Made by a program: the position numbers and the translations under genes | Shown: positions 1-64,000 of the stretch, piece after piece | How positions within the stretch are numbered: position 1 is the first letter of the stretch | Layout: each line of letters starts with the position of its first letter | IMG/VR virus record: IMGVR_UViG_3300009008_000030 | DNA: 64,000 nucleotides | Source of the DNA: an uncultured virus (IMG/VR IMGVR_UViG_3300009008_000030) | Lineage: Duplodnaviria > Heunggongvirae > Uroviricota > Caudoviricetes | Direction: 5' to 3' (one strand) | Notes under the pieces: model-generated | The model's database searches: none | Seen by the model: only the letters and a program-made list of their open reading frames with translations | What the model was told of the DNA's origin: nothing

Positions 1-721
1 CATGAAGGGGGTTATAGCTTCCCACCACTATGTAAGGTTCGCTGGGATCGAAGCGCGGTGACACCTCATATTCCGTAAGAACGGGTAGATCTTGGGGATT
101 CCAGTCTACGGTCCTCCCCGGAGCGCGACGGCCACGACCACGCCGACCTGATGATGAGATCATGTAGGCAGCGAAGTCCATCCCCGTCTTGGTAAGGTCT
201 TTCTCCGTCCAGAAGCTCCCGCTAGGCATCCGTAGGACACGACCGAATCGCCCCTCATGGTCGATCTTAGCTCCCTGCTTGACGAAGCCTAAGATCGCTT
301 CTCGACGGCTCGTGTACTCCCCACCGAAGCCCTGGACCTTGTTGAGTGCGGCGATAGCTCTTGCTCTCGATCTCGGAGAGAGTTGGTCAGCGAAGCCGTA
401 GGTTTCTTCATAGGCGGCCTTCTCCGCAGACGCCTTAGCTGCGACCGAGGCCGACTTCTCTTTCATGCGCTGGTGAGAGCCTAGAGAGCGGGTATCGAAG
501 TCGATCTCCGACTCTAACTCAGCGGGTTGGAGCAGGATATGTCCAGTGCGCCCAGGCACCTCGATCAACAGCATCCCCGAGGGGTGCGTACCGACCACGG
601 TCTTGACCCCCTCTGGACTATCCCAGGAGCGCCCTACATCGGCACGACGGCCACGACCACGACGGGCTGCCGCGTAGCCTAGAGCGGCCCCTCCAAGGGC
701 ATAGGGGAAGTAGCCTGCCAC
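1..721 (-). CDS. RGRRA-linker modular protein (3' partial; absent from the ORF track)
   Basis: Manual translation from GTG at 721 gives MAGYFPYALGGAALGYAAARRGRGRRADVG..., with a second GRRGRGRRA at about 122-148. The frame stays open to the window edge. Confidence 0.8.
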   Translation of the reverse strand, partial: MAGYFPYALGGAALGYAAARRGRGRRADVGRSWDSPEGVKTVVGTHPSGMLLIEVPGRTGHILLQPAELESEIDFDTRSLGSHQRMKEKSASVAAKASAEKAAYEETYGFADQLSPRSRARAIAALNKVQGFGGEYTSRREAILGFVKQGAKIDHEGRFGRVLRMPSGSFWTEKDLTKTGMDFAAYMISSSGRRGRGRRAPGRTVDWNPQDLPVLTEYEVSPRFDPSEPYIVVGSYNPLH

Positions 722-725
722 TGAG

Positions 726-2336
726 TTACCATCCCCAGGCTCGGCGGCCTCGATTCTTGAGGCCCCATTCGCCTAGAACGCCATATTCGTCGGCTAGGGC
801 TTGCCAGGAGCCTGCGGATCGAAGTTCAGAGTCGAACTCTTTGGCGTACTCCTGGGCGACGTGCATCCGCGTTTCCTTGGGGAACACTTTGTGCCAGGGC
901 ACCCCAGGAGAACCGAACGCCTTGTTGTACTTCTTGGCTCCTGCATCCACTAGGTACATCCAGAGCTTCGGAGCGAGGGCGGGGTTGTACTTGCCGCTCT
1001 TGACCTTGCGAAGCTGGTTTTTGCGGATCTCAGTCTTCTGGCGATAAAGCTGGTAGTCGTTGTCGATGTAAAGCTCAAGCTCGCGGGCTGCGTGTTCATC
1101 CACAGCGCGGCGGCCTCGGGAAGATCGACCTCCCACTGCTGTGTAGTCTCCCCGCTCCAGCAGGAAGCTAGCCGCATGTTCTAGATCTGATTTCTTAGCG
1201 GGATTGCCTTTGTGATCAGTGAGTAGGAACACCAGTCCCTTCTCTTTCCACCCCGGCTGATTCGTTGCAGGGATCGCAAAATAGGTCTTGTTCTTGTTGA
1301 GCTTAATGCCCGTCCCTAACAAGGAGTAGTCCATGTTGGGGCTTACGCTGATCAAGTTATCCTCCCACGATGCGCGGCGGCCTCGGGCAGAGCGGCCTTT
1401 GCGAGCTTCAATGGCCTCTTGGAAGGTCGCAAAGAATCCGTGGTCTACTGGATCTTGGCCCACCCGGTTGGTCATTCGTCGCCAGTCGGAGTTAAGCCAG
1501 TAGTAGGTTACGGTGTCAAAGCTGCCGTCTGGATTGTCTTTGACAAAGGTGCCCTCCATCTGCTTACGCCAGCCTGCCGGGGGCTTGGGGCCAGGGTAGG
1601 CATAGCCTATCTTGACTCCAGCGCGGCGGCCTCGGCCACGAGCGCCTTCTCCTAGCGAATGTACGCCGAACTCAGCGCCACTAAGGTGCTTCACCAACTT
1701 CTTTGCGTCGGCAAGGCTAGACGACCATTCCTCAGCGCCACGATTCGGACCTGAGACCATCACCACATCAAAATGCTTCTCGCCCCGACTCTTGGAGATG
1801 TCAGCAACCTCTCGATCCCCGTAGGTAACGGTCCACATCTGTGTACCAAACTGGTTGACCCCTGCGCTGTGGGTGTACCACCTCTTCCCGGCGCGGCGGC
1901 CTCGGGAGCGTCGGCCCTTGTTGGCGGCTCCGGTCTTGGTGTGGCAGGTGCGTTTCTGGCCTCGACCAGAGCAGGTCACATCTTGGAATGGGCCTAGACC
2001 CCACTTCTCTGTTTTCTTGTAGATCAGCTTGAGGTCTGCCAGCGTAAGGTTGCCGTCCTTCCACGCCTTGGTGGCGAACTGCCTAGCGTTCACTGCCTGC
2101 TTCTTGCCGCAGTTCATGGGGTAGCCCCCGCTGAACGCTTTGCTCTTGCCGGAGCGAGTTGGATCTTCGTCCTTGTGCTTGCGCCTGTAGAGAGCGGATG
2201 CCTTCGACCAGGGAAGGGCAAAGTTGCTCCCGCGCATGGTGCGGCGTTGCTTGGCGGTGGGGTTGGTCTTGCACTTAGCCATGATCTCTATCTCTTTCCT
2301 GGCCACGGAACGTCGCCGTCTTTGTATAGCTGCCAC
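726..2336 (-). CDS. RGRRA-linker polyprotein with about 5 modules; likely start MAKCK at 2282
   Basis: RGRRA motifs at about 1890, 1620, 1372, 1105 and 740 separate distinct domains. The N-terminal module is basic and contains Cys. Confidence 0.85.
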   Translation of the reverse strand: MAAIQRRRRSVARKEIEIMAKCKTNPTAKQRRTMRGSNFALPWSKASALYRRKHKDEDPTRSGKSKAFSGGYPMNCGKKQAVNARQFATKAWKDGNLTLADLKLIYKKTEKWGLGPFQDVTCSGRGQKRTCHTKTGAANKGRRSRGRRAGKRWYTHSAGVNQFGTQMWTVTYGDREVADISKSRGEKHFDVVMVSGPNRGAEEWSSSLADAKKLVKHLSGAEFGVHSLGEGARGRGRRAGVKIGYAYPGPKPPAGWRKQMEGTFVKDNPDGSFDTVTYYWLNSDWRRMTNRVGQDPVDHGFFATFQEAIEARKGRSARGRRASWEDNLISVSPNMDYSLLGTGIKLNKNKTYFAIPATNQPGWKEKGLVFLLTDHKGNPAKKSDLEHAASFLLERGDYTAVGGRSSRGRRAVDEHAARELELYIDNDYQLYRQKTEIRKNQLRKVKSGKYNPALAPKLWMYLVDAGAKKYNKAFGSPGVPWHKVFPKETRMHVAQEYAKEFDSELRSAGSWQALADEYGVLGEWGLKNRGRRAWGW

Positions 2337-2665
2337 TCATAAGCTGCACTCTCAAAATCAGGCCAGGGTACTTCCTTGAAGTAGTCGCTGACAAACTTCT
2401 GGTAGTCACTCAGGCCCTTCATTCGCTTCGTGCGTGAGAAGGTGACTGTCTTTTGTCGGGGGGTACCTTTGTGGAAGGTGACACTACGGGGCTTGGGGAG
2501 CAACTGAGCTTGTTGTTCGCGCACCCATTTCGCCCCTTCGCTCTCGCCCGTAAAGGGGAGGTAGGGCTGCTGTGCGGCAGATCCACGTCCCTCCGCACCC
2601 TGCTGAGCCGCAACATAGCCCACCCCGGCTCCCACCAATCCCCATGCCATGTAGTTCTGAGCCAC
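2288..2665 (-). CDS. Small protein with hydrophobic Gly/Ala-rich N-terminal leader
   Basis: Starts MAQNYMAWGLVGAGVGYVAA; AGGAG RBS upstream. Confidence 0.7.
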   Translation of the reverse strand: MAQNYMAWGLVGAGVGYVAAQQGAEGRGSAAQQPYLPFTGESEGAKWVREQQAQLLPKPRSVTFHKGTPRQKTVTFSRTKRMKGLSDYQKFVSDYFKEVPWPDFESAAYEWQLYKDGDVPWPGKR

Positions 2666-2673
2666 GATCTCTC

Positions 2674-4029
2674 CTAGTCGCAGACGCAGTTGCGACGGCC
2701 TCGGGCGGCCTGTCCGGTGGTTGCATCAATGTACTTTTGCAGGCCGCCTTGAAAGGCGTAGCGGAAGTCGCTCCAGAACTCCTTGGCTACCGCGTTGGGA
2801 ACAGGACCGTTCTTGAAATACCGCTTCTTGAACTGCGCGAAGGTGTACCGCTTGGAGTAGGGGTTGACCTCTCTCCCTGCACGGCGACCGCTAGCTCGCC
2901 TGCCTCGGGCACCAGCAGGGGGTAGCGCATACCTCAATATTTCCTCTACGCGGTAAAAGGCTGCACTTTGCGTATGAGAAGTTCCATACGCAATCCTCTT
3001 GCCATGCAAGATTACCCCCCAACTCCATCCCAGCTTCCCAAACTTCTTTACAACCGCCCGCACCATGAACTTGCCGTAGGGGGCCTCCAGAACGTAGTGA
3101 CCGGGCTTGATCTCCGTGTACGCCTCACCCAACGCCTGAGACACCGGAGGGTAGGCGGCTCGCCTGCCTCGGGCGGCCTTCTTACGCCCCAGCCCGTAGT
3201 GTCCTGCCTTGGTCATGCGGTTGAGGTATGGCCCCTTGTGAAAGGACATGCGAGGGTGGCGCTTCTTCCAGAGGGCTTCGATGTGGTCCTGCGCTGCGTG
3301 GTATCGCCGCAGGTAGGAACGAAGATCCTCCTTCACCTTGCGGGGGAAGTGGTCGCGCACGACGCCTGAGATTGCAGAACCGTGAGATCCATGCTCCTTG
3401 AGAGCAGCAGCAACAGCGCGATTATACTTGCCCGCCCAGGTGTTTGCCTTACGGATCGCGCTGTCAAACTCTTTCTCAGACACATGCTGGCTTCGGACGT
3501 TACGCCTGCCTCGGGCGCTGTGGCCCGTCTTAGTGAGGCCCCTCAACTCAGCCTGAGCATCTTTTTTGAGGGTGTGCCACTCTCCCACATAGTCGTTGTT
3601 TACCCCTGTAACTCGGTACAAAGGGCGGCCCTTGTAGTGGTCATAGCCCTCAAAGATCTTGTACTTGAAAGAAGCGCGTCGTCTTGCGTCTGCGAGCGCA
3701 CCTCGTTCCTCGTCCTTGTCAGGATCATATCGAGCGCGACGGCCTCGGGCGCGGTGGCCTTCTTCCTGGGCCATGACCTTGGCGGTATTGTAGGCGTCCT
3801 CTCGGTCGTCGGTGTGATACCACTCCTCGATCTCGCGGCTACCCTGCGGCTTGACGATGTATTCTTCCCACTCTCGGTCAAAATAGACCTTCATCGGCCC
3901 GATGGTTTTCTTGAGTACCAGGGTGCCCCGGCGACCTTTGCCGCCGTGTAGAACATGCTCCACCGCTGCCTTTCCGGCTCCTGCGCCGAACGAGCTAATC
4001 GCTGCCTGTCCTAGTGACTTCCAGATCAT
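2674..4029 (-). CDS. RGRRA-linker polyprotein with about 5 modules
   Basis: Leader MIWKSLGQAAISSFGAGAG, then KGRRG, ARGRRA, ARGRRN, ARGRRA, ARGRRASGRRA and ARGRRN. Confidence 0.85.
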   Translation of the reverse strand: MIWKSLGQAAISSFGAGAGKAAVEHVLHGGKGRRGTLVLKKTIGPMKVYFDREWEEYIVKPQGSREIEEWYHTDDREDAYNTAKVMAQEEGHRARGRRARYDPDKDEERGALADARRRASFKYKIFEGYDHYKGRPLYRVTGVNNDYVGEWHTLKKDAQAELRGLTKTGHSARGRRNVRSQHVSEKEFDSAIRKANTWAGKYNRAVAAALKEHGSHGSAISGVVRDHFPRKVKEDLRSYLRRYHAAQDHIEALWKKRHPRMSFHKGPYLNRMTKAGHYGLGRKKAARGRRAAYPPVSQALGEAYTEIKPGHYVLEAPYGKFMVRAVVKKFGKLGWSWGVILHGKRIAYGTSHTQSAAFYRVEEILRYALPPAGARGRRASGRRAGREVNPYSKRYTFAQFKKRYFKNGPVPNAVAKEFWSDFRYAFQGGLQKYIDATTGQAARGRRNCVCD

Positions 4030-6573
4030 CTACCACCTCCAGCCCTGACGCGGCGGGATGCCGGGTCCGTAGGGGCCAGGACCGCTAGGATACCTGCGGC
4101 GAGCTACTGATCTACGCCCCCAGGCACTTTGTCCCTCGGGCTGGTAGATGTTTCCCCAGGTTTCTCGGCCTAGCTGCCGCTTGTACTTGTACAAGATCCC
4201 ATAAGCAACCTGCTGAGCCACAGGGTCCGACAACCCTACCATCGCTAGCAGGTTGCCTGTGTACGCATCGGGCTTATTGAAGCCGCACTGATCTTTTGTC
4301 AGCGCCCAATCGCAGACGCTAGAAAGCTGCTTGAGGGCGTCGTCCATCACCACGGTCTGCTCATGGGTGAGAGAGACAGACTCAAAGCCCTTGCCCTCCA
4401 TCTGCCGCAACTTGGCCCCCAGCTTGCGCCTCGCCTTGCCTGCTCGGGCATCCTTGATCGCCTGCTGGATATTCCCCCAGGTGGCCTTGGCCTCCGTAGA
4501 TGCGCCTCGCGGCGGGGGCGGGGGCGGCGTGTACTCCATGCGCTGCTCAATGGCGGCATGGACGACTTGTGTCTTGTTGTGCAAGATGCGGTTGATGTGC
4601 TGGTCAAGGGGGTGAGGGCTGACCATGATGCGGTACAGGGGAGAGCTTTTCTGGCCGATGCGGTGGAGTCGATCTTGCGTCTGTCGGTTGTCTCCCGGCT
4701 TCCACGCTTGGTCTACGAAGATCATGGTATCTGAGGCGGTCAAGGTGATCCCCAATCCCCCTGCATCAATAGAGATTGCGATCCCCTTGAGGTTCCCGGC
4801 TTGAAACTCGTCCTTCAACCTTTGTTTTTCAGGTCCAGATGTCCCTCCCATAATGGCCGCCCAGCCAGGGCGCTCGGCCAAGGCCAGCAAAGGCGCTCGA
4901 TGGGCCGAGGCCACCACCACAGGCTTGCCTGCTTCTTCGTATTCTTCCACAAGCTCCAGCACTGCCGGGACACGCGACTCCGCGAGCATGCGGCGCACCG
5001 TAGACATGGACTCAAAGGGAGGTAGTTCGCCACTCTCAATATCGTCAGCCAACATGGCGTAGAGTCGATCAAGCTCGCTCTCGATCTTGTTCCAGTCTTT
5101 CGGCTCTGGCACCACCACTACGGTCTCAAACCGCTTTTCTGGTAGCTCGGGTAAGACCTGCTCTTTGGTGCGCCGTAGCATGACACGTCGCAAGATCTCA
5201 GCTACCTCCGGCTTCGGGTAGCCCCACTCGATGCCGTAGCGCCCATCGCGAGCGTTAAAGAGCTTCTTGAAGTTGGTAAAGCCGTGTTTTCCCCAGCCAA
5301 AGGCTTCCTGGGCGCAGCGGCCTGCCGACATGATGCCCCACAGGTCGGGGGGTTTGTTGTCGAGAGGGGTGCCTGTCAGCAGCCAGATGGTCGCTGCGAA
5401 GTCAGCTAGGGTGCGGAAGGATTGAGTGCGCTGGGCTTTGGGGTTCTTGATCTTGTGAGCCTCGTCGGCAATCAGGAAGATCGGCAGGCGCTTGGGGTAG
5501 CCTCTCTCATTCTTTCCCAGGCGAGCTTGCCAGGAGTGCATTTCAGCCAAGATCTGCTCTCCAGCTTCCCGCTTCGCTCCCCGCCCCGCAGGCTCCGGTT
5601 GCCAGTTGGTTCTCTTGTTCTTCTGGATGCCCGGCAAGCGGTCATAGTTGAGGACGATGATCTCCCCTGGCCTCGGTAGTCGCGACAGGTACTCTTTGGG
5701 CTTGCTGATAACGGTGACCGCGAGATCAGGCCGCCACCGCTGTGCCTCAATCGCCCAATTCAGTTTCACTACGTCAGGCACCACCACAATGGCCTGGGCC
5801 TTGCCAGGGAGCGCCAGCAAGGTCTGCACGGTCTTGCCCGTACCCATGTCGTCGGCCAAGAGGGCACAGGCCCCGCGCTCGTCGCTGAGGTGACTGCGCC
5901 TCGCCAGGAACTCGACCCCTTGTAGCTGGTAGGGGTAGGGACGAAAGCCCTCTTTGGTCTTGACCCTCTTTGCAGAGCGCAGGACGCCCTCTAACGCCTT
6001 TGCGCCCCCTGTGCTAACGCCAGTCATGCCCTCGGCCCCCGCAACGCCTCCTAGAAGGGCTGGGTCTATCTGAGCGCCGATTTTGCGTGCCACTTCAATG
6101 GTGCGCGGCAGGTCACGGGGCTGTACAGACAAGATCCATTTTCTGCGTTGTCCATCCCAGCGCCGCCCTGGTGCGGTTTTGATGATGGGGATAGCGTTGG
6201 GATCATATGGGAAGTCGAGTGTTCCATCGGCATGTAGGTACTTGGCCTCGGCCTCGGCCTCTTTTGGGGCTCCCCCTTTGCGGTAGTTGCCGGGGGCGCG
6301 GGGGTCGTTCTCAACGTAGTCGAGCAGGAAGTCAGGCCAGTCAGAGGGATCTTTATCGTAGACCTGCCAGCGGGAAAAACCTTCTCGCTTGACCGACACC
6401 CCCTGGTTGGGGCCAATGCGCTTCTTGGTGATGGGGTCAGTACCCCCGAACTTGTTGCCGTAGAAAACCCGCTCTACATCACCACGAGCGCGACGGCCTC
6501 TCCAGGGCGCAGCCCTACCTCCCCACTGAGGCCGTGGGCGCGGGGGAGCTTGCAACCACCGGGGGAGGCGCAC
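4030..6573 (-). CDS. SNF2/SWI2-family helicase-like ATPase inside the RGRRA array
   Basis: Q-motif PYQLQGV, motif I LADDMGTGKT, motif II DEAH, LTGTP, MLRRTK, GLGITLT and QTQDRLHRIGQ. RGRRA near the N-terminus and WGRRS near the C-terminus. Confidence 0.93.
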   Translation of the reverse strand: MRLPRWLQAPPRPRPQWGGRAAPWRGRRARGDVERVFYGNKFGGTDPITKKRIGPNQGVSVKREGFSRWQVYDKDPSDWPDFLLDYVENDPRAPGNYRKGGAPKEAEAEAKYLHADGTLDFPYDPNAIPIIKTAPGRRWDGQRRKWILSVQPRDLPRTIEVARKIGAQIDPALLGGVAGAEGMTGVSTGGAKALEGVLRSAKRVKTKEGFRPYPYQLQGVEFLARRSHLSDERGACALLADDMGTGKTVQTLLALPGKAQAIVVVPDVVKLNWAIEAQRWRPDLAVTVISKPKEYLSRLPRPGEIIVLNYDRLPGIQKNKRTNWQPEPAGRGAKREAGEQILAEMHSWQARLGKNERGYPKRLPIFLIADEAHKIKNPKAQRTQSFRTLADFAATIWLLTGTPLDNKPPDLWGIMSAGRCAQEAFGWGKHGFTNFKKLFNARDGRYGIEWGYPKPEVAEILRRVMLRRTKEQVLPELPEKRFETVVVVPEPKDWNKIESELDRLYAMLADDIESGELPPFESMSTVRRMLAESRVPAVLELVEEYEEAGKPVVVASAHRAPLLALAERPGWAAIMGGTSGPEKQRLKDEFQAGNLKGIAISIDAGGLGITLTASDTMIFVDQAWKPGDNRQTQDRLHRIGQKSSPLYRIMVSPHPLDQHINRILHNKTQVVHAAIEQRMEYTPPPPPPRGASTEAKATWGNIQQAIKDARAGKARRKLGAKLRQMEGKGFESVSLTHEQTVVMDDALKQLSSVCDWALTKDQCGFNKPDAYTGNLLAMVGLSDPVAQQVAYGILYKYKRQLGRETWGNIYQPEGQSAWGRRSVARRRYPSGPGPYGPGIPPRQGWRW

Positions 6574-6582
6574 AGGCTCGAC

Positions 6583-6816
6583 CTAGCGGCGGCTGCGGCT
6601 GCGGCGGCCTCGATTGGAATGGCCTGCCATTGAGGTGCCGGGAGGACCACCCGCCTGTTCCCAGGCCATAGCTTCGTAGACGCCACCCAGGTGACGGCGG
6701 GCGCGAGAGCCCATGTGCTGCTTGCCATAACGCACCTTGAGACCCGACTTCTCGTAACCGTAGAAGGCGAGAGCGCCTAGACCCATGAAGGCGATGTTGT
6801 TAAGCCACTTTCCCAT
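6583..6816 (-). CDS. Small membrane-anchored protein ending in NRGRRSRSRR
   Basis: N-terminal hydrophobic segment IAFMGLGALAFYG; RBS upstream. Confidence 0.7.
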   Translation of the reverse strand: MGKWLNNIAFMGLGALAFYGYEKSGLKVRYGKQHMGSRARRHLGGVYEAMAWEQAGGPPGTSMAGHSNRGRRSRSRR

Positions 6817-6820
6817 TTTC

Positions 6821-7201
6821 TTATCTCCTTGGACGGACGACGGGAATGACCGCCAACGTCAGCATTAAGTAGTTCATAACGATCAGCCCTGCTCCAGCGA
6901 GAGCCAGATAGCCTACATTCTCTTGCATCCATTCAGTTACGCCTTGCTTGGCGCGGATCTTACATTCTTCTTGTAGCGTTTCCAGCTTGGTTTGTACCTC
7001 GGGGCTGTTGATTAGGTCTTGACCCGCTTGGGTGGCTACATCACCGAATCCCAGCCCTCCCAAGGCTTGCAGGAAGCCTTCCACGGGGCTTGCTCCATAG
7101 GAGTCTCCGTTGAGATCATCGTAGTCCCACGGAAGGTAGGGGTTGCCGTTGTAACCGTAACTGGAGCCGTGCATCTCGCGATAATGTGGGTACATCACCA
7201 C
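6821..7201 (-). CDS. Putative virion membrane protein with C-terminal TM
   Basis: C-terminal hydrophobic helix followed by RPRR; SYG motifs near the N-terminus. Confidence 0.65.
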   Translation of the reverse strand: MVMYPHYREMHGSSYGYNGNPYLPWDYDDLNGDSYGASPVEGFLQALGGLGFGDVATQAGQDLINSPEVQTKLETLQEECKIRAKQGVTEWMQENVGYLALAGAGLIVMNYLMLTLAVIPVVRPRR

Positions 7202-7398
7202 TTCCTTTCTGGACAGGTCGAGGCTTTCATTCTGGTCTTGACCTTCATAAAGCAGCCACAGTGCGTACAGCGCCAGTCACGGGTCATTTGGGGGCACCGC
7301 TGGCAGATAGCTAGGCGCTGCCTCGGCGTGGCCTTGACGGCCCGCTGAGGTCGCTGCTGCTGTTGTCTAGCGGGCTTCCACTTCCGCATCAGGTCCAC
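7195..7398 (-). CDS. Small Cys-rich zinc-binding phage protein (DUF6171-like)
   Basis: RLAICxxC...CxxCGCF..K.....CP..KW pattern. Confidence 0.7.
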   Translation of the reverse strand: MDLMRKWKPARQQQQRPQRAVKATPRQRLAICQRCPQMTRDWRCTHCGCFMKVKTRMKASTCPERKW

Positions 7399-7736
7399 CC
7401 CTCGGCCTGGGCGACCGGAGCCGCGTCGAGGACAGGGGGCGGGTCATGGAGGATGCGCTCAAATACCGTTCGACGCCTCGACGCCACACCTCGGCCCGTA
7501 TCGGTCAACTGGTAGGTACGCATCCGGTGTCGGCCATGTCGCAGGGACCAGCCTGTGCAGGTGATGAGAGCTTTCTCCTGCATGGAGCGGAGTTCACGAT
7601 TGACGTTGAAGGTAGGAACGTCGATCCCTACCTCAGCCAAGGCATCCCCTACTTCCCCTGCACCCACGGGTCGCGGCTCCCCTTCCAAGAGAAAGAGAAT
7701 CACGCTGTCGAGACGTAGGAGATCGCTAGAGAACAC
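7389..7736 (-). CDS. Winged-helix DNA-binding protein (PadR-like)
   Basis: VNRELRSMQEKALI...RTYQLTDTGR matches a wHTH wing signature. Confidence 0.65.
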   Translation of the reverse strand: MFSSDLLRLDSVILFLLEGEPRPVGAGEVGDALAEVGIDVPTFNVNRELRSMQEKALITCTGWSLRHGRHRMRTYQLTDTGRGVASRRRTVFERILHDPPPVLDAAPVAQAEGWT

Positions 7737-7749
7737 TGCTCTCTATCTC

Positions 7750-8733
7750 CTAGTAGCTGTAGGCGAAGTTGGCTGCACCCCCGCGACCGCGCATAGCGAG
7801 AAACGCGATCAGGCCGACGACGGCCACGCCGCCTAGACCGATTCCGACCCACGCTCCGGCTCCGAGACCGCCCGAACCGCTGCCCTGCTCGTCGTTGACG
7901 GTGTTGGCCGCGTTGGCGATGGATTGGTTCATTCGATCTTGAGCCATTTGCTCAGCCAGCCTGTTGTTGTTGAGAATGGCATCGGCAAGGTCAGACTTTG
8001 ACTGAGCTAGCTCGTTGGCGCTCGTTTGCAGTTTGGCGTTGGCCTCGGCGCTGAGTGCGCTGGAGTCACCTCCAGAGGCATTGACGGCTGCGTGAAGCTG
8101 ACCGATGCCCCCAAACAAAGCCCCCGCTCCTGCCAAGGCCGTTCCTAAAATGTTGGCGAAGGCGTTGGGGTCGAAGCTCTGCTTGTTGCCAGAGCCAGCA
8201 CCGCCCCCTTCTGTGTCGCTCGCCCCGCCGGAACTGGTGTCTCCGCTGGAACCGCCGTTGCTGAAATCGAAGCCTGTCCCGGTCCATGTAAAGCCGTACC
8301 GATCTCCAGAGAATCGAGCCCTTCGCGTTTGCGTAGCTCGGACAAGACACCCTCCTTTACGGAGACCTCGGAGAGAGGCTCTGAGAAAGGCATTACGCTT
8401 AGCTGGAGGAATCTCGTGGCGCAAGATGCCCCAACGCATCTGAAACTGAATGATGGAGCGAGCGCGGCGGCGTGTGCGCCCTGTGCCCCACTGAACGACC
8501 GCTCTAGCCAGTTCAGGGTTGTCGGGGTGGTTCCTCATCCCCGGCGTTGCATTGAGCGAGCGGGTGACCGCCTGGACGCAGGGAGAGAGGGGCTGGCGTA
8601 GCTGCCCTGCCTGGAGGCCAGCGGCTTGTCCGTAGGCTTTTCCGGCGGGGTGCGCGTTGGCCCATAGGGCATCTCGATAGTGTGGCTGCATGTTATTGCT
8701 CCGAGGCGTCAAGTAAAAGGGTCTCGGCCCCAC
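7750..8733 (-). CDS. Putative virion membrane protein (Gly/Ser linker, coiled coil, C-terminal TM)
   Basis: Ends GAWVGIGLGGVAVVGLIAFLAMRGRG; internal hydrophobic helix; YG motifs. Confidence 0.65.
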   Translation of the reverse strand: MGPRPFYLTPRSNNMQPHYRDALWANAHPAGKAYGQAAGLQAGQLRQPLSPCVQAVTRSLNATPGMRNHPDNPELARAVVQWGTGRTRRRARSIIQFQMRWGILRHEIPPAKRNAFLRASLRGLRKGGCLVRATQTRRARFSGDRYGFTWTGTGFDFSNGGSSGDTSSGGASDTEGGGAGSGNKQSFDPNAFANILGTALAGAGALFGGIGQLHAAVNASGGDSSALSAEANAKLQTSANELAQSKSDLADAILNNNRLAEQMAQDRMNQSIANAANTVNDEQGSGSGGLGAGAWVGIGLGGVAVVGLIAFLAMRGRGGAANFAYSY

Positions 8734-9108
8734 TCCAGGGAAAGGGACCGGGATCTAAGGTCACGCGCAAGAGCGGTTGCCCCTGCTCACTTTGGACAGC
8801 TTGGGATCGAACGAGACCGCGACAGAGTTTCCATCCTAAGATCAGGCCGATACAAGTTCCGGCCAGGAAGGTAGCTAAAGCAGAAACAAAGGTCGAGATC
8901 ATCACGCACGAATATCCAAGGGGGTTTACCCCGAGGGGAGTCTACTCGCACTTATCCCCTGGAGTCGAGTCCGTCTATCGCACCAGATCTATTTTGTACA
9001 CCGAAAAGCCGTTTATCGGCAACCGGAGAGGGACGGGAAGGGGGAGGACTGGCAGCGGCCTCAGAGCGTCTCTGAGACGCTCGGTGTGGGGTCCAGCGGG
9101 TACAGGGT

Positions 9109-9357
9109 CTAGGCCGCCCCCTCTTGTGACGCGGGCCGTACAGACTCACCTTCATCGTCCTCGTCCTCTGGTTGTGCTTCTTCCCAACAGGGAAAGCAGA
9201 GCCCATCGTACTCCAGCTTGTCGGGAGCCATGAATCTCTCACAGGCGGGACATTCTTCACAGTTGCAGGGGTCGGTCCCGCTGGCATGGTAGCGCCCCTC
9301 ACACTCTGAGCAGGTGCGCCAGTAAGATCCCCAATCGGCAGGGAGGTTGAAGCCCAT
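9109..9357 (-). CDS. Small Cys-rich hypothetical protein
   Basis: Several CxxC pairs; abuts the upstream gene. Confidence 0.55.
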   Translation of the reverse strand: MGFNLPADWGSYWRTCSECEGRYHASGTDPCNCEECPACERFMAPDKLEYDGLCFPCWEEAQPEDEDDEGESVRPASQEGAA

Positions 9358-10287
9358 TTATTCGCTCTCTATGGTGATCGTGAGTTCTTCGCTCACGGTG
9401 CGGGGAGTGTTGCTCAGGGTGCAGCCATTCCATGCGGTGATCTCCGCTCGCTCCACGCCGTACTGGCGCAGCATGTTGCGGAGCATTTCAATCGCCGTGC
9501 GGATTTCTTCCATCGGCTCGGAGAGAGACGGCACAGGAGGCTTAGAGGGCGACGGGAGGGGAGACGCCGAAGGATAGTCGAGCCGGGGAGGGTCAAGGCG
9601 TGCTGGTGACATGGCCTTGACCTGGGCTTCCAGGGAACGTCGCGCCGCAGTGGCCTTTAGAGCCGCTGTGGAGAAGGGGTCATTGGGGGGAGAAGGCATG
9701 AAGTTGATGGGGAGATCTCGCCTACCCTCCCGGCTAGTACCCTTGGCTGCGCTGCGGAAGGTGGACAGGCCGTGAGAGTTGCGCCACTCGCTGCGAACGC
9801 GAAAGAAGTAGGCCACCAGGGCCTCGGCGGCTTTGGTGTCGTCGGGCCACTCCGGGTGCTTCTCTAGCCTGTGTTGCGTCATTTCGTCGGGGTGGGCGTC
9901 GGCAATTCCCATCAACCACTGCCCTCGATTGCGGTAGTTGGATAGGGAGATCGAGTCGAAGGGAGAAAGGGTCATAGGTTCCTCGGGGGGAATGGGGATG
10001 GTTGGAGGTGGAGAGGGGATGGTGATGAGTCCTGCACGCAGTAGCTCATCGTGGAGGGCGATGTTCTTGGCTAGGCAGATGACGGGTTTGCCCGTTCGCG
10101 CTCCCCATGCCCTGGCGCGGTTCTGTGCGCCGTGGGAGATCGCCTTGGGGATAAAGATCAGGGCTTCCAACTTGTCGCTGAATGTGGCGTTGGACTTCGG
10201 CACTACCACCGTGCAGGGGATGCTCAGGTGACTGAGGTTGCGCTGGACGGTCTTGGCCGCCCAGGTATCAGCGACGATGCCGATCAT
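9358..10287 (-). CDS. Hypothetical protein with DUF2325-like N-terminal domain
   Basis: ALIFIPKAISHG...ARAWGARTGKPVICL pattern. Confidence 0.5.
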   Translation of the reverse strand: MIGIVADTWAAKTVQRNLSHLSIPCTVVVPKSNATFSDKLEALIFIPKAISHGAQNRARAWGARTGKPVICLAKNIALHDELLRAGLITIPSPPPTIPIPPEEPMTLSPFDSISLSNYRNRGQWLMGIADAHPDEMTQHRLEKHPEWPDDTKAAEALVAYFFRVRSEWRNSHGLSTFRSAAKGTSREGRRDLPINFMPSPPNDPFSTAALKATAARRSLEAQVKAMSPARLDPPRLDYPSASPLPSPSKPPVPSLSEPMEEIRTAIEMLRNMLRQYGVERAEITAWNGCTLSNTPRTVSEELTITIESE

Positions 10288-10427
10288 TTTTCTCGATTCC
10301 GGTAAGCGACGACGGCGATGCAGGCCACTCCCGCGAAGTTGAAGGCCCAGGTAGAGGGTGGAGCATCAGGCGCATGTTCAGCACTCGCCAAGAGCAGCCC
10401 CGAGATCAACAGCAGCGTATCCAACAT
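10284..10427 (-). CDS. 47-aa membrane peptide (below the ORF-track cutoff)
   Basis: AGGAGA RBS; MLDTLLLISGLLLASA...FAGVACIAVVAYRNREK; the stop overlaps the next ATG. Confidence 0.55.
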   Translation of the reverse strand: MLDTLLLISGLLLASAEHAPDAPPSTWAFNFAGVACIAVVAYRNREK

Positions 10428-10536
10428 CAGCGTTCTCCTATGACGACTCAAGTGGCCGCCCATTCAACGTATACCCCGATTTATACGTCTGGGTCAACCG
10501 GGTATACGATCTCCATCATGGACAAGCTGGTGACAG

Positions 10537-10962
10537 GTGTCTACGATAGCCGCGAAAGAGGTGGCCCCCATGACTCAGCAGATGATCTCCCCCCAAGGCA
10601 CTCCCGCGCACAATGGCAGCGCACACCCCCATGTCGCTAGCGTGTCTCAGGTCGATCCTCAGAGGCAACACCAAGGCCAGCCCCTCGGAGGACCGGCAGG
10701 AACCCCCCAGCACCACCCACAGCAGCCTCAGCCGCAGCAGCGCACCTTTGCCCCTGTTGGCGGGCCTCCGGCAGCGGTCGCGATGGTGCCTGCTCAGCGT
10801 CCTGCGCCCCAGCCCAAAGAGAGCTTCTTTTCGGCACACAAGCGTGAGATCTTGATTGGCACCGGGGCCGCTATCTTCGGAGCTATGTTCCTGGGGAATA
10901 CGGGCAAGGTGATTACGGACGTGGCCACGAGCGCCACGAACTCCCGTCGCAACCAGGGATGA
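10537..10962 (+). CDS. Pro/Gln-rich membrane protein
   Basis: C-terminal TM ILIGTGAAIFGAMFLG; ATGA overlap with the next gene. Confidence 0.65.
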   Translation: MSTIAAKEVAPMTQQMISPQGTPAHNGSAHPHVASVSQVDPQRQHQGQPLGGPAGTPQHHPQQPQPQQRTFAPVGGPPAAVAMVPAQRPAPQPKESFFSAHKREILIGTGAAIFGAMFLGNTGKVITDVATSATNSRRNQG

Positions 10963-11297
10963 AGCGCAAGCTGATCATCGGGCTGGTGGTCGCTACCATC
11001 GTCATTATCTTGGTTGCTATCGTCGCTCCGGCCCTGGTCAAGTGGCTGGTTGGAGGCGTAGCCGTAGGCGGGGCCGCCTTGGTCAAGGCCCAAAAAGCAC
11101 GGCGAGCCGCCAACAAAGAACATCGTGTTTCCATTGAAGCTGAACGCCGAGAGGTTGACAGCTTGCAGGCAGATGCGGATGCTGAGGTTTCGGATGCGAC
11201 TTCTCGTGCCGATGAAGATCCCCAGGCCGATGCTGCCAGTCTCACCGAGGCTGAACGGCGCGAGCGCCTTGACGATGTAGCTAGGAGAGTGAAATGA
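10959..11297 (+). CDS. Membrane protein with coiled coil (i-spanin-like or holin-like)
   Basis: Two N-terminal hydrophobic segments and a charged helical tail. Confidence 0.55.
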   Translation: MKRKLIIGLVVATIVIILVAIVAPALVKWLVGGVAVGGAALVKAQKARRAANKEHRVSIEAERREVDSLQADADAEVSDATSRADEDPQADAASLTEAERRERLDDVARRVK

Positions 11298-11575
11298 GCC
11301 TGCCCTTTGATCCCAGCGACTTCACCGTTGCCAATGCCACAGAGAAGCTCGATGGGCTCTCTGATGAAGAACTTGATGCCGTCTACGAAGCGGAGATTGA
11401 CGACAAACAGCGCACCACGCTGCTCGACGCCATTACTGCTGCTCGGGAGGCCCTGCGTGCCCCTGTCCCGCAGCTTGAGGCTCCGGCACAGAGCGACGAG
11501 GACAGGCGGGCCGCTAATCGAGCCAAGATCAAGGCCGCAGGAATTGGTGGCAGTTACGTCGGCCCCAGCGTTTAG
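11294..11575 (+). CDS. Small helical protein related to the N-terminus of 16686..17429
   Basis: EELDAVYEAEIDDKQRTTLLDAI aligns with EQLAVFRAAETAAKSRKGILSLL. Confidence 0.65.
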   Translation: MSLPFDPSDFTVANATEKLDGLSDEELDAVYEAEIDDKQRTTLLDAITAAREALRAPVPQLEAPAQSDEDRRAANRAKIKAAGIGGSYVGPSV

Positions 11576-11582
11576 AGGATTC

Positions 11583-12002
11583 GTGCGGGCGCTAGTCGCG
11601 ATCTTACTCGCGTTGTGGGGGAGTGGTTGCTTTCCTGTTCAGCAGAAGATCGCCTGGGAGCCCTTTCCTGAGTATGCCTCTCCGTCTATAGAAGATGTAG
11701 TGGGCCATGACCCAGCCTCGCTTCTACAGGGTGATCTAGCTCCTTGGGATGGGTTGCTCCTGCATCCTGATGATCTTACAGCCCTGCTGGACGAGCGCGA
11801 CCGACTCATCGACGCTCTGAGTATCTCCTACCAGGGGCGCACGGAAGATCGAGAGTACGCCACCAAGGCCCTTGATGCGGCTCAGACGGCCTTGACCGTC
11901 TGCCGCAAGAACCTGCCTCGTGCCTTCGTCGCCGGAGCCGGAGCCGGAGCCGCTGCCTGCGGGGTCACGACCGCCATTGTCGCGGGAGCAGTTTCGAGGT
12001 AG
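11583..12002 (+). CDS. Lipoprotein with C-terminal TM (spanin-like)
   Basis: AGAGGA RBS, GTG start, MRALVAILLALWGSG-C lipobox, coiled coil, hydrophobic C-terminus. Confidence 0.55.
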   Translation: MRALVAILLALWGSGCFPVQQKIAWEPFPEYASPSIEDVVGHDPASLLQGDLAPWDGLLLHPDDLTALLDERDRLIDALSISYQGRTEDREYATKALDAAQTALTVCRKNLPRAFVAGAGAGAAACGVTTAIVAGAVSR

Positions 12003-12008
12003 GGCGAT

Positions 12009-12266
12009 CTAATCTCTCCCTGGTTCGGGGTCGAACAAGAACATCGCCATAGCGTCGAACATTTCGCCTTCCTGGGCGTGGGTGCCTTTGAGTACCTCCG
12101 CGCCCAAGGTGCCGATTACGGTCATGGCGTTGCTGTGCCCTGTGGGAATGTGGACAAAGCCCCCTCTGCCGTGGTCAGGGTGATCTAATATCACCACTGC
12201 TGCGGTGCCTGTGTTTTCCTGGGTAGCTTCGTAGACGGCTTGGAGAGCGACGGTGAGCGTATCCAT
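12009..12266 (-). CDS. Hypothetical protein
   Basis: ORF directly downstream of the RHH gene on the same strand. Confidence 0.5.
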   Translation of the reverse strand: MDTLTVALQAVYEATQENTGTAAVVILDHPDHGRGGFVHIPTGHSNAMTVIGTLGAEVLKGTHAQEGEMFDAMAMFLFDPEPGRD

Positions 12267-12270
12267 CCCG

Positions 12271-12579
12271 TTACTCTAGCGAGACGGGAAGATCGAGGGG
12301 AGGGCTTTCAGGATTCTCGGTGGGAACCGCAAAAGTTGCGAGGCGATCTAGCGCCTCCTGTCTTACCTGCACTGCCTGTTGGAAGGTAGGGGATTCCAGC
12401 ATGTGGTCGAGGGCTGGAGTTATCAGGAGTCGAATGAGGTCGGCTTGAGATCGACCCATCACGCTGGCTACGTCTGCCAGTCGGGCTGAGAGGGTGTCGT
12501 CCAGGCGCAGCGAGAAGGTACGGGGCATCTTGAGATCTCCAATCCCCGCTATCGTGCCTGCACCGCACCGGGTAGTCAA
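12271..12579 (-). CDS. Ribbon-helix-helix (CopG-like) regulator; likely start MPRTF
   Basis: TFSLRLDDTLSARLADVASVMGRSQADLIRLLI. Confidence 0.75.
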   Translation of the reverse strand: MTTRCGAGTIAGIGDLKMPRTFSLRLDDTLSARLADVASVMGRSQADLIRLLITPALDHMLESPTFQQAVQVRQEALDRLATFAVPTENPESPPLDLPVSLE

Positions 12580-12730
12580 GGTGAGTCGGTGGGCCTAGAC
12601 CGCTTCCTATCTGGTGCGTGAGGTCGTGTATTACAAGGTGCGTCGATACCGCGCTGGCGCTCGCGCACACTTCGCCTGTAGTGTGTACGGAATTGGAAGC
12701 TAAAACCCGCCCAATCGCCGGAGATTTCCG

Positions 12731-13486
12731 TTGACAAAGAAAGCAAACTCTGATCTCGCCATCGCCTACATTCGGGTCTCGACCGACGACCAACACCTGG
12801 GACCGGAGGCCCAGCGCCAGGACTGCGAAAAGTGGTGTATACGCCACGAGGTCAAGCTCCACTCTGTTTTTACGGACCAGGGCGTGTCTGGTGGAAAGGG
12901 TCTCGACTCCAGCGGGACCGCTCTCGACCTCACCAAGCGCCCTGCGCTGATGGAGGCGATCTCACAGATGCGGGAAGTGGGTGCTGGGATCTTACTGGTG
13001 GCCAAGCGGGACCGACTCGCCAGGGACGCGATGTTGGCCGCCATGCTTGAGCGGCTCTTGGCCAAGACCGGAGCGGTGGTGCGCTCGGCAGACGGCGTAG
13101 CTGGAGGCGACACCCCGGCAGATCGCTTCCAAGCTCAGATTCTCGATGCCGCCAGCGAGTACGAGCGGGCGCTCATCCGTGCCAGGACCGCCGCTGCGCT
13201 GGCCGTCAAGCGCCGCCGGGGGGAAAAGACAGGGGGAGACACACCCTTTGGCTTCCGCGCCGTTCCTGATGCCTCTGGTACGCTCCTGCTGGTCGAGGAC
13301 GCAGGGGAGCAGTGGGTCATGGCCTACATCGAGACTGCACGGCGGGCTGGCCTGTCCTACGCTAAGATCGCCAAGAGGCTCAACGCAGAAGGGATCTCAT
13401 GTCGCGGAAGCCGCTGGCATACGACGACGGTGGTTCGCCTGTACAAGCGGCAGGTGGCTAAGCGCCTAGCGCCCGCTCTCATCTGA
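12731..13486 (+). CDS. Serine recombinase (resolvase catalytic domain plus short recombinase domain)
   Basis: YIRVSTDDQ with catalytic Ser, DQGVSG, RPAL, KRDRLARD, SEYERALIRART, and C-terminal LSYAKIAKRLNAEG...RWHTTTV. Confidence 0.93.
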   Translation: MTKKANSDLAIAYIRVSTDDQHLGPEAQRQDCEKWCIRHEVKLHSVFTDQGVSGGKGLDSSGTALDLTKRPALMEAISQMREVGAGILLVAKRDRLARDAMLAAMLERLLAKTGAVVRSADGVAGGDTPADRFQAQILDAASEYERALIRARTAAALAVKRRRGEKTGGDTPFGFRAVPDASGTLLLVEDAGEQWVMAYIETARRAGLSYAKIAKRLNAEGISCRGSRWHTTTVVRLYKRQVAKRLAPALI

Positions 13487-14020
13487 GCCTTCTGCGGCTA
13501 GTTTAAGAGCTAGTGCGTTCTGCTTCTTGCTCAAGATCTGAGGGTCTCCAAAAGGGTCCAAAGCCTCTACAACACGACCTTGGGATACAACTACCGTGAG
13601 AGGTAGGTCCGAAGAAAAAAGTCGAGGAAGAGTCACCGTAACAGACGCATCCTCGTCCATTGGCTCACAGCCGCTTTCCCCCTCGTTTCGGGGAGGGTTC
13701 AAGGCGTTTTGTGCCATTCCTATCAAGATCTCCACAGCGGCACGCATGGCCTCTTCGCTGGTTGCCCCAGACGCAACGCGCTCGACACGGCCTCCCTTGA
13801 AGTACACGCGAACTGACCATAGCCAGGGGTGGGGTGGAGATAAGCCTTCTTCAAGTACGGTGTCTATCCCGTTCTCGGAGTAGCCTATTAGTGCTGCTGT
13901 TGCCTTCCACTGGTGACAGAGGATCTTCTCCAGCTTGCTGCCAACGTAGTTTGACTCTGTAAGCTCGATACTCATCCTCTCTACCGCCAGGGTTGGGCCT
14001 TCTTCGTTGTGACTGCTCAT
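13466..14020 (-). CDS. Hypothetical protein; C-terminal domain paralogous to 14576..14932
   Basis: Likely start MSSHNE (ATGA overlap). C-terminus VVVSQGRVVEALD...AAEGSDESGR. Confidence 0.6.
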   Translation of the reverse strand: MSSHNEEGPTLAVERMSIELTESNYVGSKLEKILCHQWKATAALIGYSENGIDTVLEEGLSPPHPWLWSVRVYFKGGRVERVASGATSEEAMRAAVEILIGMAQNALNPPRNEGESGCEPMDEDASVTVTLPRLFSSDLPLTVVVSQGRVVEALDPFGDPQILSKKQNALALKLAAEGSDESGR

Positions 14021-14574
14021 GGGGTGTCTCCTTGGTAAAGAAGGGGGATCAGCACCTCTTGTGCTTTGCTCTTTCTGAGTTCCCACTCCAACCGCTCTAG
14101 GTTGTCGTTGTAGGTGGCTTCGATCAGACCTTTCGCTTGCAACGCGCAGAGGGCGACGTGTACCTCTCCCTTGGGGGAGGTGAGGGGCTCTGTCCCTTCG
14201 GACCACAGACGGTCGCTGGCGGGGTCATGGGGGTGGTGTGTGAACTGGAGCAACGCCTCTCGTTCCGCTGCTGGCATTGTCGCTATGAGAGCTTGCTTGC
14301 GCTCGCTCAACAACACCTTGACCTTCTGGAGAGTGGTCTGAGAAGAATTGAAGTAGGTGCGCCACTTCTCGCGGATCGACTCATCATCTTCTTCCCATCC
14401 CCCCTCGTTGATTTGATCTTCGGCTATCTCTAGGTAGCGGCTCTCGGTGATTCTGCTGTAGGCGTATATGACGCGATCCAAGATCAGGTTTGGCCATGTC
14501 CCTATCTCTCCCTCCTGTCGATAGAAGTCCAGCAGCAGGTGGTCTTTCTCTTGCTGTGTAAGCTCGATACTCAT
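14017..14574 (-). CDS. Hypothetical protein
   Basis: 185-aa ORF in the operon, starting MSIELT. Confidence 0.65.
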   Translation of the reverse strand: MSIELTQQEKDHLLLDFYRQEGEIGTWPNLILDRVIYAYSRITESRYLEIAEDQINEGGWEEDDESIREKWRTYFNSSQTTLQKVKVLLSERKQALIATMPAAEREALLQFTHHPHDPASDRLWSEGTEPLTSPKGEVHVALCALQAKGLIEATYNDNLERLEWELRKSKAQEVLIPLLYQGDTP

Positions 14575-14575
14575 C

Positions 14576-14932
14576 CTATATCCCCGACTCGTCTGAGCCG
14601 TCTGCGGCTCTCTGGAGGGCCTCAGCGGTCTCGGAGGGGGTCAAGGCAACGGGAGCGCCCCACTCGTCCAGGGCGTCCACCACAGCGCCTCCTGAGACGC
14701 CTACGGTCACGGCCATGTCAGGCCGCTCGATGGTGATGGTCTGTGAAGTCTCGCGGAGGTGATCTAGCCGAATCCCCTGGAAGGTGAGGGCCAGGACTTT
14801 GATGAGGGCTTGTTCCTGGGGGCTGGGGTCTCGGGGGATCTCGTGGAGCGGCTCCCCTGGTTCCCCGCAGGCGGGGCAGGCCAGAGGGCCGTTGTAGATC
14901 TCGCCACAAGCGATGCAGGCTCGGTTGGTCAT
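14576..14932 (-). CDS. Zinc-ribbon protein with duplicated C-terminal domain
   Basis: MTNRACIACG...CPACG; C-terminus VGVSGGAVVDALD...AADGSDESGI. Confidence 0.6.
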   Translation of the reverse strand: MTNRACIACGEIYNGPLACPACGEPGEPLHEIPRDPSPQEQALIKVLALTFQGIRLDHLRETSQTITIERPDMAVTVGVSGGAVVDALDEWGAPVALTPSETAEALQRAADGSDESGI

Positions 14933-16187
14933 GCTTCCCTCTCGTTTCCTTCGATAAGCATGCCCGCTTCCACGTTTTCCCGAAGGAAGTTTGCTAGGTC
15001 GCGTCTGGTGTCGTCGCAAGACATAGGCTTGCCCTGGAACTTCCCGCAATAAAGGGCGTCGATTACAGACAGCACTGCGTTTGCGGCCTGTTGGTTCATA
15101 AGGGCGTGTTGGTTTTCATTGAGTCGGTGGTGGCTCATGCTCACTCTCCATCGAGTAGCTGTTTGATGTTCACGTCAGGCAGCTTCACTTCGCTGCCGTC
15201 CTTCATGGTGACCACCGATCCGTACAGCATGGGGAGTGGTTGCTGACCCCGTTCGTGAGCCTTCACTCGGGCGAACCCCACGGTGGTGTCATAGCCACGA
15301 GGGATGAGCAGGATGGATGAGATCTCATGGGCCTCGATGCCGTACTCGGCCTTGACCGCAAGCTGCCTCTCTAACTGTTGCAAGAGGCGCTGCTGCTCAG
15401 CCCTTTTCTCTTTGATTCCGGCTATCAGGGTCAAGGCCGATTTTAGCATGGTCAGTTCCATCCAGGCGAGAGGTTCTCAGCGATCTCAGAGGACACCTCG
15501 GGATAGGCCGTGGCCGTGGCCATGACCTTGCACACCTCCACGTCGGTAGGTGAGATCTGCTCGTCCTCTACCAACTCATCAGCCGCGCTGCCAGCCACCA
15601 GGGACCAGAAGGGGCTCGGGGCGGTCAAGGCCAAGCACAGGATGCTCGTGAGGCGCTCGATGGGGGTGGGGGTCATGGGCTATCCTCCTGGCGCTGCTCT
15701 CGGCAGGCCGCTTTGGCCTGCCGTCGCAGGGCCTTCTCGATGATACGCTTGTGCTTCCTGGCCTTCTCGGCCCGCCGACCGCCATGACCTCGATGGAACT
15801 GTCCATCAATGTCCTTGCGGTCCTTGAACAGTTTAGCTTTGCCGACCATTGTCAATACTCCCTCTCAGGTTCTCTCTGTGGGGCGCTCAGCGCCGGGGGT
15901 GGAAGGGCGCGGCTCCTGGGGCCTGAGAGGGACGCTCACTCGGCCTCCCCTCCGTATACGTCCGACCCGCATGGCTGCGCTGCGGGGGGCAGCGGTCCAT
16001 ACTGCGCCTGGGAGTCCCAATAGCGGCGGTAGAGCCTTTGCGCCGCGTCTCTCTCTGCGGCGTTGTAGCCCTCCTGCCACGCCAGCGCCCGCCACGTTCG
16101 CGCCTTGTAGGGGTTGGTCATGGCTGCTCCGGTGCGGTAGGCGTCCCAGCCCTTTGCCTTGATTCCTTGCTCGGTCACTGCGCCCAT
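14929..16187 (-). CDS. Run of small early-type hypothetical genes (14929-15144, 15141-15461, 15452-15676, 15673-15855, 15936-16187)
   Basis: Co-oriented ORFs, mostly with overlapping stop/start codons. Confidence 0.6.
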
Positions 16188-16270
16188 TGTCTCAGTCTCC
16201 TAGTTGGTGCCCCAAGGGGCAGGGGGTGGACCCCCATCTGACGGCTCCCGTAGGAGCCGCCAGTCCGGTT
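16188..16270 (-). repeat. Structured intergenic element, copy 1 (three hairpins plus RBS)
   Basis: ACCGG-CTG[stem]CAG-GGGGGTCCACCCCC-TGCCC..GGGCA-CCAACTAGGAGAC on the minus strand. Confidence 0.85.
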
Positions 16271-16276
16271 GTGGAT

Positions 16277-16597
16277 CTAAAGTCTCTCCATCTTTCCGGT
16301 CTTCGGGTTGTGGTAGCGGATCTCTGTGCATCCCGCGTTCGGCATCCCGAAGTCTTCGAGTGGCTCGAACCCAGTGGCATCGTCGTCGCCTACAAAGATC
16401 CCCTCGTAACAAAGATCCCCGTCGTCGTCGTACATCGAGAACCGCTCACCGCTTTCGCTTGAACGGATCTCATCCAGACTCAGGCCCGTCAGGGTCGAGT
16501 TCCAGTCGCCCGGCTCAGGGTCGTTCCAGTAGCCCTTGCAGCCGACACAATCTTTCGTGATCAACCATGCGTATCCGGCCCGCTCGTGTACATTCAT
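16277..16597 (-). CDS. Hypothetical phage protein
   Basis: FSMYDDDGDLCYEG...FEPLEDFGMPNAGCTEIRY; flanked by two copies of the element. Confidence 0.75.
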   Translation of the reverse strand: MNVHERAGYAWLITKDCVGCKGYWNDPEPGDWNSTLTGLSLDEIRSSESGERFSMYDDDGDLCYEGIFVGDDDATGFEPLEDFGMPNAGCTEIRYHNPKTGKMERL

Positions 16598-16680
16598 TGT
16601 CTCAGTCTCCTAGTTGGTGGCCTATGGCCAGGGGGTGGACCCCCGTCTGACGGCCCCCGCAGGAGCCGCCAGCCCGGTCG
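16598..16680 (-). repeat. Structured intergenic element, copy 2
   Basis: Same layout as copy 1, with compensatory changes. Confidence 0.85.
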
Positions 16681-16685
16681 TTCAA

Positions 16686-17429
16686 TCACTTCTTGCTCTT
16701 GCCCTTGCCCTTGCCCTTCGGCGCAGTCTTGGGTGCCTTAGCGGCGGCCTCAGCGGCCTTAGCAGCGGCCTTGGCCTCACGGCGCTCCTTGGCCTCGGCC
16801 TTGCGGCAGTTGCGGCAGTGGCTCTGGTTGCGCTCGGTGACACGGATGGTCTGGTTCTTGTGGTTGACTTTCTTCATGTTCCGCAGACCGAAAATGGAGT
16901 CGATGCCGCCGTTGGGGTCCTCGGTACTGTCGCGGCCCTTGCCGGTGACGCCACAGCGGGGGCAGGAGTGAGGGTCAGCGATGAGCGACGGGTTGCGGAT
17001 CACCTTGTAGTCACTCGTGTCGATGGAGGCAGTGTCCACGGCCTCAGCCTTCGGCTCGTCGGCCTTGGGAGCGGCCTTCGCCTTGGGAGCGGCCTTCGCC
17101 TTGGGAGCGGCCTTCGCCTTGGGAGCGGCCTTCGCCTTGGGAGCGGCCTTGGCCTTGGGAGCGGCCTTCGCCTTGGGAGCGGCCTTGGGGGGCAGCACTT
17201 CGTCGGCAGCGTCGAGAGCGTCGATGGCGGCGTCGTCGGCCTTCATTTCGGCCTCGATGCGGTCGAGCAGCGAGAGGATGCCCTTGCGGCTCTTGGCGGC
17301 AGTCTCGGCAGCGCGGAACACAGCCAGTTGCTCATAGCTCTGGATGGTGTCGTTGCACACGCGCTTGGCGTCTTTGACGGGGGCGCTGGTCATGGTCTCG
17401 GCGGCGGCGTTGGTTTCGTTGACGTTCAT
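16686..17429 (-). CDS. Histone H1-like (PKAKAA)n protein with C-terminal zinc finger
   Basis: About seven tandem 18-bp units encode PKAKAA; CPRCG...IFGLRNM...QSHCRNCR; Lys-rich tail; AGGAG RBS. Confidence 0.8.
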   Translation of the reverse strand: MNVNETNAAAETMTSAPVKDAKRVCNDTIQSYEQLAVFRAAETAAKSRKGILSLLDRIEAEMKADDAAIDALDAADEVLPPKAAPKAKAAPKAKAAPKAKAAPKAKAAPKAKAAPKAKAAPKADEPKAEAVDTASIDTSDYKVIRNPSLIADPHSCPRCGVTGKGRDSTEDPNGGIDSIFGLRNMKKVNHKNQTIRVTERNQSHCRNCRKAEAKERREAKAAAKAAEAAAKAPKTAPKGKGKGKSKK

Positions 17430-17497
17430 GTTCTCATTCTCCTAGTGCCGGGGGGGTGGTGGCTCCGGCTAGCCAGTCGTTGATCGATTAGGGGTCC

Positions 17498-17525
17498 AGA
17501 ATAATCGTCTGGTGATCCCTGTCAA
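17498..17525 (-). promoter_or_regulatory. Sigma70-like promoter (TTGACA-16 nt-TATTCT)
   Basis: Perfect -35 box in an AT-rich gap upstream of the H1-like gene. Confidence 0.6.
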
Positions 17526-17742
17526 TACTTTTGTATACGATAGTTTTCCTACACCGAAATGCGTCCGTTGGGATTCACCCATGCCACGCTATTCCCCCCG
17601 CCCCTCCCCGCCCCCTGAGAGCGCCTGTGGCTCTCAGGGGGTGGCCCTCGTCACCGCCGTGAGACCGTTGCAGCGGCCTAGGTGAGACGAGGGCCTCGGG
17701 ACGGCCTGCCAGGGTAGCGTTCCACCCCAACCCTGGTCAGCG

Positions 17743-19556
17743 TCATTCATCATCATAGGCGTAGGCCACTTCGCGAATCAGATCCTCAGTCACGCCTGCC
17801 TTGTTGCCAGCAGCCTCCACGCGAGCGCGGGTGGTGTGTGAGAACACCAGCCGCAGCGTGGTGTGGGCCATGACCCGGCGGGCCATGTCCTTGATGCGTC
17901 GTTCCGTCCTGGCGTAGACGGGGAGCCCCACCCCGGTGGGCGCGTGGCTCAGCCGCCAGCCGCGCCCCCCGAGAACCCGGTGGACTGCGAACAGCCCAGA
18001 AGCCACCTGGGCCTCGACCACCTGGGGGTCTCCCTCAGTGGCTAGGGTGATCTCACTGGCGACGAAGCGGGTCATGGAGCCGTGGGTGCTGAGGCCAGGG
18101 CGCGAAGCTCTCGCCGCCTCACGTCCTTGAGGTGTTGTCGGTACTCAAAGCGCACCACCGCCTGCGTTGACCCGCTCTCGGTCCAGCCACAGGGACACAC
18201 GCCCGTAGAGCTTCGTTCCTCGCCATACTCACCAGACCATTCGACGGTCAGCTTGTGGCCCTTGATTCTAAGAGCCATGCTATCGGTCCTCCCGCTGGGC
18301 GGTGCTGCGGCTGACGAAGCCCATCGCCCCAAGCGCCTGGAGGGCAGCGGTCTCTCGGCAGACCATGCACAAGCCCTTCCAGGGGCCTCGTGTGCGCTGC
18401 GCCAGGGTGTAGCCCCAGGCGTCGAACGTCGTGCGGCACTTGCTGCACGGCATCGGATGCTCCATTTTCTCGCTAGGGTTGGTCATGGCCTATGCCCCTT
18501 CGTTGCAATCGCCTGTTCCGAGATCCTCGTAGCAGCAGGTAGTGCAGCACCCGCAGTCCTCACAGAGATCTCCGGTTTCGTTTTCGTCACCACAGTGGGA
18601 GCAGGGGTGGAAGTGCTGAGGCGGGCCGACCGTGATGGTGATGCGCGAGTAGCCCTCGAAGTTGGGCTCGTCGGTGATGGGCTCCAGCAGGGCCGTGACC
18701 CCGCCGCAGTAGCGGAGGCGCTCTTGGATCACTTCTTCCAGCCGCTTGCCGTAGCTGTCCTCATCCACTTCCAGCAAGTCGATGTTGTGGCTGTCGTTGT
18801 TGTCGTTGATGCCGATGTAGCGATAGATGGTCATGTCACTTGTTCTCCGTAGGGGGGGTTGAGGGGGCGTGCTGCCAGTCGCGAATCAGGTCAGCCAGGG
18901 GGCTGTACATGCCGATGTAGATCTCGTTGTTGCGTACTATCCGGCTGCCTGACGGCCAGCGGGGAGACCCGGCGGGCATGGACAGGCCGCCGTGGACCGC
19001 ATCCTCGCCGGGGTGCAGGTCGGGCCAGCGCAGATCTTCCAGCAGTCGGAGGATCTTCAAGGCCAGTTGTTCTTTCGATGCAGCCATGTCAGTCTCCCTG
19101 CGGGACGGCGGTGGTCACGACCGTCTCGTTGAGTCGGAGGGCCTCTACCGTTGTCTCCAGGCTCGCTATCACCCGCTCTACCGCCGCCATGTGCGCGGCT
19201 CGGTCACTGGCTTGCCAGCGGTCTAGGGGCTGCGAGATTTCGGGGGGAACTGCTGCCACAACAGAGTGGAGATCCGAAGTGGTTTGAAGTGAGGTGAGGG
19301 TAAAGGTCTGCTGGCCGAAGTCGCCGGGAGGGGCCTCGACCAGAGTGATGTTGAGTGCTGTTGTCCACTCGCCTGTTGTGGCGCTTGAGCGCACCCGCAT
19401 CACCAAGTCAGTCCCGGCCCCTGTGTTGCGAGCGAGGGTCTCGATGCGGTGGGAGGCTCCGTAGAGGTGAGGATCTCGGACGATGAGTTGCGCCAAGGTG
19501 ATCAGGAACCCGGCGAAGTTGGTGGTGTTGTGGATAGTGGCTTTCTCAAAGGGCAT
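17743..19556 (-). CDS. Run of small hypothetical genes (17743-18075, ~18072-18278, 18280-18486, 18490-18834, 18836-19087, 19089-19556)
   Basis: Closely packed co-oriented ORFs with RBSs; several are Cys-rich. Confidence 0.6.
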
Positions 19557-19560
19557 GGCG

Positions 19561-19635
19561 GTCTCCTAGTTGGTGCCCGTAGGGCAGGGGGTGGACCCCC
19601 GTCTGGTGACCCCTCTCGGGGCCACCAGCCCGGTC
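19561..19635 (-). repeat. Structured intergenic element, copy 3
   Basis: Same layout; GAGA tetraloop in the long stem. Confidence 0.85.
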
Positions 19636-20157
19636 TCAGTACATTCCTGGGAAGCACACGTCTTGGGTGGTGGTGATCGCGTCCTCCCAGGAGTTCAGGG
19701 CTTCTTCCAGTTCTCCCATTTGGTCGGGCAGGTCGGTCTCGGCCTCGTCGGCCTTTTCCTGGGCCGCTGCAAGGGCCTCTCGGCCCGCGTCGAGAGCCAC
19801 CTGGGCCATGACCTGTCCGTTGGACAGACGGCCCCACCGCGCCCATGCCTTGCGCCTGCTGTCATAGGTGTAGTCGAGTCGCTGGTTTTGGATCTCGTCG
19901 GGGAGATCTCCCACCAGATTGTTGAGGGTGTCCAATTCCTCTACCGCTTGATCTAGCTGCGCGGCGGCTTCCGAGACTTCTTCGTACTTCGGCAGGTGAT
20001 CCATGCCGTTGCACTCCAGATTCTCCTGCCACTCGGTTATCTCGTCGCGCAGTTCCTCGACAGCGCAGTAGGCGTCACAGACGAGCGCCTCCAGGGTGCT
20101 GCTGGCGGGAGCGTTGCGGGAGCCGCGAGGGCGGCTGGGCCGGGTGGGGTGGGTCAT
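19636..20157 (-). CDS. Acidic coiled-coil hypothetical protein
   Basis: VEELRDEITEWQENLE...; flanked by element copies. Confidence 0.7.
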   Translation of the reverse strand: MTHPTRPSRPRGSRNAPASSTLEALVCDAYCAVEELRDEITEWQENLECNGMDHLPKYEEVSEAAAQLDQAVEELDTLNNLVGDLPDEIQNQRLDYTYDSRRKAWARWGRLSNGQVMAQVALDAGREALAAAQEKADEAETDLPDQMGELEEALNSWEDAITTTQDVCFPGMY

Positions 20158-20160
20158 GGT

Positions 20161-20240
20161 CAGTCTCCTAGTTGGTGCCCGTAAGGGCAGGGGGTGGACC
20201 CCCGTCTGCTGAGGGGGTCAAGCCCCCCAGCAGCCCGGTC
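20161..20240 (-). repeat. Structured intergenic element, copy 4
   Basis: Same layout with a different stem sequence. Confidence 0.85.
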
Positions 20241-20245
20241 GTCTG

Positions 20246-21286
20246 CTACCAGACGCTCTCAACCCATCCGTCCTCCTGCATGCGGCTCCGCATCTCGTCA
20301 CGCTTCTCTTCGACGCGCTCCTTGTTGGCCGCGTATACGTCCTCATCAAAGTACACCTCTACACCACTCTCCACGAGCCCCTGTAGGACACGAGGCTCCA
20401 GAGCGTCCAACTCCCAGGCATCATCCAGACCATGCTCGGCAACGTAGCTGTCGTAGCGGCTGCTGCTCTGCTTGGCGGGGAAGGGGGGCGGGCTGTAGGT
20501 GTCAATCTGCTCGGCGCTCAAGGCCAATCGCTCAAAGCGAATGTTGAGCGGGGTGGCGTAGTCGTCGTTCTTGTTGAACGACTGGCCAGCAGGGCAGCGA
20601 TCCTCGATGATGCCGTTCTCCAGCATCGTGTTCAGATTGCGCTCGGCGCTACGAGGGATCTCAAACCCGTCAGGGTCATGGTCGCCAAAGTAGAGAATCA
20701 CGCAGTCTTTGGTCTCGTCTCGGGTGGCGCGGTCAGCCCGCTTGAGCCACTCGTGGAGGCTGCTGACCGAGGGGTAGCCCTTGCAAGCAAAGAGTCCCAC
20801 ACCCAGGCGCGAGCAGACGTTCTCAAAGACGCCTGTGAGGGCCTCTTTCTCAACCCAGACGTACACCAGGGTGTCTTGACCGAACCAGCGAGCGCGGTTG
20901 ATGTTCCACGAGGGCATAGAGCGAATCTGTCGCCCCGCCATGTCGAGGGCCTCTTCCACGTCCAGATCATCGGTCAGAGAGTCGGTGAGTCCCACCTTGC
21001 GGCCACGATCCTCGATGAAGTGCATCGGGAAATCGCCCGCCAGTCGCGCCTTCGCGCAAGTGTCAACGACGCGCTTGTAATGCTTCTGGCCGTTCGCCAG
21101 GAGCCCGCGACTGACAAGCTGGTAGTACAACTGCCGGATGGTGAGGGTGAGGTTCCCGTAGTAATACTCTTCGCAGATCACCCGACAGCAGTCGAGCAAC
21201 TGAGGACGGGTCATTTTGGGGGGAGTGCCGGTGGCTTCTGCGGAAGCCTTCATGGCGTCATAAACGTGTTGGGAAGGAATAGACAT
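20246..21286 (-). CDS. Topoisomerase VI-A/JetD-like TOPRIM protein (DUF2399-like)
   Basis: LTIRQLYYQLV, VWVEKEAL, KGYPS, ILYFGDHDPDG, ERLAL and WELDAL. Confidence 0.8.
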   Translation of the reverse strand: MSIPSQHVYDAMKASAEATGTPPKMTRPQLLDCCRVICEEYYYGNLTLTIRQLYYQLVSRGLLANGQKHYKRVVDTCAKARLAGDFPMHFIEDRGRKVGLTDSLTDDLDVEEALDMAGRQIRSMPSWNINRARWFGQDTLVYVWVEKEALTGVFENVCSRLGVGLFACKGYPSVSSLHEWLKRADRATRDETKDCVILYFGDHDPDGFEIPRSAERNLNTMLENGIIEDRCPAGQSFNKNDDYATPLNIRFERLALSAEQIDTYSPPPFPAKQSSSRYDSYVAEHGLDDAWELDALEPRVLQGLVESGVEVYFDEDVYAANKERVEEKRDEMRSRMQEDGWVESVW

Positions 21287-21636
21287 TTTCTTCTCCTGGG
21301 GGTGTAGCCGCTAGGGCTTGACCCCGGTTGGGTCGTGACCGGGAATCGGCCACACCCAGGACACTAATGGATGCGAATACCCCTGTATACGCTAGAATAT
21401 ATCTACACCGAAATACGCTCCCTTGGGATGCCCTAAGCGCCGGGTCGTTTGAGCGGTGGGGGGCGCTCTGAGGCGCTCTGAGGGCCTCTCCCGCCAGGGG
21501 GGTTTTCGCCCCCCTATAGGGGTAGACGCGAGGATAGAGGGCATCTCCTTCGACTCGTGACCGTCGTCACGCTACCGGAGGCGTCACCTGTCCTGTAAGT
21601 GGACAGCGCCTTTGCGCCGGATGCCAGCCCTCTACC

Positions 21637-22071
21637 CTATCCTGCGTCCATCATCCTCTCTCTTGACTTACCACAGTGGATGCAGTCTGCGCTGCACGCG
21701 CTCTCGGTGCGCTCCCAGCAATACAGGCACTCTAGGAGGCAGGGTTGATCTGCGCTCCTCTTTGGGTGCCAATAATGCTCTCCGTTGGAGCAGTCGCGCT
21801 TGCGCCGCTGGGGGCCACCCAGGACCACCCCATCATCGAGTTGCAGATCTGAGTTGAGCAGCACCACCGTGGCCCGCCCATCCTTGCGATACCGCCGCCC
21901 CCCTCTGCGATGGAGCGTAGTTCCCTCTCTCGCCCCGCCGCAGTGCATGGCGTAGATCTTGGTTTCTGACCACCTGCCCGGTACTGGTGGCCGAGTGTCG
22001 TCGGCCATCCCCACCACAGCGTCCTCGTCATACCGCTTGAGAAGCTCAATAAGATCTTTCACAGTCATCAT
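21637..22071 (-). CDS. Hypothetical protein
   Basis: MMTVKDLIELLKRYDEDAVV is a common phage N-terminus; Cys-rich C-terminus. Start position uncertain. Confidence 0.5.
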   Translation of the reverse strand: MMTVKDLIELLKRYDEDAVVGMADDTRPPVPGRWSETKIYAMHCGGAREGTTLHRRGGRRYRKDGRATVVLLNSDLQLDDGVVLGGPQRRKRDCSNGEHYWHPKRSADQPCLLECLYCWERTESACSADCIHCGKSRERMMDAG

Positions 22072-22136
22072 ATCCATTCCCTCCAGCGAGGCACGATTGC
22101 CCCGTCCCTTATCCTCACAACCGCCAAGGCCGTTTG

Positions 22137-22384
22137 GTGACAAACAAAATGAAGGGAGACCGAAAATAGGCGAGCAGCGATGCGATTTACTACAGCCATA
22201 TCCAGCCCCTTCATCGGCGGGACACCGTGCCCCGTCCTCTCACTACCTATCAGGCCGGAATGGCCCGATGTGTGACAAACAAAATGAAGGGAGACCGAAA
22301 ATAGGCGAGCAGCGATGCGATTGTCACTACAGCCATCTCCAGCCCCTTCGTCGGCGGGACACCGTGCCCCGTCCTCTCACTACC
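22137..22384. repeat. ~111-bp direct repeat, two copies (22137-22247, 22272-22384) with degenerate flanks
   Basis: Near-identical gtgacaaacaaaatgaagggagaccgaaaatagg...cctctcactacc. Confidence 0.9.
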
Positions 22385-22463
22385 AAGGACGAGCAAAGTG
22401 ACAGGGTTCTGACAAAATAGACTGAAAATAATTGAAAATAGGAGAGCAGGGATGCGGTTGGGA

Positions 22464-22766
22464 CTAGAAGAGTCCGTCCAGTTCTTCGGCTGCTAGGAGG
22501 GACTCATCGATCTGCTGGCGCAGCCACTCGCTGCGCGGCATCTCGCCTCTCAGATACTCAATGCGCTCGACGGTTCGCTCGGTGACTCTCACGGTCAGGA
22601 CCGAAGTGTAGGAATCAGGTGACCTCTCCGTGCCGGGCAGAGGGCCTCTTGACCCTACGGGTTGGCCTTGACCCCCGCACCTGGGACAGACCGTGTTCTG
22701 TACGGCGTAGTAGCTTGTGGTGCAGGCAGAGCAGCCCCACCGTTTGACGACTTGTTGTGCCTTCAT
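22464..22766 (-). CDS. Zinc-ribbon plus RHH-like protein
   Basis: CSAC...CPRC and LTVRVTERTVERIEYLRGEMPRSEWLRQQI. Confidence 0.6.
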   Translation of the reverse strand: MKAQQVVKRWGCSACTTSYYAVQNTVCPRCGGQGQPVGSRGPLPGTERSPDSYTSVLTVRVTERTVERIEYLRGEMPRSEWLRQQIDESLLAAEELDGLF

Positions 22767-23338
22767 GTTGATCTCCTTATTTCACCGTTGACGGGCAGCA
22801 TGGCCTGTTGGTAGTCAAAGTTGGTATCGAACGCCTCTCGTATCGAGATCTTATTCCCCGAGAACTGCTCAAACTCGCCTTTGTAGGTCACCACTGACTC
22901 CGGTATCTGTATGCGACCCCTGACGAACTCGATACCCGTCTCGGTCGGTCTCCACAGGCCCGAGTGCTTTGTCTTTCCGCTAAAAGACCAAAGAGGATCT
23001 TCGGTAGGCCGAATGATTAAGCCCCAATGACGCAAGGTAGGTAGCTGGTTGGTTTGGACAACGTGGCGCGGAGCGGTGTGTGCAACATTGACCCACCTGT
23101 TTTTCTCAGGGTGATAGTGCTGAACCAGCCACATCAATCCCACAGCCATAGACTTGTTGATCGTGTACTTGTACCGCTTCGCCCAACCTCCGCAACAGGG
23201 GCAGTAGATCCCGGTACTGTAGGTAGCGGCTCGCACCGCAGCCCGTACCTTACTTAACGGCTCATTAGGATCTACAACGTGGTATCTAGGCTTCTCACTT
23301 TCGTCCATACGGTCTCCGGTAGGCTCCAGGGGAGCCAA
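22763..23338 (-). CDS. Hypothetical phage protein (CPCC, winged-helix-like)
   Basis: CPCCG..AKRYK...LRHWGLI...SGLWRPTETGIEF. Confidence 0.65.
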   Translation of the reverse strand: MAPLEPTGDRMDESEKPRYHVVDPNEPLSKVRAAVRAATYSTGIYCPCCGGWAKRYKYTINKSMAVGLMWLVQHYHPEKNRWVNVAHTAPRHVVQTNQLPTLRHWGLIIRPTEDPLWSFSGKTKHSGLWRPTETGIEFVRGRIQIPESVVTYKGEFEQFSGNKISIREAFDTNFDYQQAMLPVNGEIRRST

Positions 23339-23714
23339 TCAAGTGCCAGCGGCGTTGCCGACAGGTAAACATCGAGTGAGCTTTGAGAGAAGCCCGTACA
23401 GAGCCAAGAGAGGCCCCTACACGCTCGCTAAGCTCGCGGGGAGTACCAGGGCCGCGTAGCAGCAACTCGCCTATGAGCCGCTGACCTACGCTCCCTGGAG
23501 CGGGTCTAGGCCGGAGAGGACGGTTGCCGCGACCACGACGACGCCGTTGAGCGGTGCCCGAAGGCAAACCCCACAACAGTCGATCTCGCCGCACTGTCTC
23601 CAAACTGGCCTCGACCCCGAAGTGTCGGAGCGCATCGCACACCGAAACATCACTGGCTTCAGGGCTCGCCAGAAAGAAAGACCGCACGAAGTCGCGACGG
23701 AACCATATCTCCAT
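23295..23714 (-). CDS. HTH-containing protein
   Basis: GPGTPRELSERVGASLGSVRASL. Confidence 0.55.
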   Translation of the reverse strand: MEIWFRRDFVRSFFLASPEASDVSVCDALRHFGVEASLETVRRDRLLWGLPSGTAQRRRRGRGNRPLRPRPAPGSVGQRLIGELLLRGPGTPRELSERVGASLGSVRASLKAHSMFTCRQRRWHLIGSPGAYRRPYGRK

Positions 23715-23746
23715 GTGGAGAAGTATACGTTAGTAGCTACAGGTGG

Positions 23747-24004
23747 TCAATCCCCTGGACACGCGCTCGCAGCGAGTTCCACAATGGCCTTGGCCAGCAC
23801 CGGGATGGGGGCAGCTTCGCGGGACTTGACCGGGTGGCCTCCCTCTTGGACACGGACGCGCCGTTGGTCCCACCGCCGAACTGAGCGGTCAGATACGCTT
23901 ACTTGAGTTGCGATCTGATCGTAGCGCCAGCCTGCGCTGCGAAGTCTACCGAGAGCATCCATCCAGAGATCGTGTGGTTCGTCCATGCGCCGAAGATAGG
24001 CCAC
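23747..24004 (-). CDS. Small HTH protein
   Basis: WRYDQIATQVSVSDRSVRRW. Confidence 0.6.
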   Translation of the reverse strand: MAYLRRMDEPHDLWMDALGRLRSAGWRYDQIATQVSVSDRSVRRWDQRRVRVQEGGHPVKSREAAPIPVLAKAIVELAASACPGD

Positions 24005-24387
24005 GAACTTGACTCATGTCAATCGCAGGCTCTAGCCGCGAGCATCCACCCTCAGAGAAGGAGGGGAGAGGGTGGATACTGCGGAGAGGACGATCTTGAG
24101 TGGGGGAGGATCGTCCTGGCAACGCTACCACAAGCTCAAAAAGGTGCAATCTGCTTTACCACCTCTTGCATCTTCTTGGACTCGCGTAGCAAGACCTTCA
24201 CCTGAATGTCGGCCTTCACCTTGCGCTCATGGCAGCGCACGCACAGCCCGTGGGCCAAGACCATCGACTGCGCTTCGCACAGGCGGCACTCAATCGCTTC
24301 AACTCTACTTCCCATCGCTCAACTCCAGCTTGTCCAGGGGGCGGGAGAGTACAGCAGATCTCGCCGTCTGGAAGCCCCTCCCTGAAA

Positions 24388-24537
24388 AAAACAAAAGAAA
24401 AAACGAAGCGATGCGCCTGGAGAGGACATCTACATGCAGAGGGCAGCGTCCACAACCGTGAGTGCCTGTCCCATAAACAGAGAGGCATCGCAAAGAAAAC
24501 AAAAGAAAAAACGAAGCGATGCGCCTGGAGAGGACAT
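24388..24537. repeat. 42-bp perfect direct repeat (24388-24429, 24496-24537)
   Basis: aaaacaaaagaaaaaacgaagcgatgcgcctggagaggacat occurs twice in a divergent intergenic region. Confidence 0.9.
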
Positions 24538-24754
24538 TTATCAATAGAGGCCCTCGATGAGAGAGGGTCGGAATTGTCAAAAGAGTGTCAACGACTGCAA
24601 CTTTTGCTGGTCTGGAGCACATAGGGGAATAGAGGCAATCCTGCCTCGATTATGAGAAGGAAGATACAATGGAAGGTTATACTTTTTACGCACTTACGCG
24701 CTGCCACAACTCTAGTACCCGCGACTACCGCTTCAAGGTGGAAGGGGGAGGCGT

Positions 24755-25126
24755 ATGAGCAGGGGATTAAAGAAGGGAGTTGGGAGCTACGACGAGAGGG
24801 CCGACGATGCCTTCGACGCACTGATGGAGAAGGACTATCTCGATCTCACGGACGTAGAGAAGCTCCTGGCCGCCCTGGTCTTGGTTCGCGATGTGTACCT
24901 CGCGGTTCACACCGGGTCACACCGCTGCGAGTGTTGTACCCGGCAGACCTATGAGGATTGGGACGGGCATCAGGTCAAGCAGGTCTACAAAGGGCTGGTC
25001 AACAAGCTGCGGAACACGATCCACACCACCGAGAAAGCTCTCGGGGAAGGGTGGGAGCCGCGCCGACCAGACTGGTATCTCGATGCCCGCCAAGGCGATA
25101 CGAAGAAAGGAGGTGCAAGTAAGTGA
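24755..25126 (+). CDS. Hypothetical protein
   Basis: GGAGG RBS; CECC motif. Confidence 0.65.
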   Translation: MSRGLKKGVGSYDERADDAFDALMEKDYLDLTDVEKLLAALVLVRDVYLAVHTGSHRCECCTRQTYEDWDGHQVKQVYKGLVNKLRNTIHTTEKALGEGWEPRRPDWYLDARQGDTKKGGASK

Positions 25127-25171
25127 AAAGCGGATGCCCTCGGCAGATACCCTAGTCCCTGCCGGGGGCGT

Positions 25172-25486
25172 TCAGCTATCTAAGATCGGCTCGCCGTCCT
25201 TGCCGTAGTTGGCCTGAAAGGTGGGGGTGCCTTCACCCATCCACGCCCCGATGGTGTTGTAGCAGTACCAGTCCAGGGCCTCATCTTCCCCGCAATCCAA
25301 CCACGACATGATGGCCTTAACGCACTTGAACTCATCGTAGACTGCTACCCAGATGTCCTGCTTCCTGGGCCACGAATCCACCGGATGGTCCGTTATGTCC
25401 ACGATGGCTGCGTCGAAGAACTCACGGGGCTCCACCAGGGCCGCATCGGGGTTCAGCTTCACCAACTTGTCGATCAACTCGCTCAT
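25172..25486 (-). CDS. Hypothetical phage protein
   Basis: AVYD...EDEALDWYCYNTIGAWMGEGTP is a common phage family pattern. Confidence 0.75.
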   Translation of the reverse strand: MSELIDKLVKLNPDAALVEPREFFDAAIVDITDHPVDSWPRKQDIWVAVYDEFKCVKAIMSWLDCGEDEALDWYCYNTIGAWMGEGTPTFQANYGKDGEPILDS

Positions 25487-25827
25487 TCCTGGGCCGCTTC
25501 CTTCTTGCGTGTCTTGCGGCTGACTTCCTTGAGAGCGCGGATCTCACCGAGGGTGCGTACCGTGTCCACCGTATCGAAGCTAACAAATCTTCTTTCAAGT
25601 TCGTACAGATCATCGACGGTCAAGGCCACATGGCCTAGCCGGAGGTTCACCAGGGTACGCTCGGTGACGCCGAGAACCTGTGCGATGGTCTCGCTGCCGT
25701 AGCTCTTGATGAGATCTGTCAAGTTCATGTCAAGGGCCGAGATCTCGGTGTTCCTCCCATCCGATTTCTTCCTCGGACTGAATCTGTAGCACTGTCTCCG
25801 AGGGTTCCTCCGTAGGAGTCTGAACAA
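25483..25827 (-). CDS. HTH protein
   Basis: SETIAQVLGVTERTLVNLR; true start probably MNLTD. Confidence 0.55.
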   Translation of the reverse strand: MFRLLRRNPRRQCYRFSPRKKSDGRNTEISALDMNLTDLIKSYGSETIAQVLGVTERTLVNLRLGHVALTVDDLYELERRFVSFDTVDTVRTLGEIRALKEVSRKTRKKEAAQE

Positions 25828-25906
25828 GGTGAGGGTCTGCGCTTTGACCTATTCTAATGATCTCAGCTATGCCGTCTTGAAAGGATTGGTCGTTCATGTT
25901 CTCTCC

Positions 25907-27763
25907 TTATGGGGTCCAAGGGATTAACTCACCGGAATCGTTGAAGATAGGCTCTGCATCCTTGTACCACCTCGCCATAAGGTGTGCATCCGCTTTGATG
26001 GGAATGTCGGGGATGAAGGACGCCATGCCCTCCACCATCACCTGTGAGAGCCGCTGTGCCGCGCTCTGAGCCATTTTCGGGCTGCTCTCGATGATTACCT
26101 CGTCATGCACGAAGGCAACGGGCCTAGACCCGTACAGGGGGCTGTCGGAGGGGAGGTAGCACTCCCTGGTCACTTTCCACAGCGCCAGCTTCGCCCCATC
26201 GGCTACCAGCCCTTGAAACAGGGTGTTGGCTCCGCTGGTGAAGGTGCAGCCCCCTCGGAGGCGGCCAGAGCGATGCTGTTCGATGCGAAAGCTCCCTCCT
26301 GCCAGCTTGCTCTTTTCTCCGATTAGCTTGAAGTAGCGGGTCATTTCGGGGTAGCGCGAGATCCAAGCTGCTTTCAGCGCCCTGGCCTCGTCCACCGAAA
26401 CGATGAGCCCATACCCCGCCTTGGCGAAGGCCGCGAAGGCATCCGGGCCTAGACCCGCTGGCAAGCCAAAGTTGAGCGCCTTGCTCAGTTGCCGGGTCTC
26501 TTTGAGTTGCTTGTCTCCCGCTTCGTAGCGGGTCACCGCATCTTCGTAGGAGATACCCAAGATCCCAGCAGCCGTCTCTAGGTGCAGTTCGCGACCAGCC
26601 TGGAGCGCAGTAGCCATTTCGCTTTCGCCAAAGAGATCGAGCAACACCTGGGCCAGCCCGCAAAGCTCCGCAACGTGGTAGTCGGCGCAGACAAAGAGCT
26701 TGCCAGGGCGAGGCACGAAGCACTCCCTGGCCCCGCCGCGCCGGGGCTGATTCTGGACGTTGGGCTTGCTGGCGCTGGTCCTGCCGGAGTCCACCAGCCC
26801 ATAGCGCGGGTTGAGGGGCTTCTCTGTGCCTTTTCGGAGCAGGGGAACGTAGGTGCTCAGGAGCTTCTGGTCGTTGCTGATGGACGCGAGAAGCTGGAGA
26901 TCTGAATCCCCCGATGCCTCCAGGGTCTCGACCGATGTGCTGACAGATCCCTTGGGCGTAAGCGGAGTAGCGTCACCCAGCGCGGCCTCGACCAGCCGTC
27001 TGACTTCCTTCATGTCCTTAGTCCGGTTGGGACGATACAGGCCCTTGCGCTGCAAGATCACCATCGCCTCGTCTACAGACAGGCTGAGGTCTTGCTCCAG
27101 GGCTTCGACCGCTTCGGGGTCCGTTCGCATCCCCCAGGCACCCAACAGGTGCAGGGGCCATGCGTAGGCGCACTGGCGCTCTAGGTCGGGCATTTCATCG
27201 AAGCCGTGGAACCTCTGCTCGACGTAGCGCCGCTGCGCGGCCCATACGCGCCATGTGATGCGTGCATCCTCGGCGGCGTAGCGGTGGGCCTCGATGGGGT
27301 ACTTGGAGATCGGCACTCCCTCAAGCTCACGGTATCGGAGACGCCACACATCGTCTCCGTTCTTGCCTTCGACCTTCTCTCCCAGGAACTTCTCAGAGAG
27401 TGCGGCCAGGGAGTGTTTGGGGGGGCGACCCTGGTCGGGATCGAACTTGGTAGTGCCTTGACCAATGTGGATGAGGCGGCTGTGAATCATGGTGTCTCGG
27501 ATGCGCCCGGCATCGTAGGCGTCCCACACCAGCTTGGCATCGAGGCCCGCTTGAACGAGGACTGCGAGATCGTAGGAGATGTTGTGTCCCACGATCACTA
27601 GCTCGGGGCCTGCTTTCAGGAGCCGCTGCGCGTAGGAGAGGGCCTCGTCGCGGCCTAGCAAGACCGGCTCGCTGCCGTAAGAGGCCGAGAGGCACACCAG
27701 CCGGGGCGCGAGCCGCCCAGGAGCGATGAGCCATGTCTCGGTGTCTATTGCGACGTATTCCAT
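25907..27763 (-). CDS. Family A DNA polymerase with 3'-5' exonuclease
   Basis: ExoI DTET, GHNISYDL, YAAEDA, SGRTS..PNVQNQPR, motif A ADYHVAEL, motif B RQLSKALNFG, motif C FVHDE. Confidence 0.95.
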   Translation of the reverse strand: MEYVAIDTETWLIAPGRLAPRLVCLSASYGSEPVLLGRDEALSYAQRLLKAGPELVIVGHNISYDLAVLVQAGLDAKLVWDAYDAGRIRDTMIHSRLIHIGQGTTKFDPDQGRPPKHSLAALSEKFLGEKVEGKNGDDVWRLRYRELEGVPISKYPIEAHRYAAEDARITWRVWAAQRRYVEQRFHGFDEMPDLERQCAYAWPLHLLGAWGMRTDPEAVEALEQDLSLSVDEAMVILQRKGLYRPNRTKDMKEVRRLVEAALGDATPLTPKGSVSTSVETLEASGDSDLQLLASISNDQKLLSTYVPLLRKGTEKPLNPRYGLVDSGRTSASKPNVQNQPRRGGARECFVPRPGKLFVCADYHVAELCGLAQVLLDLFGESEMATALQAGRELHLETAAGILGISYEDAVTRYEAGDKQLKETRQLSKALNFGLPAGLGPDAFAAFAKAGYGLIVSVDEARALKAAWISRYPEMTRYFKLIGEKSKLAGGSFRIEQHRSGRLRGGCTFTSGANTLFQGLVADGAKLALWKVTRECYLPSDSPLYGSRPVAFVHDEVIIESSPKMAQSAAQRLSQVMVEGMASFIPDIPIKADAHLMARWYKDAEPIFNDSGELIPWTP

Positions 27764-27778
27764 AGCTCCCCCAAGGTG

Positions 27779-27810
27779 CCGTAGGAGAGGGGAGGCCCCC
27801 TCTCCTACGG
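27779..27810 (-). terminator. Perfect ~14-bp stem-loop between the SSB and polymerase genes
   Basis: ccgtaggagagggg...cccctctcctacgg; weak U-tract. Confidence 0.5.
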
Positions 27811-27823
27811 GAAAGCTCAGCGA

Positions 27824-28270
27824 TTACTCGCTGACGGTCGCGGGTGACCAGTTGACCTTGGTGAAGTCGTTGCCAGCGCGGGTCTTGATATTGACCGCAT
27901 CGGCCTTGACCCGGATGCCAGCAGCAGGCTGGTCGGGACCGACCAACTGCTCCATCGCGCTCTCGTCCAGATCATCCTCGGGCGTGTCAGGGAGCAACGC
28001 CATAGCGAAGCCCTTGACGTTGCCGAGAGCAGACGGCTGCTCCATGTTGACGAGCCAGGAGATCACGCTACCGGCGCTGTAGGGCGCGGTCTCGTCGTCG
28101 GCGGTGAACTCGTCCACGTCGGCCTCGACGCAAAAGAACCACTTGCCCTTCTTCTGGCTGCTCTCAAAGAGCTTGATCTCACGCACAGTCAGGACATGCT
28201 GCCCCGGCTGAATGTAGCGACCGGACTTGGTTGCGTTTTCTTCTTTGATTCCAGCGAAAATGCTGCTCAT
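27824..28270 (-). CDS. Putative single-stranded DNA-binding protein
   Basis: Beta-rich 148 aa between helicase and polymerase; YIQPGQHVL...FTKVNW. Confidence 0.55.
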   Translation of the reverse strand: MSSIFAGIKEENATKSGRYIQPGQHVLTVREIKLFESSQKKGKWFFCVEADVDEFTADDETAPYSAGSVISWLVNMEQPSALGNVKGFAMALLPDTPEDDLDESAMEQLVGPDQPAAGIRVKADAVNIKTRAGNDFTKVNWSPATVSE

Positions 28271-28360
28271 TTTTAGTCTCCAATTTCGACTTGTTTTTGT
28301 TGTCGGGGAGCCGCCCGACTCGGGTTAGAAAAGAGGTTTACCAGAGCTTCGTGACACCTG

Positions 28361-30184
28361 TCAAAGCTCCCTGGTCAAAGTTCCGTAAATTAGCTTCTGA
28401 GGGTTGCCTGTGCTGTCGAAAATGTACTTGGCGTCCCGCTGAGCTTTGTCCCACGCATCGACAAAGGCGGCGCTGTGAACCATGACATGGCACTCGACCT
28501 CATCGGCCTTCTGGCCCTGCCGATGGAGGCGGCCTAGAAGCTGCTCCCAGGCAAGCCCGCTGCTCGGGGGGGCCATGACAAGCTGTGTGCGCCACGCCTG
28601 GAGGTTTTTACCGACTCCATGCGCCTGGATGCTCATGGCGCACTTCTCGGCCTTCCTGGGGGGCGCTGCGCCCGCTCCGTAGGTGGTCACGCCTCGGGTA
28701 GCCAGCGCGGCCTCGACCGCCGCGCTGTCGTACCACAAGATCGCAGGCTCGCTCTGTTGCTCCAGCCAGGAGATCGCGTAGTCGAGCAAGAAGGGGGAGA
28801 GCCACACTGGCTTGGTCGGTGGGGGCTTCTTGTGGCGCTGTCCCTGCCAGCGTTGCCAGCTTCGATGAATGGCGAGGCGTTGTCCCGCTTCATGTTGGCG
28901 TTGGATGCGGTTGAACACGAGCAGGGGGCTGTCATAGCCCTCGGCTGAGTGTTGGGCTAGCTCGGCCCTCACCCGGCGCGACCAGTCGCTCCTGGCCTCG
29001 ACCCATTCAGTGTCTACCAGCCCACCGGGCCAGTCCCACACATAGTAAAATCCTTGGCTCATCTGGCGCTGGAATCGCCAGATCTCGATGGGGTCTGCAA
29101 GCACCTCTCCGTCAGGCCGCTCACCCGTCTGCAAGACCGTATCGAGAACCTGGGTGACGGTCTCAGGCACAGGGAGATCCGGGTGGAGAGACAGGTACAA
29201 CGAAGATCCCACCGAAGGGGAGGTCGTCGCAACCACGCCGGGCGTCGTCCAGAGCCGATGCCGGAAGGCCGCTCTGACCTTATCGCACTTCTCTGCTCCT
29301 GTGCCACACAAGCCTGCATCCGGCTCGGGGCACTCAGGGAGCTTGGTGAACCAGTCCCAAAGGGGCTGCACCATGCGCCACGCCTGCTGCCCTGGCTGGC
29401 CCTCCACATCGACCGCCTGCGCCCAATGATCAAGGTGGTAGCTGTCGGTGGGGATTGGAGATCCTTCGCGCAGAGCCAACTCGGCCAGATGCTTGTAGTC
29501 GTGCAGAGAGCGGCTGGTGAAAGTGCCGGAGAGAGCCGCAAAGGTGACTTCGGGGTGCTGTTGGAAGAACCGGATGATGCGCTTTGTCCTGGCGGCCTCG
29601 GGGCGCTTGATGCGATGGGCTTCGTCAGCCACGATCAACATCTTGGCCGGGTCATACTGCCGCGCCAGCCGCTCCAGCAGGTCGGTGTTCTTGGCCTGGG
29701 AGAGCGCGGCGTAGCTGTAGATCCTGAGATTCTCTGGCAGCAGGAAGTGCAGCGCGGTCTCGGCCATTACCTGCTTCAACTGAGGCACTGTGCTGGCGGG
29801 AGCTAGGATGATGGTCAAGGCCGCTTTGGCGACCCTCCCGGCCAGCAAGGCGATGAGCGTCTTGCCGTGGCCCACGCCGATGGGAGCCAAGAGGCCCCCA
29901 TGCTCGCGTAGCTCCCACAGGGCGGCGGCTTGGATGGGGCGCAGGGTCATGGCCCCGCCGGGGGTTCTCAACTCGTTGGTCATGCGCGTGGCCAGCTTGC
30001 GCTTATCTTCGTGGTCGAAGGGCCGCATCGGCAGGTTGACCACCCGCAGGGTCTCGGTGCGGCGAGCGCGAGGCTCCCGGCGCTCGTGGGCCATAAGGGC
30101 CTCGACCGCCGGGAGTCGCTTCTCAGGGAGCTTGCGCCCCCCGCCTCGCTTGGCGAGGCTCTCTAAGATCGAATCAGCACACAT
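28361..30184 (-). CDS. Superfamily 2 (DEAH) helicase
   Basis: LRPIQ, GVGHGKT, ADEAH, LSGT, HGVGKNLQ and EQLLGRLHRQGQ. Confidence 0.88.
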   Translation of the reverse strand: MCADSILESLAKRGGGRKLPEKRLPAVEALMAHERREPRARRTETLRVVNLPMRPFDHEDKRKLATRMTNELRTPGGAMTLRPIQAAALWELREHGGLLAPIGVGHGKTLIALLAGRVAKAALTIILAPASTVPQLKQVMAETALHFLLPENLRIYSYAALSQAKNTDLLERLARQYDPAKMLIVADEAHRIKRPEAARTKRIIRFFQQHPEVTFAALSGTFTSRSLHDYKHLAELALREGSPIPTDSYHLDHWAQAVDVEGQPGQQAWRMVQPLWDWFTKLPECPEPDAGLCGTGAEKCDKVRAAFRHRLWTTPGVVATTSPSVGSSLYLSLHPDLPVPETVTQVLDTVLQTGERPDGEVLADPIEIWRFQRQMSQGFYYVWDWPGGLVDTEWVEARSDWSRRVRAELAQHSAEGYDSPLLVFNRIQRQHEAGQRLAIHRSWQRWQGQRHKKPPPTKPVWLSPFLLDYAISWLEQQSEPAILWYDSAAVEAALATRGVTTYGAGAAPPRKAEKCAMSIQAHGVGKNLQAWRTQLVMAPPSSGLAWEQLLGRLHRQGQKADEVECHVMVHSAAFVDAWDKAQRDAKYIFDSTGNPQKLIYGTLTREL

Positions 30185-30911
30185 CTTCGGGGGTCAGTCC
30201 CTTGAAGAAAGTGTGGGCTGAGGTGTACCGCTCAAAAACGTCGTTGGGCGTGCCCTTCTTGAGCGCCTCGGTGAAGGCGTTGTAGAGCGACCACAGGTTG
30301 CGCGGGTCGAAGGCTGCGTGGTCAGGCTTGACCCACTGCCGGAGCGTCTCGCTGGCCTGCTGCGGCTTGAGTACGTCCTTGTACATCGCAAGGCCGATCA
30401 ACTCAGCGCCTCGCTCGGTCTCGCACTCCAACTCTTGGAGCCTGTCGAACTCGTCCGACATGCGGTAGTAGACCCCCGTGCTGCGCTCAAGGGACTGGTC
30501 GAACAACTCGCGGAAGTCACGCCAGACGTTGGTGGTGTTCTTGCGAACGACTCGCACGGAGTCACCGTCGAAGCACAGGTTGTCACAGACGAACACCTGT
30601 TGTCCTGCGACCGCGCCTGCGGAGATGCTCTTGTCGAGGCTCTGACGCAAGCCGATGCTGAGTCCTCGGTCCTCACGGTCCATGTCGAGGGTAAAAACGG
30701 CGAACATCTGACGACCGCCACGACCGAGAGCGAACTGCTCGTCCCGCATAGCTCCTGGCATCTTGGCTTCGATGCGCTCGCGCACAAAGTCCACCATGTT
30801 GGGGTAAGAGATCGGTCGATAAGACCGGGTGGCAGGTGGCATAGCTACCTGTTGGAGATCGGCGTAGGTAACTTCCTTACCGCCGCAGTGCAACATGAGT
30901 CCCATAATCAA
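30174..30911 (-). CDS. DUF932-like protein
   Basis: IGLRQSLDKS...G..VFVCDNLCF...RNLWSLYNAFTE. Confidence 0.75.
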   Translation of the reverse strand: MIMGLMLHCGGKEVTYADLQQVAMPPATRSYRPISYPNMVDFVRERIEAKMPGAMRDEQFALGRGGRQMFAVFTLDMDREDRGLSIGLRQSLDKSISAGAVAGQQVFVCDNLCFDGDSVRVVRKNTTNVWRDFRELFDQSLERSTGVYYRMSDEFDRLQELECETERGAELIGLAMYKDVLKPQQASETLRQWVKPDHAAFDPRNLWSLYNAFTEALKKGTPNDVFERYTSAHTFFKGLTPEDVC

Positions 30912-32545
30912 GTCCTCTCAATGACGTGGGTGTAAAAAGGGATCAACACTTCCAACACCGCATCGGTGCAGGGAGTTCTTCGGTCAGCGTAGAGCGCGGG
31001 GGGAAGCTCTAGGCTCCCGTTCTCCAGTCGATGTGCAATCAGGGCCGCGACCCGCTTAGGTCCGTTGTTGTACTCCACGAGCCCGTAGAAGGGCAGCGCA
31101 GCAGCCTCGGCCACTTCGGCCTGGAGGCTCGGTAGCAGTTGGTCGAGGTAGGTCATAACAACCCCGCGAGGGAGGCAGTTGATGTAGAGGGCGGTCTCGG
31201 TGGCCGTCTCTGTATTTTCCTCCACCGAAATGGCCTCTACAGGCTCGGGGGGTGGCTCGGCCTGTACGGGGGTCTCAGGCTCGCTCTCAGCGCGTTCCTG
31301 GGCCGCTGCTGCTCGCAGCTTTTCGCGCCCGGTCGGCTCGCTCAGCGCCTCGGGGGTTGGCACCCCAGCGGCCTCGTACAAGCGCCGTAGCAAGTGGCGC
31401 TTCGTTCCCTTGCTTTCGATCTCCGTCTCCAGCACCTTTGCGAAGTGCTGCACGACCTCCACCAGCGGGGCTTTCTTGATGCCTGCGTAGGCTTCCCGCA
31501 AGAGGTACGCACGGCAGTCCTCGGGGGTCTGTAGAACGTCGCTCACAATGGCTGCGTAGGGGTGGGCGGCCTTGACCACGGGGGGAGCATCGGTCGAGAC
31601 CTGCTCAAACTCCGGCGTCCCATCGGGCGGGTTAATGTCCTGCGGTCCCGGCAGAGAGAGCGGCACTGAGATCTCCCCCTCCTGGCTCGCCTTTCGCTTC
31701 TGGAGCCTCTCTGCAAAGCTCATCTGGTTCGTTCCCGGCATCTTGACAGTCCCTCTCTTTGTCTGGTTGAAAAGGCCGCTGAGCGGCCCAAAAGAGCCCA
31801 CGCCTGTTGCAGCGCAGTTAGCTCGGAAAGGACACCCGCCATAGTCCATGCAGGCATCCAGATTGGGTTCGATCTCCAGCACAGGCAGCTTGGCTGCTTT
31901 GTGCATGGTCTTGCCGATGGAGACGATCTCTTTCCACCCCTCTTTGAGCATGGGGGGCGTCATGTTGACCTCGACCTCCCGTACCTCCGGGCCGCCTCGG
32001 GTCAGGTAGTACAGGTGACGAAAGTTCACGCTCCCGTCAGGGAGGGTGAGTCGCTCGGTCACGGCATGATAGGAATAGATGATGCACTGAGAATCGTGAA
32101 CTAACTCGTCCTCGGACTTCATGTACTTGAAGCTGCTGGTGGTCTTGTGGTCGGTGACCCGTCCAGGCTCCAACAGGTCAATGACGCCACGCAAGGTGAC
32201 CGAAGGACTGAGCGAGCTTGGCAACTGGAAGCGGGCCTCGACCCGGCCCGCCGGGAGAGTGCCGGGAGCAGGCAGATAACCGAAGTCCACAGCAGGCTGG
32301 AGACGGGGGTCTAGCTTACCTACGCTGCGGGTGCCGAGAAGGTATTGCTCAAGCTCTCCGTGAAGCCCCAATCCTAGCTGCGCTGCGGGCTTGGTCGGGA
32401 CGGGAAGTTTGGCGATCTTTTCCCACCACCATGCGCGTTGACAACGGTTGAAAGTCTTGATCTGACTTGGGCTTGAAAAGCGCCAATTTTTCTCGACGGC
32501 TGAGATCAACTTTGCCTCCGTTTTTGTGCTAGCCGTTTGTACCAT
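30908..32545 (-). CDS. PD-(D/E)XK exonuclease (Cas4/RecB-like) with C-terminal extension
   Basis: SPSQIKTFNRC, LGLGLHGELE, RGVIDL, DHKTTS, Q..IY, and C..YGGCPF..C. Confidence 0.85.
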   Translation of the reverse strand: MVQTASTKTEAKLISAVEKNWRFSSPSQIKTFNRCQRAWWWEKIAKLPVPTKPAAQLGLGLHGELEQYLLGTRSVGKLDPRLQPAVDFGYLPAPGTLPAGRVEARFQLPSSLSPSVTLRGVIDLLEPGRVTDHKTTSSFKYMKSEDELVHDSQCIIYSYHAVTERLTLPDGSVNFRHLYYLTRGGPEVREVEVNMTPPMLKEGWKEIVSIGKTMHKAAKLPVLEIEPNLDACMDYGGCPFRANCAATGVGSFGPLSGLFNQTKRGTVKMPGTNQMSFAERLQKRKASQEGEISVPLSLPGPQDINPPDGTPEFEQVSTDAPPVVKAAHPYAAIVSDVLQTPEDCRAYLLREAYAGIKKAPLVEVVQHFAKVLETEIESKGTKRHLLRRLYEAAGVPTPEALSEPTGREKLRAAAAQERAESEPETPVQAEPPPEPVEAISVEENTETATETALYINCLPRGVVMTYLDQLLPSLQAEVAEAAALPFYGLVEYNNGPKRVAALIAHRLENGSLELPPALYADRRTPCTDAVLEVLIPFYTHVIERT

Positions 32546-32669
32546 CGTGCTTTACGCAACGCAAGAAATCATTAGTCTGTTTCTCACGTCTCCGATAGAC
32601 TTTTTCACAACTCGTCCTTGTGGTCTCCCCTAGCCTCCGTTATTTTCAAGTTTCCTTGAATCTCAGAGA

Positions 32670-32903
32670 GTGCTGGAGGGGTCGATGTTGTTGCTGGAAT
32701 GGATGAAAGCCACGGAGACCTCCGTGGCTGAGTTGGCGCTCAGCCTGGGAGTCACAAAACAGGCGATCTACCTCTGGCTGAGCGGCGAGAACTGCCCGAA
32801 CGCCAAGAGCTTGCTCGCCCTCTACCGCCTGACCAAAGGCAAAGTCACCGTCGAGAGCTTCGTCACCGCCCTAGAGCAAGATGGGGAGGTAATCAATGGC
32901 TAG
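32670..32903 (+). CDS. Cro/CI-like HTH regulator
   Basis: SVAELALSLGVTKQAIYLWLSGENCP; divergent from the nuclease operon. Confidence 0.85.
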   Translation: MLEGSMLLLEWMKATETSVAELALSLGVTKQAIYLWLSGENCPNAKSLLALYRLTKGKVTVESFVTALEQDGEVING

Positions 32904-35163
32904 AGTGACTGCCTTTCCTGACCGCCACGCCAAAGGCTGGACTGGTGGCCCGCTCACCGAATGTACCCGCTACCCCTCCGATGATCTCTACGCTGTTCTG
33001 GAAGAACGCTACACCTCAGATGCTCACTTCGCTCCATACACCATACTTGACGCGGAAGATAAGCCCCTCGGCTCGATCCCTCGACTGAACAAGGGGAAGC
33101 ACATTGACGAGGCATCGGGAGCCGTCGATGGTCTCGGCACCGTTCGCTTTGAGACCCTGGTCATCGACGTGGATGGTCCTGACCACAAGGCCAGTGTGCA
33201 GTGGGTGGATGATCAACTCAATCTTCTGGAGGACTCCCCGCTGGCCGCTTGCTGCGGCTGGTACATGACGAGAGGCGGCTACCGCCTCCTGTGGACGCTT
33301 CAAGATCCAGTCGGCCCCGCCACTTATCTGCGCTCCCTGGCGCAGCTACGCCGAAAGCTCGGCGCTCTCGGCATCGAGGCTGACCCTTTGAAGGACTACA
33401 ATCGCCTGTACCGTCTGCCTTTCGTCGTTCGCGACGGAGAGCCCCAGGAGCTTCCCTTTGACTTCCAGGGCCTCCAGCATCCCCTGGTCATGGAGTGGGA
33501 CACGTCCACCGAGGCGTCTCCCCTGGCGGGCATCGGCAGCACGTCGGCCCGCGTCAAGTTTCCTAAGATCGTAGACAAGAACCGCAACACCACTCTCACC
33601 CGGTTTTGCGGCAGCTTACGCCACAAGGGGCTGGAATATGACGAGATTCTGGTCATGGCCCAGGCGTTCAACACCTCGCGCTGTCAGCCGCCCCTGGACG
33701 ATGCCGAGGTAGAGAGCGTGGCTCGCAGCATCGCCCGCTATGAGGCTCCCAAGGATGCCCTCGTTGCGGGAGGCTCGGAGGCCGAGAGCGGCGATGGTGA
33801 GGGGGGAGATTTCGTCACCTTCACGCTCGGCTCGGAGGTTGAGATCGCCAAGTACGTCTGCTCCCAGGTTGAGGATGAGAAGGAGCCTACGGTCTGCGAG
33901 CGGGGGCACCTGTGGAAGTACGCTCAGGCGCGGGGAGTGTGGGAGGTAGTGGGCGACAACCACCTGCACCGCCGGGTAGCTGCCCTGGACGGCTCTCTCA
34001 TCCGCAACGGTCGTGACCGGGACGGGAACGAGAAGTTCAAGATCTTGAAGGTCTCCAAGAAGCTCATGGATAATGTGGCTCTGGTCTGTAGCACCTTGCG
34101 CTATCAGGAGGGGTGGTTCGACAAGGCCAGGGACGGGATCGTGTTCCGCAACACCTTCGTCCATGTCACTGAGGATGGGCTCTCTGAGGCCGCGCACTCT
34201 GCCACCCATCGACAAACCGTGGCCCTCCCCTTCCCCTATACCCCTGATGCTGAGCCTGAAATGCTGCTCAAGATGCTACGCGAAGTCTGGTCGGACAAGT
34301 CAGATGTTGAGGACCGCATCCAGCTTTTCAGAGAGTGGCTAGGGACGGCCTTGACCAACCGCTCGACGCTCTACCAGAAAGGCATGATCTTCGTAGGTGG
34401 GGGAGCCAACGGCAAGAGTACCTTGCAGGAGATCGTGAAGGCCCTGTTTCCCATCACCACCGTCACCGCAATCGCACCACAGGATTTTGAGCAGGAATAC
34501 CGCAGAGCCCAACTGGCCCACTCGCGCATCAACATCGTGGCAGAGCTTCCCGAGGCCGACATTCTCGGAGCCGAGGCGGTCAAGGCCATGATTACCGGAG
34601 ACCTAATGACGGGCCGTGAGATCCGGCGCTCCCCGTTCAGCTTCACTCCCAAGGCAGCGCACCTTTTCTCGGCCAACACCTTGCCGTCTGTGCGGGACAT
34701 GACCAGGGGTTTCTGGCGGCGCTGGCTGCTGCTCGACTTCACTCGTGAGTTCACCGAGGACGAACAGGACCAGCGCCTCGCCTCGCGCATCATCGCCAGC
34801 GAAATGGCCGCTGTCGCCTCCTGGGCGCTCCAGGGCGCAGCCAACCTCGCCGCCCGAGGCCAGTACGATGTGCCGCAGAGCAGCCATGACACCTTGGATG
34901 AGTGGAAGATGGTGGCCGATCAAGTAGCGGCTTTCATGGAAGATCGCTGCGCCCTCACCGACCACAACGACCGCAGCGAGTACACCCCGCTGAGCCGGGT
35001 CTACAACCACTACCGGACCTGGGCTGAGAGCAACGGCCACAGCCCGCTGAGCATCCGCAAGTTTGGTCGCAGGCTGTCGGGCCTCGGTGTTATGCGAAAG
35101 CGCCAGAGCAGCGGTATGACCTACGCTCTGTCCGTAGGGCCGATCCTCAAAGCCGTCAACTAG
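32896..35163 (+). CDS. Primase-helicase (prim-pol-like N-terminus, PriCT, D5/P4 SF3 helicase)
   Basis: VIDVDG, RNTTL...CQPPLDDAEVESVARS (PriCT), Walker A GGGANGKST, FSANTLP and GFWRR. Confidence 0.92.
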   Translation: MARVTAFPDRHAKGWTGGPLTECTRYPSDDLYAVLEERYTSDAHFAPYTILDAEDKPLGSIPRLNKGKHIDEASGAVDGLGTVRFETLVIDVDGPDHKASVQWVDDQLNLLEDSPLAACCGWYMTRGGYRLLWTLQDPVGPATYLRSLAQLRRKLGALGIEADPLKDYNRLYRLPFVVRDGEPQELPFDFQGLQHPLVMEWDTSTEASPLAGIGSTSARVKFPKIVDKNRNTTLTRFCGSLRHKGLEYDEILVMAQAFNTSRCQPPLDDAEVESVARSIARYEAPKDALVAGGSEAESGDGEGGDFVTFTLGSEVEIAKYVCSQVEDEKEPTVCERGHLWKYAQARGVWEVVGDNHLHRRVAALDGSLIRNGRDRDGNEKFKILKVSKKLMDNVALVCSTLRYQEGWFDKARDGIVFRNTFVHVTEDGLSEAAHSATHRQTVALPFPYTPDAEPEMLLKMLREVWSDKSDVEDRIQLFREWLGTALTNRSTLYQKGMIFVGGGANGKSTLQEIVKALFPITTVTAIAPQDFEQEYRRAQLAHSRINIVAELPEADILGAEAVKAMITGDLMTGREIRRSPFSFTPKAAHLFSANTLPSVRDMTRGFWRRWLLLDFTREFTEDEQDQRLASRIIASEMAAVASWALQGAANLAARGQYDVPQSSHDTLDEWKMVADQVAAFMEDRCALTDHNDRSEYTPLSRVYNHYRTWAESNGHSPLSIRKFGRRLSGLGVMRKRQSSGMTYALSVGPILKAVN

Positions 35164-35683
35164 CGTCCCAATCCCCCAGGAGAAAGTGCGCGATCCTACA
35201 GCGCAGATTCACCACCATCTTCCGCAGATACAACTCGTCGGCAGCAGCCGCCTGCTCAGCTTCCTGCTCAGCCCACTCTCGCTCTTGCGCCCGCTGTCGG
35301 TCCCTGGCCCGCCGTATGGTCTCGTGGCGGCGCTTGAGACGCGCCTCGGCCTGAGCCTGCCTCCGCACAAACCGCTGGTACTCTCGCTCTGCGACTTCTT
35401 CGGGGGTCGGCTCCTGCCGCGCCTGGGGTCTAGGCCGCCTACGCTTCGCTACAAGCTCTGTATCGTAGTCTTGGCGGGTCTGCGGGTCGCTGAGTACCTC
35501 CCAGGCCGCTCTGGCCTTCTGGAAGCGTCTCTGGAGGCTGTTCTCGGCCCGCTTGGCAAGGCCCCTGGTCTCGGCCCGGTCAGGGTGGCACTCAAAGGCG
35601 ATCTTACGCCATGCCTTCTTGATCTCAGCCTGGGTAGCCTTCTTGTTGAGATCAAGCGCGGTATAGTGGGTGTGCCGGGGCAC
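35156..35683 (-). CDS. J-domain (DnaJ-like) protein
   Basis: HYTALDL...EIKKAWRK...HPD...AWEVLSDP..R..YD. Confidence 0.9.
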   Translation of the reverse strand: MPRHTHYTALDLNKKATQAEIKKAWRKIAFECHPDRAETRGLAKRAENSLQRRFQKARAAWEVLSDPQTRQDYDTELVAKRRRPRPQARQEPTPEEVAEREYQRFVRRQAQAEARLKRRHETIRRARDRQRAQEREWAEQEAEQAAAADELYLRKMVVNLRCRIAHFLLGDWDAS

Positions 35684-35685
35684 TC

Positions 35686-36489
35686 TCAGGCACTAGCAGT
35701 TTTAGTCTTGCTCCGGCTGCGCTTCTTGGCAGGGGCCTTCTTGGTAGCGGCCTTCTTGGCGGCTCCGTTGGCTTTGCCTTCCGGCGCGGCCTCCACCTGG
35801 GGAATGGCCATGACCTCGATGGGCGCAACCGCTCCCGGTTGAAGCTCCAGCACGATAGGCTGGGCCACGACCGGGGCGGGAGCCTGGGCGGGAGGGGGAG
35901 AAATGATCTCAGGGAGGGTAGGAGGCTGAGGGACCGCCTGGGGCTCACGGACAGCAGCAGCCTCTTGAATTGCCGCCTCGCCCGCTTCCATGACCGTCAG
36001 CACTTCATTTAAGAACCAAAGCCCGTTGTAGTGTGGAGAGACAGCGGGCTGGCGCAGTTGGGTGCCTTCTTGGCCTACGGGAGTGCCGGGAGGCTGCTCT
36101 CCTGCGGAGGGCGGCGGGGCATAGAGGAAGGTGTTGAGATCGGGTATCTCTTGGGTCATTGGATCTTGCGGGTCCATATCCCGCAAGGGCTGGGAGAAGC
36201 CGAAGTAATGGGCCACGGCCAAGGTAGTGTGAAGGACCGAGGGAAGCTCATCTCCTGAGACGCTGAACGCGATGGAAAATCCTTGCGGCCACTCTGGCAT
36301 CTTCGATAGGACAGCCTGGGGGTTCCCTACCAGGGCTGGATCGAGGCTGTAGGTGGCGATGATGTTCCACAGGGCGGCCCGGTCACCTTCTATGCCTTGA
36401 GGTGCTGAAATCGGGGATGCCCCCAGCTTCAACAAAAGCACGGTATCGGGAGAGGGAAGGAAGCCTATCTCAAGCGCGATGTTTGACAT
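35686..36489 (-). CDS. Hypothetical protein with Pro-rich linker and Lys/Ala-rich tail
   Basis: 267-aa ORF in the operon. Confidence 0.65.
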   Translation of the reverse strand: MSNIALEIGFLPSPDTVLLLKLGASPISAPQGIEGDRAALWNIIATYSLDPALVGNPQAVLSKMPEWPQGFSIAFSVSGDELPSVLHTTLAVAHYFGFSQPLRDMDPQDPMTQEIPDLNTFLYAPPPSAGEQPPGTPVGQEGTQLRQPAVSPHYNGLWFLNEVLTVMEAGEAAIQEAAAVREPQAVPQPPTLPEIISPPPAQAPAPVVAQPIVLELQPGAVAPIEVMAIPQVEAAPEGKANGAAKKAATKKAPAKKRSRSKTKTASA

Positions 36490-36528
36490 TCGGTGACCCT
36501 ACGCAAAGGCAGGACAGGTGTCAACTTC

Positions 36529-36777
36529 TCAACTAAAGCGCGAGGGGAGCCAATGGCGGTAGATGCCCTGGCCCACAAAGCGCCCACCTTTCGGCCCGCC
36601 TCCATCGTCATAGATGCCGCTCTGAGCTTGCCGATAAATATCCTGCACCCCGCCTGCCGGAGTGATCGGCAACCTCGTCGGATGGACCTGATTGACGATC
36701 ATCCTCGGACCAGGGTTGTTGAAGCGAGCGGGTCTAGGCCCGTAAGCTGCAAACCAGCGATCATATCGTCGTGGCAT
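36529..36777 (-). CDS. Hypothetical protein (MPRRYDRW...)
   Basis: GGAGG RBS before the ATG at 36777. Confidence 0.5.
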   Translation of the reverse strand: MPRRYDRWFAAYGPRPARFNNPGPRMIVNQVHPTRLPITPAGGVQDIYRQAQSGIYDDGGGPKGGRFVGQGIYRHWLPSRFS

Positions 36778-36778
36778 C

Positions 36779-37153
36779 TTATCCTCCGAGTCGTTTGCGA
36801 AGTGCGTCAGGAAGCACCGCGATAGCTTTGGGGATCGCCATCTTCGCTGCATGGTAGACACCCACCGACATGCAGCCAGCGGTAGCTCCCAACATCACGG
36901 CCCAGGAGCGAGAGACCCAAGCGGGCCACACATGCGGCTGGATGCCGCACGCGATGCCTGCGCCGATGGTCAAGCTACGGATGCACCACTGGTACAGCGC
37001 CAAGTTGTCACCGCGCAGAGCTTTGCCGCTGCGCTGCTTCCACAAGATCTTGATGGGAGTCTTGAGAACCTGAGTCACCCCGGCGCAGGCCAGCGAGAGC
37101 ATGACCCACAGCAAAGAAAGGTAGGCGAGGTTTCCCCAGGAGATCGTGTCCAC
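36779..37153 (-). CDS. Holin-like membrane protein
   Basis: Three hydrophobic segments, basic C-terminus, close to the peptidase gene. Confidence 0.5.
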   Translation of the reverse strand: MDTISWGNLAYLSLLWVMLSLACAGVTQVLKTPIKILWKQRSGKALRGDNLALYQWCIRSLTIGAGIACGIQPHVWPAWVSRSWAVMLGATAGCMSVGVYHAAKMAIPKAIAVLPDALRKRLGG

Positions 37154-38091
37154 TACTGATCTTGCTCCATCATGCTCTTGAGCAAGTAGCCAGCAGCGGC
37201 TCCCAAGACACTCCCTCCAACCCGGTTACCTCCTACCATCGTGGCTCCCAGGACGCCTACCAGAGCGCCACCGCCCATGTAGGCGATGTTGGCCCCTTGC
37301 CCTGTGGTTTCAAGAGAGGACATATCCGTTTTGTCGGTCACGGCGGTTTCGTCGGGGGGAGGGAGGACGTTTTCCTCGTCCAGAACTTCTATGCTGCTGT
37401 TCTCAGGGAGTTCATCGAGAGCTTCTTCGATCACCTCATCCACGTCGGCGGCCAGTGTCTCGGCATCCCCTTCCGCTTCCCCTACGAAGGTATCTTCCTG
37501 GGGAGGCACATCAACTGTCTCTCCAGAGTCCGTCTCGGTCGCTGATAATCCTGGGTTGGTCTTGACCACATCGACCGTCTCGGTGCTGCCTCCCCCTGGA
37601 GACGAGGGAGATCCCTTGCCGCCATTGAGATTGAGCTTAGGTATCACCACCACCACCGGAAGCTGCGGCTGGTCTACTACATCGGTGGACGTAGAGGGGG
37701 TGGGATCTACAGAGCCCCCTGACGATGCCCCGGAAGTTGATGCCCCTCTGCTGTACGCCTGGAGACGGGCGTTGCTCCACGAACCGCTCTTAGACCCTGA
37801 GCCGATGTTGGTGTAGTAGTCCCTGGTGCGATCCCTGTGGGGGCTATGTTGGTGACCTCGGGTCGGCCACCAGACCCTAATTCGGAGGCGAGCAGGAGCA
37901 TCACTCACCCGCTGAGCGAGCTTGTGGCGAGTAGTGACGCGAGCGCGATACTTCCCGGCCCCTGTCAGGAGTGCGGCAGGCTTAATGGTGTGCCAGTTCC
38001 CCGCTCGGTCTTTCTGCCACACCTTGAGCTTGCGGGCATTGGTAGCCTGAAACACTATTCTCCACGAGTTGTTGCTCACCTTGTTCTCCAA
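37153..38091 (-). CDS. Membrane-anchored protein (basic N-terminus, acidic linker, glycine-zipper C-terminus)
   Basis: GGGALVGVLGATMVGG...GSVLGAAAGY. Confidence 0.6.
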   Translation of the reverse strand: MENKVSNNSWRIVFQATNARKLKVWQKDRAGNWHTIKPAALLTGAGKYRARVTTRHKLAQRVSDAPARLRIRVWWPTRGHQHSPHRDRTRDYYTNIGSGSKSGSWSNARLQAYSRGASTSGASSGGSVDPTPSTSTDVVDQPQLPVVVVIPKLNLNGGKGSPSSPGGGSTETVDVVKTNPGLSATETDSGETVDVPPQEDTFVGEAEGDAETLAADVDEVIEEALDELPENSSIEVLDEENVLPPPDETAVTDKTDMSSLETTGQGANIAYMGGGALVGVLGATMVGGNRVGGSVLGAAAGYLLKSMMEQDQ

Positions 38092-38610
38092 TCAGACGGT
38101 GCGATAGCCGCCGCTGGCAGGTGCGTACTTGACCTGCCTCTTGTTTGATCTTGTTTGGCTATAGCTCACATGGACATGACCGCCCCTGGCAACGTCGTAC
38201 CAGATCAACTGATCAAAGGGCAGTCCTGAGTTGCGAATAAAGGTCACAAGCTGTTGGGCGCTCATGCCGGGAACTTTGATGTCTATGGCCTCTCCGCTCA
38301 TGTGCTGAGACGCCTCGGCCCCACCGACTGCCTCGTTGACCGCCTGGGAACGGTAGCCACTGGTGATCTCAATCTCGCGGTCTCCTAGCTGCTCCTGCAA
38401 AGGACTCACCACGTTCTCGACCAGGGCTCGCATCGCCTCAGCAGCTTCCGGTGTAGGCGCGTTGCTCAGGCCGAGGCGCTGTGCGGTGTTGCTGCGAGTC
38501 AACTCGGCCCAGGTAAAGACCCGCCGCAACCGCTCGCGGCCAGGACCAACGGCCAAGCCCAGCAGCACTGCGCCTAGACCCAGCCAGAGCCATGCAGGGA
38601 CGCGGTTCAT
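38092..38610 (-). CDS. Peptidase M15 family peptidoglycan hydrolase with N-terminal TM
   Basis: FTWAELTRS, ITSGYRS..VN..VGG...SQHMSGEAIDI, FDQLI and HVHVSY. Confidence 0.92.
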   Translation of the reverse strand: MNRVPAWLWLGLGAVLLGLAVGPGRERLRRVFTWAELTRSNTAQRLGLSNAPTPEAAEAMRALVENVVSPLQEQLGDREIEITSGYRSQAVNEAVGGAEASQHMSGEAIDIKVPGMSAQQLVTFIRNSGLPFDQLIWYDVARGGHVHVSYSQTRSNKRQVKYAPASGGYRTV

Positions 38611-38873
38611 TGTCCATTCGTCAGTACGTCATGGTTGAGTGGAGAAGTGCCGTTGTCTTTGGTAAGGGGCACAGCCAAGATCTCTCCTGCCAGCCCGCCC
38701 AGGAAGTACCCTGCGGCACCTCCCATCCAACAGGGGCCACCTAGCCTACGATTCAGCTTGCATCCATAGATGGTCCCGGCTATCGCCCCTGTTACCCCTA
38801 AGATCAAGGGAGGAATATCTATGGGGATGCCCTGGTCTTGGGCCTCGGCAGCAGCGAGAACGGCACGGAACAT
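38607..38873 (-). CDS. Small glycine-zipper membrane protein
   Basis: Two Gly-rich hydrophobic segments. Confidence 0.6.
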   Translation of the reverse strand: MFRAVLAAAEAQDQGIPIDIPPLILGVTGAIAGTIYGCKLNRRLGGPCWMGGAAGYFLGGLAGEILAVPLTKDNGTSPLNHDVLTNGQ

Positions 38874-39502
38874 CAGACTCCCCTCACATCATCGAAGATT
38901 AACTCTGCTGCTCGATCTGACCACACGCCATACTCCGCAGCGCGGTAATGAACACCATCACGAGTTTGGAGATCATAGGTGAGAGGCATCGAGTCGTGCC
39001 ACTCCACGTTCAAGGTCGGGAGCATTTCGGACTGCCACTTGGCGATCTTGTCTCGATTCGGCATCAAGTGGGCTTTCTCTCTCTCGCTCTTAGACGGGCC
39101 GAACCAGATGATCTTACGCACCCCAGCCGCCTTCGCCAAACCCACAAACCGTTGGAGATAATCCTTGTAGTTGCTCTCGTTGCGGGCCATGTCGTTGGCT
39201 CCGAGGGCCACGACCAATAACTCCGGCTGAGTCGCCGCTAACTGTCGCTCTAGCTCCCCTGTGTCCACATACCACTTCACGGTCTTGCCCCGGTTACCTG
39301 CCACGCTGGCGCTCATGCCCGCCTCTTGCAGCTTGATTCCCAGCCGCCCGCCAAAGGTCCACGCCGCCTCGCTGTGAGAATCCCCCACCACCAGCCCCCG
39401 ATGGTAGGCCGGGAGAGCTACGGCACCCCCTCGCGGGATGAGCGCCGCTGCGAGTGCCAGGGCACCGAGGCCGATCAAGATCCCAGGATGCACTATACAC
39501 AC
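38873..39502 (-). CDS. SGNH/GDSL hydrolase with N-terminal TM, paralog 1
   Basis: VGDSH, LGAND and DGVH catalytic blocks. Confidence 0.88.
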   Translation of the reverse strand: MCIVHPGILIGLGALALAAALIPRGGAVALPAYHRGLVVGDSHSEAAWTFGGRLGIKLQEAGMSASVAGNRGKTVKWYVDTGELERQLAATQPELLVVALGANDMARNESNYKDYLQRFVGLAKAAGVRKIIWFGPSKSEREKAHLMPNRDKIAKWQSEMLPTLNVEWHDSMPLTYDLQTRDGVHYRAAEYGVWSDRAAELIFDDVRGV

Positions 39503-40299
39503 CCTTCGTAGCCGTAAGTAGCGCCCTGCACCTCATCGAAGATCACCGGAGCAGCGCGGGAGGCCCACACGCCGTACTCCGCTGACTTGAAGTGAATCCC
39601 GTCGTTCGTTGGGAGGTCGGCTGTCATGGGGATAGAGTCGTGCCATTCCACGCCTAGCGGCACCAGCACTTGGCTCTGCCACTGAGCGACTTGTTGGCCG
39701 CCTGGAATCAGGTGTTGGTCATCCCTGTCGAACTTGGACGGCCCGAACCAGATGATCTTACGAACCCCAGCATCCTTCGCGATCTGAACAAACTCAGCCA
39801 GAACAGCGAGATACTGCTCCTGGCGCTGAGGGAAAGGCGCTAGCTTATGCTCCCCTGAGTGCGAGTAGCCGTCCACAATCCCAAGCAAGGCGTCGTTGGC
39901 TCCCAAAGCCACGATGAGAAGATCAGGCTGGAAGTCGGACAGAGCTTCTTTCAAGGTGCCGCTTCCCCTCCCTGGTCGCGGCAACAGAGCCGGATAGCGC
40001 CCGCTCACAAACCAAGGTGCGCCTCGGCCACCGTGGGCCACGATCTGAGTGGGGATGCCCGCGTCGTTGAGCATCTTCCCCAAGCGCCCGCCAAAGCCCC
40101 AGGACGGGCGGCTGTGTGAGTCGCCTATAACCATCCCGCGCTGGTAGGTCACAACCTCAGCCGCGCTCTCTCCACGAGTAAGCGCGAAGGTCAACAGCGC
40201 CGCTGCGCCTAGACCCATCCATACCCCAGGATGCACTACCAGTCCTCTCCGTACCTGTTCGCCATAGACGGGGCTGGGGAAGGCCCACTGCGGAACCAC
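39493..40299 (-). CDS. SGNH/GDSL hydrolase with N-terminal TM, paralog 2 (likely GTG start at 40236)
   Basis: IGDSH, LGAND and DGIH; shares KIIWFGPSK and VEWHDS with paralog 1. Confidence 0.88.
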   Translation of the reverse strand: MVPQWAFPSPVYGEQVRRGLVVHPGVWMGLGAAALLTFALTRGESAAEVVTYQRGMVIGDSHSRPSWGFGGRLGKMLNDAGIPTQIVAHGGRGAPWFVSGRYPALLPRPGRGSGTLKEALSDFQPDLLIVALGANDALLGIVDGYSHSGEHKLAPFPQRQEQYLAVLAEFVQIAKDAGVRKIIWFGPSKFDRDDQHLIPGGQQVAQWQSQVLVPLGVEWHDSIPMTADLPTNDGIHFKSAEYGVWASRAAPVIFDEVQGATYGYEGCV

Positions 40300-41141
40300 A
40301 TGAAAGCTCCGATCCCCAACAAGGCCACGCCGCCGATTAAGAGACCGCCTCGCGGGGTCAACGCCTTCGCGCTCAGCGCCGTGAGCAAACCCTCATCGCC
40401 ATTCTCGGTGCGGGTGTCGGTGGTAGCTACCCCCCCTGGAGGGGTGTAGCTCGATGTGCCTCGCCTACGTCCAGACGACGAACCACGGGCCTTCCAACCA
40501 GGGCAATACTCGTCCTTTTCGGCAGTCGTCAGGGTGCTGGCAACATCGGTCTGAGTGTAGGTAGAGCCGATCAGCATCCAAAGCCCATCGGTCAACTGAC
40601 CATCCCTGGTGAGCTTCTGGACGTACTGAGTAGGTAGATCGGCGGTCATTCCGACTCGTGTGCCGAGGTACTCCCTGGCCACGGCCTTGGTAGCCCTCCG
40701 AGTATCGTCTCCGTAGTCACCATCGACGCAGTAATCGCCAATCCCGAAGCCTTGGCGAACAAGGAAGCGTTGCCACTTCTTAACATCGCTTTGGCTTCCC
40801 GTCCTGGGACCTAACAGAATGTCGCCCGCCAGTGCCTCGGGGTGACTCCAATCCACAGAGTCCAAAGCTACCGATGAGAACGCCCTAGAGGGAATCGCGC
40901 CGTACTGTGCGGCCTCTTGCATGGTGTAGGGATGGGGGTAGGTGGCCCCAGGAACGCCCAGAGTGGCTTCTGCGGCCTGTTTGTTGCCTAGACCCGGTGG
41001 AAGCGCGTAGCCGCCCTCTACGGCGGCCCTGGTGGCGCTCATGGCGCTCTGATAGACCTCCTGGGTAGGGGTCGGCAGGTCCGGTGAGGCCGGGTTAGGC
41101 GGGACCATGTACTGGCCGTAGATCTTGTACCAACTACTCAT
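40236..41141 (-). CDS. Peptidoglycan-binding-domain protein with C-terminal TM
   Basis: DVKKWQRFL...VDGDYGDDTRRA; C-terminal GGLLIGGVALLGIGAFMWF. Confidence 0.75.
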   Translation of the reverse strand: MSSWYKIYGQYMVPPNPASPDLPTPTQEVYQSAMSATRAAVEGGYALPPGLGNKQAAEATLGVPGATYPHPYTMQEAAQYGAIPSRAFSSVALDSVDWSHPEALAGDILLGPRTGSQSDVKKWQRFLVRQGFGIGDYCVDGDYGDDTRRATKAVAREYLGTRVGMTADLPTQYVQKLTRDGQLTDGLWMLIGSTYTQTDVASTLTTAEKDEYCPGWKARGSSSGRRRGTSSYTPPGGVATTDTRTENGDEGLLTALSAKALTPRGGLLIGGVALLGIGAFMWFRSGPSPAPSMANRYGEDW

Positions 41142-41150
41142 GGCGCTCTC

Positions 41151-41675
41151 CTACCATTCCATCCCTGCCTGCCAAGCAGGTAGCGAAGGGTACAGCCCTC
41201 TGTACTCAAGTTCTTCCACGATCTTAAAAAACAAAAACGACCCCGGCTTACTACCTGACTCGGTAGCGATCACCTCCCAGAGCTTTCGCTTCTTGGCAGC
41301 GGTGTAAGGGGGAGAGACAGGCACATCACCGTCGCTCTCAAGGGAATCTACAAAGTCCTCGATCCATTCATCATCTTCCGCAGAACGGCGGCCTCGGGCA
41401 GAGCTTCCTGCCTTGCGGGCCATCTCGCGGGCCAGTGTACGCGCCCTTCGCTTGGTGGTAGCGAAGTCCCACGTCGTATTGTCACTTGGGTCAACCGCTA
41501 TGATGTACTGATCGAACTCCCAATCGAGATAGATGGGAATCCCCTTGACGGTCTCGACGTAATCTCGGCCTTCCTTCAACAACCACCTATCCACAGCCCG
41601 GCGGCCTCGACCACGCGCAGCCCCGCCGACCCGGCATCGGGTGAACTGTCCTCGGCGGTTGCGGCAGCTACTCAT
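41151..41675 (-). CDS. RGRRA-linker modular protein with Cys-basic leader
   Basis: MSSCRNRRGQFTRCR...ARGRGRRA...GSSARGRRS. Confidence 0.8.
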   Translation of the reverse strand: MSSCRNRRGQFTRCRVGGAARGRGRRAVDRWLLKEGRDYVETVKGIPIYLDWEFDQYIIAVDPSDNTTWDFATTKRRARTLAREMARKAGSSARGRRSAEDDEWIEDFVDSLESDGDVPVSPPYTAAKKRKLWEVIATESGSKPGSFLFFKIVEELEYRGLYPSLPAWQAGMEW

Positions 41676-41856
41676 GTCGATCTCCTACTTTCTTGCGATT
41701 GGGGGTCAAGGCCCAGGTGACGGCGGCACGGAGACCCTCAGCGAGCGCAGCCCCAGCAAGGCCCGTTACCTCGGGGCGAACGCGCTCAAAGGCCGCAGAT
41801 GCAGCCTCCTTGGCCTTTTGGCCTTTTTCGTCCACCGAAATATCCTCGTCAGTCAT
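41668..41856 (-). CDS. Small hypothetical protein
   Basis: 62-aa ORF overlapping the next start. Confidence 0.5.
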   Translation of the reverse strand: MTDEDISVDEKGQKAKEAASAAFERVRPEVTGLAGAALAEGLRAAVTWALTPNRKKVGDRHE

Positions 41857-41906
41857 ACCCTATCCCTCGCGTCGTCTGTGCCCTGTGCGAAGCCTCTAGC
41901 GGCGTC

Positions 41907-42761
41907 TCAGAAGCCTCCGCGCTTATACCACTGAGCGGCGTTTTTTCGGTTCATCAGAGACCACAGAACCCCTCGCTCTGCTGCATTAGGCTTAGTGCGG
42001 CGAATACTCACATACTTCATATCGCTACGGTTGCGAGCGTTCTGGGCCACAACCTCAGCCTCACGCAGACTTTTTACCGGGAGAATGACCTTGTTCTTCT
42101 TGCCCCTTGCTTTGCCCCATCCCGACATGAAGGAATCGGTAGCTGTGACGTAGCCCCATGCAGACGGGATCTCCTCGGCGCTGGTGACGATGGCGGCGCG
42201 GCGGCCTCGGGCTGCACTACCCCTCTCACCCTTCTCTACGAGCTTGATCAGCTTTCGATGGTCAGTCCATGCTCTGCGAAGCTCAGGGGTATCCTTGAGT
42301 CTCCCTGCGTCAAGCAGTTGCTTGGCATAGACTCTGGTTCGGAGAATGGTGGTTCGCCAATCTCCGTCCCATTCCCACTTAACGGTAGGGGCTCGCCTCC
42401 CTTGCATGGCGCGGCGGCCTCGACCACGGCTCAGGCTTTGGAAATACTTACGGTGTTTGATCGCTCGACCTTTGGCCTGCGCCCGCGTCTTGAAGCCGCT
42501 GCCTCTCTTGACCACCTTCGATATTACATAGCGACCGTCAGGTTGCGGCTCACTGGTAGAGATGTTCTCAGTGATGACGAACCCAAAGGTTCCAGTCGGT
42601 TCCTTCTTTGTGCGCCAGCTATATAGCGGCACATCGTGGTAAAGCCGAGGGGTCAAGGGGTTGAGGGGAGGTGCGCCGTCAGCGCGGCGGCCTCGACCAC
42701 GGCTCAGGCCATAGGCGGCTGCGGCTCCGACTGCGGCCATTCCTAGCTTGGCGTAGCTCAT
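41907..42761 (-). CDS. Leader-bearing RGRRA polyprotein, 3 modules
   Basis: MSYAKLGMAAVGAAAAYGLSRGRGRRA; ATGA overlap with the upstream gene. Confidence 0.88.
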   Translation of the reverse strand: MSYAKLGMAAVGAAAAYGLSRGRGRRADGAPPLNPLTPRLYHDVPLYSWRTKKEPTGTFGFVITENISTSEPQPDGRYVISKVVKRGSGFKTRAQAKGRAIKHRKYFQSLSRGRGRRAMQGRRAPTVKWEWDGDWRTTILRTRVYAKQLLDAGRLKDTPELRRAWTDHRKLIKLVEKGERGSAARGRRAAIVTSAEEIPSAWGYVTATDSFMSGWGKARGKKNKVILPVKSLREAEVVAQNARNRSDMKYVSIRRTKPNAAERGVLWSLMNRKNAAQWYKRGGF

Positions 42762-43354
42762 AGTAGATCCCACCCCTCTTGTATCTTGTTCAGTGCAGCC
42801 AAGACGTTCTCAGGAGACCCCTTTAGGCGCTTACTCTCCTTGATCCAAACGATAACTGCGGGGTCGTTGGTTGAGTCAGAAAAGTTGATAGCCAGAGAAC
42901 CAATCCACGCAGATCCAGTCCTGCTCTTTTTGTCGAACCTGAGCCTGATGCCTCTGGCGCTGTATTTTTTCCTAAGTAGGGCAGCGAACTGCTCTGCTTC
43001 CCCGACATACCCATTAGCGCGGCGGCCTCGGGCTGTACTACCTCCCGCATCTTCCCAATCATGGTACTCCTGCAAGGAGATAGAGGGTTTGCCCCCAGCA
43101 GCCGCGAGAATCCTCTTGGCTTCGTGCTTGTAGCCTTCCGCTAGAGAGGGATCGAAAGACATCCCTCCGCTCTCTATGTCTTTCAACATGCGGTGAAGCT
43201 CTCTAATCCCTGGCGCACCCCCTCCGAAAGCGTCTGAGTAAGCCTGAGATCTCCCAAGCTCAAAGTTACTCTCGTCGCGGCGGCCTCGACCACGGCTCAT
43301 GCCATAGGCTGCTGCGGCTCCAAAAGCGGCCATTCCTAGCTTGGCGTAACTCAT
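42758..43354 (-). CDS. Leader-bearing RGRRA polyprotein, 2 modules
   Basis: MSYAKLGMAAFGAAAAYGMSRGRGRRD...STARGRRA; AGGAG RBS. Confidence 0.88.
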   Translation of the reverse strand: MSYAKLGMAAFGAAAAYGMSRGRGRRDESNFELGRSQAYSDAFGGGAPGIRELHRMLKDIESGGMSFDPSLAEGYKHEAKRILAAAGGKPSISLQEYHDWEDAGGSTARGRRANGYVGEAEQFAALLRKKYSARGIRLRFDKKSRTGSAWIGSLAINFSDSTNDPAVIVWIKESKRLKGSPENVLAALNKIQEGWDLL

Positions 43355-43374
43355 CTCGTTCTCCTACCCTTCCA

Positions 43375-44517
43375 TCAGTCCCAGGATATGCCAGCAGCTT
43401 TCATGTCCCGCTTGAAACCCGCCCGTAGCTTCGGCAATCGCAGCTTGAGCCACCGATCAAGAGCCGCAGGGTCTTTAGACATGATTTTTCCAACATCAGC
43501 ACTCTTGTCGCTGGGAAGCGCCCCCCACACCACCGTGGACTTGAAGTGCGCCTTGTGGCCTTCCCTAGCCCAATACTTCGCGTTAGGTCGATAGTGCATA
43601 GGCCCCGACGAAGGGCTGAACAGGTGCCACTTGATGAGCGGGCGCAGCTTCGGGAAGTAGCGCCTCACCATGCCGTGGAGTTGGCCCCCCGACACTTCTC
43701 GACCGTTGGGGGCGTATCCGGTTCCCGTAATAGAAAAGTAGGGTTCCCGGTTCCCCCTAAGAAAGTTCATTCCATACTCAGCTTGGAACTTGCCTTTTCT
43801 GGAGTACCCGGTGTCTGCGGGCACCTTCTCGGTTTTCTTCCTTCGGCTGGACCCGGCGGCCATGACCCGGCGGCCTCGGGCAGAGCTTCCTTTTGGCTTC
43901 ACCATGTAGGAGTGGAGTTTTCTTAGGTCAGAGTCGGAGAGGGAGTCGAGGTATACGACCGCCGTGGAACCTTCCCAGCCCATGTGGTCATGGGCGGCGG
44001 GGCCGATCATAATGCCGATTCGCCCCCATCCCTTGTCACTTCTGTAGTCAGGGTGCTTGCTCGACCAAAGCTCCTTCATCAGCTTGGTACGCGAAGATGT
44101 CGCAGCGCGGCGGCCTCGGGCGCGGCGACCTCGGTCCCTCACTAGATCATTGGGATAGCCGCCCCACCAGTCGATAATCCCTCTGAGCGACCCTGGAGTG
44201 ATTCGTCCCAGGAAGTCGTCCGGTTGGTCGGTGATAGCCAATACTGAGCCTATCGAGGTGAACACCTCGTCGTCGGGATAGGGATGGACGAAACTCAACC
44301 GCTTGTACACCATAGCGCCTCCCCCATCCTCTGGATTGGGAATGAAGTAGTCCTGCCCGATGGTTACGGAGGCGTTGTCGATGAACTCCCCTTCGGGGGT
44401 GTCGATGCTGTGAGGGCCTGATCCAAGACGGATTCCAGCGCGGCGGCCTCGACCACGGCTTAGGCCGTAGGCGGCTGCGGCTCCAAAAGCGGCCATTCCT
44501 AGCTTGGCGTAACTCAT
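43375..44517 (-). CDS. Leader-bearing RGRRA polyprotein, 3 modules
   Basis: Same leader, then RGRRARGRRA and GSSARGRRV. Confidence 0.88.
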   Translation of the reverse strand: MSYAKLGMAAFGAAAAYGLSRGRGRRAGIRLGSGPHSIDTPEGEFIDNASVTIGQDYFIPNPEDGGGAMVYKRLSFVHPYPDDEVFTSIGSVLAITDQPDDFLGRITPGSLRGIIDWWGGYPNDLVRDRGRRARGRRAATSSRTKLMKELWSSKHPDYRSDKGWGRIGIMIGPAAHDHMGWEGSTAVVYLDSLSDSDLRKLHSYMVKPKGSSARGRRVMAAGSSRRKKTEKVPADTGYSRKGKFQAEYGMNFLRGNREPYFSITGTGYAPNGREVSGGQLHGMVRRYFPKLRPLIKWHLFSPSSGPMHYRPNAKYWAREGHKAHFKSTVVWGALPSDKSADVGKIMSKDPAALDRWLKLRLPKLRAGFKRDMKAAGISWD

Positions 44518-44657
44518 GTGAGAGGCTTCGGGCGACCGCGAACGAGGGTGACGAGGCCGCTAATGGCCCCACTGGCCAGGAAGAAGGTCATCCAGGGGTG
44601 TTCGTAGATCCAACCCTCGTGACACACAGGGCCTTCGGCGCGTTGTCCATATCTCAT
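44514..44657 (-). CDS. 47-aa membrane peptide (below the ORF-track cutoff)
   Basis: AGGAG RBS; MRYGQ...PWMTFFLASGAISGLVTLVRGRPKPLT; ATGA overlap. Confidence 0.65.
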   Translation of the reverse strand: MRYGQRAEGPVCHEGWIYEHPWMTFFLASGAISGLVTLVRGRPKPLT

Positions 44658-44666
44658 GTCGATCTC

Positions 44667-45008
44667 CTAGTAGGCGAGCAGCCGTGCCTTCTTGGCACTA
44701 CGGTACTCTCCAGGCGTGGCAGCAATAGTCATACTGGCTTCTTGAGCATTGGGAAAGACGGACAGGAGTGCGCTACGCCCACCGTACCCCTCGTCAACAA
44801 AGCCCAGGAACTTGCCGCTGCGGTCATGGACGTACCAGCCTCGACGGGGGTTTCCGTTTGTATCGTGGCCTGCGTTGATCTTCTGCGCCCATACCTTGTT
44901 GCGCGAGATAACGGGGATGCCTTTGTACCGCCTACGCTCAGCAGGACCGCGAGCCGCACGGCCCCGGCACTTCGTAAACTTCCCTGCTTTCGTTCTGCAA
45001 CTGTCCAT
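44667..45008 (-). CDS. Single-module protein with Cys-basic leader
   Basis: MDSCRTKAGKFTKCRGRAARG resembles the leader of 41151..41675. Confidence 0.75.
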   Translation of the reverse strand: MDSCRTKAGKFTKCRGRAARGPAERRRYKGIPVISRNKVWAQKINAGHDTNGNPRRGWYVHDRSGKFLGFVDEGYGGRSALLSVFPNAQEASMTIAATPGEYRSAKKARLLAY

Positions 45009-45018
45009 CTTGATCTCC

Positions 45019-45453
45019 CTATCTAAGCTCTTGCGGAATGTACCAGGGTTGAGGCTGGTGGAACACCGCCGACTCTACCCGCAAGCGAGATTGCTCCTGG
45101 GCCTCGGCCCTGGCCTTGGCCACGGCCTTGACCTCACTATCCCTTGCAGCAAACGCCAACTTGATTTTCTGCACCGCTGCGCTGGGGTCTTTCGACCTAC
45201 GCCAACTGCGGGTGCCCGATGAGAAATGCGACTTGAACCGCTGCGCTCCCAGCTTATCCACCCACGGCTTCGGCACTCCCACCCACACCACATGCCCCGC
45301 CGGGATATTCCCCACAGCGGCCACAGACGGCCCTCTGAGGGCCTTGAGCGAGCCCTCCCTGGTCAGGGTGTACACGAGCGCGTCTGTGGCCTCTACGGCG
45401 CGCAGAAAGGCCCGGTCATGGGCTGAGAACACAATGGCAGCGACAGGGGTCAT
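45019..45453 (-). CDS. Hypothetical protein
   Basis: ORF inside the array, without leader or linker. Confidence 0.6.
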   Translation of the reverse strand: MTPVAAIVFSAHDRAFLRAVEATDALVYTLTREGSLKALRGPSVAAVGNIPAGHVVWVGVPKPWVDKLGAQRFKSHFSSGTRSWRRSKDPSAAVQKIKLAFAARDSEVKAVAKARAEAQEQSRLRVESAVFHQPQPWYIPQELR

Positions 45454-45459
45454 AGGGCC

Positions 45460-45798
45460 TCAGTAGATGTACTGCGCCATTCGGCGCACCATGTTGTGTT
45501 CTGCTAGGTCTAGGCCGCGAGGCCCCAGGATTTCTTCGATCTCCCAATCATTCTGTAGAAACTTGTCTCCTACGGCTTCTCCCTCGGGATCGAAGATCTC
45601 CAGGCCCACATACCCCATCCTCAGATTGGTAATCAAGACGTAGAGGTAGCCGTCGTCTCCCTTGAATACGTCGATGCCGTCGTTGGTCCCTGCGCCTATG
45701 GGGAGGGCATGACCATTTACCAAGACCTTGGTGGACGGCCCGTAGTGCCCTGGTTGCCAATACTGTTCCTTGCGGAAGTCGATGGAGCGAAGTTTCAT
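45460..45798 (-). CDS. Hypothetical protein
   Basis: GGAGG RBS and ATGA overlap; no leader or linker. Confidence 0.7.
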   Translation of the reverse strand: MKLRSIDFRKEQYWQPGHYGPSTKVLVNGHALPIGAGTNDGIDVFKGDDGYLYVLITNLRMGYVGLEIFDPEGEAVGDKFLQNDWEIEEILGPRGLDLAEHNMVRRMAQYIY

Positions 45799-46616
45799 CG
45801 CCGCCTCCTAGCCCGTCGCCCACTCATGGCGAACTCCACGTCCTCGACTGAGACATACATATCGCTGCCTCGGTCATAGTGTCGGCCCTTTCGGGGGTCA
45901 TAGTACAAGATCTTGCCACTTCGGTAGCGGAACGGCCCCTCCATGCCAGGGATGGGCGGCGGCAAGTCCTCGGCGGGCCTAGACACCACACCTTGCTTCT
46001 CCCATGCCTGCGCCACCAAAGCTCGCTTCTCGGCCTTCGACATAGCGCGGCGGCCACGACCAAACTCCCATCCAGAATAGCCTCCAAACTCGCTAAACTC
46101 CTCAAAGCGGGCGATAGCTCGATCTAAGGCCGCTCTTGCCTTGGGGGTGTTGGGTCGCAGTCCTTTGTGGCTTCGATAGAAATTGGTGAATCGGCTCTCT
46201 ACTCGGTATTGCTTGTCCTTCTTGTCAAAGACCACCATCACCTTGCCCCACGGCTCAAAGTGGCTAGATCTCAAGATCTCCACATCTCCCGCAGCGCGGC
46301 GGCCTCGGTCAGAAAAATCCCACCCGTATTTCTCGCGCACTTGCCCGATAAGAAGGTACGGGGGAGTACGCATATCAGCTTCGATTGCATCAGCGACAGC
46401 ACGAGCTTCTTTTGCAGTACGATAGCGGGGAGGGGTAACGTCAAAGGTTCCGGTGGTCCGTTCCTCAACCGTCACATAATAACGACCTTCTTTGCTACGG
46501 GCCAACGACACCACGGGATAGATACCAGGGCCTCGGGCACGACGGCCTTGACCACGGCTCAGTCCGTAGGCTGCTGCGGCTCCGATTGCGGCCATTCCTA
46601 GCTTGGCGTAGCTCAT
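45795..46616 (-). CDS. Leader-bearing RGRRA polyprotein, 3 modules
   Basis: MSYAKLGMAAIGAAAAYGLSRGQGRRA, then DRGRRA and GRGRRA. Confidence 0.88.
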   Translation of the reverse strand: MSYAKLGMAAIGAAAAYGLSRGQGRRARGPGIYPVVSLARSKEGRYYVTVEERTTGTFDVTPPRYRTAKEARAVADAIEADMRTPPYLLIGQVREKYGWDFSDRGRRAAGDVEILRSSHFEPWGKVMVVFDKKDKQYRVESRFTNFYRSHKGLRPNTPKARAALDRAIARFEEFSEFGGYSGWEFGRGRRAMSKAEKRALVAQAWEKQGVVSRPAEDLPPPIPGMEGPFRYRSGKILYYDPRKGRHYDRGSDMYVSVEDVEFAMSGRRARRRR

Positions 46617-47473
46617 CTCGGCACCCTGCCGTCCACAAGAGGAACGAGACGATAGCCCGTATACCTTTTCGCCTCAGCCAGAGTGCGGAAGTGTGGCCCC
46701 TTGCGGCTCCAACCCCAAGACCGACTCTGGAACAGGTAGGAGTTATGATAGACCGCCCAGCGCGTGGCCTCCCGGCCCTTCGACCAGACTCGCTCCTTCT
46801 TGATCAAGACGGAGCCGCCGTCTGAGGGAGTTCTCGACCACAGGTAGCTACCGTCTCCCTGACGCTTGAAGTCGGGCTTGTGGGCTGCGCGGCGGCCTCG
46901 GGCAGAGTGTCCCGCCTTGCGGGTAACGTGCAGCACCCACATTCCCTTGCCTTCGTAGTAGGCTTCTACCTGGGTGACTCCAGGGATACTCAGGCCAACC
47001 TGTTTAGCCAGGGGAGCGAGTCGGTCCTTCTGCGCTTCATATTCGTAGTCGTCCAAACCGTCGATGTTGGGACCGTGCAATTCGTACTTATTGGGGCCTG
47101 CTGGCTCCAAGCTATCGAAGGCGTCCATATTTCTACGACCTCGGCGGGTGGCGTGGTGTGCCTGATATGCCTCAAGGTGGTGAAGCGCCTCGGCTAGTTG
47201 GTGGCGAAAGTCTCTGCCTATCTCAACGGTCGCGGCTGCGGCTCGCTCGGCCTCGTGGTCGTAGTTCGTGTGCGTCGGGTCGGCCTCGGGGAGCCACATC
47301 GCATCGATGGTGGCTTGCGCCCCGGCGATCTCGCAGTCGAGGCGGGAGATCGCGTCTCGGAGGGACTGTGGCGAAGAGTGGTCAATCTGGCTGGCGCGGC
47401 GGCCTTGACCACGGCTCAGTCCGTAGGCTGCTGCGGCTCCGATTGCGGCCATTCCTAGCTTGGCGTAGCTCAT
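46613..47473 (-). CDS. Leader-bearing RGRRA polyprotein, 3 modules
   Basis: Same leader (TGATG overlap), then RRGRRN and HSARGRRA. Confidence 0.88.
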   Translation of the reverse strand: MSYAKLGMAAIGAAAAYGLSRGQGRRASQIDHSSPQSLRDAISRLDCEIAGAQATIDAMWLPEADPTHTNYDHEAERAAAATVEIGRDFRHQLAEALHHLEAYQAHHATRRGRRNMDAFDSLEPAGPNKYELHGPNIDGLDDYEYEAQKDRLAPLAKQVGLSIPGVTQVEAYYEGKGMWVLHVTRKAGHSARGRRAAHKPDFKRQGDGSYLWSRTPSDGGSVLIKKERVWSKGREATRWAVYHNSYLFQSRSWGWSRKGPHFRTLAEAKRYTGYRLVPLVDGRVPR

Positions 47474-48993
47474 CAAAGGTACCTCTGCACGATGGGCCAC
47501 AGAGCGTCTTTATGCTCCGATAGGTCAGCGAGCGTCATGCTAGGTGCGTCAGGGAGCGCCTGAGCCAACTCCTCGACCAGCTTCCTGGCTGCTGGCTTTC
47601 CCCGGACGGTACCGAGGGCAATCCCGCTCGGCAAGTGCGTCACCGACCAGTAAAGGCGACCACTTTTCCACATGCCAAAGCCAGAGTCTCCGTAGATTTC
47701 CCCGTCCTTGTCGAGCCTTTCCCCCTGCGGGCTTGTGAGCGAGAGGGTGCCGGGTCGCCACGCAGACCTGCTTGCGCTTTTCTTGCGCGGCGTGACCACG
47801 GCAGAGCGGCGCAGGGTCAACCAGCCACGCTTGTACCCTACGGTCAAGGGGAGGTCATGGAGATAGGGATCTACCGCTCTCAACGACCGCTTGCTCTTGA
47901 GATTCCGCAAGATGGTGCCTGCGGCGGCCTCGGCCTGGGATTTTGTCAGAGCGTCGGTCCAGACGAACCAGCCCTGCCCCCGCCACAACAAGATGCGTCC
48001 GTCCTTCGCCTTCTTGGCCCCGGCTGGCTTGAGCAGGAGAGAAGCAGAGAGGTGTTCCTCCAGCCCACTGTACTCACGGCCTGCCCCCATCGCGGACTGG
48101 TGAGCATCGTAGTCGCGTCCCTTGTAGGGTTCGTGATGCTCCTGCCGCCGACCGATAGCGCGGCGGCTTTTGGCAGATCGATAGGTTCCATCAGAGCGCA
48201 GACGCTCTTCTCGATCCATGTTCAAACAAGCAGCCACAGCCCGACGCTCATCCCAACCCTCGCCACGCACCTTGCCGGAAATGCACTTGCTTACACGCTT
48301 GTTGTGCTTGCGGCCTCGGGCACTCCGGCCCTTCTTGAGCAAACCCAGCGCCTCGGCGCGGCGTACCGTCTTGGTTGCGTAGGCCCCACGCTTTACCCCG
48401 GTCGCTGCGTCATACCCGGCCTTCCACTCAATGCCGTGACGTTGGCTGATCTTACCCCGCCTGTACGCAGTCGAGGCCGCGACGATCTTCTTTGCCTTCT
48501 TCCCTGCCGCAAACCCAGCGCGAAAGTCGTCGTCCCATGCAGCTTTCCACTGTATGGGCGAACCGAAATCATCGACTTCGTATCCGGCAGGTCCAGCACG
48601 GCGGCCTCGGGCCTCGTGCCCTCCCAGCCGTGCCCAAGGGTCTCTGTGGTAGCTCCTCGGTGGTGCGTGGTGAAAGGTTACCTCCTTCCTGGCCGTGTCA
48701 AAGACCTCGACGGTGCGCGTGTCGTCCTCTGCGATCACCTCGTCGGCCAAGTCCCACGCAGCTTGCTGATCATCGGTACGCAGGATCACCTCGGGACCGC
48801 TGTAGTCAAGTCCGTAGCGTTGCTGATCGCCCATCACCGACATGCGAACGTGATAACGCGAGGGGCTGATCTTCTTGCGGCCCCTGTTCTGGCCCCAGCC
48901 CTGGCGCATCTTTTCTTCGGACCTCGCCGCCCAGGCTATGAGCCCGACTCCGGCGAGAGGCGCGATCCAACGTCCTGCGCTCATCACGACCAC
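47473..48993 (-). CDS. RGRR-linker polyprotein with variant hydrophobic leader
   Basis: MSAGRWIAPLAGVGLIAWAA, then NRGRKK, EARGRRA and SARGRK. Confidence 0.85.
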   Translation of the reverse strand: MVVMSAGRWIAPLAGVGLIAWAARSEEKMRQGWGQNRGRKKISPSRYHVRMSVMGDQQRYGLDYSGPEVILRTDDQQAAWDLADEVIAEDDTRTVEVFDTARKEVTFHHAPPRSYHRDPWARLGGHEARGRRAGPAGYEVDDFGSPIQWKAAWDDDFRAGFAAGKKAKKIVAASTAYRRGKISQRHGIEWKAGYDAATGVKRGAYATKTVRRAEALGLLKKGRSARGRKHNKRVSKCISGKVRGEGWDERRAVAACLNMDREERLRSDGTYRSAKSRRAIGRRQEHHEPYKGRDYDAHQSAMGAGREYSGLEEHLSASLLLKPAGAKKAKDGRILLWRGQGWFVWTDALTKSQAEAAAGTILRNLKSKRSLRAVDPYLHDLPLTVGYKRGWLTLRRSAVVTPRKKSASRSAWRPGTLSLTSPQGERLDKDGEIYGDSGFGMWKSGRLYWSVTHLPSGIALGTVRGKPAARKLVEELAQALPDAPSMTLADLSEHKDALWPIVQRYL

Positions 48994-50417
48994 CAGATGT
49001 TTCCACCTTCGCCTTGCGAGAGGTCTTTAATGGCCTCGACCCACTCATCGTAGGTCTTGACCGAAGGGGAGAGAGCATAGACGCTGCTGCTGTACCAAAA
49101 GTCGGTCTCACCAAAAGGCTGGGGATGGCCCTCAACTGCGTCTACATAGCGGTGCCAGCCGCCATAGTAGGCGGGCATTTCTGACATCCTTGTAACCACG
49201 ATCTCATAGCCATAGCCGTTCTTGAGCAGCCACTTGTTGAGTTGCTTCCACGTTCTCGGGGCCTTACCCCCGTCAGCATGACGGGCGCGGCGACCTCGGA
49301 ACTTCTCTTTCTGGCGGTACTTGGCCTGGGCTTTGGGATCGAGCAGTTCTTGCAGGGTGGTTTCGCCTCGGGTGACGGGGCTTGCTTCCCACCCGATCTC
49401 GCGCTTCGGAGACCCTTTGCGGCGACCTCGGGCAGAGCGGCCTTTGGGAGCCTCAATCACGATGGACAAAAGCTGGTCTGGGGTGCCCTTCATGGCATCT
49501 ACCCAATGTCCAGGCTCTCCCTTCTTGAAGGTGCCCGCAGGCACCCACGCTTCGGTCAGCAACCACGCGATCTCATCCTTGTCGAGATTCCACTGGTGAT
49601 CCCATATCCTGGGAGAAACTCGATAGAGAGTTCCCCGGTTATGCGAAAGACCAAAGGTCGCGGGAAAGCGGTTTATAGCTGCTTGGATCGCCTTGTCTCG
49701 GGCCTTGCTCTCTCGGCCCAAGCGGGAGTCAGAATAACTCGTGTCTCGTCGTCTTGGCCTTGACCCAGGTAGGGATACTCTCTTGGCGGCGGGCTTCTTA
49801 GCAGGACGACGGGCACGGCGGCCTCGGGCAGAGCTTCCCTTCTTCGCGCTGCGGCTATAGACCTCTTTCATCCCCCCACCCGGCAAGACACGCTCAACTG
49901 TGCCTCGCTCGGCGTCTCCGGTGCGGATAGAGTGATCGACCGACTCCACAGCATTGATGTTGCCCTCGCGCCCATACTCGCTCCAGCGGGTAGGGGAGAT
50001 CCCCTTTCCGTAGTGCAAGGTCACGATGTAGCGGTCCTGATGCTTAGCTCGGCGGCCTCGGGCAGAGTGGCCCCAGCCGGGTGTGGTCGCATAGTAGTGC
50101 TTGCGAGCCGCATCTACAGCGGCCTTGAGGGTCTTGAAGCGCCTCTTGAATGTTGTGGACTCCCACCCATCGTCGCCACGGAAGGTCACCCTCACCGCCC
50201 ACTTTCCTTGGGAGGAATCAACTCCGTAGGAAGGGCCTTCTGCGGAGTCCCAACGATACTTAGATTCGCCTTGCCGAGTCTGCCGACGCCAGTGCTTGGC
50301 ATCGGGCATCGGATCTCGCCTGCCTCGGGCAGATTGGCCTTGACCCTCGCTCAGGGCATAAGCGACGAAAGCCAAACCTCCTAGCGCCAAAACAGGCTTA
50401 ATGTCTCCAGCGGCCAT
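48984..50417 (-). CDS. RGRRA-linker polyprotein with variant hydrophobic leader, about 5 modules
   Basis: VLALGGLAFVAYALSEGQGQSARGRRD plus four more linkers. Confidence 0.85.
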   Translation of the reverse strand: MAAGDIKPVLALGGLAFVAYALSEGQGQSARGRRDPMPDAKHWRRQTRQGESKYRWDSAEGPSYGVDSSQGKWAVRVTFRGDDGWESTTFKRRFKTLKAAVDAARKHYYATTPGWGHSARGRRAKHQDRYIVTLHYGKGISPTRWSEYGREGNINAVESVDHSIRTGDAERGTVERVLPGGGMKEVYSRSAKKGSSARGRRARRPAKKPAAKRVSLPGSRPRRRDTSYSDSRLGRESKARDKAIQAAINRFPATFGLSHNRGTLYRVSPRIWDHQWNLDKDEIAWLLTEAWVPAGTFKKGEPGHWVDAMKGTPDQLLSIVIEAPKGRSARGRRKGSPKREIGWEASPVTRGETTLQELLDPKAQAKYRQKEKFRGRRARHADGGKAPRTWKQLNKWLLKNGYGYEIVVTRMSEMPAYYGGWHRYVDAVEGHPQPFGETDFWYSSSVYALSPSVKTYDEWVEAIKDLSQGEGGNIWWS

Positions 50418-50419
50418 GA

Positions 50420-52233
50420 CTACCTCCTAAAGATCGCAACAAGCAACAGCAACCCGACCAACCCGCCACTAATGCCGACACCTGCGGCTGCTGCGGGAGG
50501 CAAGCTCGCCCACCAGCCTTTTTCTTCTTCGCCGTTACCATTACCCCGCGTTTCGTCCCAGGCGTCATGCTCAGCCTGAGCAACCTCCTGCTCGATGCTT
50601 GGAAGTCCCTGCTGCGCTCGCCGCTCGTTCTCGGCGTCGTGGGCTTCCTGGGCCTCTCGCTCGCGCTCCATATCTTCTGAGAGATCCTCAAAGAACCCCC
50701 CATAGCTGGTCGCGAGACGGTAGTGATCTCCAGGGCTCAGGCGATACATCAGACTACCTTCCGCTGAGCTTGTAGACACCAAAGGTCAGGCCAGAGACAC
50801 CCACCGCTACAGCACTGACCTTGATCCAAGGAGCCAAGCCAGCCCACCAGCCTTCGTCCTCGGCCTCGTCATCAGAGAAGTCATCCTCGTACTCGTCGCC
50901 GTTCCCCGAGGTGTCACCCCCACCGTTGCCAGAGGTTCCACCGCCACCGTTCCCCGAGGTGTCGCCTCGCCCGTGCTTACGCCAGGGGTTAAACAAGCTG
51001 GGGTCAGCAAGAGAGATAGTGGATCTCCCTAACAACCCTGGATCAACTCCGTAGCTGACGTTCTGTTGCAAGTGGTACAACTCAGAGGGGGTATAGGTTC
51101 GCATAGTCTTATCTTCCTATCAGTTTCCAAAGTAAAAATGCGCCTAGACCCACGCCCCCGACCCCCATACTCACCTTGGCCCAGGTGGGGAAGTGGAAGG
51201 GCTCGACTTTCTGTAGCCATGCTTCAAGATCTTCGGGAGAGGCCCTGCTGCGGTAGTGCCCTAGCTCGACCATGCCTCGGATCGACCAGTTAGCTTCTTC
51301 CCACTTCGCCTTGGTTTCAGGCTCCAGGGTGTCGAGCCACGCATCAAACTGCTCGGAGGTCATGTTCTTGGGAGAAGGCTGAGGGAGACCTCCGGTGGTC
51401 TGAACTCCGAGATCTCTCATACGAACCGCTCGTGGATCTGCCACCAAGGTTCCGTAATGAGACGCGGCGACCGTCCCGGTGGCAGGGTGGTCCCGAAACC
51501 AGTTAAGCCACTGAGGCAAGGTCCGTACTGGAGGGCTTCGCCGGGTAAAGGGCCGCCGATAGGTGATGCCTGCGAGGTTTCCCGGCACCCCTGACCACTG
51601 AGAGACGTGGGATGGATGCTCAAACGGGTCAAACCCACCCACAGCGTCTCCAAACTTCAAGTGAACGCCGTGAGCAAGCCCACCCACAGGAACTCTACCC
51701 ACGCCCCCAGGCCCAGCAAACCAACCGATGATCTCCAGCGGTTGGTTTCCCCTGTGTCTAAGCCGGATACTAGGTTTCCCGCCGTTTAGTGTTGAAGTCG
51801 CCCTGTATCGCTTACCAAGAGAGGGCACATCTACCCACAGGGGGCGCTTTACTCCATAGCTTCCCAGCAGGTGACCGGAGTAGCGCCTCCACCGACCTGT
51901 TCGTACCCTACGGTAGCGACCTGCACTCCTCGGTCCAGCAGGTCTTGCTCCGTAGCTTACCGGGACGCCGCTGTATTCCTGCCAGTGTGAGATCATGTTG
52001 AGCTACCTCCGCGTGAAGCGCACCGCCAGGAGCGCCCCCACGATAATGCCAGTAGTGAGCGTGAGAGCATAGGAGGTCAGAGAGCCTCCGGTGCCATTGT
52101 TGGTCTCGGCCCCGAACTGAGCATTGGGGGCGAGCATCAGCCCGTAGGCTGGGATGCCCTTGTTGCCTACCGGGCTAGACGGCTTCGCGTAGCTCTGGAG
52201 GGTGCTGGCGAGGTTGGGGTCAAGGGCTGGCAT
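50420..52233 (-). CDS. Four putative virion membrane proteins with C-terminal TM (50420-50782, 50754-51104, 51109-51996, 52003-52233)
   Basis: Each ends in a Gly-rich hydrophobic helix plus basic residues and carries a YG motif near the N-terminus. Confidence 0.7.
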
Positions 52234-52239
52234 CCTGCA

Positions 52240-53295
52240 TCAGTACCTCGGGCCACGCATAGACATGAGCCCCCATATCCCGAGACCTGCTACCGCCGCA
52301 ATAGCTGCCGTGCGGCCCGGTCGATCTACCACTTCCTCGGTGAACCAACCGCCGTTCTCGCTGCCGTTCGCGGCGTCTCCATTAGCGTCCACATCGTTAA
52401 AATCAAAATCGGTAATGTCGCGTGCGACCTGAGAACCATAAGAGGTATGCCCCAACGCCTGCATGTTGGCGCAGGTCAAGGGATACCGCTTGCAGAAGAT
52501 GGTATCTGACATTTCAGGCAAGGTATTGGGAGGCACCTCGGCTACGCTTCCCACAGGGGCCGCTGAGGCCGCAGAGACGGCTCCATAGCTGTAGGTGGAC
52601 CCAGGACCAAAGATACGGTTTGTAGCGGCTCTCGCGCCTGCAAGGGCTGCTCCTGTGGCTTGTCCATAAGCGCCTTGGTAACGTGCCTTGCGCCCCCTCG
52701 CGTACCTGCTGACGCTCGCATTGACCTTGCGCTGAGCGCGGCGAGCCTTGGCCGCTTGTAGCCGTGCCGTGCGTGCAGGCTTGCCCTTCCTAGCCACCGG
52801 GGTCCGATACTTCGCTCCCGTTTGACGGGCATGGTCGCTTCCCTGAGTCTTGAGTTCGTTCATCAGACCCACGGCCTCCATCATATTGACGAAAGGCTGG
52901 CCCATAGCGCGGAAGTCGTTGAGAACATCGTCTCCCGGTACGGGGAGTTGGCCCCGTCGAAGCACGACTGTTTTGCTGCTCGACACCATGAGCGGGAAGA
53001 TCGCCATAGCCACCGGGGCTAGGCTCCCTCCGGCAGCGCCGATTCCCGATCCGGTAGTGGGATACCATGCGTGGACGATGAGCGATGAAGGTCGATCAGC
53101 TATGAACGGAGGTAAAGGGAGAAACCTCTTGGTCAAGACCGTGACCTGACTTCCCGCCACAGGACCAACGAAAGGCCCACCCGCCAGAAAGACAGGGAGC
53201 CCCGGAGGGTTGGGGGGAGAGGGGAACTGGAGAACCTCTAGCGCGATTGCGCCAGGGACACGGATATTGACGGTGTGCCGAACTGGAAGGGGCAT
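52240..53295 (-). CDS. Putative virion protein (beta-rich N-terminus, basic middle, C-terminal TM)
   Basis: AYG/SYG motifs; ends AAIAAVAGLGIWGLMSMRGPRY. Confidence 0.65.
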   Translation of the reverse strand: MPLPVRHTVNIRVPGAIALEVLQFPSPPNPPGLPVFLAGGPFVGPVAGSQVTVLTKRFLPLPPFIADRPSSLIVHAWYPTTGSGIGAAGGSLAPVAMAIFPLMVSSSKTVVLRRGQLPVPGDDVLNDFRAMGQPFVNMMEAVGLMNELKTQGSDHARQTGAKYRTPVARKGKPARTARLQAAKARRAQRKVNASVSRYARGRKARYQGAYGQATGAALAGARAATNRIFGPGSTYSYGAVSAASAAPVGSVAEVPPNTLPEMSDTIFCKRYPLTCANMQALGHTSYGSQVARDITDFDFNDVDANGDAANGSENGGWFTEEVVDRPGRTAAIAAVAGLGIWGLMSMRGPRY

Positions 53296-53346
53296 GAGGG
53301 GCTCCGGTGCAAGTGAGGAACAAAGCTCGATCTAGCGAAGGCCCGA

Positions 53347-53381
53347 TGCCCTTGCTCCCCGTCAGGAGGGAGCGAGGGGCA
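53347..53381 (-). terminator. Stem-loop downstream of the basic protein gene
   Basis: tgcccttgctccc...gggagcgaggggca. Confidence 0.4.
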
Positions 53382-53399
53382 CCGGACCATCAAGATCAA

Positions 53400-53840
53400 C
53401 TAGAAGCGCCTCGACCGCTTGCTGCCCTTACGGCAACCACCGGACTTGAGCTTGTCTGTCCACCGACCCGTCTTCTTGCTCACGCACACGAAACCGGAAC
53501 CTGCGCGGCGACCTCGGTTGGCAGCAGCCCTTTTCTTAGCCTTCCCACGGCAGTACGGCTTCACCGTGTAGGTGATCGACTTGGGCGTCTTGAGCAACTT
53601 CCCGGTTCTCTTGCTCTTGACCTTGATCTTCTTACCCTTGACCGTGTAGCCGCTGATCTTGACGGTATAGGGGCTGGAACAGCCACCCCTCTTACCCCGC
53701 TTAGCGGCGTAGCCACGCTTGCGGCCTGTGGCGGCGTCCTTGTTGCGGCGAGATCGGTTGCTGTCTTGCGGGCAGCGACCACTCTTGAGAGGCGACTTCT
53801 TGAGTCCGGTCTTGGTGTAGCAGAGCTTCCGGCTGGCCAT
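53400..53840 (-). CDS. Extremely basic Lys/Arg/Cys protein, candidate DNA-condensing core protein
   Basis: Almost no acidic residues; contains NRGRRAG; AGGAG RBS. Confidence 0.65.
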   Translation of the reverse strand: MASRKLCYTKTGLKKSPLKSGRCPQDSNRSRRNKDAATGRKRGYAAKRGKRGGCSSPYTVKISGYTVKGKKIKVKSKRTGKLLKTPKSITYTVKPYCRGKAKKRAAANRGRRAGSGFVCVSKKTGRWTDKLKSGGCRKGSKRSRRF

Positions 53841-53951
53841 TGTCCTGTTCTCCTAATTGATTGACGCCGGAGGCCGGGTCAAGTTGATTGAAGGGAGTGT
53901 ACGCCACTTGGATCTCTAAGTGTAGTGATCCTACGCATCTTCCCACGCATG

Positions 53952-54719
53952 TCAGATCTCTGGTTCCTCAAAAGGGTCCAAAGGAGGGGCGGTAGCCCGC
54001 TCAGGGCGAGCTAACCAAGTTCCGTAAAGAGGGGGAAGCAACACGCGGGCCGTGACCAATACCGCTGTCCCGCCGATAGCCCATTTCAGCCAGGGGGGCC
54101 AGCCCTTGTCGGGCTTGCGGAGCAGACCACCCTCAAAGACCACATCGCCTTGCTCTCCTGGCGTGGCAGTCCATTCGCCTCCGGCTCGGGAAACTTCCGC
54201 ATCGTCTCTTGCCTGACGCGCCTTCTCTGTCTCTCCCTGTGCTGCATACCACTCACTGACTCGCTGCAACGCCTCATCGCGCACCATCTGCGCGTGGGTC
54301 AAGGCCGCTTCCCAATCCTGGCACTTGGCCTTGTAGTCCCACTGATCTATCCAATCGGCCTCAGCCCGCCCATTGTCCAGGCAGTAACGATAGGTAAAAA
54401 CAGGCATCCCCAAGAAGCCGCCGATCTGACTATCGTCCCGTAGCGCGGCCACGACCGCCTCGTTGGCGTTGCTAAGGGTGGTGAGCATGGCAGCAGGTAT
54501 GTCGTCATTCCCGTACCAGCGGGTTTTGATTCGCTGGTACTCCTGCATGATGTGCTTCTCAAGCGCGGAGATCGGAAGCTCTGGAGGGTGGTCTCCCCGA
54601 TAGCGACGGGCAAAGCCAGGGGCGTAGGTACCGCCGTATCCACTAACGTAGGAAGGCGGTAAGCCTACAACTGCCGCCGCAGAGCCGGGTGAGATCTCAG
54701 TTAGGCTGAGGCGGCGCAT
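53952..54719 (-). CDS. Putative virion membrane protein with C-terminal TM
   Basis: GWPPWLKWAIGGTAVLVTARVLL. Confidence 0.65.
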   Translation of the reverse strand: MRRLSLTEISPGSAAAVVGLPPSYVSGYGGTYAPGFARRYRGDHPPELPISALEKHIMQEYQRIKTRWYGNDDIPAAMLTTLSNANEAVVAALRDDSQIGGFLGMPVFTYRYCLDNGRAEADWIDQWDYKAKCQDWEAALTHAQMVRDEALQRVSEWYAAQGETEKARQARDDAEVSRAGGEWTATPGEQGDVVFEGGLLRKPDKGWPPWLKWAIGGTAVLVTARVLLPPLYGTWLARPERATAPPLDPFEEPEI

Positions 54720-54721
54720 CC

Positions 54722-55426
54722 TTAGAGACCTGCCAGGAAGAACACTACGTTGACCCCGATGTTGGAGGACACGGTGCCTGCGAGGGTACGAAGGGGCTGA
54801 CCTGCCACGGCGTTGACCACGAAGGTGGTAAAGGCCACACCGCCGCTCACGTTGTCAAAGGAGGTGAAGGTCAAGACACAGTTGGCCTCACAGACCATCT
54901 GCGCGGCCCCGTCAGGAACGGGAGTATTGGCCGCAGCCACCAGGGCGGTGATGGGCGAGCGCAGCAAGCCAGCGTCGGGCTGGGCGGGGAGTGCATCGAC
55001 CCACTGAATCCGCAGCGGGAAGTTCATGTCCGTACCGATGACGGTGGACTTGCTCTCCTGCACGATCTTAGCGTTCTGATACTGGCCCAAGGCCAAGGTC
55101 ACAGGAGTTCCCGGTCCTGCTACACAACGCCGGAACGCTGCACCGCCGTTGGAGTCACCGACTGTGATGTTGAGCACCGAAGATGTGGCCAAGGTTTGAT
55201 CTACGAAGCCACGAGGCTGGTCAATCACCGCACCGAGATAGGGACGGTTGGTGAATGGGTTGAGGGGCGGTGCGCCGTCGAAGAGCCGGTTGAGCGTCGG
55301 CGCGGCGATGGAGAGACCACGCGGGTACTGTGACCAGCGTACTCCGTCGATGGTGGGGTCGTTAGGTCCGAAGTGGCCTTTGTAGACCCGCTCTCCCGGT
55401 CGGTGGATAAATGGATCTTGGCTCAT
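54722..55426 (-). CDS. Beta-rich putative structural protein
   Basis: Start MSQDP by ATGA overlap; beta-strand-like patterning. Confidence 0.55.
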   Translation of the reverse strand: MSQDPFIHRPGERVYKGHFGPNDPTIDGVRWSQYPRGLSIAAPTLNRLFDGAPPLNPFTNRPYLGAVIDQPRGFVDQTLATSSVLNITVGDSNGGAAFRRCVAGPGTPVTLALGQYQNAKIVQESKSTVIGTDMNFPLRIQWVDALPAQPDAGLLRSPITALVAAANTPVPDGAAQMVCEANCVLTFTSFDNVSGGVAFTTFVVNAVAGQPLRTLAGTVSSNIGVNVVFFLAGL

Positions 55427-55812
55427 GCGATAGCTCCCATGCCGCCCTCGCGGGAGGGGTCGATGTATTCCACGCCAGGAACCCCCTCCACCTGCACGAC
55501 AACGTGCCACAGACCCGGCTGGGCCTGATAGGCCACAGGACGGGCTGGTATGCCCGCAGAGATAAGCTCACTGGCTACAGCGGTGGTCAAGTCCTCGCAA
55601 TCTCCGGTGCCCCTGGTCTTGACCTGTTCCCAGGTCAGCCATTCTTCATTGGGGTCGGCTTTGCGGTACTTGATGGTGCCGTCTTGCAGGCCCTTGAGGA
55701 CAGGGAGCTTCCCTACCTCTCCGGCGTCTGCAATCTGCATGAGATCACTCTGCACCAACCCGGCCAGTACCCCAGCCGCGTGTCGCGGGTCGAGGTCCAT
55801 GACAAGGCGCAT
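55423..55812 (-). CDS. Transglutaminase-like cysteine protease
   Basis: GDCEDL (Cys), GIPARPV, WHVVV (His) and YIDPS (Asp) form the triad. Confidence 0.82.
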   Translation of the reverse strand: MRLVMDLDPRHAAGVLAGLVQSDLMQIADAGEVGKLPVLKGLQDGTIKYRKADPNEEWLTWEQVKTRGTGDCEDLTTAVASELISAGIPARPVAYQAQPGLWHVVVQVEGVPGVEYIDPSREGGMGAIA

Positions 55813-55838
55813 CGCTGATCTCCCTAACGGTCACTCGC

Positions 55839-57019
55839 TCAGTAAGCTACGATCACAGCGAGTTCCAGGCCAGCCAACGGCGCAGCGCCTAGTGTCCAGT
55901 TATTCACCTGTCCATCCGCTGCATCGCGGAAGGTAAGGCGGTTGTTGACCGTATCGCACACCATCGTCGCGCTGACCGGGGCTACCCCGGCGTCTGAAAG
56001 AGTTGCCCCTCCCATGTCGAGACACGCCAATGCCTGCGGTCCCGTGGCGGGGAGACCAATCGCATTGAAGATAGGACCGAGGTTGTAGAAGGTGTCGGCG
56101 TCAGTAAGAGCAACCACACCTGACCAGATGTAGATGTTGCCGCCGCCTTCAACAGCAATCTGCGCGGTGTTGGCTGCGCCTGAGTTAGTAGAGGTAACAG
56201 TGAGCGTTCCCATGATCTTCTCCTACTGCCGAATCACGGCCACGAAGTCAAAAGTAGTGGCTCCGGCTGCGAGGGTGGTTGCGAGACCTGCGGTAGCGCC
56301 GTTCATGCCGAAGAAATCGCACATGCCAGCAGACCCCTCACCAGGGGTAATGCCGATCTGGACACCGTTTCCGGTGGTCGCGTCTGCCAAGGTGCCGCCG
56401 CCTGCATCCCAAAGAGATACCAGAGATGCGCCAGTGAGGTTATATACACCCGCGTTCGCTGAGACGATCCCCGCTGCAAGCTCGGTCATGGTAAAGCCAG
56501 CCTCACCTCCAGCGAATGTTCCATCCACCGAAAAGAAGGTAAGCGTACCGCCTCCCTCACAACCTACCTGAGCGATAATACTCGCTGCTGTTACTCCAAG
56601 AGCCATTGTCGTCTCTCCTAGTTCTTGAGAATAAAAATTGCTGTGGCGTTGAGTTGTACGTCAAGCGCCTGATTCACGGTGCCGTCAGACAAGTTACGGA
56701 AGCTACAGCTATTGACACTGCCTGTAGCGTTGGATTCTGTCGTCCAGCTACACGCCTGTCCCACTGCGCCGTTGGCGTGGAAGCCTCCGGGACCGGGAAC
56801 CCCGAGGGCAGAGGCGATCACGATGGTGTTTGCGTAACTCAAGTTGGTCAGGCCGTTGATGATGCCGTCAGCGCCAGCACCCTCTCCAACGGCTCCCTGA
56901 GTCACCAACTCAAGGTCACCTGCGTTTGTGTCCCACTGCGCCGTGGCAAGGGACAAGAGCCCACCCCCTACAAGGGGAACCTGGGCGAGAATCGAGCCTG
57001 AATCGAAGTTAGTTGGCAT
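55839..57019 (-). CDS. Three small beta-rich structural proteins (55839-56213, 56223-56606, 56618-57019)
   Basis: Gly/Ala/Thr-rich, each with RBS. Similar N-termini (IIAQVGCEGGG, ILAQVPLVGGG, TAQIAVEGGG) suggest paralogy. Confidence 0.65.
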
Positions 57020-57042
57020 GAGAATCTCCTAGAGAGCAAGGA

Positions 57043-57074
57043 AGGGGTCTAGGCCCTGGTGGACCTAGACCCCC
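57043..57074 (-). terminator. Stem-loop directly after the candidate capsid gene
   Basis: aggggtctagg/cctagacccct 11-bp inverted repeat followed by a pyrimidine run on the minus strand. Confidence 0.55.
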
Positions 57075-57084
57075 TCAAAAGCTC

Positions 57085-58641
57085 TTACATGTTCTGCTTC
57101 AAGAAAGAAGCCGGGACGAGACCCTGCGGGCTGCTCATGCCGCCATAGGGGGCCTGGGCGCTGCTGGGCTGGACACCGAACACGTCGTCCACGATGCGGT
57201 CCACGAGGAGGTTGCAGTACGCAATATCCACGTTACCTGCGAGACCCGGCACTCCCGTAGTACCGATCAGGCCGCCGAAAGTGACCTGACAAGTGTTCGT
57301 CGCGGAGAGCAGAGGGTAAAATCTCAGGCCACACATCGAGTGCATACCACCACCACGACCGGACTCGTCACCGATGTAGTTAATGGCCGGGATCGCACCC
57401 TGCTGCGGAAAGAGGCTAGCTCCACCGCGAACTTGCAGATCTTCAACCGTAGGTACGTCAGTCACGTTCGCCTTGAGGGGAGTGGCAATCTCAAAGCCCA
57501 CAATCTGCATTTCGGCCCACGCGATCTGCTCGCTCTGGAGGACGATACCTCCCGCAGCGGCCAGAGCCGGAGTGAGTCGGAACGACGAGGTATTCACATC
57601 GTTCGTCACGTCAGCAGTGAGGACACGCATCGGGATGCGCTGGATGGTGCCGGAGATCGGTGCGCCCTGTGGGAACACATATCCACGACCCTGGCCACCT
57701 CCCAGCGACCCAAGATTGAGGCGCTGCTGCCAGTTGTTGATCTTGCCATAGGTCGAGTCCTCAATGGTCTCGATCACGGCAGACACATACAGAGTGCTGT
57801 CGCCAGCCGGGAACACATCCGTCGAAGCGACGGCGTTCGCGGTGATGGTCACCTCCAACACGTCGGGAGACTGAACGACCGGGTTGTAGCGCAGACCGAC
57901 AAGGTGACGGTCTCCCATGCGGAAAGACTCAACACCAAGCTGACCATCACCGATGATCAGGTTGGGTCCACCACCAACGTGGAGGGCCGAGACCCGAATC
58001 GCATCCCGGTTGCCTGCCGCTGTACTCATGCGCTCGATAAGCAGACCGCGAAGGCGGTAGGTGAGCCAGGGAGTATTGGGCGTCTGCATCGTGAGGGTAC
58101 GAGTACCTGGGCCAACACCCGCAGCTACGAAGGTGTAGGGGTCACCAATCACGCCTGCTACCGGAGTAGACATGGCAGTGGTTGTGAAGGGCAGACGCAT
58201 GTACATGCCTGCGCCTGGGGGGGCCTGGATCAAGCCACCAGCTTGAGAGTAACCTCCCTTGCCGAAGGTTCCACCCTGGCCTTGCCAACCGGGTCCGTTC
58301 TGAGCGATGCGGGGCGCGGGTGCCTGAAATGCAGGCGGGACGTTTCGATTGATGGCCACGGTATTAACCTCCTGTAGCTTTTTTCTGAGCCTAATGAGTT
58401 CGTTGCAGCAGGCCGCATTGACTTGCTGATCTTTCTTGGTGCCAATGCGAGCATTGACCTTGGCACGGAGATTGTTGACAGCCTGCGCTGCATGGGCGTC
58501 TGCGGCGGCCAAAGCGGCTCCCGCAGTTGCTTGATCTCCATTCGCCAAAGCCTGCTTAGCTTGCTCGACTGCGACGAAAACTTCTGGGTGCTGTGCCCGT
58601 GCCTTGGCAGCGCCCGCTTTCTTGATTCTGTTGGAGGCCAT
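57085..58641 (-). CDS. Candidate major capsid protein (tandem beta-rich domains, double jelly-roll-like)
   Basis: Two homologous ~160-aa beta-rich repeats after a helical N-terminus; near the head of the structural operon and followed by a hairpin. Confidence 0.6.
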   Translation of the reverse strand: MASNRIKKAGAAKARAQHPEVFVAVEQAKQALANGDQATAGAALAAADAHAAQAVNNLRAKVNARIGTKKDQQVNAACCNELIRLRKKLQEVNTVAINRNVPPAFQAPAPRIAQNGPGWQGQGGTFGKGGYSQAGGLIQAPPGAGMYMRLPFTTTAMSTPVAGVIGDPYTFVAAGVGPGTRTLTMQTPNTPWLTYRLRGLLIERMSTAAGNRDAIRVSALHVGGGPNLIIGDGQLGVESFRMGDRHLVGLRYNPVVQSPDVLEVTITANAVASTDVFPAGDSTLYVSAVIETIEDSTYGKINNWQQRLNLGSLGGGQGRGYVFPQGAPISGTIQRIPMRVLTADVTNDVNTSSFRLTPALAAAGGIVLQSEQIAWAEMQIVGFEIATPLKANVTDVPTVEDLQVRGGASLFPQQGAIPAINYIGDESGRGGGMHSMCGLRFYPLLSATNTCQVTFGGLIGTTGVPGLAGNVDIAYCNLLVDRIVDDVFGVQPSSAQAPYGGMSSPQGLVPASFLKQNM

Positions 58642-58644
58642 TGG

Positions 58645-59103
58645 TTAGACCGCCACCACTTCTTCGATAACAGCAGCGGGAGCCGCAACAGCCGCCGCAG
58701 CCTCACCCTCGGGGAGAGGCAACTGCGGCACTGCGATGCCAAAGAGCTTGCCGTCCTCGCGCCAGCGGATGCCCTCGGTGCTGACCAGCGACATGAGAGC
58801 AGAAGCTCCCAGGACACTCATCGTGCCCGCGATCATGTTGTTCTCCTGGGCGATGCCGTAGGCGGCTGCGCCAAAGGAAATACCCGCGATCCAAACACGG
58901 GCATCGCCCCACAGGGGAATCTCACCGTCTGCGTCACGCATCCAGCCGTAACGGTAGCCTTCTTCGGGAGTTGCATAGAAAGTCATGGCAGACGCGCCCA
59001 AGAGGGCACCTACACCCGCGAGGCCACCTGTCAGGAAGGTGCCGGGTCCGATTTCGGTGTCTCCGTAGCCCCAAGCGGCTTGACCATAAGATGTGTGATA
59101 CAT
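58645..59103 (-). CDS. Multi-pass membrane protein, first gene of the structural operon
   Basis: Three hydrophobic segments; starts MYHTSYGQAAWGYGD; GGAG RBS. Confidence 0.7.
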   Translation of the reverse strand: MYHTSYGQAAWGYGDTEIGPGTFLTGGLAGVGALLGASAMTFYATPEEGYRYGWMRDADGEIPLWGDARVWIAGISFGAAAYGIAQENNMIAGTMSVLGASALMSLVSTEGIRWREDGKLFGIAVPQLPLPEGEAAAAVAAPAAVIEEVVAV

Positions 59104-59391
59104 GGACTGGTTTCTCCAAGTTGGTTCAGGCGACCCGGCCTGTCATCCAGCCGGAGCGGTCGGACGTAGAGTATCGAGGTCTGATCTCCAACGAAAGCTG
59201 GAAAGATCAAAAACATCAACTTTTTTTACATGCGTCCCGTACTGTCAAACCGACAGGGTTCAATGTGGTGCTGCTCGGGAGCGCAGTCATACAAAGGGGG
59301 CATGTATGTCATTCGGAATGAGGCATGTCCTACCGTATTCATGTAGGACAAGGTTGCATGACACCTGTCCATATCGGTATCTTCCGATCTC

Positions 59392-60483
59392 ATGTGCGCC
59401 GATACCAACAAACTTCGTAGGCGGTTCTGCTCGGCCTGCGCTGCCGTAGTCCGTAGCGGATTGGCGGCCTGCCCCTCGTGTGGCAACACCGCCATGACCA
59501 CGCGCTGGGTGCGCCCAACCCGGCAATCCCGTGCGGCCTCTGTAACGCCCGCATTTCCCTTCCACGGGGTCCAGTGGCCCGAGGGGGTGACCGTCGCTCT
59601 GTCAGCGTCTTTCGGTGTAGGAAAATCCTCATCTGCTGCACTGCTCGGCAATCCCGGCTCAGATGGTAGTCCTCCCATGCTGAAAAACTGGATCACAACA
59701 GAACAAGACCCCACTCCGGTCCAGGCGATGTTCAAGCGGCTCAAGGTGCCGTGCCCGCAGATATGGGCGGCTGACCCTCTCGACCCTGTGGGCTCGGTCA
59801 AGCGAGCGATTCGTACTCAGGTAACGGGGGCCGGGGCCTTGACCGTTCTGGACTCCACTACCCCTCTCGGCATCGACGGTGCGGTGGAGACAATGAACTT
59901 CATTGTGCAGGACTGTCTCAACACAGGGCGACGAGCCATGATGATCTCGCAGCAGAACAAGCAGAAGGAAATCCTCGGCAAGATCGCTCTGGCCTTCATC
60001 CCTGACATTGTGATTGAGATTGACGTTGACCAGTTTGGGCGGCGGCGTCTGCGCGTCTCTAAGAACCGCCACGGGCCTCCCAGCACTACCTACTTCCAGT
60101 TTGGAGAAGAAGGCAAAATCTTGCAGCCCGACTTCACCACCGTCGCTCATAGCGTCGAAGGGGCAGTCATGGACATGCAACTCATCCCCTACGGCCTCCA
60201 TATCAGGGGCGGCAAGTGGGACGGCTTGCTGAGCGCCCTGGACACCCACAGGCTCCTTCCTGACCTGCCAGGGGTAGCCTCAGCCGCTATCAAGACGGGG
60301 GCCACCGCCTGCGGCTTCCTAGCCCCTCCTGATGAGCCCGCTCGCAAAGCTCTCGCAGAATCCCACGGCTTGCGCTGGCTCGATCTTGAAGAAGGAGTAG
60401 ACCTCCTAGCAGATGCACGGCGGCGAGGGCGACAGCCCGCTGCTCCCCCTGAACTCGACCCCCATGAGGATCTTGCACTATGA
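59392..60483 (+). CDS. RadA/Sms-like RecA-family ATPase, divergent and without a recognisable Lon-like domain
   Basis: N-terminal CxxC...CPSC zinc finger, Walker A FGVGKSS, Walker B VLDS, and KNRHG matching the RadA KNRFG motif. Confidence 0.75.
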   Translation: MCADTNKLRRRFCSACAAVVRSGLAACPSCGNTAMTTRWVRPTRQSRAASVTPAFPFHGVQWPEGVTVALSASFGVGKSSSAALLGNPGSDGSPPMLKNWITTEQDPTPVQAMFKRLKVPCPQIWAADPLDPVGSVKRAIRTQVTGAGALTVLDSTTPLGIDGAVETMNFIVQDCLNTGRRAMMISQQNKQKEILGKIALAFIPDIVIEIDVDQFGRRRLRVSKNRHGPPSTTYFQFGEEGKILQPDFTTVAHSVEGAVMDMQLIPYGLHIRGGKWDGLLSALDTHRLLPDLPGVASAAIKTGATACGFLAPPDEPARKALAESHGLRWLDLEEGVDLLADARRRGRQPAAPPELDPHEDLAL

Positions 60484-61583
60484 GCCAGCCCCTTGATATT
60501 CAAGCCCTTCGCACTCCTTCTCCTGAACGCGATGCGCTCCTAGAGGCGCTCGGAGAGGCCCTCGATACGGCCATTGAGAAAGACCTCCAGACCTTGCGTG
60601 CCGTGCTGTGGTACGCCCATGTCCACACCAACGGAGTGCAAGGGGAGTTGCAGCAGTCCGGTCGTCCTGAGTTTCCTGCTGAGGGAGCGAGCGTTGAGCA
60701 ACTTGCTGAGACTTTGATCTCAAGCTACATCGACCGGGCTCCCGGCGATGGGTTCATTGGCCGCATCCGTATGGTCATTGAAGGGGTAGGAGGGGAGGAT
60801 GGAGAACCCCCCCTCGCGACCTTTGAGCGGCTGGTTCAGATCGGTGAGCCCAATCATCAAAGTGCCTATGGAGATCACGGAGGCTTCCTTCCCCCACCCC
60901 CGCCGCCAGGGCGCTACCGAGGCGACCCCTACCGTGACCGAGACCCCTACGGAGGTCGCGGTGGCTATTACGATGACCCCTACAACCAGGGGCCGCCGCG
61001 TATGCCTCCAATGGGGCACGGTTTTATGGGGCCTGACCCCAACAACTTCGGGGATGAGATGAACCAAGAAGAACGCGGCATGGCTATGGCTATGTCTGCT
61101 GCCAACGAGCGCCGACTCGATATGCTCATGCGCCAGCAGCAGTTTCTTCTCCAGCAGAACGTGGAGTCCTACCACCACCAGCAGCAGGTCAATCACAACT
61201 TTCTGCAACTTGTGGGGATCGTTCTCCAACGGTCTCTCCCGGCGCTTGATGTACGCGCTGAACAAGGCGGGGGCGGGGGGATGCACCCTCTTGCCGAGGT
61301 AGCTGGAGGGCTGTTGTCCAGCTTCTTGATGGGGGGAGGGAGCCCCCAAGAGGCACCCCAACAGGCCCCTTCCCCCCCGAGTCCAATGGCTCCCAACCCC
61401 TTGCCTCCCCAGCGCGATGCCTACGTTCCTTATGAGCCTCCTGCTGACGAGGGGTTTGACCTGGACCCTGGCGACATTACTGAGGAAGCAGCGAACGAAT
61501 GGGCGCAGCAAAATCCTGATGCAGCCAAGCGCGTAGCCAAGAACCTCTTGCCCCCGGCCATGAAGAAGTTGATCCCTGATTGA
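60480..61583 (+). CDS. Pro/Gln-rich hypothetical protein
   Basis: ATGA overlap; low-complexity segments and a coiled coil. Confidence 0.7.
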   Translation: MSQPLDIQALRTPSPERDALLEALGEALDTAIEKDLQTLRAVLWYAHVHTNGVQGELQQSGRPEFPAEGASVEQLAETLISSYIDRAPGDGFIGRIRMVIEGVGGEDGEPPLATFERLVQIGEPNHQSAYGDHGGFLPPPPPPGRYRGDPYRDRDPYGGRGGYYDDPYNQGPPRMPPMGHGFMGPDPNNFGDEMNQEERGMAMAMSAANERRLDMLMRQQQFLLQQNVESYHHQQQVNHNFLQLVGIVLQRSLPALDVRAEQGGGGGMHPLAEVAGGLLSSFLMGGGSPQEAPQQAPSPPSPMAPNPLPPQRDAYVPYEPPADEGFDLDPGDITEEAANEWAQQNPDAAKRVAKNLLPPAMKKLIPD

Positions 61584-61601
61584 TCTTAGAAAGGACTCCC
61601 G

Positions 61602-62797
61602 ATGACGACTCCGTGTAAGTTCCTGTGGAACGGCCCCCCTATCAACCTCTCCAATCCCAACGGCGAAGGTAGCCTGGGGATTGTGAAGCAAGGACATGAG
61701 GGGGTGCTGGTCTATCCAGGGCTGGCTGCGTTCTCCCCCGACCTCGCCCTTCTCTACAAAGTGGATGAAGCCCACATCGACACCGATCTTCCCCTAACTG
61801 GTGGGCTCGGAGGATGGGATGGAAAGACCATCACCCCAGCATTGGTCAAGACCCTGTTAGAACTGGACGGGGCGATTCCCACCCTGGTGAAAGTGATGAA
61901 CGACAATCCAGACCTCGGTCCCAAAGTAGTGCAAGGGGTCATGGCCGGAATGGCAGGGTGACATGAAAACTGAGGGCTTCGTTGAGAGTGTGCAGATAAG
62001 GCCACTGGACCCGGCTCAGATCGGTTTGGTCTTAGGGGGAATCATTGGTGCCCTCGTCCAGCACAACGACATAAACAAGGTGCGAGAGTGTGTGCAGATG
62101 TTCGCCAACACAGACGAGATATGGGAGACCATTGAACACGATCTCTGCATCGCCAATGCCGTTCTCCAACCCCTCTCGACCGCTAAGGAGCTTCATAAGA
62201 CCCTAGAGGACAAGAAATGAGTTCCCCCATGCGCGAGCTAGGCCGGGCTGCCTTGATCAGCGGACTCTCTGAGAGGCTCAAAGGAACGTCCTGGGGAGAG
62301 CCAGAAATGGCAGGGGTGGTCAACACCTACCTCATCAACCTGGGGCGCACTGCCAGCATGGCGATCTTCGTGCGCCTCTCCCCCCTGGTAGACATGGGGC
62401 TCGACGTAGCAGATGGAGCCACAGCAGCAGCACAGCTAGTGGCAGTGCAGGCGTTGCCCCAAGATGAGTTCTTCTCGGTGGTGAGCGAAGCCTGGGAGCA
62501 AGCCAATGGAGAGCCTCCCCCCGAGACGCAGGGCTATCGCAACTTCCTGGGAGAGTCTATCCTCGACGCTCTGCGTCGATTGAAAAGGAGTGGATGATGG
62601 GTAAAAAGAGATCTCGCGGAATCGAAATCCCCGCTGGAAAGAGCGTTGTGTTGTTCAATGACGACGGAAGTACCAAGGTCCCTGACCTCAGTGGAAACCG
62701 TGCCTCGCGCCGCAGAGCTACCAGGGCACACGACAAAGAGGTTCAAGCCTTCCTGAGAAAGCAGCAGGAAGATGGAAAGAAGATACGCAACGACTAG
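61602..62797 (+). CDS. Four small hypothetical genes (61602-61961, 61963-62220, 62217-62597, 62594-62797)
   Basis: Tightly coupled co-oriented ORFs with RBSs. Confidence 0.65.
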
Positions 62798-63156
62798 AGT
62801 TCGTATCCTGCTTCTGAGAGCTTCTGCAAGGCATCCTCGGCCCCATAGCCCACCAGGGGTCTCCATCCCCTTTGCTCCAGGGCGCTGAGCCACTCTCTCT
62901 GGGCCTCTGAGACGCTAGAGGGCCTAGACCCTTCCCTTTTCATTTCCAGGGCCACCCCGGCGCTCTGAGGCGCTTGTGGAGGGGGGTCAAAGATGAGCAG
63001 GTCAGGCACTCCGGCCTGTACACCTGAGCGTTTCAAGAGCGCCCCCTCTTTTCGATCTCGACGCCCCCCATTCGGCACCGCTGCAAACAGCACCCCGGCG
63101 GCTCGCAGCTTACCCACTACGATCATCTGCTCGCTCAACTCGCTCGGGGAACCCAC
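62794..63156 (-). CDS. VRR-NUC domain nuclease
   Basis: AVPNGGRR...LKRSGVQAGVPDL...LEMKR...SEAQREW. Confidence 0.9.
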   Translation of the reverse strand: MGSPSELSEQMIVVGKLRAAGVLFAAVPNGGRRDRKEGALLKRSGVQAGVPDLLIFDPPPQAPQSAGVALEMKREGSRPSSVSEAQREWLSALEQRGWRPLVGYGAEDALQKLSEAGYEL

Positions 63157-63219
63157 TGAGGTGGTCTACCTCGACAAGATCAGGTCTGTCAAGTCCCTAA
63201 AATCAGGAGATAAGTGCTG

Positions 63220-63485
63220 TTTTGGTGTAGTTAGAGTGTAGTTAGTGAATCTAGGTAAATACCCTAAATTACTATAGAAATGTAGTTTAGTGTAGTTAGT
63301 GTAGTTAAGTCTGGTAACTCCTACTAGATTTACTCTTGACATACCTTGGTTATTCCCATGACATTCCCTTGACATGCGTTTTGTATTAGTGGAGGTATTG
63401 GCGACAAACTACACTAACTACACTAGATTATTTTTTCTGAGTGATTTCAACCACTTGGTAGTGTAGTTTAGTGTAGTTACGGGGA
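63220..63485. repeat. AT-rich region with GTGTAGTT(T)A iteron-like repeats in both orientations; candidate origin
   Basis: About 7 direct copies plus inverted copies (aactacact) at about 63407-63425. Confidence 0.6.
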
Positions 63486-63716
63486 AAGCTACCAATGGCT
63501 AGTACAAGATTCGCTGCATGGGGTAAAAGAGGTGTCTGAGTTTGGCAGGTGCAGGATGCGGCGTAGCTTCAAGATGGTGACGAGGCGAAAGGGGTACGGG
63601 AAAGAGGGCCGAGTTGCGTCTTGTCCTCCCCCTCCCAACACCTTGGCCATGACCCCCAGGAAGGCGGCGATGGAGGCACCTCAGATCGTGCAGTACCCCA
63701 AAGAGGGCAAGAAGCT

Positions 63717-64000
63717 GTGAAGGACGCTGCGCCCTACCTCAGTGTGGCGGTAGCCGCCACAGGAGCGTTCACCGAGGACTATGAGCCGACCTTGCTTGAG
63801 ATCGGGGTGGTGTTGGTCACTCCTAGCAAGGGCAAGCTCGGTCTCTCCGACACAGGCCAGTTTCACGCCCTGATTCGCCAACCAGAGGACGTACTTAGCG
63901 GCGCACAGTTCAAGCAAGCGGTGCAGTTCCACGGCATCACTCCTGACATGACCATGACGATGGGAGAGGACGAAGCCGACATTCAACTCTCCCTAGAAAT
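63717..64000 (+). CDS. DnaQ/DEDDh exonuclease-like protein with degenerate ExoI motif (3' partial; absent from the ORF track)
   Basis: Manual translation: YLSVAVAATG...LLEIGVV...FHALIRQP...AVQFHGITPDM. Confidence 0.65.
   Translation, partial: MKDAAPYLSVAVAATGAFTEDYEPTLLEIGVVLVTPSKGKLGLSDTGQFHALIRQPEDVLSGAQFKQAVQFHGITPDMTMTMGEDEADIQLSLE

Follow-up and report, generated by a model that had tools for sequence, protein, structure and literature searches.

The 64,000-nt stretch of viral DNA analysed here (the window, which is part of a genome; related contigs reach 74 kb) contains a 27-residue hydrophobic leader peptide that heads chains of small unrelated proteins, and related phages carry other module combinations with breakpoints at the linkers. 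The five leader cassettes may be the N-terminal leader modules of a polyprotein gene family in an uncultured marine double-stranded-DNA phage, a reading to which we give an even chance. Our favoured interpretation, held with middling confidence, is that these genes encode phage cargo polyproteins in which the leader is a shared handling tag, the linkers are dibasic protease sites and both serve as recombination junctions.

The leader and the chains it heads

All five 81-nt leader copies are where the first-pass annotation had placed them, on the minus strand and each at the N-terminus of a gene: L1 (MSYAKLGMAAVGAAAAYGLSRGRGRRA) at 42681-42761 in gene 1 (41907-42761), L2 at 43274-43354 in gene 2 (42758-43354), L3 at 44437-44517 in gene 3 (43375-44517), and L4 and L5, both GQGRR variants, at 46536-46616 in gene 4 (45795-46616) and 47393-47473 in gene 5 (46613-47473). 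A repeat search of the window recovered them as one family (D1) of five 82-nt copies with 85-98% identity to the reference copy, and an invariant 23-mer internal to the leader occurred exactly five times when 0-3 mismatches were tolerated (0/100 shuffles matched). Alignment with 30-nt flanks bore out the sharp boundary claimed earlier, similarity spanning the ATG to the GRR codons and being absent beyond; the next codon is Ala in four of the five copies and Asp in the other. The variable residues are also as described (V/F/I at 11, L/M at 19, R/Q at 23), and so is translational coupling of four copies. The ATGA of L1 overlaps the stop of 42758-43354, that of L3 the stop of a small ORF (44514-44657) and that of L4 the stop of 46613-47473, and the TGATG of L5 overlaps the stop of 47473-48993; L2 is preceded by a 20-nt spacer with AGGAG and has no stop overlap. 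Assembly artefacts, which would have undermined the observation, are contradicted by a contig from run X4 that bridges L1 and L2 with both flanks (42582-43574), and a contig from run X2 covers 41100-43299 (the study behind these runs is also that of the window's possible source). In a protein collection, the five leader proteins were found again on 1-7 contigs each, one with two substitutions.

Comparison of synonymous and non-synonymous changes revealed purifying selection on the peptide, with dN of 0-0.07, dS of 0.10-0.61 and all ratios ≤ 0.24 (15 pairs, six copies). The leader is weakly and uniformly hydrophobic (best 15-residue Kyte-Doolittle mean 1.2-1.4, helical moment 0.03-0.14). It consists of a short N-terminal part with Lys5, a hydrophobic Gly/Ala-rich core of 13-14 residues (6-19; Gly or Ala at 11 of 14 positions in L1) and then small residues (A-Y-G / G-L-S), with R-G-R-G-R-R starting within two residues behind the core; it ends in S-R-G-R/Q-G-R-R-A and has no Glu anywhere.

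What follows the leader differs from gene to gene, as had been claimed, since all-vs-all blastp of the inter-RGRR pieces (E ≤ 1e-4) gave no payload-payload match among the five genes. Gene 1 (284 aa, P0001) encodes the leader plus modules at residues 27-117, 118-188 and 189-284, the last of which matches phrog_5423 and a stand-alone relative, P0002, whose Met146 aligns with the residue at the gene 1 RGRR site. Gene 2 (198 aa, P0010) has two modules behind the leader, while genes 3 (380 aa, P0003), 4 (273 aa; P0004 is two residues different) and 5 (286 aa, P0008) have three each; the last module of gene 3 (163 aa) matches phrog_17696 and that of gene 4 phrog_13298. Further minus-strand polyprotein genes have other starts. 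The product of 47473-48993 has a different Gly/Ala-rich hydrophobic N-terminus and three RGR[RK] motifs, that of 48984-50417 (477 aa) another hydrophobic leader ending QSARGRR and four more RGRR linkers (its modules were found again in relatives P0015-P0020), and that of 41151-41675 a second leader type (MSSCR...FTRCR) ending RGRGRRA with one internal linker. A second RGRR-linked cluster at 2-4029, also on the minus strand, comprises 2-721, 726-2336, 2288-2665 and 2674-4029, a module of the last matching phrog_7884. Two of all these polyproteins, encoded by 726-2336 and 41151-41675, are without a hydrophobic leader.

Chains carry 2-6 modules, mostly of 65-125 residues each and mutually unrelated. 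For five modules there is a match to a small PHROG family of unknown function (phrog_5423, phrog_7884, phrog_13298, phrog_17696 and phrog_1273), taking in most of the profile and, coverage permitting, running end to end (9-86 of 93 positions for phrog_5423, 18-64 of 66 for phrog_7884 and 9-97 of 103 for phrog_1273). Some modules are thus small stand-alone proteins in other phages and may be former independent genes. Searches for Pfam families at E ≤ 0.01 found none in the window chains or in relatives P0005-P0013.

The leader/linker genes lie closely packed in a single run on the minus strand, in which promoter-like and terminator-like sites are not in excess. The run is flanked on one side by M15 endolysin and GDSL genes and on the other by a block of unrecognised genes. 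Many neighbouring genes encode Gly-rich C-terminal membrane anchors, and an SNF2 helicase gene adjoins the second cluster. Overlapping start-stop codons, together with the M15 endolysin and a peptidoglycan-binding protein, indicate that the host is bacterial. Pfam and PHROG scans of window ORFs picked out no head, portal, terminase or prohead-protease gene, so that a 'late, virion-associated' context is suggested by gene position.

The RGRR linker and module shuffling

The motif that closes the leader, G-x-S-A-R-G-R-R-A, is repeated within the payloads every 65-125 residues, a recurrence absent from the first-pass annotation, and the linkers that join leader to modules and modules to each other share the consensus G-[S/R/H/A]-[S/R]-[A/G]-R-G-R-R-A. 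Behind the leaders, all on the minus strand, these are GSAARGRRA (42198-42209) and SRGRGRRA (42411-42422, a form identical to the leader end) in gene 1, GSTARGRRA (43019-43030) in gene 2, GSSARGRRV (43867-43878) and a double DRGRRARGRRA (44107-44133) in gene 3, FGRGRRA (46047-46058) and SDRGRRA (46296-46307) in gene 4, and GHSARGRRA (46889-46900) and TRRGRRN (47132-47143) in gene 5. RGR[RK] occurs 38 times, confined to 14 of the 48 genes examined and absent from all 17 genes between 6821 and 41141, among them those for replication and lysis. The 35 RGRR sites sit at module borders. The same motif terminates every leader type and, in several genes, lies 4-5 residues upstream of the stop codon. 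Ala follows RGRR in 27/35 sites and Gly stands at -4 in 20/35.

The DNA core of the motif, CGAGGCCGCCG, has 35 matches with at most one mismatch against 4.05 expected, 34 of them on the minus strand; the first linker Arg is CGA in 31/35, a codon with a background share of 0.16 (binomial P 6e-21), while the linker Gly is GGC in 30/35. Linker codons are therefore far more uniform than codon usage predicts, which could mean that DNA or RNA, and not peptide, is under selection.

Searching 5.8 billion protein clusters yielded 344 candidates at E ≤ 1, among them 12 leader-bearing proteins with differing payload sets, P0013 carrying a close variant of the leader; seven of the 12 show architectures missing from the window. 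Modules shared between proteins are 95-100% identical over their full length, next to modules that are unrelated. Compared with the window genes, P0005, P0009 and P0012 have another first module, exchanged exactly at the RGRR end of the leader, and P0012 has a chimeric leader end. P0005 has the last module of gene 2 behind two different modules and P0009 the last module of gene 3 behind a different one (the middle module of gene 3 is also in P0018), while in P0011 a module of the leaderless gene 726-2336 is placed behind a leader. P0007 corresponds to P0008 (gene 5) minus its middle module, the deletion running from RGRR to RGRR; in the window, the two sites flanking this module share only a short DNA match, so that homology is at most a putative driver of the deletion. 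In a relative (L008), a leader gene sits between two genes that are direct neighbours in the window, and so at a different genome position. The portability proposed by the first-pass annotation is thus well supported, the leader preceding different module sets and occupying another genome position in a relative; its role in targeting would be putative. The companion proposal of a homology arm for capturing, swapping or deleting payloads survives in part: the predicted swaps and deletions are found, but the unit of exchange is the RGRR linker, internal copies included, rather than the leader. Contigs of four runs are in accord: among the ends listed, 15 of 24 loose ones and 10 of 20 at joints are ≤ 16 nt from an RGRR site (expected share 11.6%). 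Breakpoints at linkers may reflect site-aimed recombination or selection that keeps in-frame joints only. The more distant relatives P0015-P0020 have other Gly/Ala-rich hydrophobic leaders with the same closing motif and the same linkers, and the motif is retained even where module identity between relatives has fallen to 32-77%. Some linkers have nevertheless decayed in P0015, P0019 and P0020 (e.g. GHGAGQRAG, GRSAKGGRD), so any cutting cannot be essential at every joint.

Processing, export or DNA joint

In the favoured interpretation, the linker would be an endoprotease site made of two basic residues followed by a small one; cleavage there would split the chain into individual small proteins and also take off the leader. 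The leader would serve all chains as a handling tag, delivering each of them whole to a single destination, most likely the assembling virion and perhaps via a membrane; the virion is favoured because the genes form a minus-strand block between the lysis genes and unrecognised, probably structural, genes. Leader and codon-frozen linker DNA would double as joints for module exchange, and the phage would thereby gain a rapidly reshuffled set of cargo proteins. As for the enzyme, serine-protease or zincin signatures were absent from open frames of at least 90 residues. The sole protease-like gene found in the window (55423-55812, minus strand) encodes a candidate, a 129-aa transglutaminase-fold protein with an invariant Cys72-His103-Asp118, and nothing ties it to the motif. 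Its homologues (42-44% identical) are on four MAG contigs (L010-L013), whose few-kb flanks showed scattered single RGRR-like matches, some within long ORFs, and no chain of repeated RGRR linkers; this comes from a crude listing of six-frame ORFs (stop to stop) and regex hits on these GC-rich contigs, read by eye and without a tally.

An unlikely competitor is that the leader is a signal peptide or anchor sending the chains to the envelope, where a host protease preferring dibasic sites would cut the joints. The one Lys, the Gly/Ala-rich hydrophobic core and the small residues of the leader would suit such a role, some relatives have more signal-like starts (e.g. MKKLLVAAGAAALGAAAVG, MSRKYILAATGLAALGG), and the block adjoins lysis genes and has neighbours with Gly-rich C-terminal membrane anchors. 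Outer-membrane omptin proteases, moreover, favour cutting between two basic residues followed by Ala, although they are not known beyond a few bacterial groups. Against it stands the cluster of 4-5 Arg that immediately follows the hydrophobic core. Basic residues so close after a signal peptide block Sec export and, by the positive-inside rule, the C-terminal side should stay in the cytoplasm. Besides, NCBIfam and Pfam gave no match to a signal or sorting model, two polyproteins (726-2336 and 41151-41675) dispense with a hydrophobic leader altogether, and the modules match small phage proteins of cytoplasmic type and unknown function. A Tat signal does not fit, as the Arg pair expected before the hydrophobic core is absent, the Arg residues being behind it, and there is no NCBIfam match.

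Equally doubtful in our estimation is that the chains stay uncut as multi-domain 'polyvalent' proteins in which the Arg-rich peptide is a flexible spacer, uniform because its DNA is a recombination joint. This has in its favour that no property of the system is better documented than the exchange of modules at the joints, that linker uniformity far exceeds codon bias and that decayed joints in relatives leave the reading frame intact. Polyvalent phage proteins have 2-15 domains per chain and some are delivered unprocessed (PMC5512222). However, a spacer needs no fixed sequence, whereas the motif covers nine positions, prefers Ala after RR and is kept by relatives with strongly diverged modules. 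Its presence at the end of every leader type and shortly before several stops fits a 'module plus cut site' unit better than a spacer, and modules correspond to complete independent proteins elsewhere.

It is improbable that the peptide is incidental to a functional nucleic-acid signal of 17-25 conserved nt (a recombinase target, or an RNA-processing or ribosome-pausing site). The CGA preference and the strand bias would be so explained, a serine recombinase gene at 12731-13486 offers a possible actor, and the conserved sequence contains GAGG. Yet the motif is always in one reading frame of real genes, peptide-keeping synonymous variants exist (AGG, CGT, CGA, GGT) and relatives keep the peptide. 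All copies are direct repeats, at which a recombinase would only delete; no dyad symmetry was seen by eye, and most copies are missing a start codon at a usable distance from GAGG. Finally, ordinary paralogues with similar 5' ends, or mis-assembly, can be set aside as very improbable: similarity ends before the payloads, dS between the other copies reaches 0.6, the same proteins recur on several contigs from several sources and contigs bridge L1 and L2, although the adjacent L4 and L5 are 98% identical, with a 74-nt identical run, and point to a recent duplication or conversion of that pair.

Likeness to known systems

A close parallel in layout is phage T4, where the diverse, fast-changing small internal proteins IPI-III (PMC3012670) have in common a short conserved N-terminal capsid targeting sequence (CTS) that ends at a protease site and is removed by the prohead protease, and their genes sit in a variable locus. 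Here too a short conserved N-terminal peptide precedes otherwise unrelated payloads, in 12 proteins. The site of the T4 prohead protease gp21 ends in Glu, while our leader is hydrophobic, Gly/Ala-rich, devoid of Glu and ends in R-G-R-R; its weak uniform hydrophobicity, unlike the CTS, is compatible with a membrane or export role. The cargo consists of several modules joined by the same motif as the leader end, and the window ORFs scanned, which are part of the genome's, included neither a head nor a protease gene recognisable as T4-type. A single protease cuts many head-associated proteins at a short motif in giant phages such as SPN3US (PMC7411985 and PMC5694885). One motif across many proteins is the shared trait, with cutting inferred in our case; motif and leader type differ, proteins that are independent elsewhere are concatenated, and no such protease was found.

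Eukaryotic-virus polyproteins are cut at dibasic sites, such as those of flavivirus NS2B-NS3 and furin-type R-X-K/R-R sites. R-G-R-R with a small residue behind it matches either specificity, and one translation product would likewise yield many proteins. L4 and L5, however, carry Q-G-R-R in place of a furin-type site, the host is bacterial and searches of the window turned up no S1 or S8 protease, nor any S8 domain or signature. Compared with a Sec signal peptide, Lys5, the core at 6-19 and A-Y-G / G-L-S are present and the basic cluster directly behind the core departs from the pattern. The weakly hydrophobic Gly/Ala-rich N-terminal segment also resembles the SAR domain of phage lysis proteins, but the payloads have no lysin domain and the M15 endolysin (38092-38610) lacks a leader of this type.

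For polyvalent proteins (Iyer et al. 2017), packaging and proteolytic release of domains were predicted and extensive mosaicism was described; they are defined by known conflict enzymes and often have their own peptidase domain (PMC5512222). Several unrelated domains per chain, mosaicism and an SNF2 helicase nearby are points in common, whereas the present chains have no Pfam domain and do have a uniform linker and a shared N-terminal leader. In CdiA-CT/Rhs systems, a VENN motif borders the variable modules, its coding DNA is thought to provide homology for module replacement, and orphan modules occur (PMC7662968). Those are bacterial surface toxins with immunity genes and a single variable tip, in contrast to phage chains of several modules, and no CdiA or Rhs scaffold or cognate immunity domain was found in the window. 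The analogy is thus one of mechanism only, in that a conserved junction motif precedes the exchanged modules in both.

The leader and its copies

The five 27-residue leader copies described in the first-pass annotation (L1, 42681-42761; L2, 43274-43354; L3, 44437-44517; L4, 46536-46616; L5, 47393-47473) were recovered as reported, all on the minus strand, 81-82 nt long and with 85-98% identity to the reference copy. They head genes 1-5 (41907-42761, 42758-43354, 43375-44517, 45795-46616 and 46613-47473). An invariant 23-mer of the leader occurs five times where no occurrence is expected by chance, and alignment of the copies with their flanks places the similarity between the ATG and the GRR codons, with the following Ala codon included in four of five copies; the payloads behind are mutually dissimilar. 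Overlap with the upstream stop codon is present in four copies (ATGA in three, TGATG in one), the remaining copy being preceded by a 20-nt spacer containing AGGAG. A TGA read in the adjacent frame is inherent to the leader, since each copy begins with ATGAG. At L3, the stop codon that overlaps the leader ATG belongs to an ORF of 47 aa immediately upstream (44514-44657, minus strand), which encodes a hydrophobic segment. The possibility that the copies are assembly artefacts is countered by contigs bridging L1 and L2 in different runs within the same study, and each of the five leader proteins of the window was found again on 1-7 contigs in the protein collection, one of them with two substitutions.

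Comparison of synonymous and non-synonymous changes in six leader copies (those of the window and one from L008, a relative's contig) gave a dN of 0-0.07 and a dS of 0.10-0.61, every dN/dS ratio being 0.24 or lower. The leader peptide is thus kept by selection. Not every copy is of recent origin, although only 2 of 81 nt separate L4 from L5; identical runs between copies span 23-74 nt.

The leader core comprises 14 Gly/Ala-rich residues (11 of 14 are Gly or Ala in L1), preceded by one Lys and followed immediately by four to five Arg. With a Kyte-Doolittle mean of 1.2-1.4 over the best 15 residues, it is too short and too weakly hydrophobic for a classical membrane span, and resembles a signal-peptide core or SAR-type segment. 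The amphipathic helix raised earlier as a possibility is not borne out (helical moment 0.03-0.14). According to the positive-inside rule, basic residues behind a hydrophobic core hold that side in the cytoplasm, and the cargo would thus be expected on the cytoplasmic side because of the Arg cluster.

Other genes have starts of their own. Different Gly/Ala-rich hydrophobic N-termini, with aromatic residues on their flanks and then an RGRR-like motif, are found in five genes (48984-50417, 47473-48993, 2674-4029, 2288-2665 and 2-721). A second shared start, containing Cys (M-S/D-S-C-R...G-Q/K-F-T-R/K-C-R; 58% identity over 26 residues), is common to the otherwise unrelated genes 41151-41675 and 44667-45008 (minus strand), and in the former it terminates in RGRGRRA.

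The linker motif and exchange of modules

The peptide with which the leader closes recurs within payload genes and within another gene cluster (2-6612), in two related forms, S-R-G-R-G-R-R-A and G-x-S-A-R-G-R-R-A. Its DNA core, CGAGGCCGCCG, has 35 matches where 4 are expected, and the minus strand carries 34 of these. At the protein level, RGR[RK] occurs 38 times in 14 of the 48 genes taken as coding and is absent from all 17 genes between 6821 and 41141. The motif logo reads G at position -4, S/R/H/A, S/R, A/G, R, G, R, R, followed by A in 27 of 35 cases. Most of the pieces between motifs (hereafter modules) are 65-125 residues long; they are basic in 30 of 43 cases, with a median pI of 9.5. 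Internal translation starts behind a GAGG within the linker were considered and rejected, a Met being found two residues past RR in only 4 of 35 cases.

Profile searches indicate that the modules are probably former independent proteins. Small PHROG families are matched, across the greater part of the profile, by four modules of the window and one of a relative (phrog_5423, profile 9-86 of 93; phrog_7884, 18-64 of 66; phrog_1273, 9-97 of 103; phrog_13298; phrog_17696), all five families being without functional annotation, and in P0002, which is related to the final module of gene 1, the likely start (Met146) aligns with the residue found at the RGRR site. None of the chains matched a Pfam or NCBIfam model. 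An AlphaFold2 model of gene 1 made without an alignment (mean pLDDT 36.5) is too poor for domain borders, and the placement of RGRR in coil behind helices in this poor model is not counted as evidence.

A polyprotein architecture with exchange of modules at the linker is shown by comparison with relatives. A query of 40 residues (the leader with 13 more) was run against 5.8 billion protein clusters, yielding 344 candidates; the 12 proteins with E <= 1 all start with the leader (in a close variant in P0013) and five are the window's own genes. In P0005, the leader is followed by two new modules and then by the last module of gene 2 (99% identity along its full 86 residues), and in P0009 by a new module and the last module of gene 3 (100% over 163 residues). 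P0012 has a leader whose end is chimeric with the end of the 48984-50417 leader, followed by the new module of P0009 and three others. P0011 combines the leader and new modules with a module found in the leaderless window gene 726-2336 (95% identity), and P0007 is gene 5 minus its middle module, with RGRR joined to RGRR. The variant leader of P0013 precedes a new payload. In P0006, the leader precedes the phrog_1273 module, and the gene lies on L008 between homologues of window genes 7750-8733 and 7389-7736; as these are only 13 nt apart in the window, this locus represents a clean gene-sized insertion or deletion. A search with the 477-residue chain brought up more remote relatives (P0015-P0020), which have 32-77% identity in the modules held in common and combine other hydrophobic leaders with the same linker, decayed in places, and with still other module orders. 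In the 1034-1432 region of L008, the homologue of the 327-aa 7750-8733 protein is 357 aa long and has an extra Gly-Thr/Gly-Ala repeat, which is a length-variable low-complexity insert.

Metagenome contigs point the same way. In four runs covering 41100-50500, 15 of 24 loose contig ends fall within 16 nt of an RGRR site against 11.6% expected, a count made on the 24 listed ends (90 more being unlisted) and in which some contigs may derive from other polyprotein genes with only the motif in common. The same distance and expectation apply to joint ends, with 10 of 20 at an RGRR site, joints in metagenome contigs at 85% likeness being weak. Because of these cautions, the protein comparisons are the cleaner evidence for shuffling.

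The linker DNA is far more uniform than codon usage explains. Its first Arg is CGA in 31 of 35 copies against a background of 0.16 (P 6e-21, a value overstated because the copies are not independent), and GGC (30 of 35) and CGC (25 of 35 and 22 of 35) predominate among its other codons. Such uniformity is consistent with common descent or with homogenisation by recombination.

The first-pass annotation had read the leader as a portable targeting tag and a homology arm for the capture of payload genes. This holds in part: the leader is indeed found on many payloads and exchange takes place at RGRR joints, and targeting to the particle would follow by analogy.

Possible processing and loading of the chains

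The distinguishing marks of the system are its hydrophobic leader, dibasic linker code and documented module-by-module shuffling; no description of the motif or of the architecture in phages was found in the open-access literature searched. The linker could be a cut site, since it lies at the borders of putative former independent proteins, stands behind every leader type, persists in vestigial form a few residues ahead of certain stop codons and has a sequence that we take to fit dibasic protease sites. Gene order, together with a T4 precedent for leader-tagged particle cargo (PMC3012670) and a precedent in polyvalent proteins (PMC5512222), suggests that the leader would load the chain into the particle. 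For a conserved junction motif that doubles as a recombination joint, CDI systems offer a precedent with their VENN motif and orphan modules (PMC7662968). Taken as a whole, a mechanism in which tagged cargo polyproteins are processed by a protease has, in our view, an even chance of being correct.

A protease for this purpose was sought in the window. Pfam and PHROG scans of its ORFs gave no prohead, serine or metallo-protease, and a scan with S1, S8, zincin and Clp-type signatures returned chance-like matches only. The sole candidate, a 129-residue protein (55423-55812, minus strand), has a borderline match to Pfam Transglut_core (E 9e-5). It has 375 relatives at E <= 0.001, with Tyr49, Cys72, His103 and Asp118-Pro-Ser invariant in 40 sequences, and its confident model (pLDDT 93.8) resembles the transglutaminase-fold cysteine proteases and isopeptidases TgpA, LapG, 3isr, CPR-C4 and PeiP/PeiW (TM 0.46-0.55); a PDB sequence search gave no match below E 0.65. 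Phage relatives of this fold can be cell-wall enzymes. In a crude six-frame ORF and regex listing of a few kb around four homologues, inspected by eye, isolated RGRR-like matches were present but no chain with repeated RGRR, and the one distant locus retrieved from viral contigs with the transglutaminase alignment is without RGRR motifs. No link between this protein and the motif was thus found in the loci examined, and the protease may be encoded outside the window or by the host.

A broader proposal, which we regard as tentative and rather doubtful, is that a clade of marine dsDNA phages expresses small accessory proteins as polyproteins cut at dibasic sites, as many eukaryotic viruses do with theirs, and that the 27-nt linker is also a dedicated in-frame recombination joint. 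The mobile unit would then be a module with its linker, any chain would be loaded into the particle or membrane by the common hydrophobic leader, and new cargo sets would be put together combinatorially. 

If the joints are cut, bacteriophages can fit many small accessory proteins into few translation units, with these proteins routed together by one tag and reshuffled module by module. Small accessory phage proteins include anti-defence and host-takeover factors. Cutting would also offer direct access to two questions, namely which of the orphan phage proteins serve as delivered cargo and how accessory repertoires evolve at such speed, and would make the leader and linker ready parts for loading foreign proteins into the particles of this group. 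Even if no joint is cut, the documented swapping of entire modules at a single short, conserved in-frame motif is, as natural examples of linker-mediated domain shuffling go, unusually clean.

The phage and its other genes

We treat the source as an uncultured marine phage of a bacterial host. The sequencing runs that contain the region come from 12 studies and are marine or seawater metagenomes. Nothing comparable is present in 50,697 deposited phage records, where 41000-50500 is unmatched at the DNA level and the proteins 57085-58641 and 55423-55812 are unmatched as well, and the closest polymerase match (29.7% identity) belongs to an ordinary myovirus. In viral contigs, the exact leader pattern and the 518-aa protein 57085-58641 have no matches, and a degenerate 23-mer of the leader was discarded since its seven loci all encode unrelated proteins merely containing YAKLGMAA. 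The leader pattern has no match in genome contigs either, and no host was found by that route. Four MAG contigs carry a homologue of the transglutaminase-fold protein, two of them labelled Myxococcota, but binning of phage-like contigs is unreliable and no host is therefore named.

The window has a G+C content of 55-64% (2-kb windows) and densely packed genes with frequent ATGA overlaps. It encodes a family-A DNA polymerase (25907-27763), a D5-type primase-helicase (32896-35163), a SNF2 helicase (4030-6573), a PD-(D/E)XK nuclease (30908-32545), a DnaJ-domain protein and a VRR-NUC nuclease, and Pfam and PHROG scans add an M15 endolysin (38092-38610) and two GDSL hydrolases. The product of 20246-21286 (minus strand) matches phrog_6247, 'DNA topoisomerase', at E 1.8e-69, yet no Pfam family at E <= 0.001. 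The 251-aa product of 12731-13486 (plus strand) is a small serine recombinase: its resolvase domain scores E 2e-29, models of CcrB, invertase and XisF match weakly, and its role may be integration, inversion or another.

Hydrophobic Gly-rich segments followed by basic residues form C-terminal membrane anchors in the minus-strand genes 50420-50782, 50754-51104, 51109-51996, 52240-53295, 53952-54719, 40236-41141 and 7750-8733, those across 50420-54719 being consecutive; none of these genes has a Pfam or PHROG match. As several neighbouring genes end in such anchors, the phage makes many membrane-associated proteins, and a membrane may play a part in the particle or in its assembly. Three adjacent small proteins (55839-57019, minus strand; 124, 127 and 133 aa), alike in size and in Gly/Ala/Thr-rich composition, adjoin the 518-aa protein 57085-58641, whose N-terminal 100 residues are helical; this group is unrecognisable, its best match being phrog_2952 (minor tail protein) at E 0.019.

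The lysis block (38092-41141, minus strand) is unusual in combining an M15 peptidase and two GDSL/SGNH hydrolases with a protein that has a peptidoglycan-binding-like region and a C-terminal anchor, and its esterases hint that an esterified layer is part of the host envelope. The SNF2 helicase ORF (4030-6612 region, minus strand) carries RGRRA at residues 25-29, and the short ORF immediately upstream of it terminates in GHSNRGRRSRSRR; the helicase may be part of the same linked expression system. Finally, 53400-53840 (minus strand) encodes a protein of 146 aa with one RGRRA motif that is extremely basic (pI 11; net charge +32 in the first 112 residues) and may be a DNA-condensing virion protein.

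Follow-up and report, generated by a model that had tools for sequence, protein, structure and literature searches.

A small LapG-like cysteine enzyme encoded beside candidate capsid genes as a possible virion-processing endopeptidase

Dedicated cysteine proteases characterise the eukaryotic jelly-roll viruses, namely adenoviruses, virophages, polintons and giant viruses. The adenovirus protease (adenain) acts on a short Gly-containing site code that is spread over many particle proteins and basic core proteins, and belongs to clan CE, in which the catalytic order is His-Glu/Asp-Cys; adenain-type proteases are reported to be conserved in polintons and virophages. The prohead proteases (T4 gp21 and HK97 gp4 type) are serine proteases with the herpesvirus assemblin fold and belong to portal-bearing capsids. 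We know of no prokaryotic jelly-roll virus with a membrane (PRD1, PM2 or P23-77 type) that has been shown to use a maturation protease, and a literature search found no paper tying a transglutaminase-like enzyme to jelly-roll capsids or virion maturation.

LapG and DvhG (BTLCP) are calcium-dependent periplasmic cysteine proteases with a role in releasing adhesins (PMC13090378). In DvhG, calcium is bound by D316 and E318, which flank the catalytic Cys, and activity is reported to be lost in the D316A/E318A double mutant (PMC13090378). BTLCP is also described as the most frequent ‘auxiliary’ gene in tailed river phages, where it moves between viral clusters and is read as host adaptation (PMC11283719). 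PeiW and PeiP, from methanogen phages and prophages, bear wall-binding repeats and act on the archaeal wall polymer at lysis (PMC10318531). SSIP-1 is a cultured, tailless, membrane-containing icosahedral phage that is said to encode two capsid protein types (PMC6356626).

The locus described here lies in a stretch of 64,000 nucleotides from an uncultured virus (IMG/VR record IMGVR_UViG_3300009008_000030), referred to as the window, which is part of a genome; a member of the same enzyme cluster sits on a 74,264-nt contig, and contigs of 60–110 kb carry homologues. The features of the locus are collected in Table 1.

Table 1. Coordinates of the enzyme gene, its signals and the surrounding genes in the window
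Feature	Position	Strand	Basis or remark
Three further array genes	2-4029		Included in the RGRR count
Genes with (S)ARGRR(A) arrays and shared Ala/Gly-rich leaders	41151..50417	minus	Motif counts
Six further particle-module genes	50420-50782, 50754-51104, 51109-51996, 52240-53295, 53400-53840, 53952-54719	minus
Beta-rich protein, 234 aa from the ATG at 55426	54722..55426	minus	Downstream of the enzyme; [FY]G-P-[ND] near the N-terminus, conserved in relatives
Enzyme gene, 129 aa, LapG-like cysteine enzyme, predicted transglutaminase fold	55423..55812	minus	ORF, Pfam, alignment, model
Catalytic codons	Cys72 55597-55599; His103 55504-55506; Asp118 55459-55461	minus	Sequence
Asp71, Glu73 and Asp74, acidic residues beside Cys72	codons within 55591-55602	minus	Sequence
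Shine-Dalgarno-like GGGAGA	55819..55824	minus	6 nt 5' of the enzyme ATG, read from the sequence
Three small acidic Gly/Ala/Thr-rich genes, 124, 127 and 133 aa	55839..57019	minus	Located between capsid and enzyme genes
Candidate major capsid protein, 518 aa	57085..58641	minus	Homologues, model, fold matches
Small membrane-type protein, 152 aa	58645..59103	minus	Directly upstream of the capsid gene; SYG at residues 5-7, GYG at 12-14
363-aa protein, N-terminal zinc-ribbon-like stretch, Walker A-like GVGKSS	59392..60483	plus	Divergent; weak Pfam Zn_ribbon

The enzyme gene and its family

The enzyme ORF starts with ATG and carries GDCED at residues 70–74, WHV at 102–104 and DPS at 118–120. A 129-residue Cys-His-Asp protein with these motifs was what the original prediction had described, and it is borne out by conservation of the gene (37 homologues of 95–156 aa) and by a confident AlphaFold2 model (pLDDT 91.1, pTM 0.88). 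Together with the Shine-Dalgarno sequence, this conservation and the model rule out a chance ORF. The gene ends within an ATGA (55423-55426) that also contains the start codon of the following gene, and this translational coupling is present both in the window and in the related locus L029. No RNA runs are listed among the sequencing runs that contain the window's DNA.

The enzyme matches Pfam PF01841 (Transglut_core) over residues 46–108 at 23.1 bits, marginally above the gathering cut-off of 23 (E 9.1e-5), and the same match is precomputed for many of its homologues. In the model, a helix (residues 72–85) starts at Cys72, a strand (101–108) holds His103 and Asp118 follows, an arrangement that corresponds to a papain-like core, and the predicted fold is transglutaminase/papain-like. 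Foldseek searches of the PDB with the model returned LapG, TgpA, putative Cys proteases, PeiP/PeiW, CPR-C4 and TG2, while in the VIA fold search ranks 1–34 all belong to the transglutaminase/papain-like superfamily, headed by 3kd4_B (Z 8.2, rmsd 3.8, 115 aligned residues). The description as a minimal transglutaminase-fold enzyme with a Cys-His-Asp triad is upheld by the Pfam match, the invariant triad, the model and the fold matches; the enzyme is probably a protease.

Cys72, His103 and Asp118 are invariant in an alignment of 25 sequences (A1). A non-catalytic structural protein was considered and rejected because the triad is intact in 180 of 191 relatives, the exceptions being mostly fragments or split alignments. 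The adjoining acidic residues D71, E73 and D74 are retained in 183–184 of the 191, and the family as a whole comprises 2581 cluster representatives at E up to 0.001.

Among PDB sequences, the family profile matched only the LapG chains 4u65_E and 4fgo_A (E 0.019), with W-x13-GDCED[YF]A of LapG aligned to W58...G70-D-C-E-D-L of the family. The score of the enzyme against PF06035 (BTLCP) is 13.2 bits (E 0.077), below the cut-off of 27; a PDB search with the single sequence gave no meaningful match and no PHROG family matched. As judged from these alignments, the enzyme is closest in sequence to the calcium-dependent LapG/DvhG (BTLCP) proteases, and D71-C72-E73-D74 is the apparent counterpart of the BTLCP calcium-binding motif and a candidate calcium site. 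No signal peptide is evident on inspection of the first 30 residues; residues 1–12 include two Asp, and residues 13–30 form a confident helix of the modelled fold. No LapD-like gene was found among the Pfam-scanned ORFs of the window. The enzyme is acidic, with 11 Lys/Arg against 18 Asp/Glu. Longer forms of the enzyme also exist, and a Pfam scan of 25 of them (9 + 16) found no domain in their extensions, cell-wall-binding domains included, with one sub-threshold intein match.

The particle module and the virus group

The candidate major capsid protein has 19 homologues (alignment A2) and is modelled (pLDDT 69.9) as a helical domain (residues 2–97), a disordered Pro-rich linker and two beta-sandwich domains (147–295 and 333–485), each closed by an acidic-x-aromatic-Gly sequence (residues 294–299 and 485–489). 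Both halves of the protein match the same stretches of its relatives. VIA matched the model to 1stm_A (Z 8.2, rmsd 3.9, 124 aligned residues), with the N-terminal helical domain filling the wide list of matches, and a second VIA look returned an iridovirus capsid protein (Z 6.8), vaccinia D13 (Z 6.2) and SPV1 (Z 5.9), middling values that came together with non-viral jelly-roll proteins. Foldseek gave generic tandem beta-sandwich matches only (TM <0.2), and the ESM Atlas gave no useful match for the capsid protein. Because the Z values are middling and the Foldseek matches generic, the modelled fold is graded as consistent with a jelly-roll-like capsid fold.

Counterparts of the 58645..59103 product in L009, L021 and L029 also start with [FY]G-bearing peptides. 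The three small acidic genes are fast-evolving and weakly alike, the best E between the window copies being 0.049 in pairwise BLASTP, and the copies in L009 match one another at E 2e-10 (BLASTP). The beta-rich protein downstream of the enzyme may be a vertex or penton protein, and has a tblastn match in 14 of the 44 loci with at least 0.7 kb of downstream DNA. Most of the six genes at 50420..54719 encode a C-terminal hydrophobic anchor; five SYG and one GYGG occur in their products, mostly within the first 50 residues, and the 146-aa product of 53400-53840 consists of 34% Lys/Arg. The divergently transcribed 363-aa protein may be a packaging NTPase; it has no PDB relative and nothing in Pfam beyond its weak zinc-ribbon match.

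The gene order is conserved, and runs from the P-loop NTPase on the opposite strand through jelly-roll-like capsid genes and small genes to the enzyme and the coupled beta-rich protein. Of the 38 loci whose flanks are long enough, 26 have a capsid-like gene upstream of the enzyme and on its strand; of the 20 with at least 4.5 kb upstream, 14 have the NTPase, on the opposite strand. All of these loci were found through the enzyme gene, and gene-less relatives fall outside the sampling. The enzyme keeps its place between capsid genes in relatives down to ~31% identity, and is a core gene of the particle-assembly module in this group. The location among structural genes that had been proposed for it is probable from the jelly-roll-like 518-aa neighbour and the conserved capsid-gene block, although the neighbours themselves matched no Pfam or PHROG family.

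The enzyme had also been singled out as the only protease-like gene besides the peptidoglycan peptidase. Scans of 73 ORFs with Pfam and of 67 with PHROGs agree with this, but they left most ORFs without any match, and a further protease could have escaped recognition. In the same scans no prohead-type protease of tailed phages was recognised. A lysis block at 38–41 kb, 14 kb from the enzyme, contains an M15 peptidase, two GDSL/SGNH hydrolases and one endolysin-PHROG match.

The virus is probably an undescribed, marine, tailless virus of bacteria, belonging to a large group of membrane-containing viruses with jelly-roll-like capsid proteins. The window's DNA is present in marine and seawater metagenome runs from three studies. 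INPHARED and IMG/VR searches did not yield the group, tblastn with the enzyme and the capsid protein found no match in 50,697 phage records, and an IMG/VR scan with capsid alignment A3 found no relative. The corresponding scan with the enzyme alignment gave only six distant loci in other contexts, and the distant enzyme relatives in the IMG/VR tailed-phage contigs L003 and L004 adjoin endolysin-like or holin genes. A scan of genome contigs returned four short contigs from metagenome-assembled genomes, with no host and no integrated copy, and none of the papers listed by a literature search for Helvetiavirae-like metagenomic viruses describes the group.

Sequence motifs and candidate functions

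The original prediction named two motifs, YG and RGRR, as possible targets of the enzyme. In the 13 particle-module proteins of the window, the pre-specified YG occurs 17 times against 9.06 expected (reached by 6 of 500 shuffles) and SYG, a form refined after the sequences were inspected, 7 times against 0.50 (reached by none of 500), while the general class [FYW]G is not enriched (30 against 26.0 expected; 120 of 500 shuffles). Among relatives of the capsid protein, [FYW]G falls within the first 50 residues in 13 of 24, compared with 23 of 104 control windows, and these 13 are all long forms (13/16, against 0/8 short forms); acidic-[FY]G lies near the N-terminus in 13 of the 16 long forms. 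The window's own capsid protein lacks the motif near its N-terminus, as do those of L009, L053 and L056. The aromatic-Gly position is also conserved within the diverged N-termini of two further sets of homologues, those of the 53952-54719 product and those of the beta-rich protein encoded downstream of the enzyme.

In three relatives, P0178 (913 aa), P0171 (617 aa) and P0180 (360 aa), the enzyme domain is fused to acidic/basic tails in which [FY]G occurs 15, 8 and 7 times, against 4.6, 2.5 and 1.7 expected (reached by 0, 1 and 0 of 1000 shuffles respectively). A separate 1069-aa protein encoded downstream in L029 shows the same pattern, with 14 [FY]G against 4.3 expected. In papain-like enzymes the P2 position takes bulky hydrophobic side chains, in agreement with a site that has [FY] at P2 and Gly at P1. 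In the capsid relatives, the acidic-x-aromatic-Gly sequence at the end of each jelly-roll-like domain hardly varies and may be structural, so that the motif could have its function in folding or assembly instead of cleavage. A complex prediction of the enzyme (A1) with residues 1–40 of the 58645-59103 product, run without controls, gave a score of 0.00 and a mark of 0.32 and is evidence neither way. The proposal that YG is a target of the enzyme has indirect support in the SYG and N-terminal [FY]G enrichment and in the fused [FY]G-rich tails, which make it a candidate cleavage site.

The proposal for RGRR fared differently. The arrays are real, with 33 RGRR in 14 proteins against 0.50 expected (0 of 500 shuffles), the M15 peptidase was the only other protease-like gene recognised among the scanned ORFs, and an acidic enzyme would face basic linkers, all of which favour a protease of RGRR-linked leader polyproteins for which aromatic-Gly processing is secondary or absent. 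However, an in-frame ARGRRA-type array was found in none of the nine metagenome loci that hold ~10 kb downstream of the enzyme gene (L026, L029, L035, L037, L048, L055, L056, L060 and L061, with L029 read ORF by ORF), and the gene is far more widely spread than the arrays. The active-site region is moreover nearly identical in relatives with and without arrays, and in LapG and DvhG, where the acidic residues beside the Cys bind calcium, a di-Arg version of the site is reported to be left uncut (PMC13090378). Cleavage of RGRR linkers is thus quite improbable.

Our preferred reading, to which we assign a probability of roughly 0.45, is that the enzyme processes virion proteins as an endopeptidase with aromatic-Gly cleavage sites, in a role like that of the adenovirus protease but with another fold. 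It would act as a peptidase rather than a transferase, with the motif as its cleavage site, during assembly and under the control of calcium. Made in the cytoplasm as a minimal cysteine endopeptidase, it would recognise SYG in the window's virus and acidic-x-[FY]G in relatives, and would trim short propeptides off the N-termini of membrane-anchored and capsid-associated proteins; in relatives, it may also free basic DNA-binding segments from acidic pro-regions. Several observations sit uneasily with endopeptidase action during assembly: a LapG-type calcium requirement fits poorly with the low-calcium cytoplasm, the general [FYW]G class is not enriched in the window and its capsid protein lacks the N-terminal motif, and the river-phage BTLCP genes are read as horizontally moving auxiliary genes (PMC11283719).

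Two further points against it, the position of the distant relatives in L003 and L004 beside lysis genes and the ‘structural protein’ label of the SSIP-1 homologue gp34, which suits an entry enzyme equally well, speak for a virion- or lysis-associated endopeptidase that cleaves the peptide cross-links in the host cell wall during entry or exit, in the manner of PeiW/PeiP or the PRD1 virion lytic enzymes. PeiW (8jx4_A, Z 7.5, rmsd 4.2, 100 aligned residues) and PeiP (8z4f_A, Z 7.3) also occupy ranks 2 and 3 of the fold matches. Such a role is nonetheless unlikely, since the window already has its lysis block well away from the enzyme, which sits among capsid genes, the 25 longer forms extend into [FY]G-rich acidic/basic tails and show no wall-binding domain in the Pfam scan, and the sequence signature is that of LapG-type proteases, which have protein substrates. 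A true transglutaminase, stabilising a large capsid or its membrane proteins through Gln-Lys isopeptide cross-links as Bacillus Tgl does on the spore coat, was among the options first named for this gene and would account for the Transglut_core assignment and for a fold and Cys-His-Asp triad common to factor XIII, TG2 and TG3. It would leave the motif pattern and the fused tails unexplained, and has a low probability given that the sequence-level PDB matches are LapG proteases only, calcium motif included, and that Z values to real transglutaminases reach at most 5.9, below those to proteases and isopeptidases.

The LapG-like features are also compatible with a host-directed or auxiliary protease that, once delivered or set free by lysis, cuts an adhesin or receptor on the host surface or in the periplasm, with effects such as a block to superinfection or the release of cells. 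LapG and DvhG are known to release adhesins (PMC13090378), BTLCP is the commonest ‘auxiliary’ gene of river phages (PMC11283719), and a calcium-dependent enzyme would work outside the cytoplasm, in keeping with the marine and seawater origin of the window's DNA. Auxiliary genes vary in place, but this one is fixed between capsid genes even in its remote relatives, it is fused to particle-type tails in some relatives, and a signal peptide is not evident in the first 30 residues; we give a host-directed role only a slim chance.

Virion processing at aromatic-Gly sites can be extended to a wider and more doubtful reading, in which the enzyme would carry out maturation in a very large lineage of bacterial viruses, so far unrecognised, that have jelly-roll capsids and a membrane but no tail and use an aromatic-Gly cleavage code on many particle proteins. 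By this code, short N-terminal tags would be stripped from membrane proteins and protamine-like basic segments released from their acidic pro-regions, and cuts would perhaps also follow each jelly-roll domain of the fused two-domain capsid precursor. Under calcium gating, the enzyme would stay inactive until it is in the particle or has reached seawater on release, and adenovirus-style maturation would have been invented independently, with a different protease fold, in prokaryotic viruses. If this is true, it would be a second, independent case of protease-driven maturation in jelly-roll viruses, a simple sequence code would predict the mature forms of particle proteins across a large part of the marine virosphere that is still unseen, and the enzyme gene would be a marker for finding these viruses.

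Comparison with described systems

LapG and DvhG (BTLCP; MEROPS C93; PF06035) share with the viral enzyme the fold (4fgo_A, Z 5.7), the Cys-His-Asp order, the acidic D-C-E(-D) around the Cys and the upstream Trp. The viral enzyme differs in being ~60 residues shorter, in showing no evident signal peptide, in lying among capsid genes and in having no LapD-type partner. The sites differ as well: LapG is reported to cut [T/A/P]AAG between the two Ala (PMC13090378), whereas the candidate site here is aromatic-Gly. PeiW and PeiP, which are pseudomurein endoisopeptidases (MEROPS C71), are likewise phage-encoded transglutaminase-fold Cys enzymes, but a sequence-level match to them is absent, and the enzyme, at 129 aa, has no wall-binding domain.

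The family profile matches SSIP-1 gp34, a distant homologue, at E 7.2e-9 and 30.8 bits, in an alignment that pairs all three of Cys, His and Asp. It is labelled a structural protein in the GenBank record, and its gene precedes the structural genes. It differs from the enzyme in its length of 304 aa, with extra N- and C-terminal parts, and in carrying D-C-D instead of D-C-E-D; capsid profiles A2 and A3 found no match in SSIP-1.

The likeness to adenain (MEROPS C5; clan CE) is a working analogy, namely that of a cysteine protease encoded with jelly-roll capsid genes. The two are not homologous: they differ in fold, in catalytic order (Cys72, His103 and Asp118 here) and in site code, the hosts here are prokaryotic, and no clan CE structure is among the fold matches listed by Foldseek and VIA. 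The prohead proteases of tailed phages have the same role as that proposed here, the removal of propeptides and scaffold-like parts during maturation. In contrast to the BTLCP genes of river phages, the enzyme described here is a fixed member of a capsid-gene block.

Fold and catalytic residues of the enzyme

The enzyme gene is the open reading frame first proposed, with the GDCED, WHV and DPS motifs of the original prediction at residues 70-74, 102-104 and 118-120 of its product. Its stop codon overlaps the start of the next gene, which points to translational coupling of the two. The protein, for which a signal peptide is not evident, reaches the Pfam Transglut_core model at threshold (23.1 bits, cut-off 23, E 9.1e-5), is sub-threshold for the BTLCP model PF06035 (13.2 bits, cut-off 27), leaving the Pfam bar for C93 unreached, and matches no family in a PHROGs search.

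The AlphaFold2 model, built with 25 homologues (pLDDT 91.1, pTM 0.88), has a helix (72-85) that begins at Cys72 and a strand (101-108) that carries His103. Its Foldseek matches are LapG, TgpA, putative cysteine proteases, PeiP/PeiW, CPR-C4, TG2 and PNGase, and in an independent VIA search rows 1-34 all belong to the transglutaminase/papain-like superfamily (Z 8.2 for 3kd4_B, 7.5 for PeiW, 7.3 for PeiP, 6.1 for TgpA, 5.9 for factor XIII and 5.7 for LapG). When the enzyme-family profile is run against PDB sequences, LapG chains are the only matches (E 0.019). According to the available part of PMC13090378, activity of LapG/DvhG needs the C-H-D triad and a calcium site adjoining the active site, and the DvhG D316A/E318A double mutant, altered in the residues flanking Cys317, is inactive. 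On the strength of the fold matches, the LapG-only profile match and this enzymology, the enzyme is read as a predicted, minimal LapG-like endopeptidase.

The 37 homologues (95-156 aa) returned by a word-indexed search are all metagenomic and lack informative names. Exhaustive searching with the profile yielded 2581 cluster representatives at E <=0.001, 999 of them at 1e-10. Cys, His and Asp are all kept in 180 of 191 relatives aligned to the enzyme profile, the other 11 being mostly fragments or split alignments, and Asp71, Glu73 and Asp74 are conserved in 183-184 of the 191; judged from this conservation, catalysis in the family is under selection. Two family members, P0185 and P0058, are unusual: one, which belongs to the 11 exceptions, has a sub-threshold match to an intein splicing domain (31.4 bits, cut-off 35.8) and Ala in the aligned Cys column, and the other is a tandem of two enzyme domains, the first of which has lost Cys and His.

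Positions of the features discussed
Feature	Position	Strand	Detail
Enzyme gene	55423-55812	minus	129 aa, ATG start
Ribosome-binding site of enzyme gene	55819-55824	minus	GGGAGA, 6 nt upstream of ATG; read from sequence
Enzyme stop/next start overlap	55423-55426	minus	ATGA; read from sequence
Cys72 codon	55597-55599	minus	from sequence
His103 codon	55504-55506	minus	from sequence
Asp118 codon	55459-55461	minus	from sequence
Candidate capsid protein	57085-58641	minus	518 aa, neighbour of enzyme gene; 19 homologues
Three acidic genes	55839-57019	minus	between capsid and enzyme genes; 124-133 aa
Basic protein	53400-53840	minus	146 aa, 49 Lys/Arg, 6 Cys
Lysis-type block	38092-41141	minus	M15 peptidase, two GDSL/SGNH hydrolases, 301-aa endolysin-PHROG match
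RGRR arrays	41151-50417 and 2-4029	minus	14 proteins
SYG-bearing product	58645-59103		SYG at residue 5
SYG-bearing product	51109-51996		SYG at residues 14 and 46
SYG-bearing product	50754-51104		SYG at residue 17
SYG-bearing product	50420-50782		SYG at residue 26
GYGG-bearing product	53952-54719		GYGG at residue 27

The candidate capsid protein and its neighbourhood

Among the products encoded by the window are a family A DNA polymerase, a D5-type primase-helicase, a SNF2 helicase, a PD-(D/E)XK nuclease, a resolvase, a DnaJ protein and a topoisomerase. The window has no tRNA genes, and none of its ORFs was recognisable as a portal, terminase or tailed-phage capsid gene. The minus-strand block at 41-59 kb is nearly devoid of matches. 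In the lysis-type block, both GDSL/SGNH hydrolases have hydrophobic stretches at the N-terminus and the endolysin-PHROG protein has an anchor at the C-terminus.

Both halves of the 518-aa protein match the same regions of relatives, and the protein is an internal duplication of a jelly-roll-like domain. In more distant related loci (L029:6727-9899, L026, L021 and L032) these halves are two or three separate tandem genes. Within one virus group, capsid proteins with single and double jelly rolls may form a fused-to-split series. In the model (pLDDT 69.9), residues 2-97 form a helical N-domain, followed by a disordered linker and two beta domains. The first beta domain aligns with the coat of satellite panicum mosaic virus (Z 8.2, rmsd 3.9, 124 aligned), an iridovirus capsid protein (Z 6.8), vaccinia D13 (Z 6.2) and SPV1 (Z 5.9). 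Cellular beta-sandwiches align at similar Z, so the assignment to a jelly-roll capsid is likely rather than established. Within residues 1-143, the N-terminal helical domain resembles a three-helix (MIT-like) bundle (Z 9-11, common for helical folds) and may be a built-in scaffold-like domain; after it come a variable, Pro-rich disordered linker and an invariant G-Y-S-x-A-G-G...P-P-G-x-G arm.

Many of the small neighbouring proteins carry a hydrophobic anchor at the C-terminal end, consistent with an internal membrane. The protamine-like basic protein, whose homologues adjoin the same genes in L007, L010 and L013, is a candidate genome-condensing core protein. The three Gly/Ala/Thr-rich acidic proteins are fast-evolving and only weakly alike (best E 0.049); in L009:7013-8099 two copies of the small acidic gene are clear paralogues (E 2e-10).

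Among 60 metagenome loci carrying the enzyme gene, a capsid-like gene lies upstream on the same strand in 26 of 38 with at least 1.5 kb upstream, a P-loop protein gene on the opposite strand in 14 of 20 with at least 4.5 kb upstream, and a beta-rich gene downstream in 14 of 44 with at least 0.7 kb downstream. The loci that lack a match are for the most part those that have diverged furthest, for which single-sequence tblastn is weak, and since every locus was fetched via the enzyme gene, the survey shows a fixed position and not indispensability. In L012:1252-2482 the beta-rich gene is present in two tandem copies, both with an N-terminal [FY]G...FFG-P-D-N signature.

Aromatic-Gly motifs, RGRR arrays and readings of the enzyme

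In the 13 particle-module proteins of the window (2,700 aa), the 7 occurrences of SYG compare with an expectation of 0.50 from shuffles, none of 500 reaching the observed number, although this figure overstates the significance as SYG was picked after the sequences had been viewed. The plain YG proposed earlier is also enriched (17 against 9.06, reached by 6 of 500 shuffles), and the broad class [FYW]G is not (30 against 26.0). The SYG sites are mostly close to N-termini, and the position of the signature is kept in relatives despite diverged surrounding sequence. Homologues of the GYGG-bearing product in L007, L010 and L013 each begin with two [FY]G in about 20 residues, [FY]G-P-[ND] is retained in the downstream beta-rich protein ([FY]G-P-S in L029), and the small protein encoded just ahead of the capsid gene has an [FY]G-bearing start in L009, L021 and L029.

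Of 24 capsid-protein relatives with complete N-termini (L019, a duplicate of L020, was omitted), 13 carry [FYW]G within their first 50 residues, compared with 23 of 104 control windows from the rest of the same proteins, and in 11 of these 13 an acidic residue directly precedes it (15 of 104 control windows). The 13 all belong to the 16 long forms, which have the N-terminal helical extension, and none to the 8 short forms; the usual order is Met, an acidic run, [FY]G and a basic helix. An acidic-x-[FY]-G also closes each jelly-roll-like domain (residues 294-299 and 485-489 in the window), is nearly invariant in both capsid alignments (A2 and A3), and could serve either as a site or as part of the structure. 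In proteins that join the enzyme domain to long acidic/basic tails, [FY]G is in excess in the tail of P0178 (15 against 4.6 expected, 0 of 1000 shuffles), P0171 (8 against 2.5, 1 of 1000) and P0180 (7 against 1.7, 0 of 1000), and not significantly so in P0060 (5 against 2.5, 79 of 1000); separate downstream proteins of L029 have 14 against 4.3 and 11 against 3.9.

The preferred reading, with a probability of about 0.45, is that the enzyme, as part of the particle module, is an endopeptidase that processes proteins by cutting after aromatic-Gly. Such a cut would place [FY] at P2, where the preference of papain-like enzymes accommodates these residues, and calcium may gate the enzyme. A wall endopeptidase for entry or lysis is unlikely; in its favour, PeiW/PeiP are among the fold matches, lysis genes adjoin distant relatives in L003 and L004, and gp34 of phage SSIP-1 carries a virion label. 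It is quite improbable that the protein, whose closest sequence matches of known structure are LapG chains, is a true transglutaminase cross-linking its substrates, and no less doubtful that it is a LapG-like protease directed at the host or serving as an auxiliary enzyme, the reading given to BTLCP genes of tailed river phages in the available part of PMC11283719.

The RGRR arrays, the other proposed substrate, are real: 33 copies against 0.50 expected, with (S)ARGRR(A) spaced about 80-100 residues apart across fourteen genes. The modules between the motifs are unrelated small domains, some matching PHROG families of unknown function (phrog_5423, phrog_13298 and phrog_7884), and the array proteins look like polyproteins or DNA-tethered cargo. 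Their cutting by the enzyme finds no support and is quite improbable. An in-frame ARGRRA-type array is present in none of nine metagenome loci that hold about 10 kb downstream of the enzyme gene (L026, L029, L035, L037, L048, L055, L056, L060 and L061; L029 was read ORF by ORF). The contigs of close relatives end short of the array region. Relatives with arrays have almost the same active-site region as those without. LapG/DvhG, moreover, cut [T/A/P]AAG between both Ala, and a di-Arg version is resistant (available part of PMC13090378). The close relative L007 has NRGRRA at the start of its basic protein. Several array proteins begin with a near-identical Ala/Gly-rich leader containing FG and YG, and the enzyme may remove these leaders at their YG.

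Relation to known viruses and enzymes

Neither the enzyme nor the capsid protein has a tblastn match in 50,697 INPHARED phage records, and a capsid profile scan of IMG/VR gave no match; the virus group seems to have been missed by current viral catalogues. Near-identical DNA is found in marine and seawater metagenome runs from three studies. The papers listed in literature searches do not describe a conserved transglutaminase-fold protease that belongs to the capsid module of prokaryotic jelly-roll-type viruses and uses a shared site code, and none of the 20 listed of 132 joins 'transglutaminase-like' with 'double jelly-roll'; as far as these searches show, such a protease is new to the literature.

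A cultured relative is SSIP-1 (JN880423), a phage that, according to the available part of PMC6356626, contains a membrane, follows the PRD1-adenovirus type of architecture and has two types of capsid protein. The enzyme-family profile (A1) matches its gp34 ORF (E 7.2e-9, 30.8 bits) with Cys, His and Asp aligned, and the capsid profiles have no match in this genome. The gp34 gene is annotated as encoding a structural protein and lies just ahead of other structural genes; the second-best BFVD match of the enzyme model is a 304-aa protein (TM 0.64) equal in length to gp34. Both the fold and the enzyme class are already known, and the Trp and GDCED[YF]A of LapG align with Trp58 and G-D-C-E-D-L of the enzyme family.
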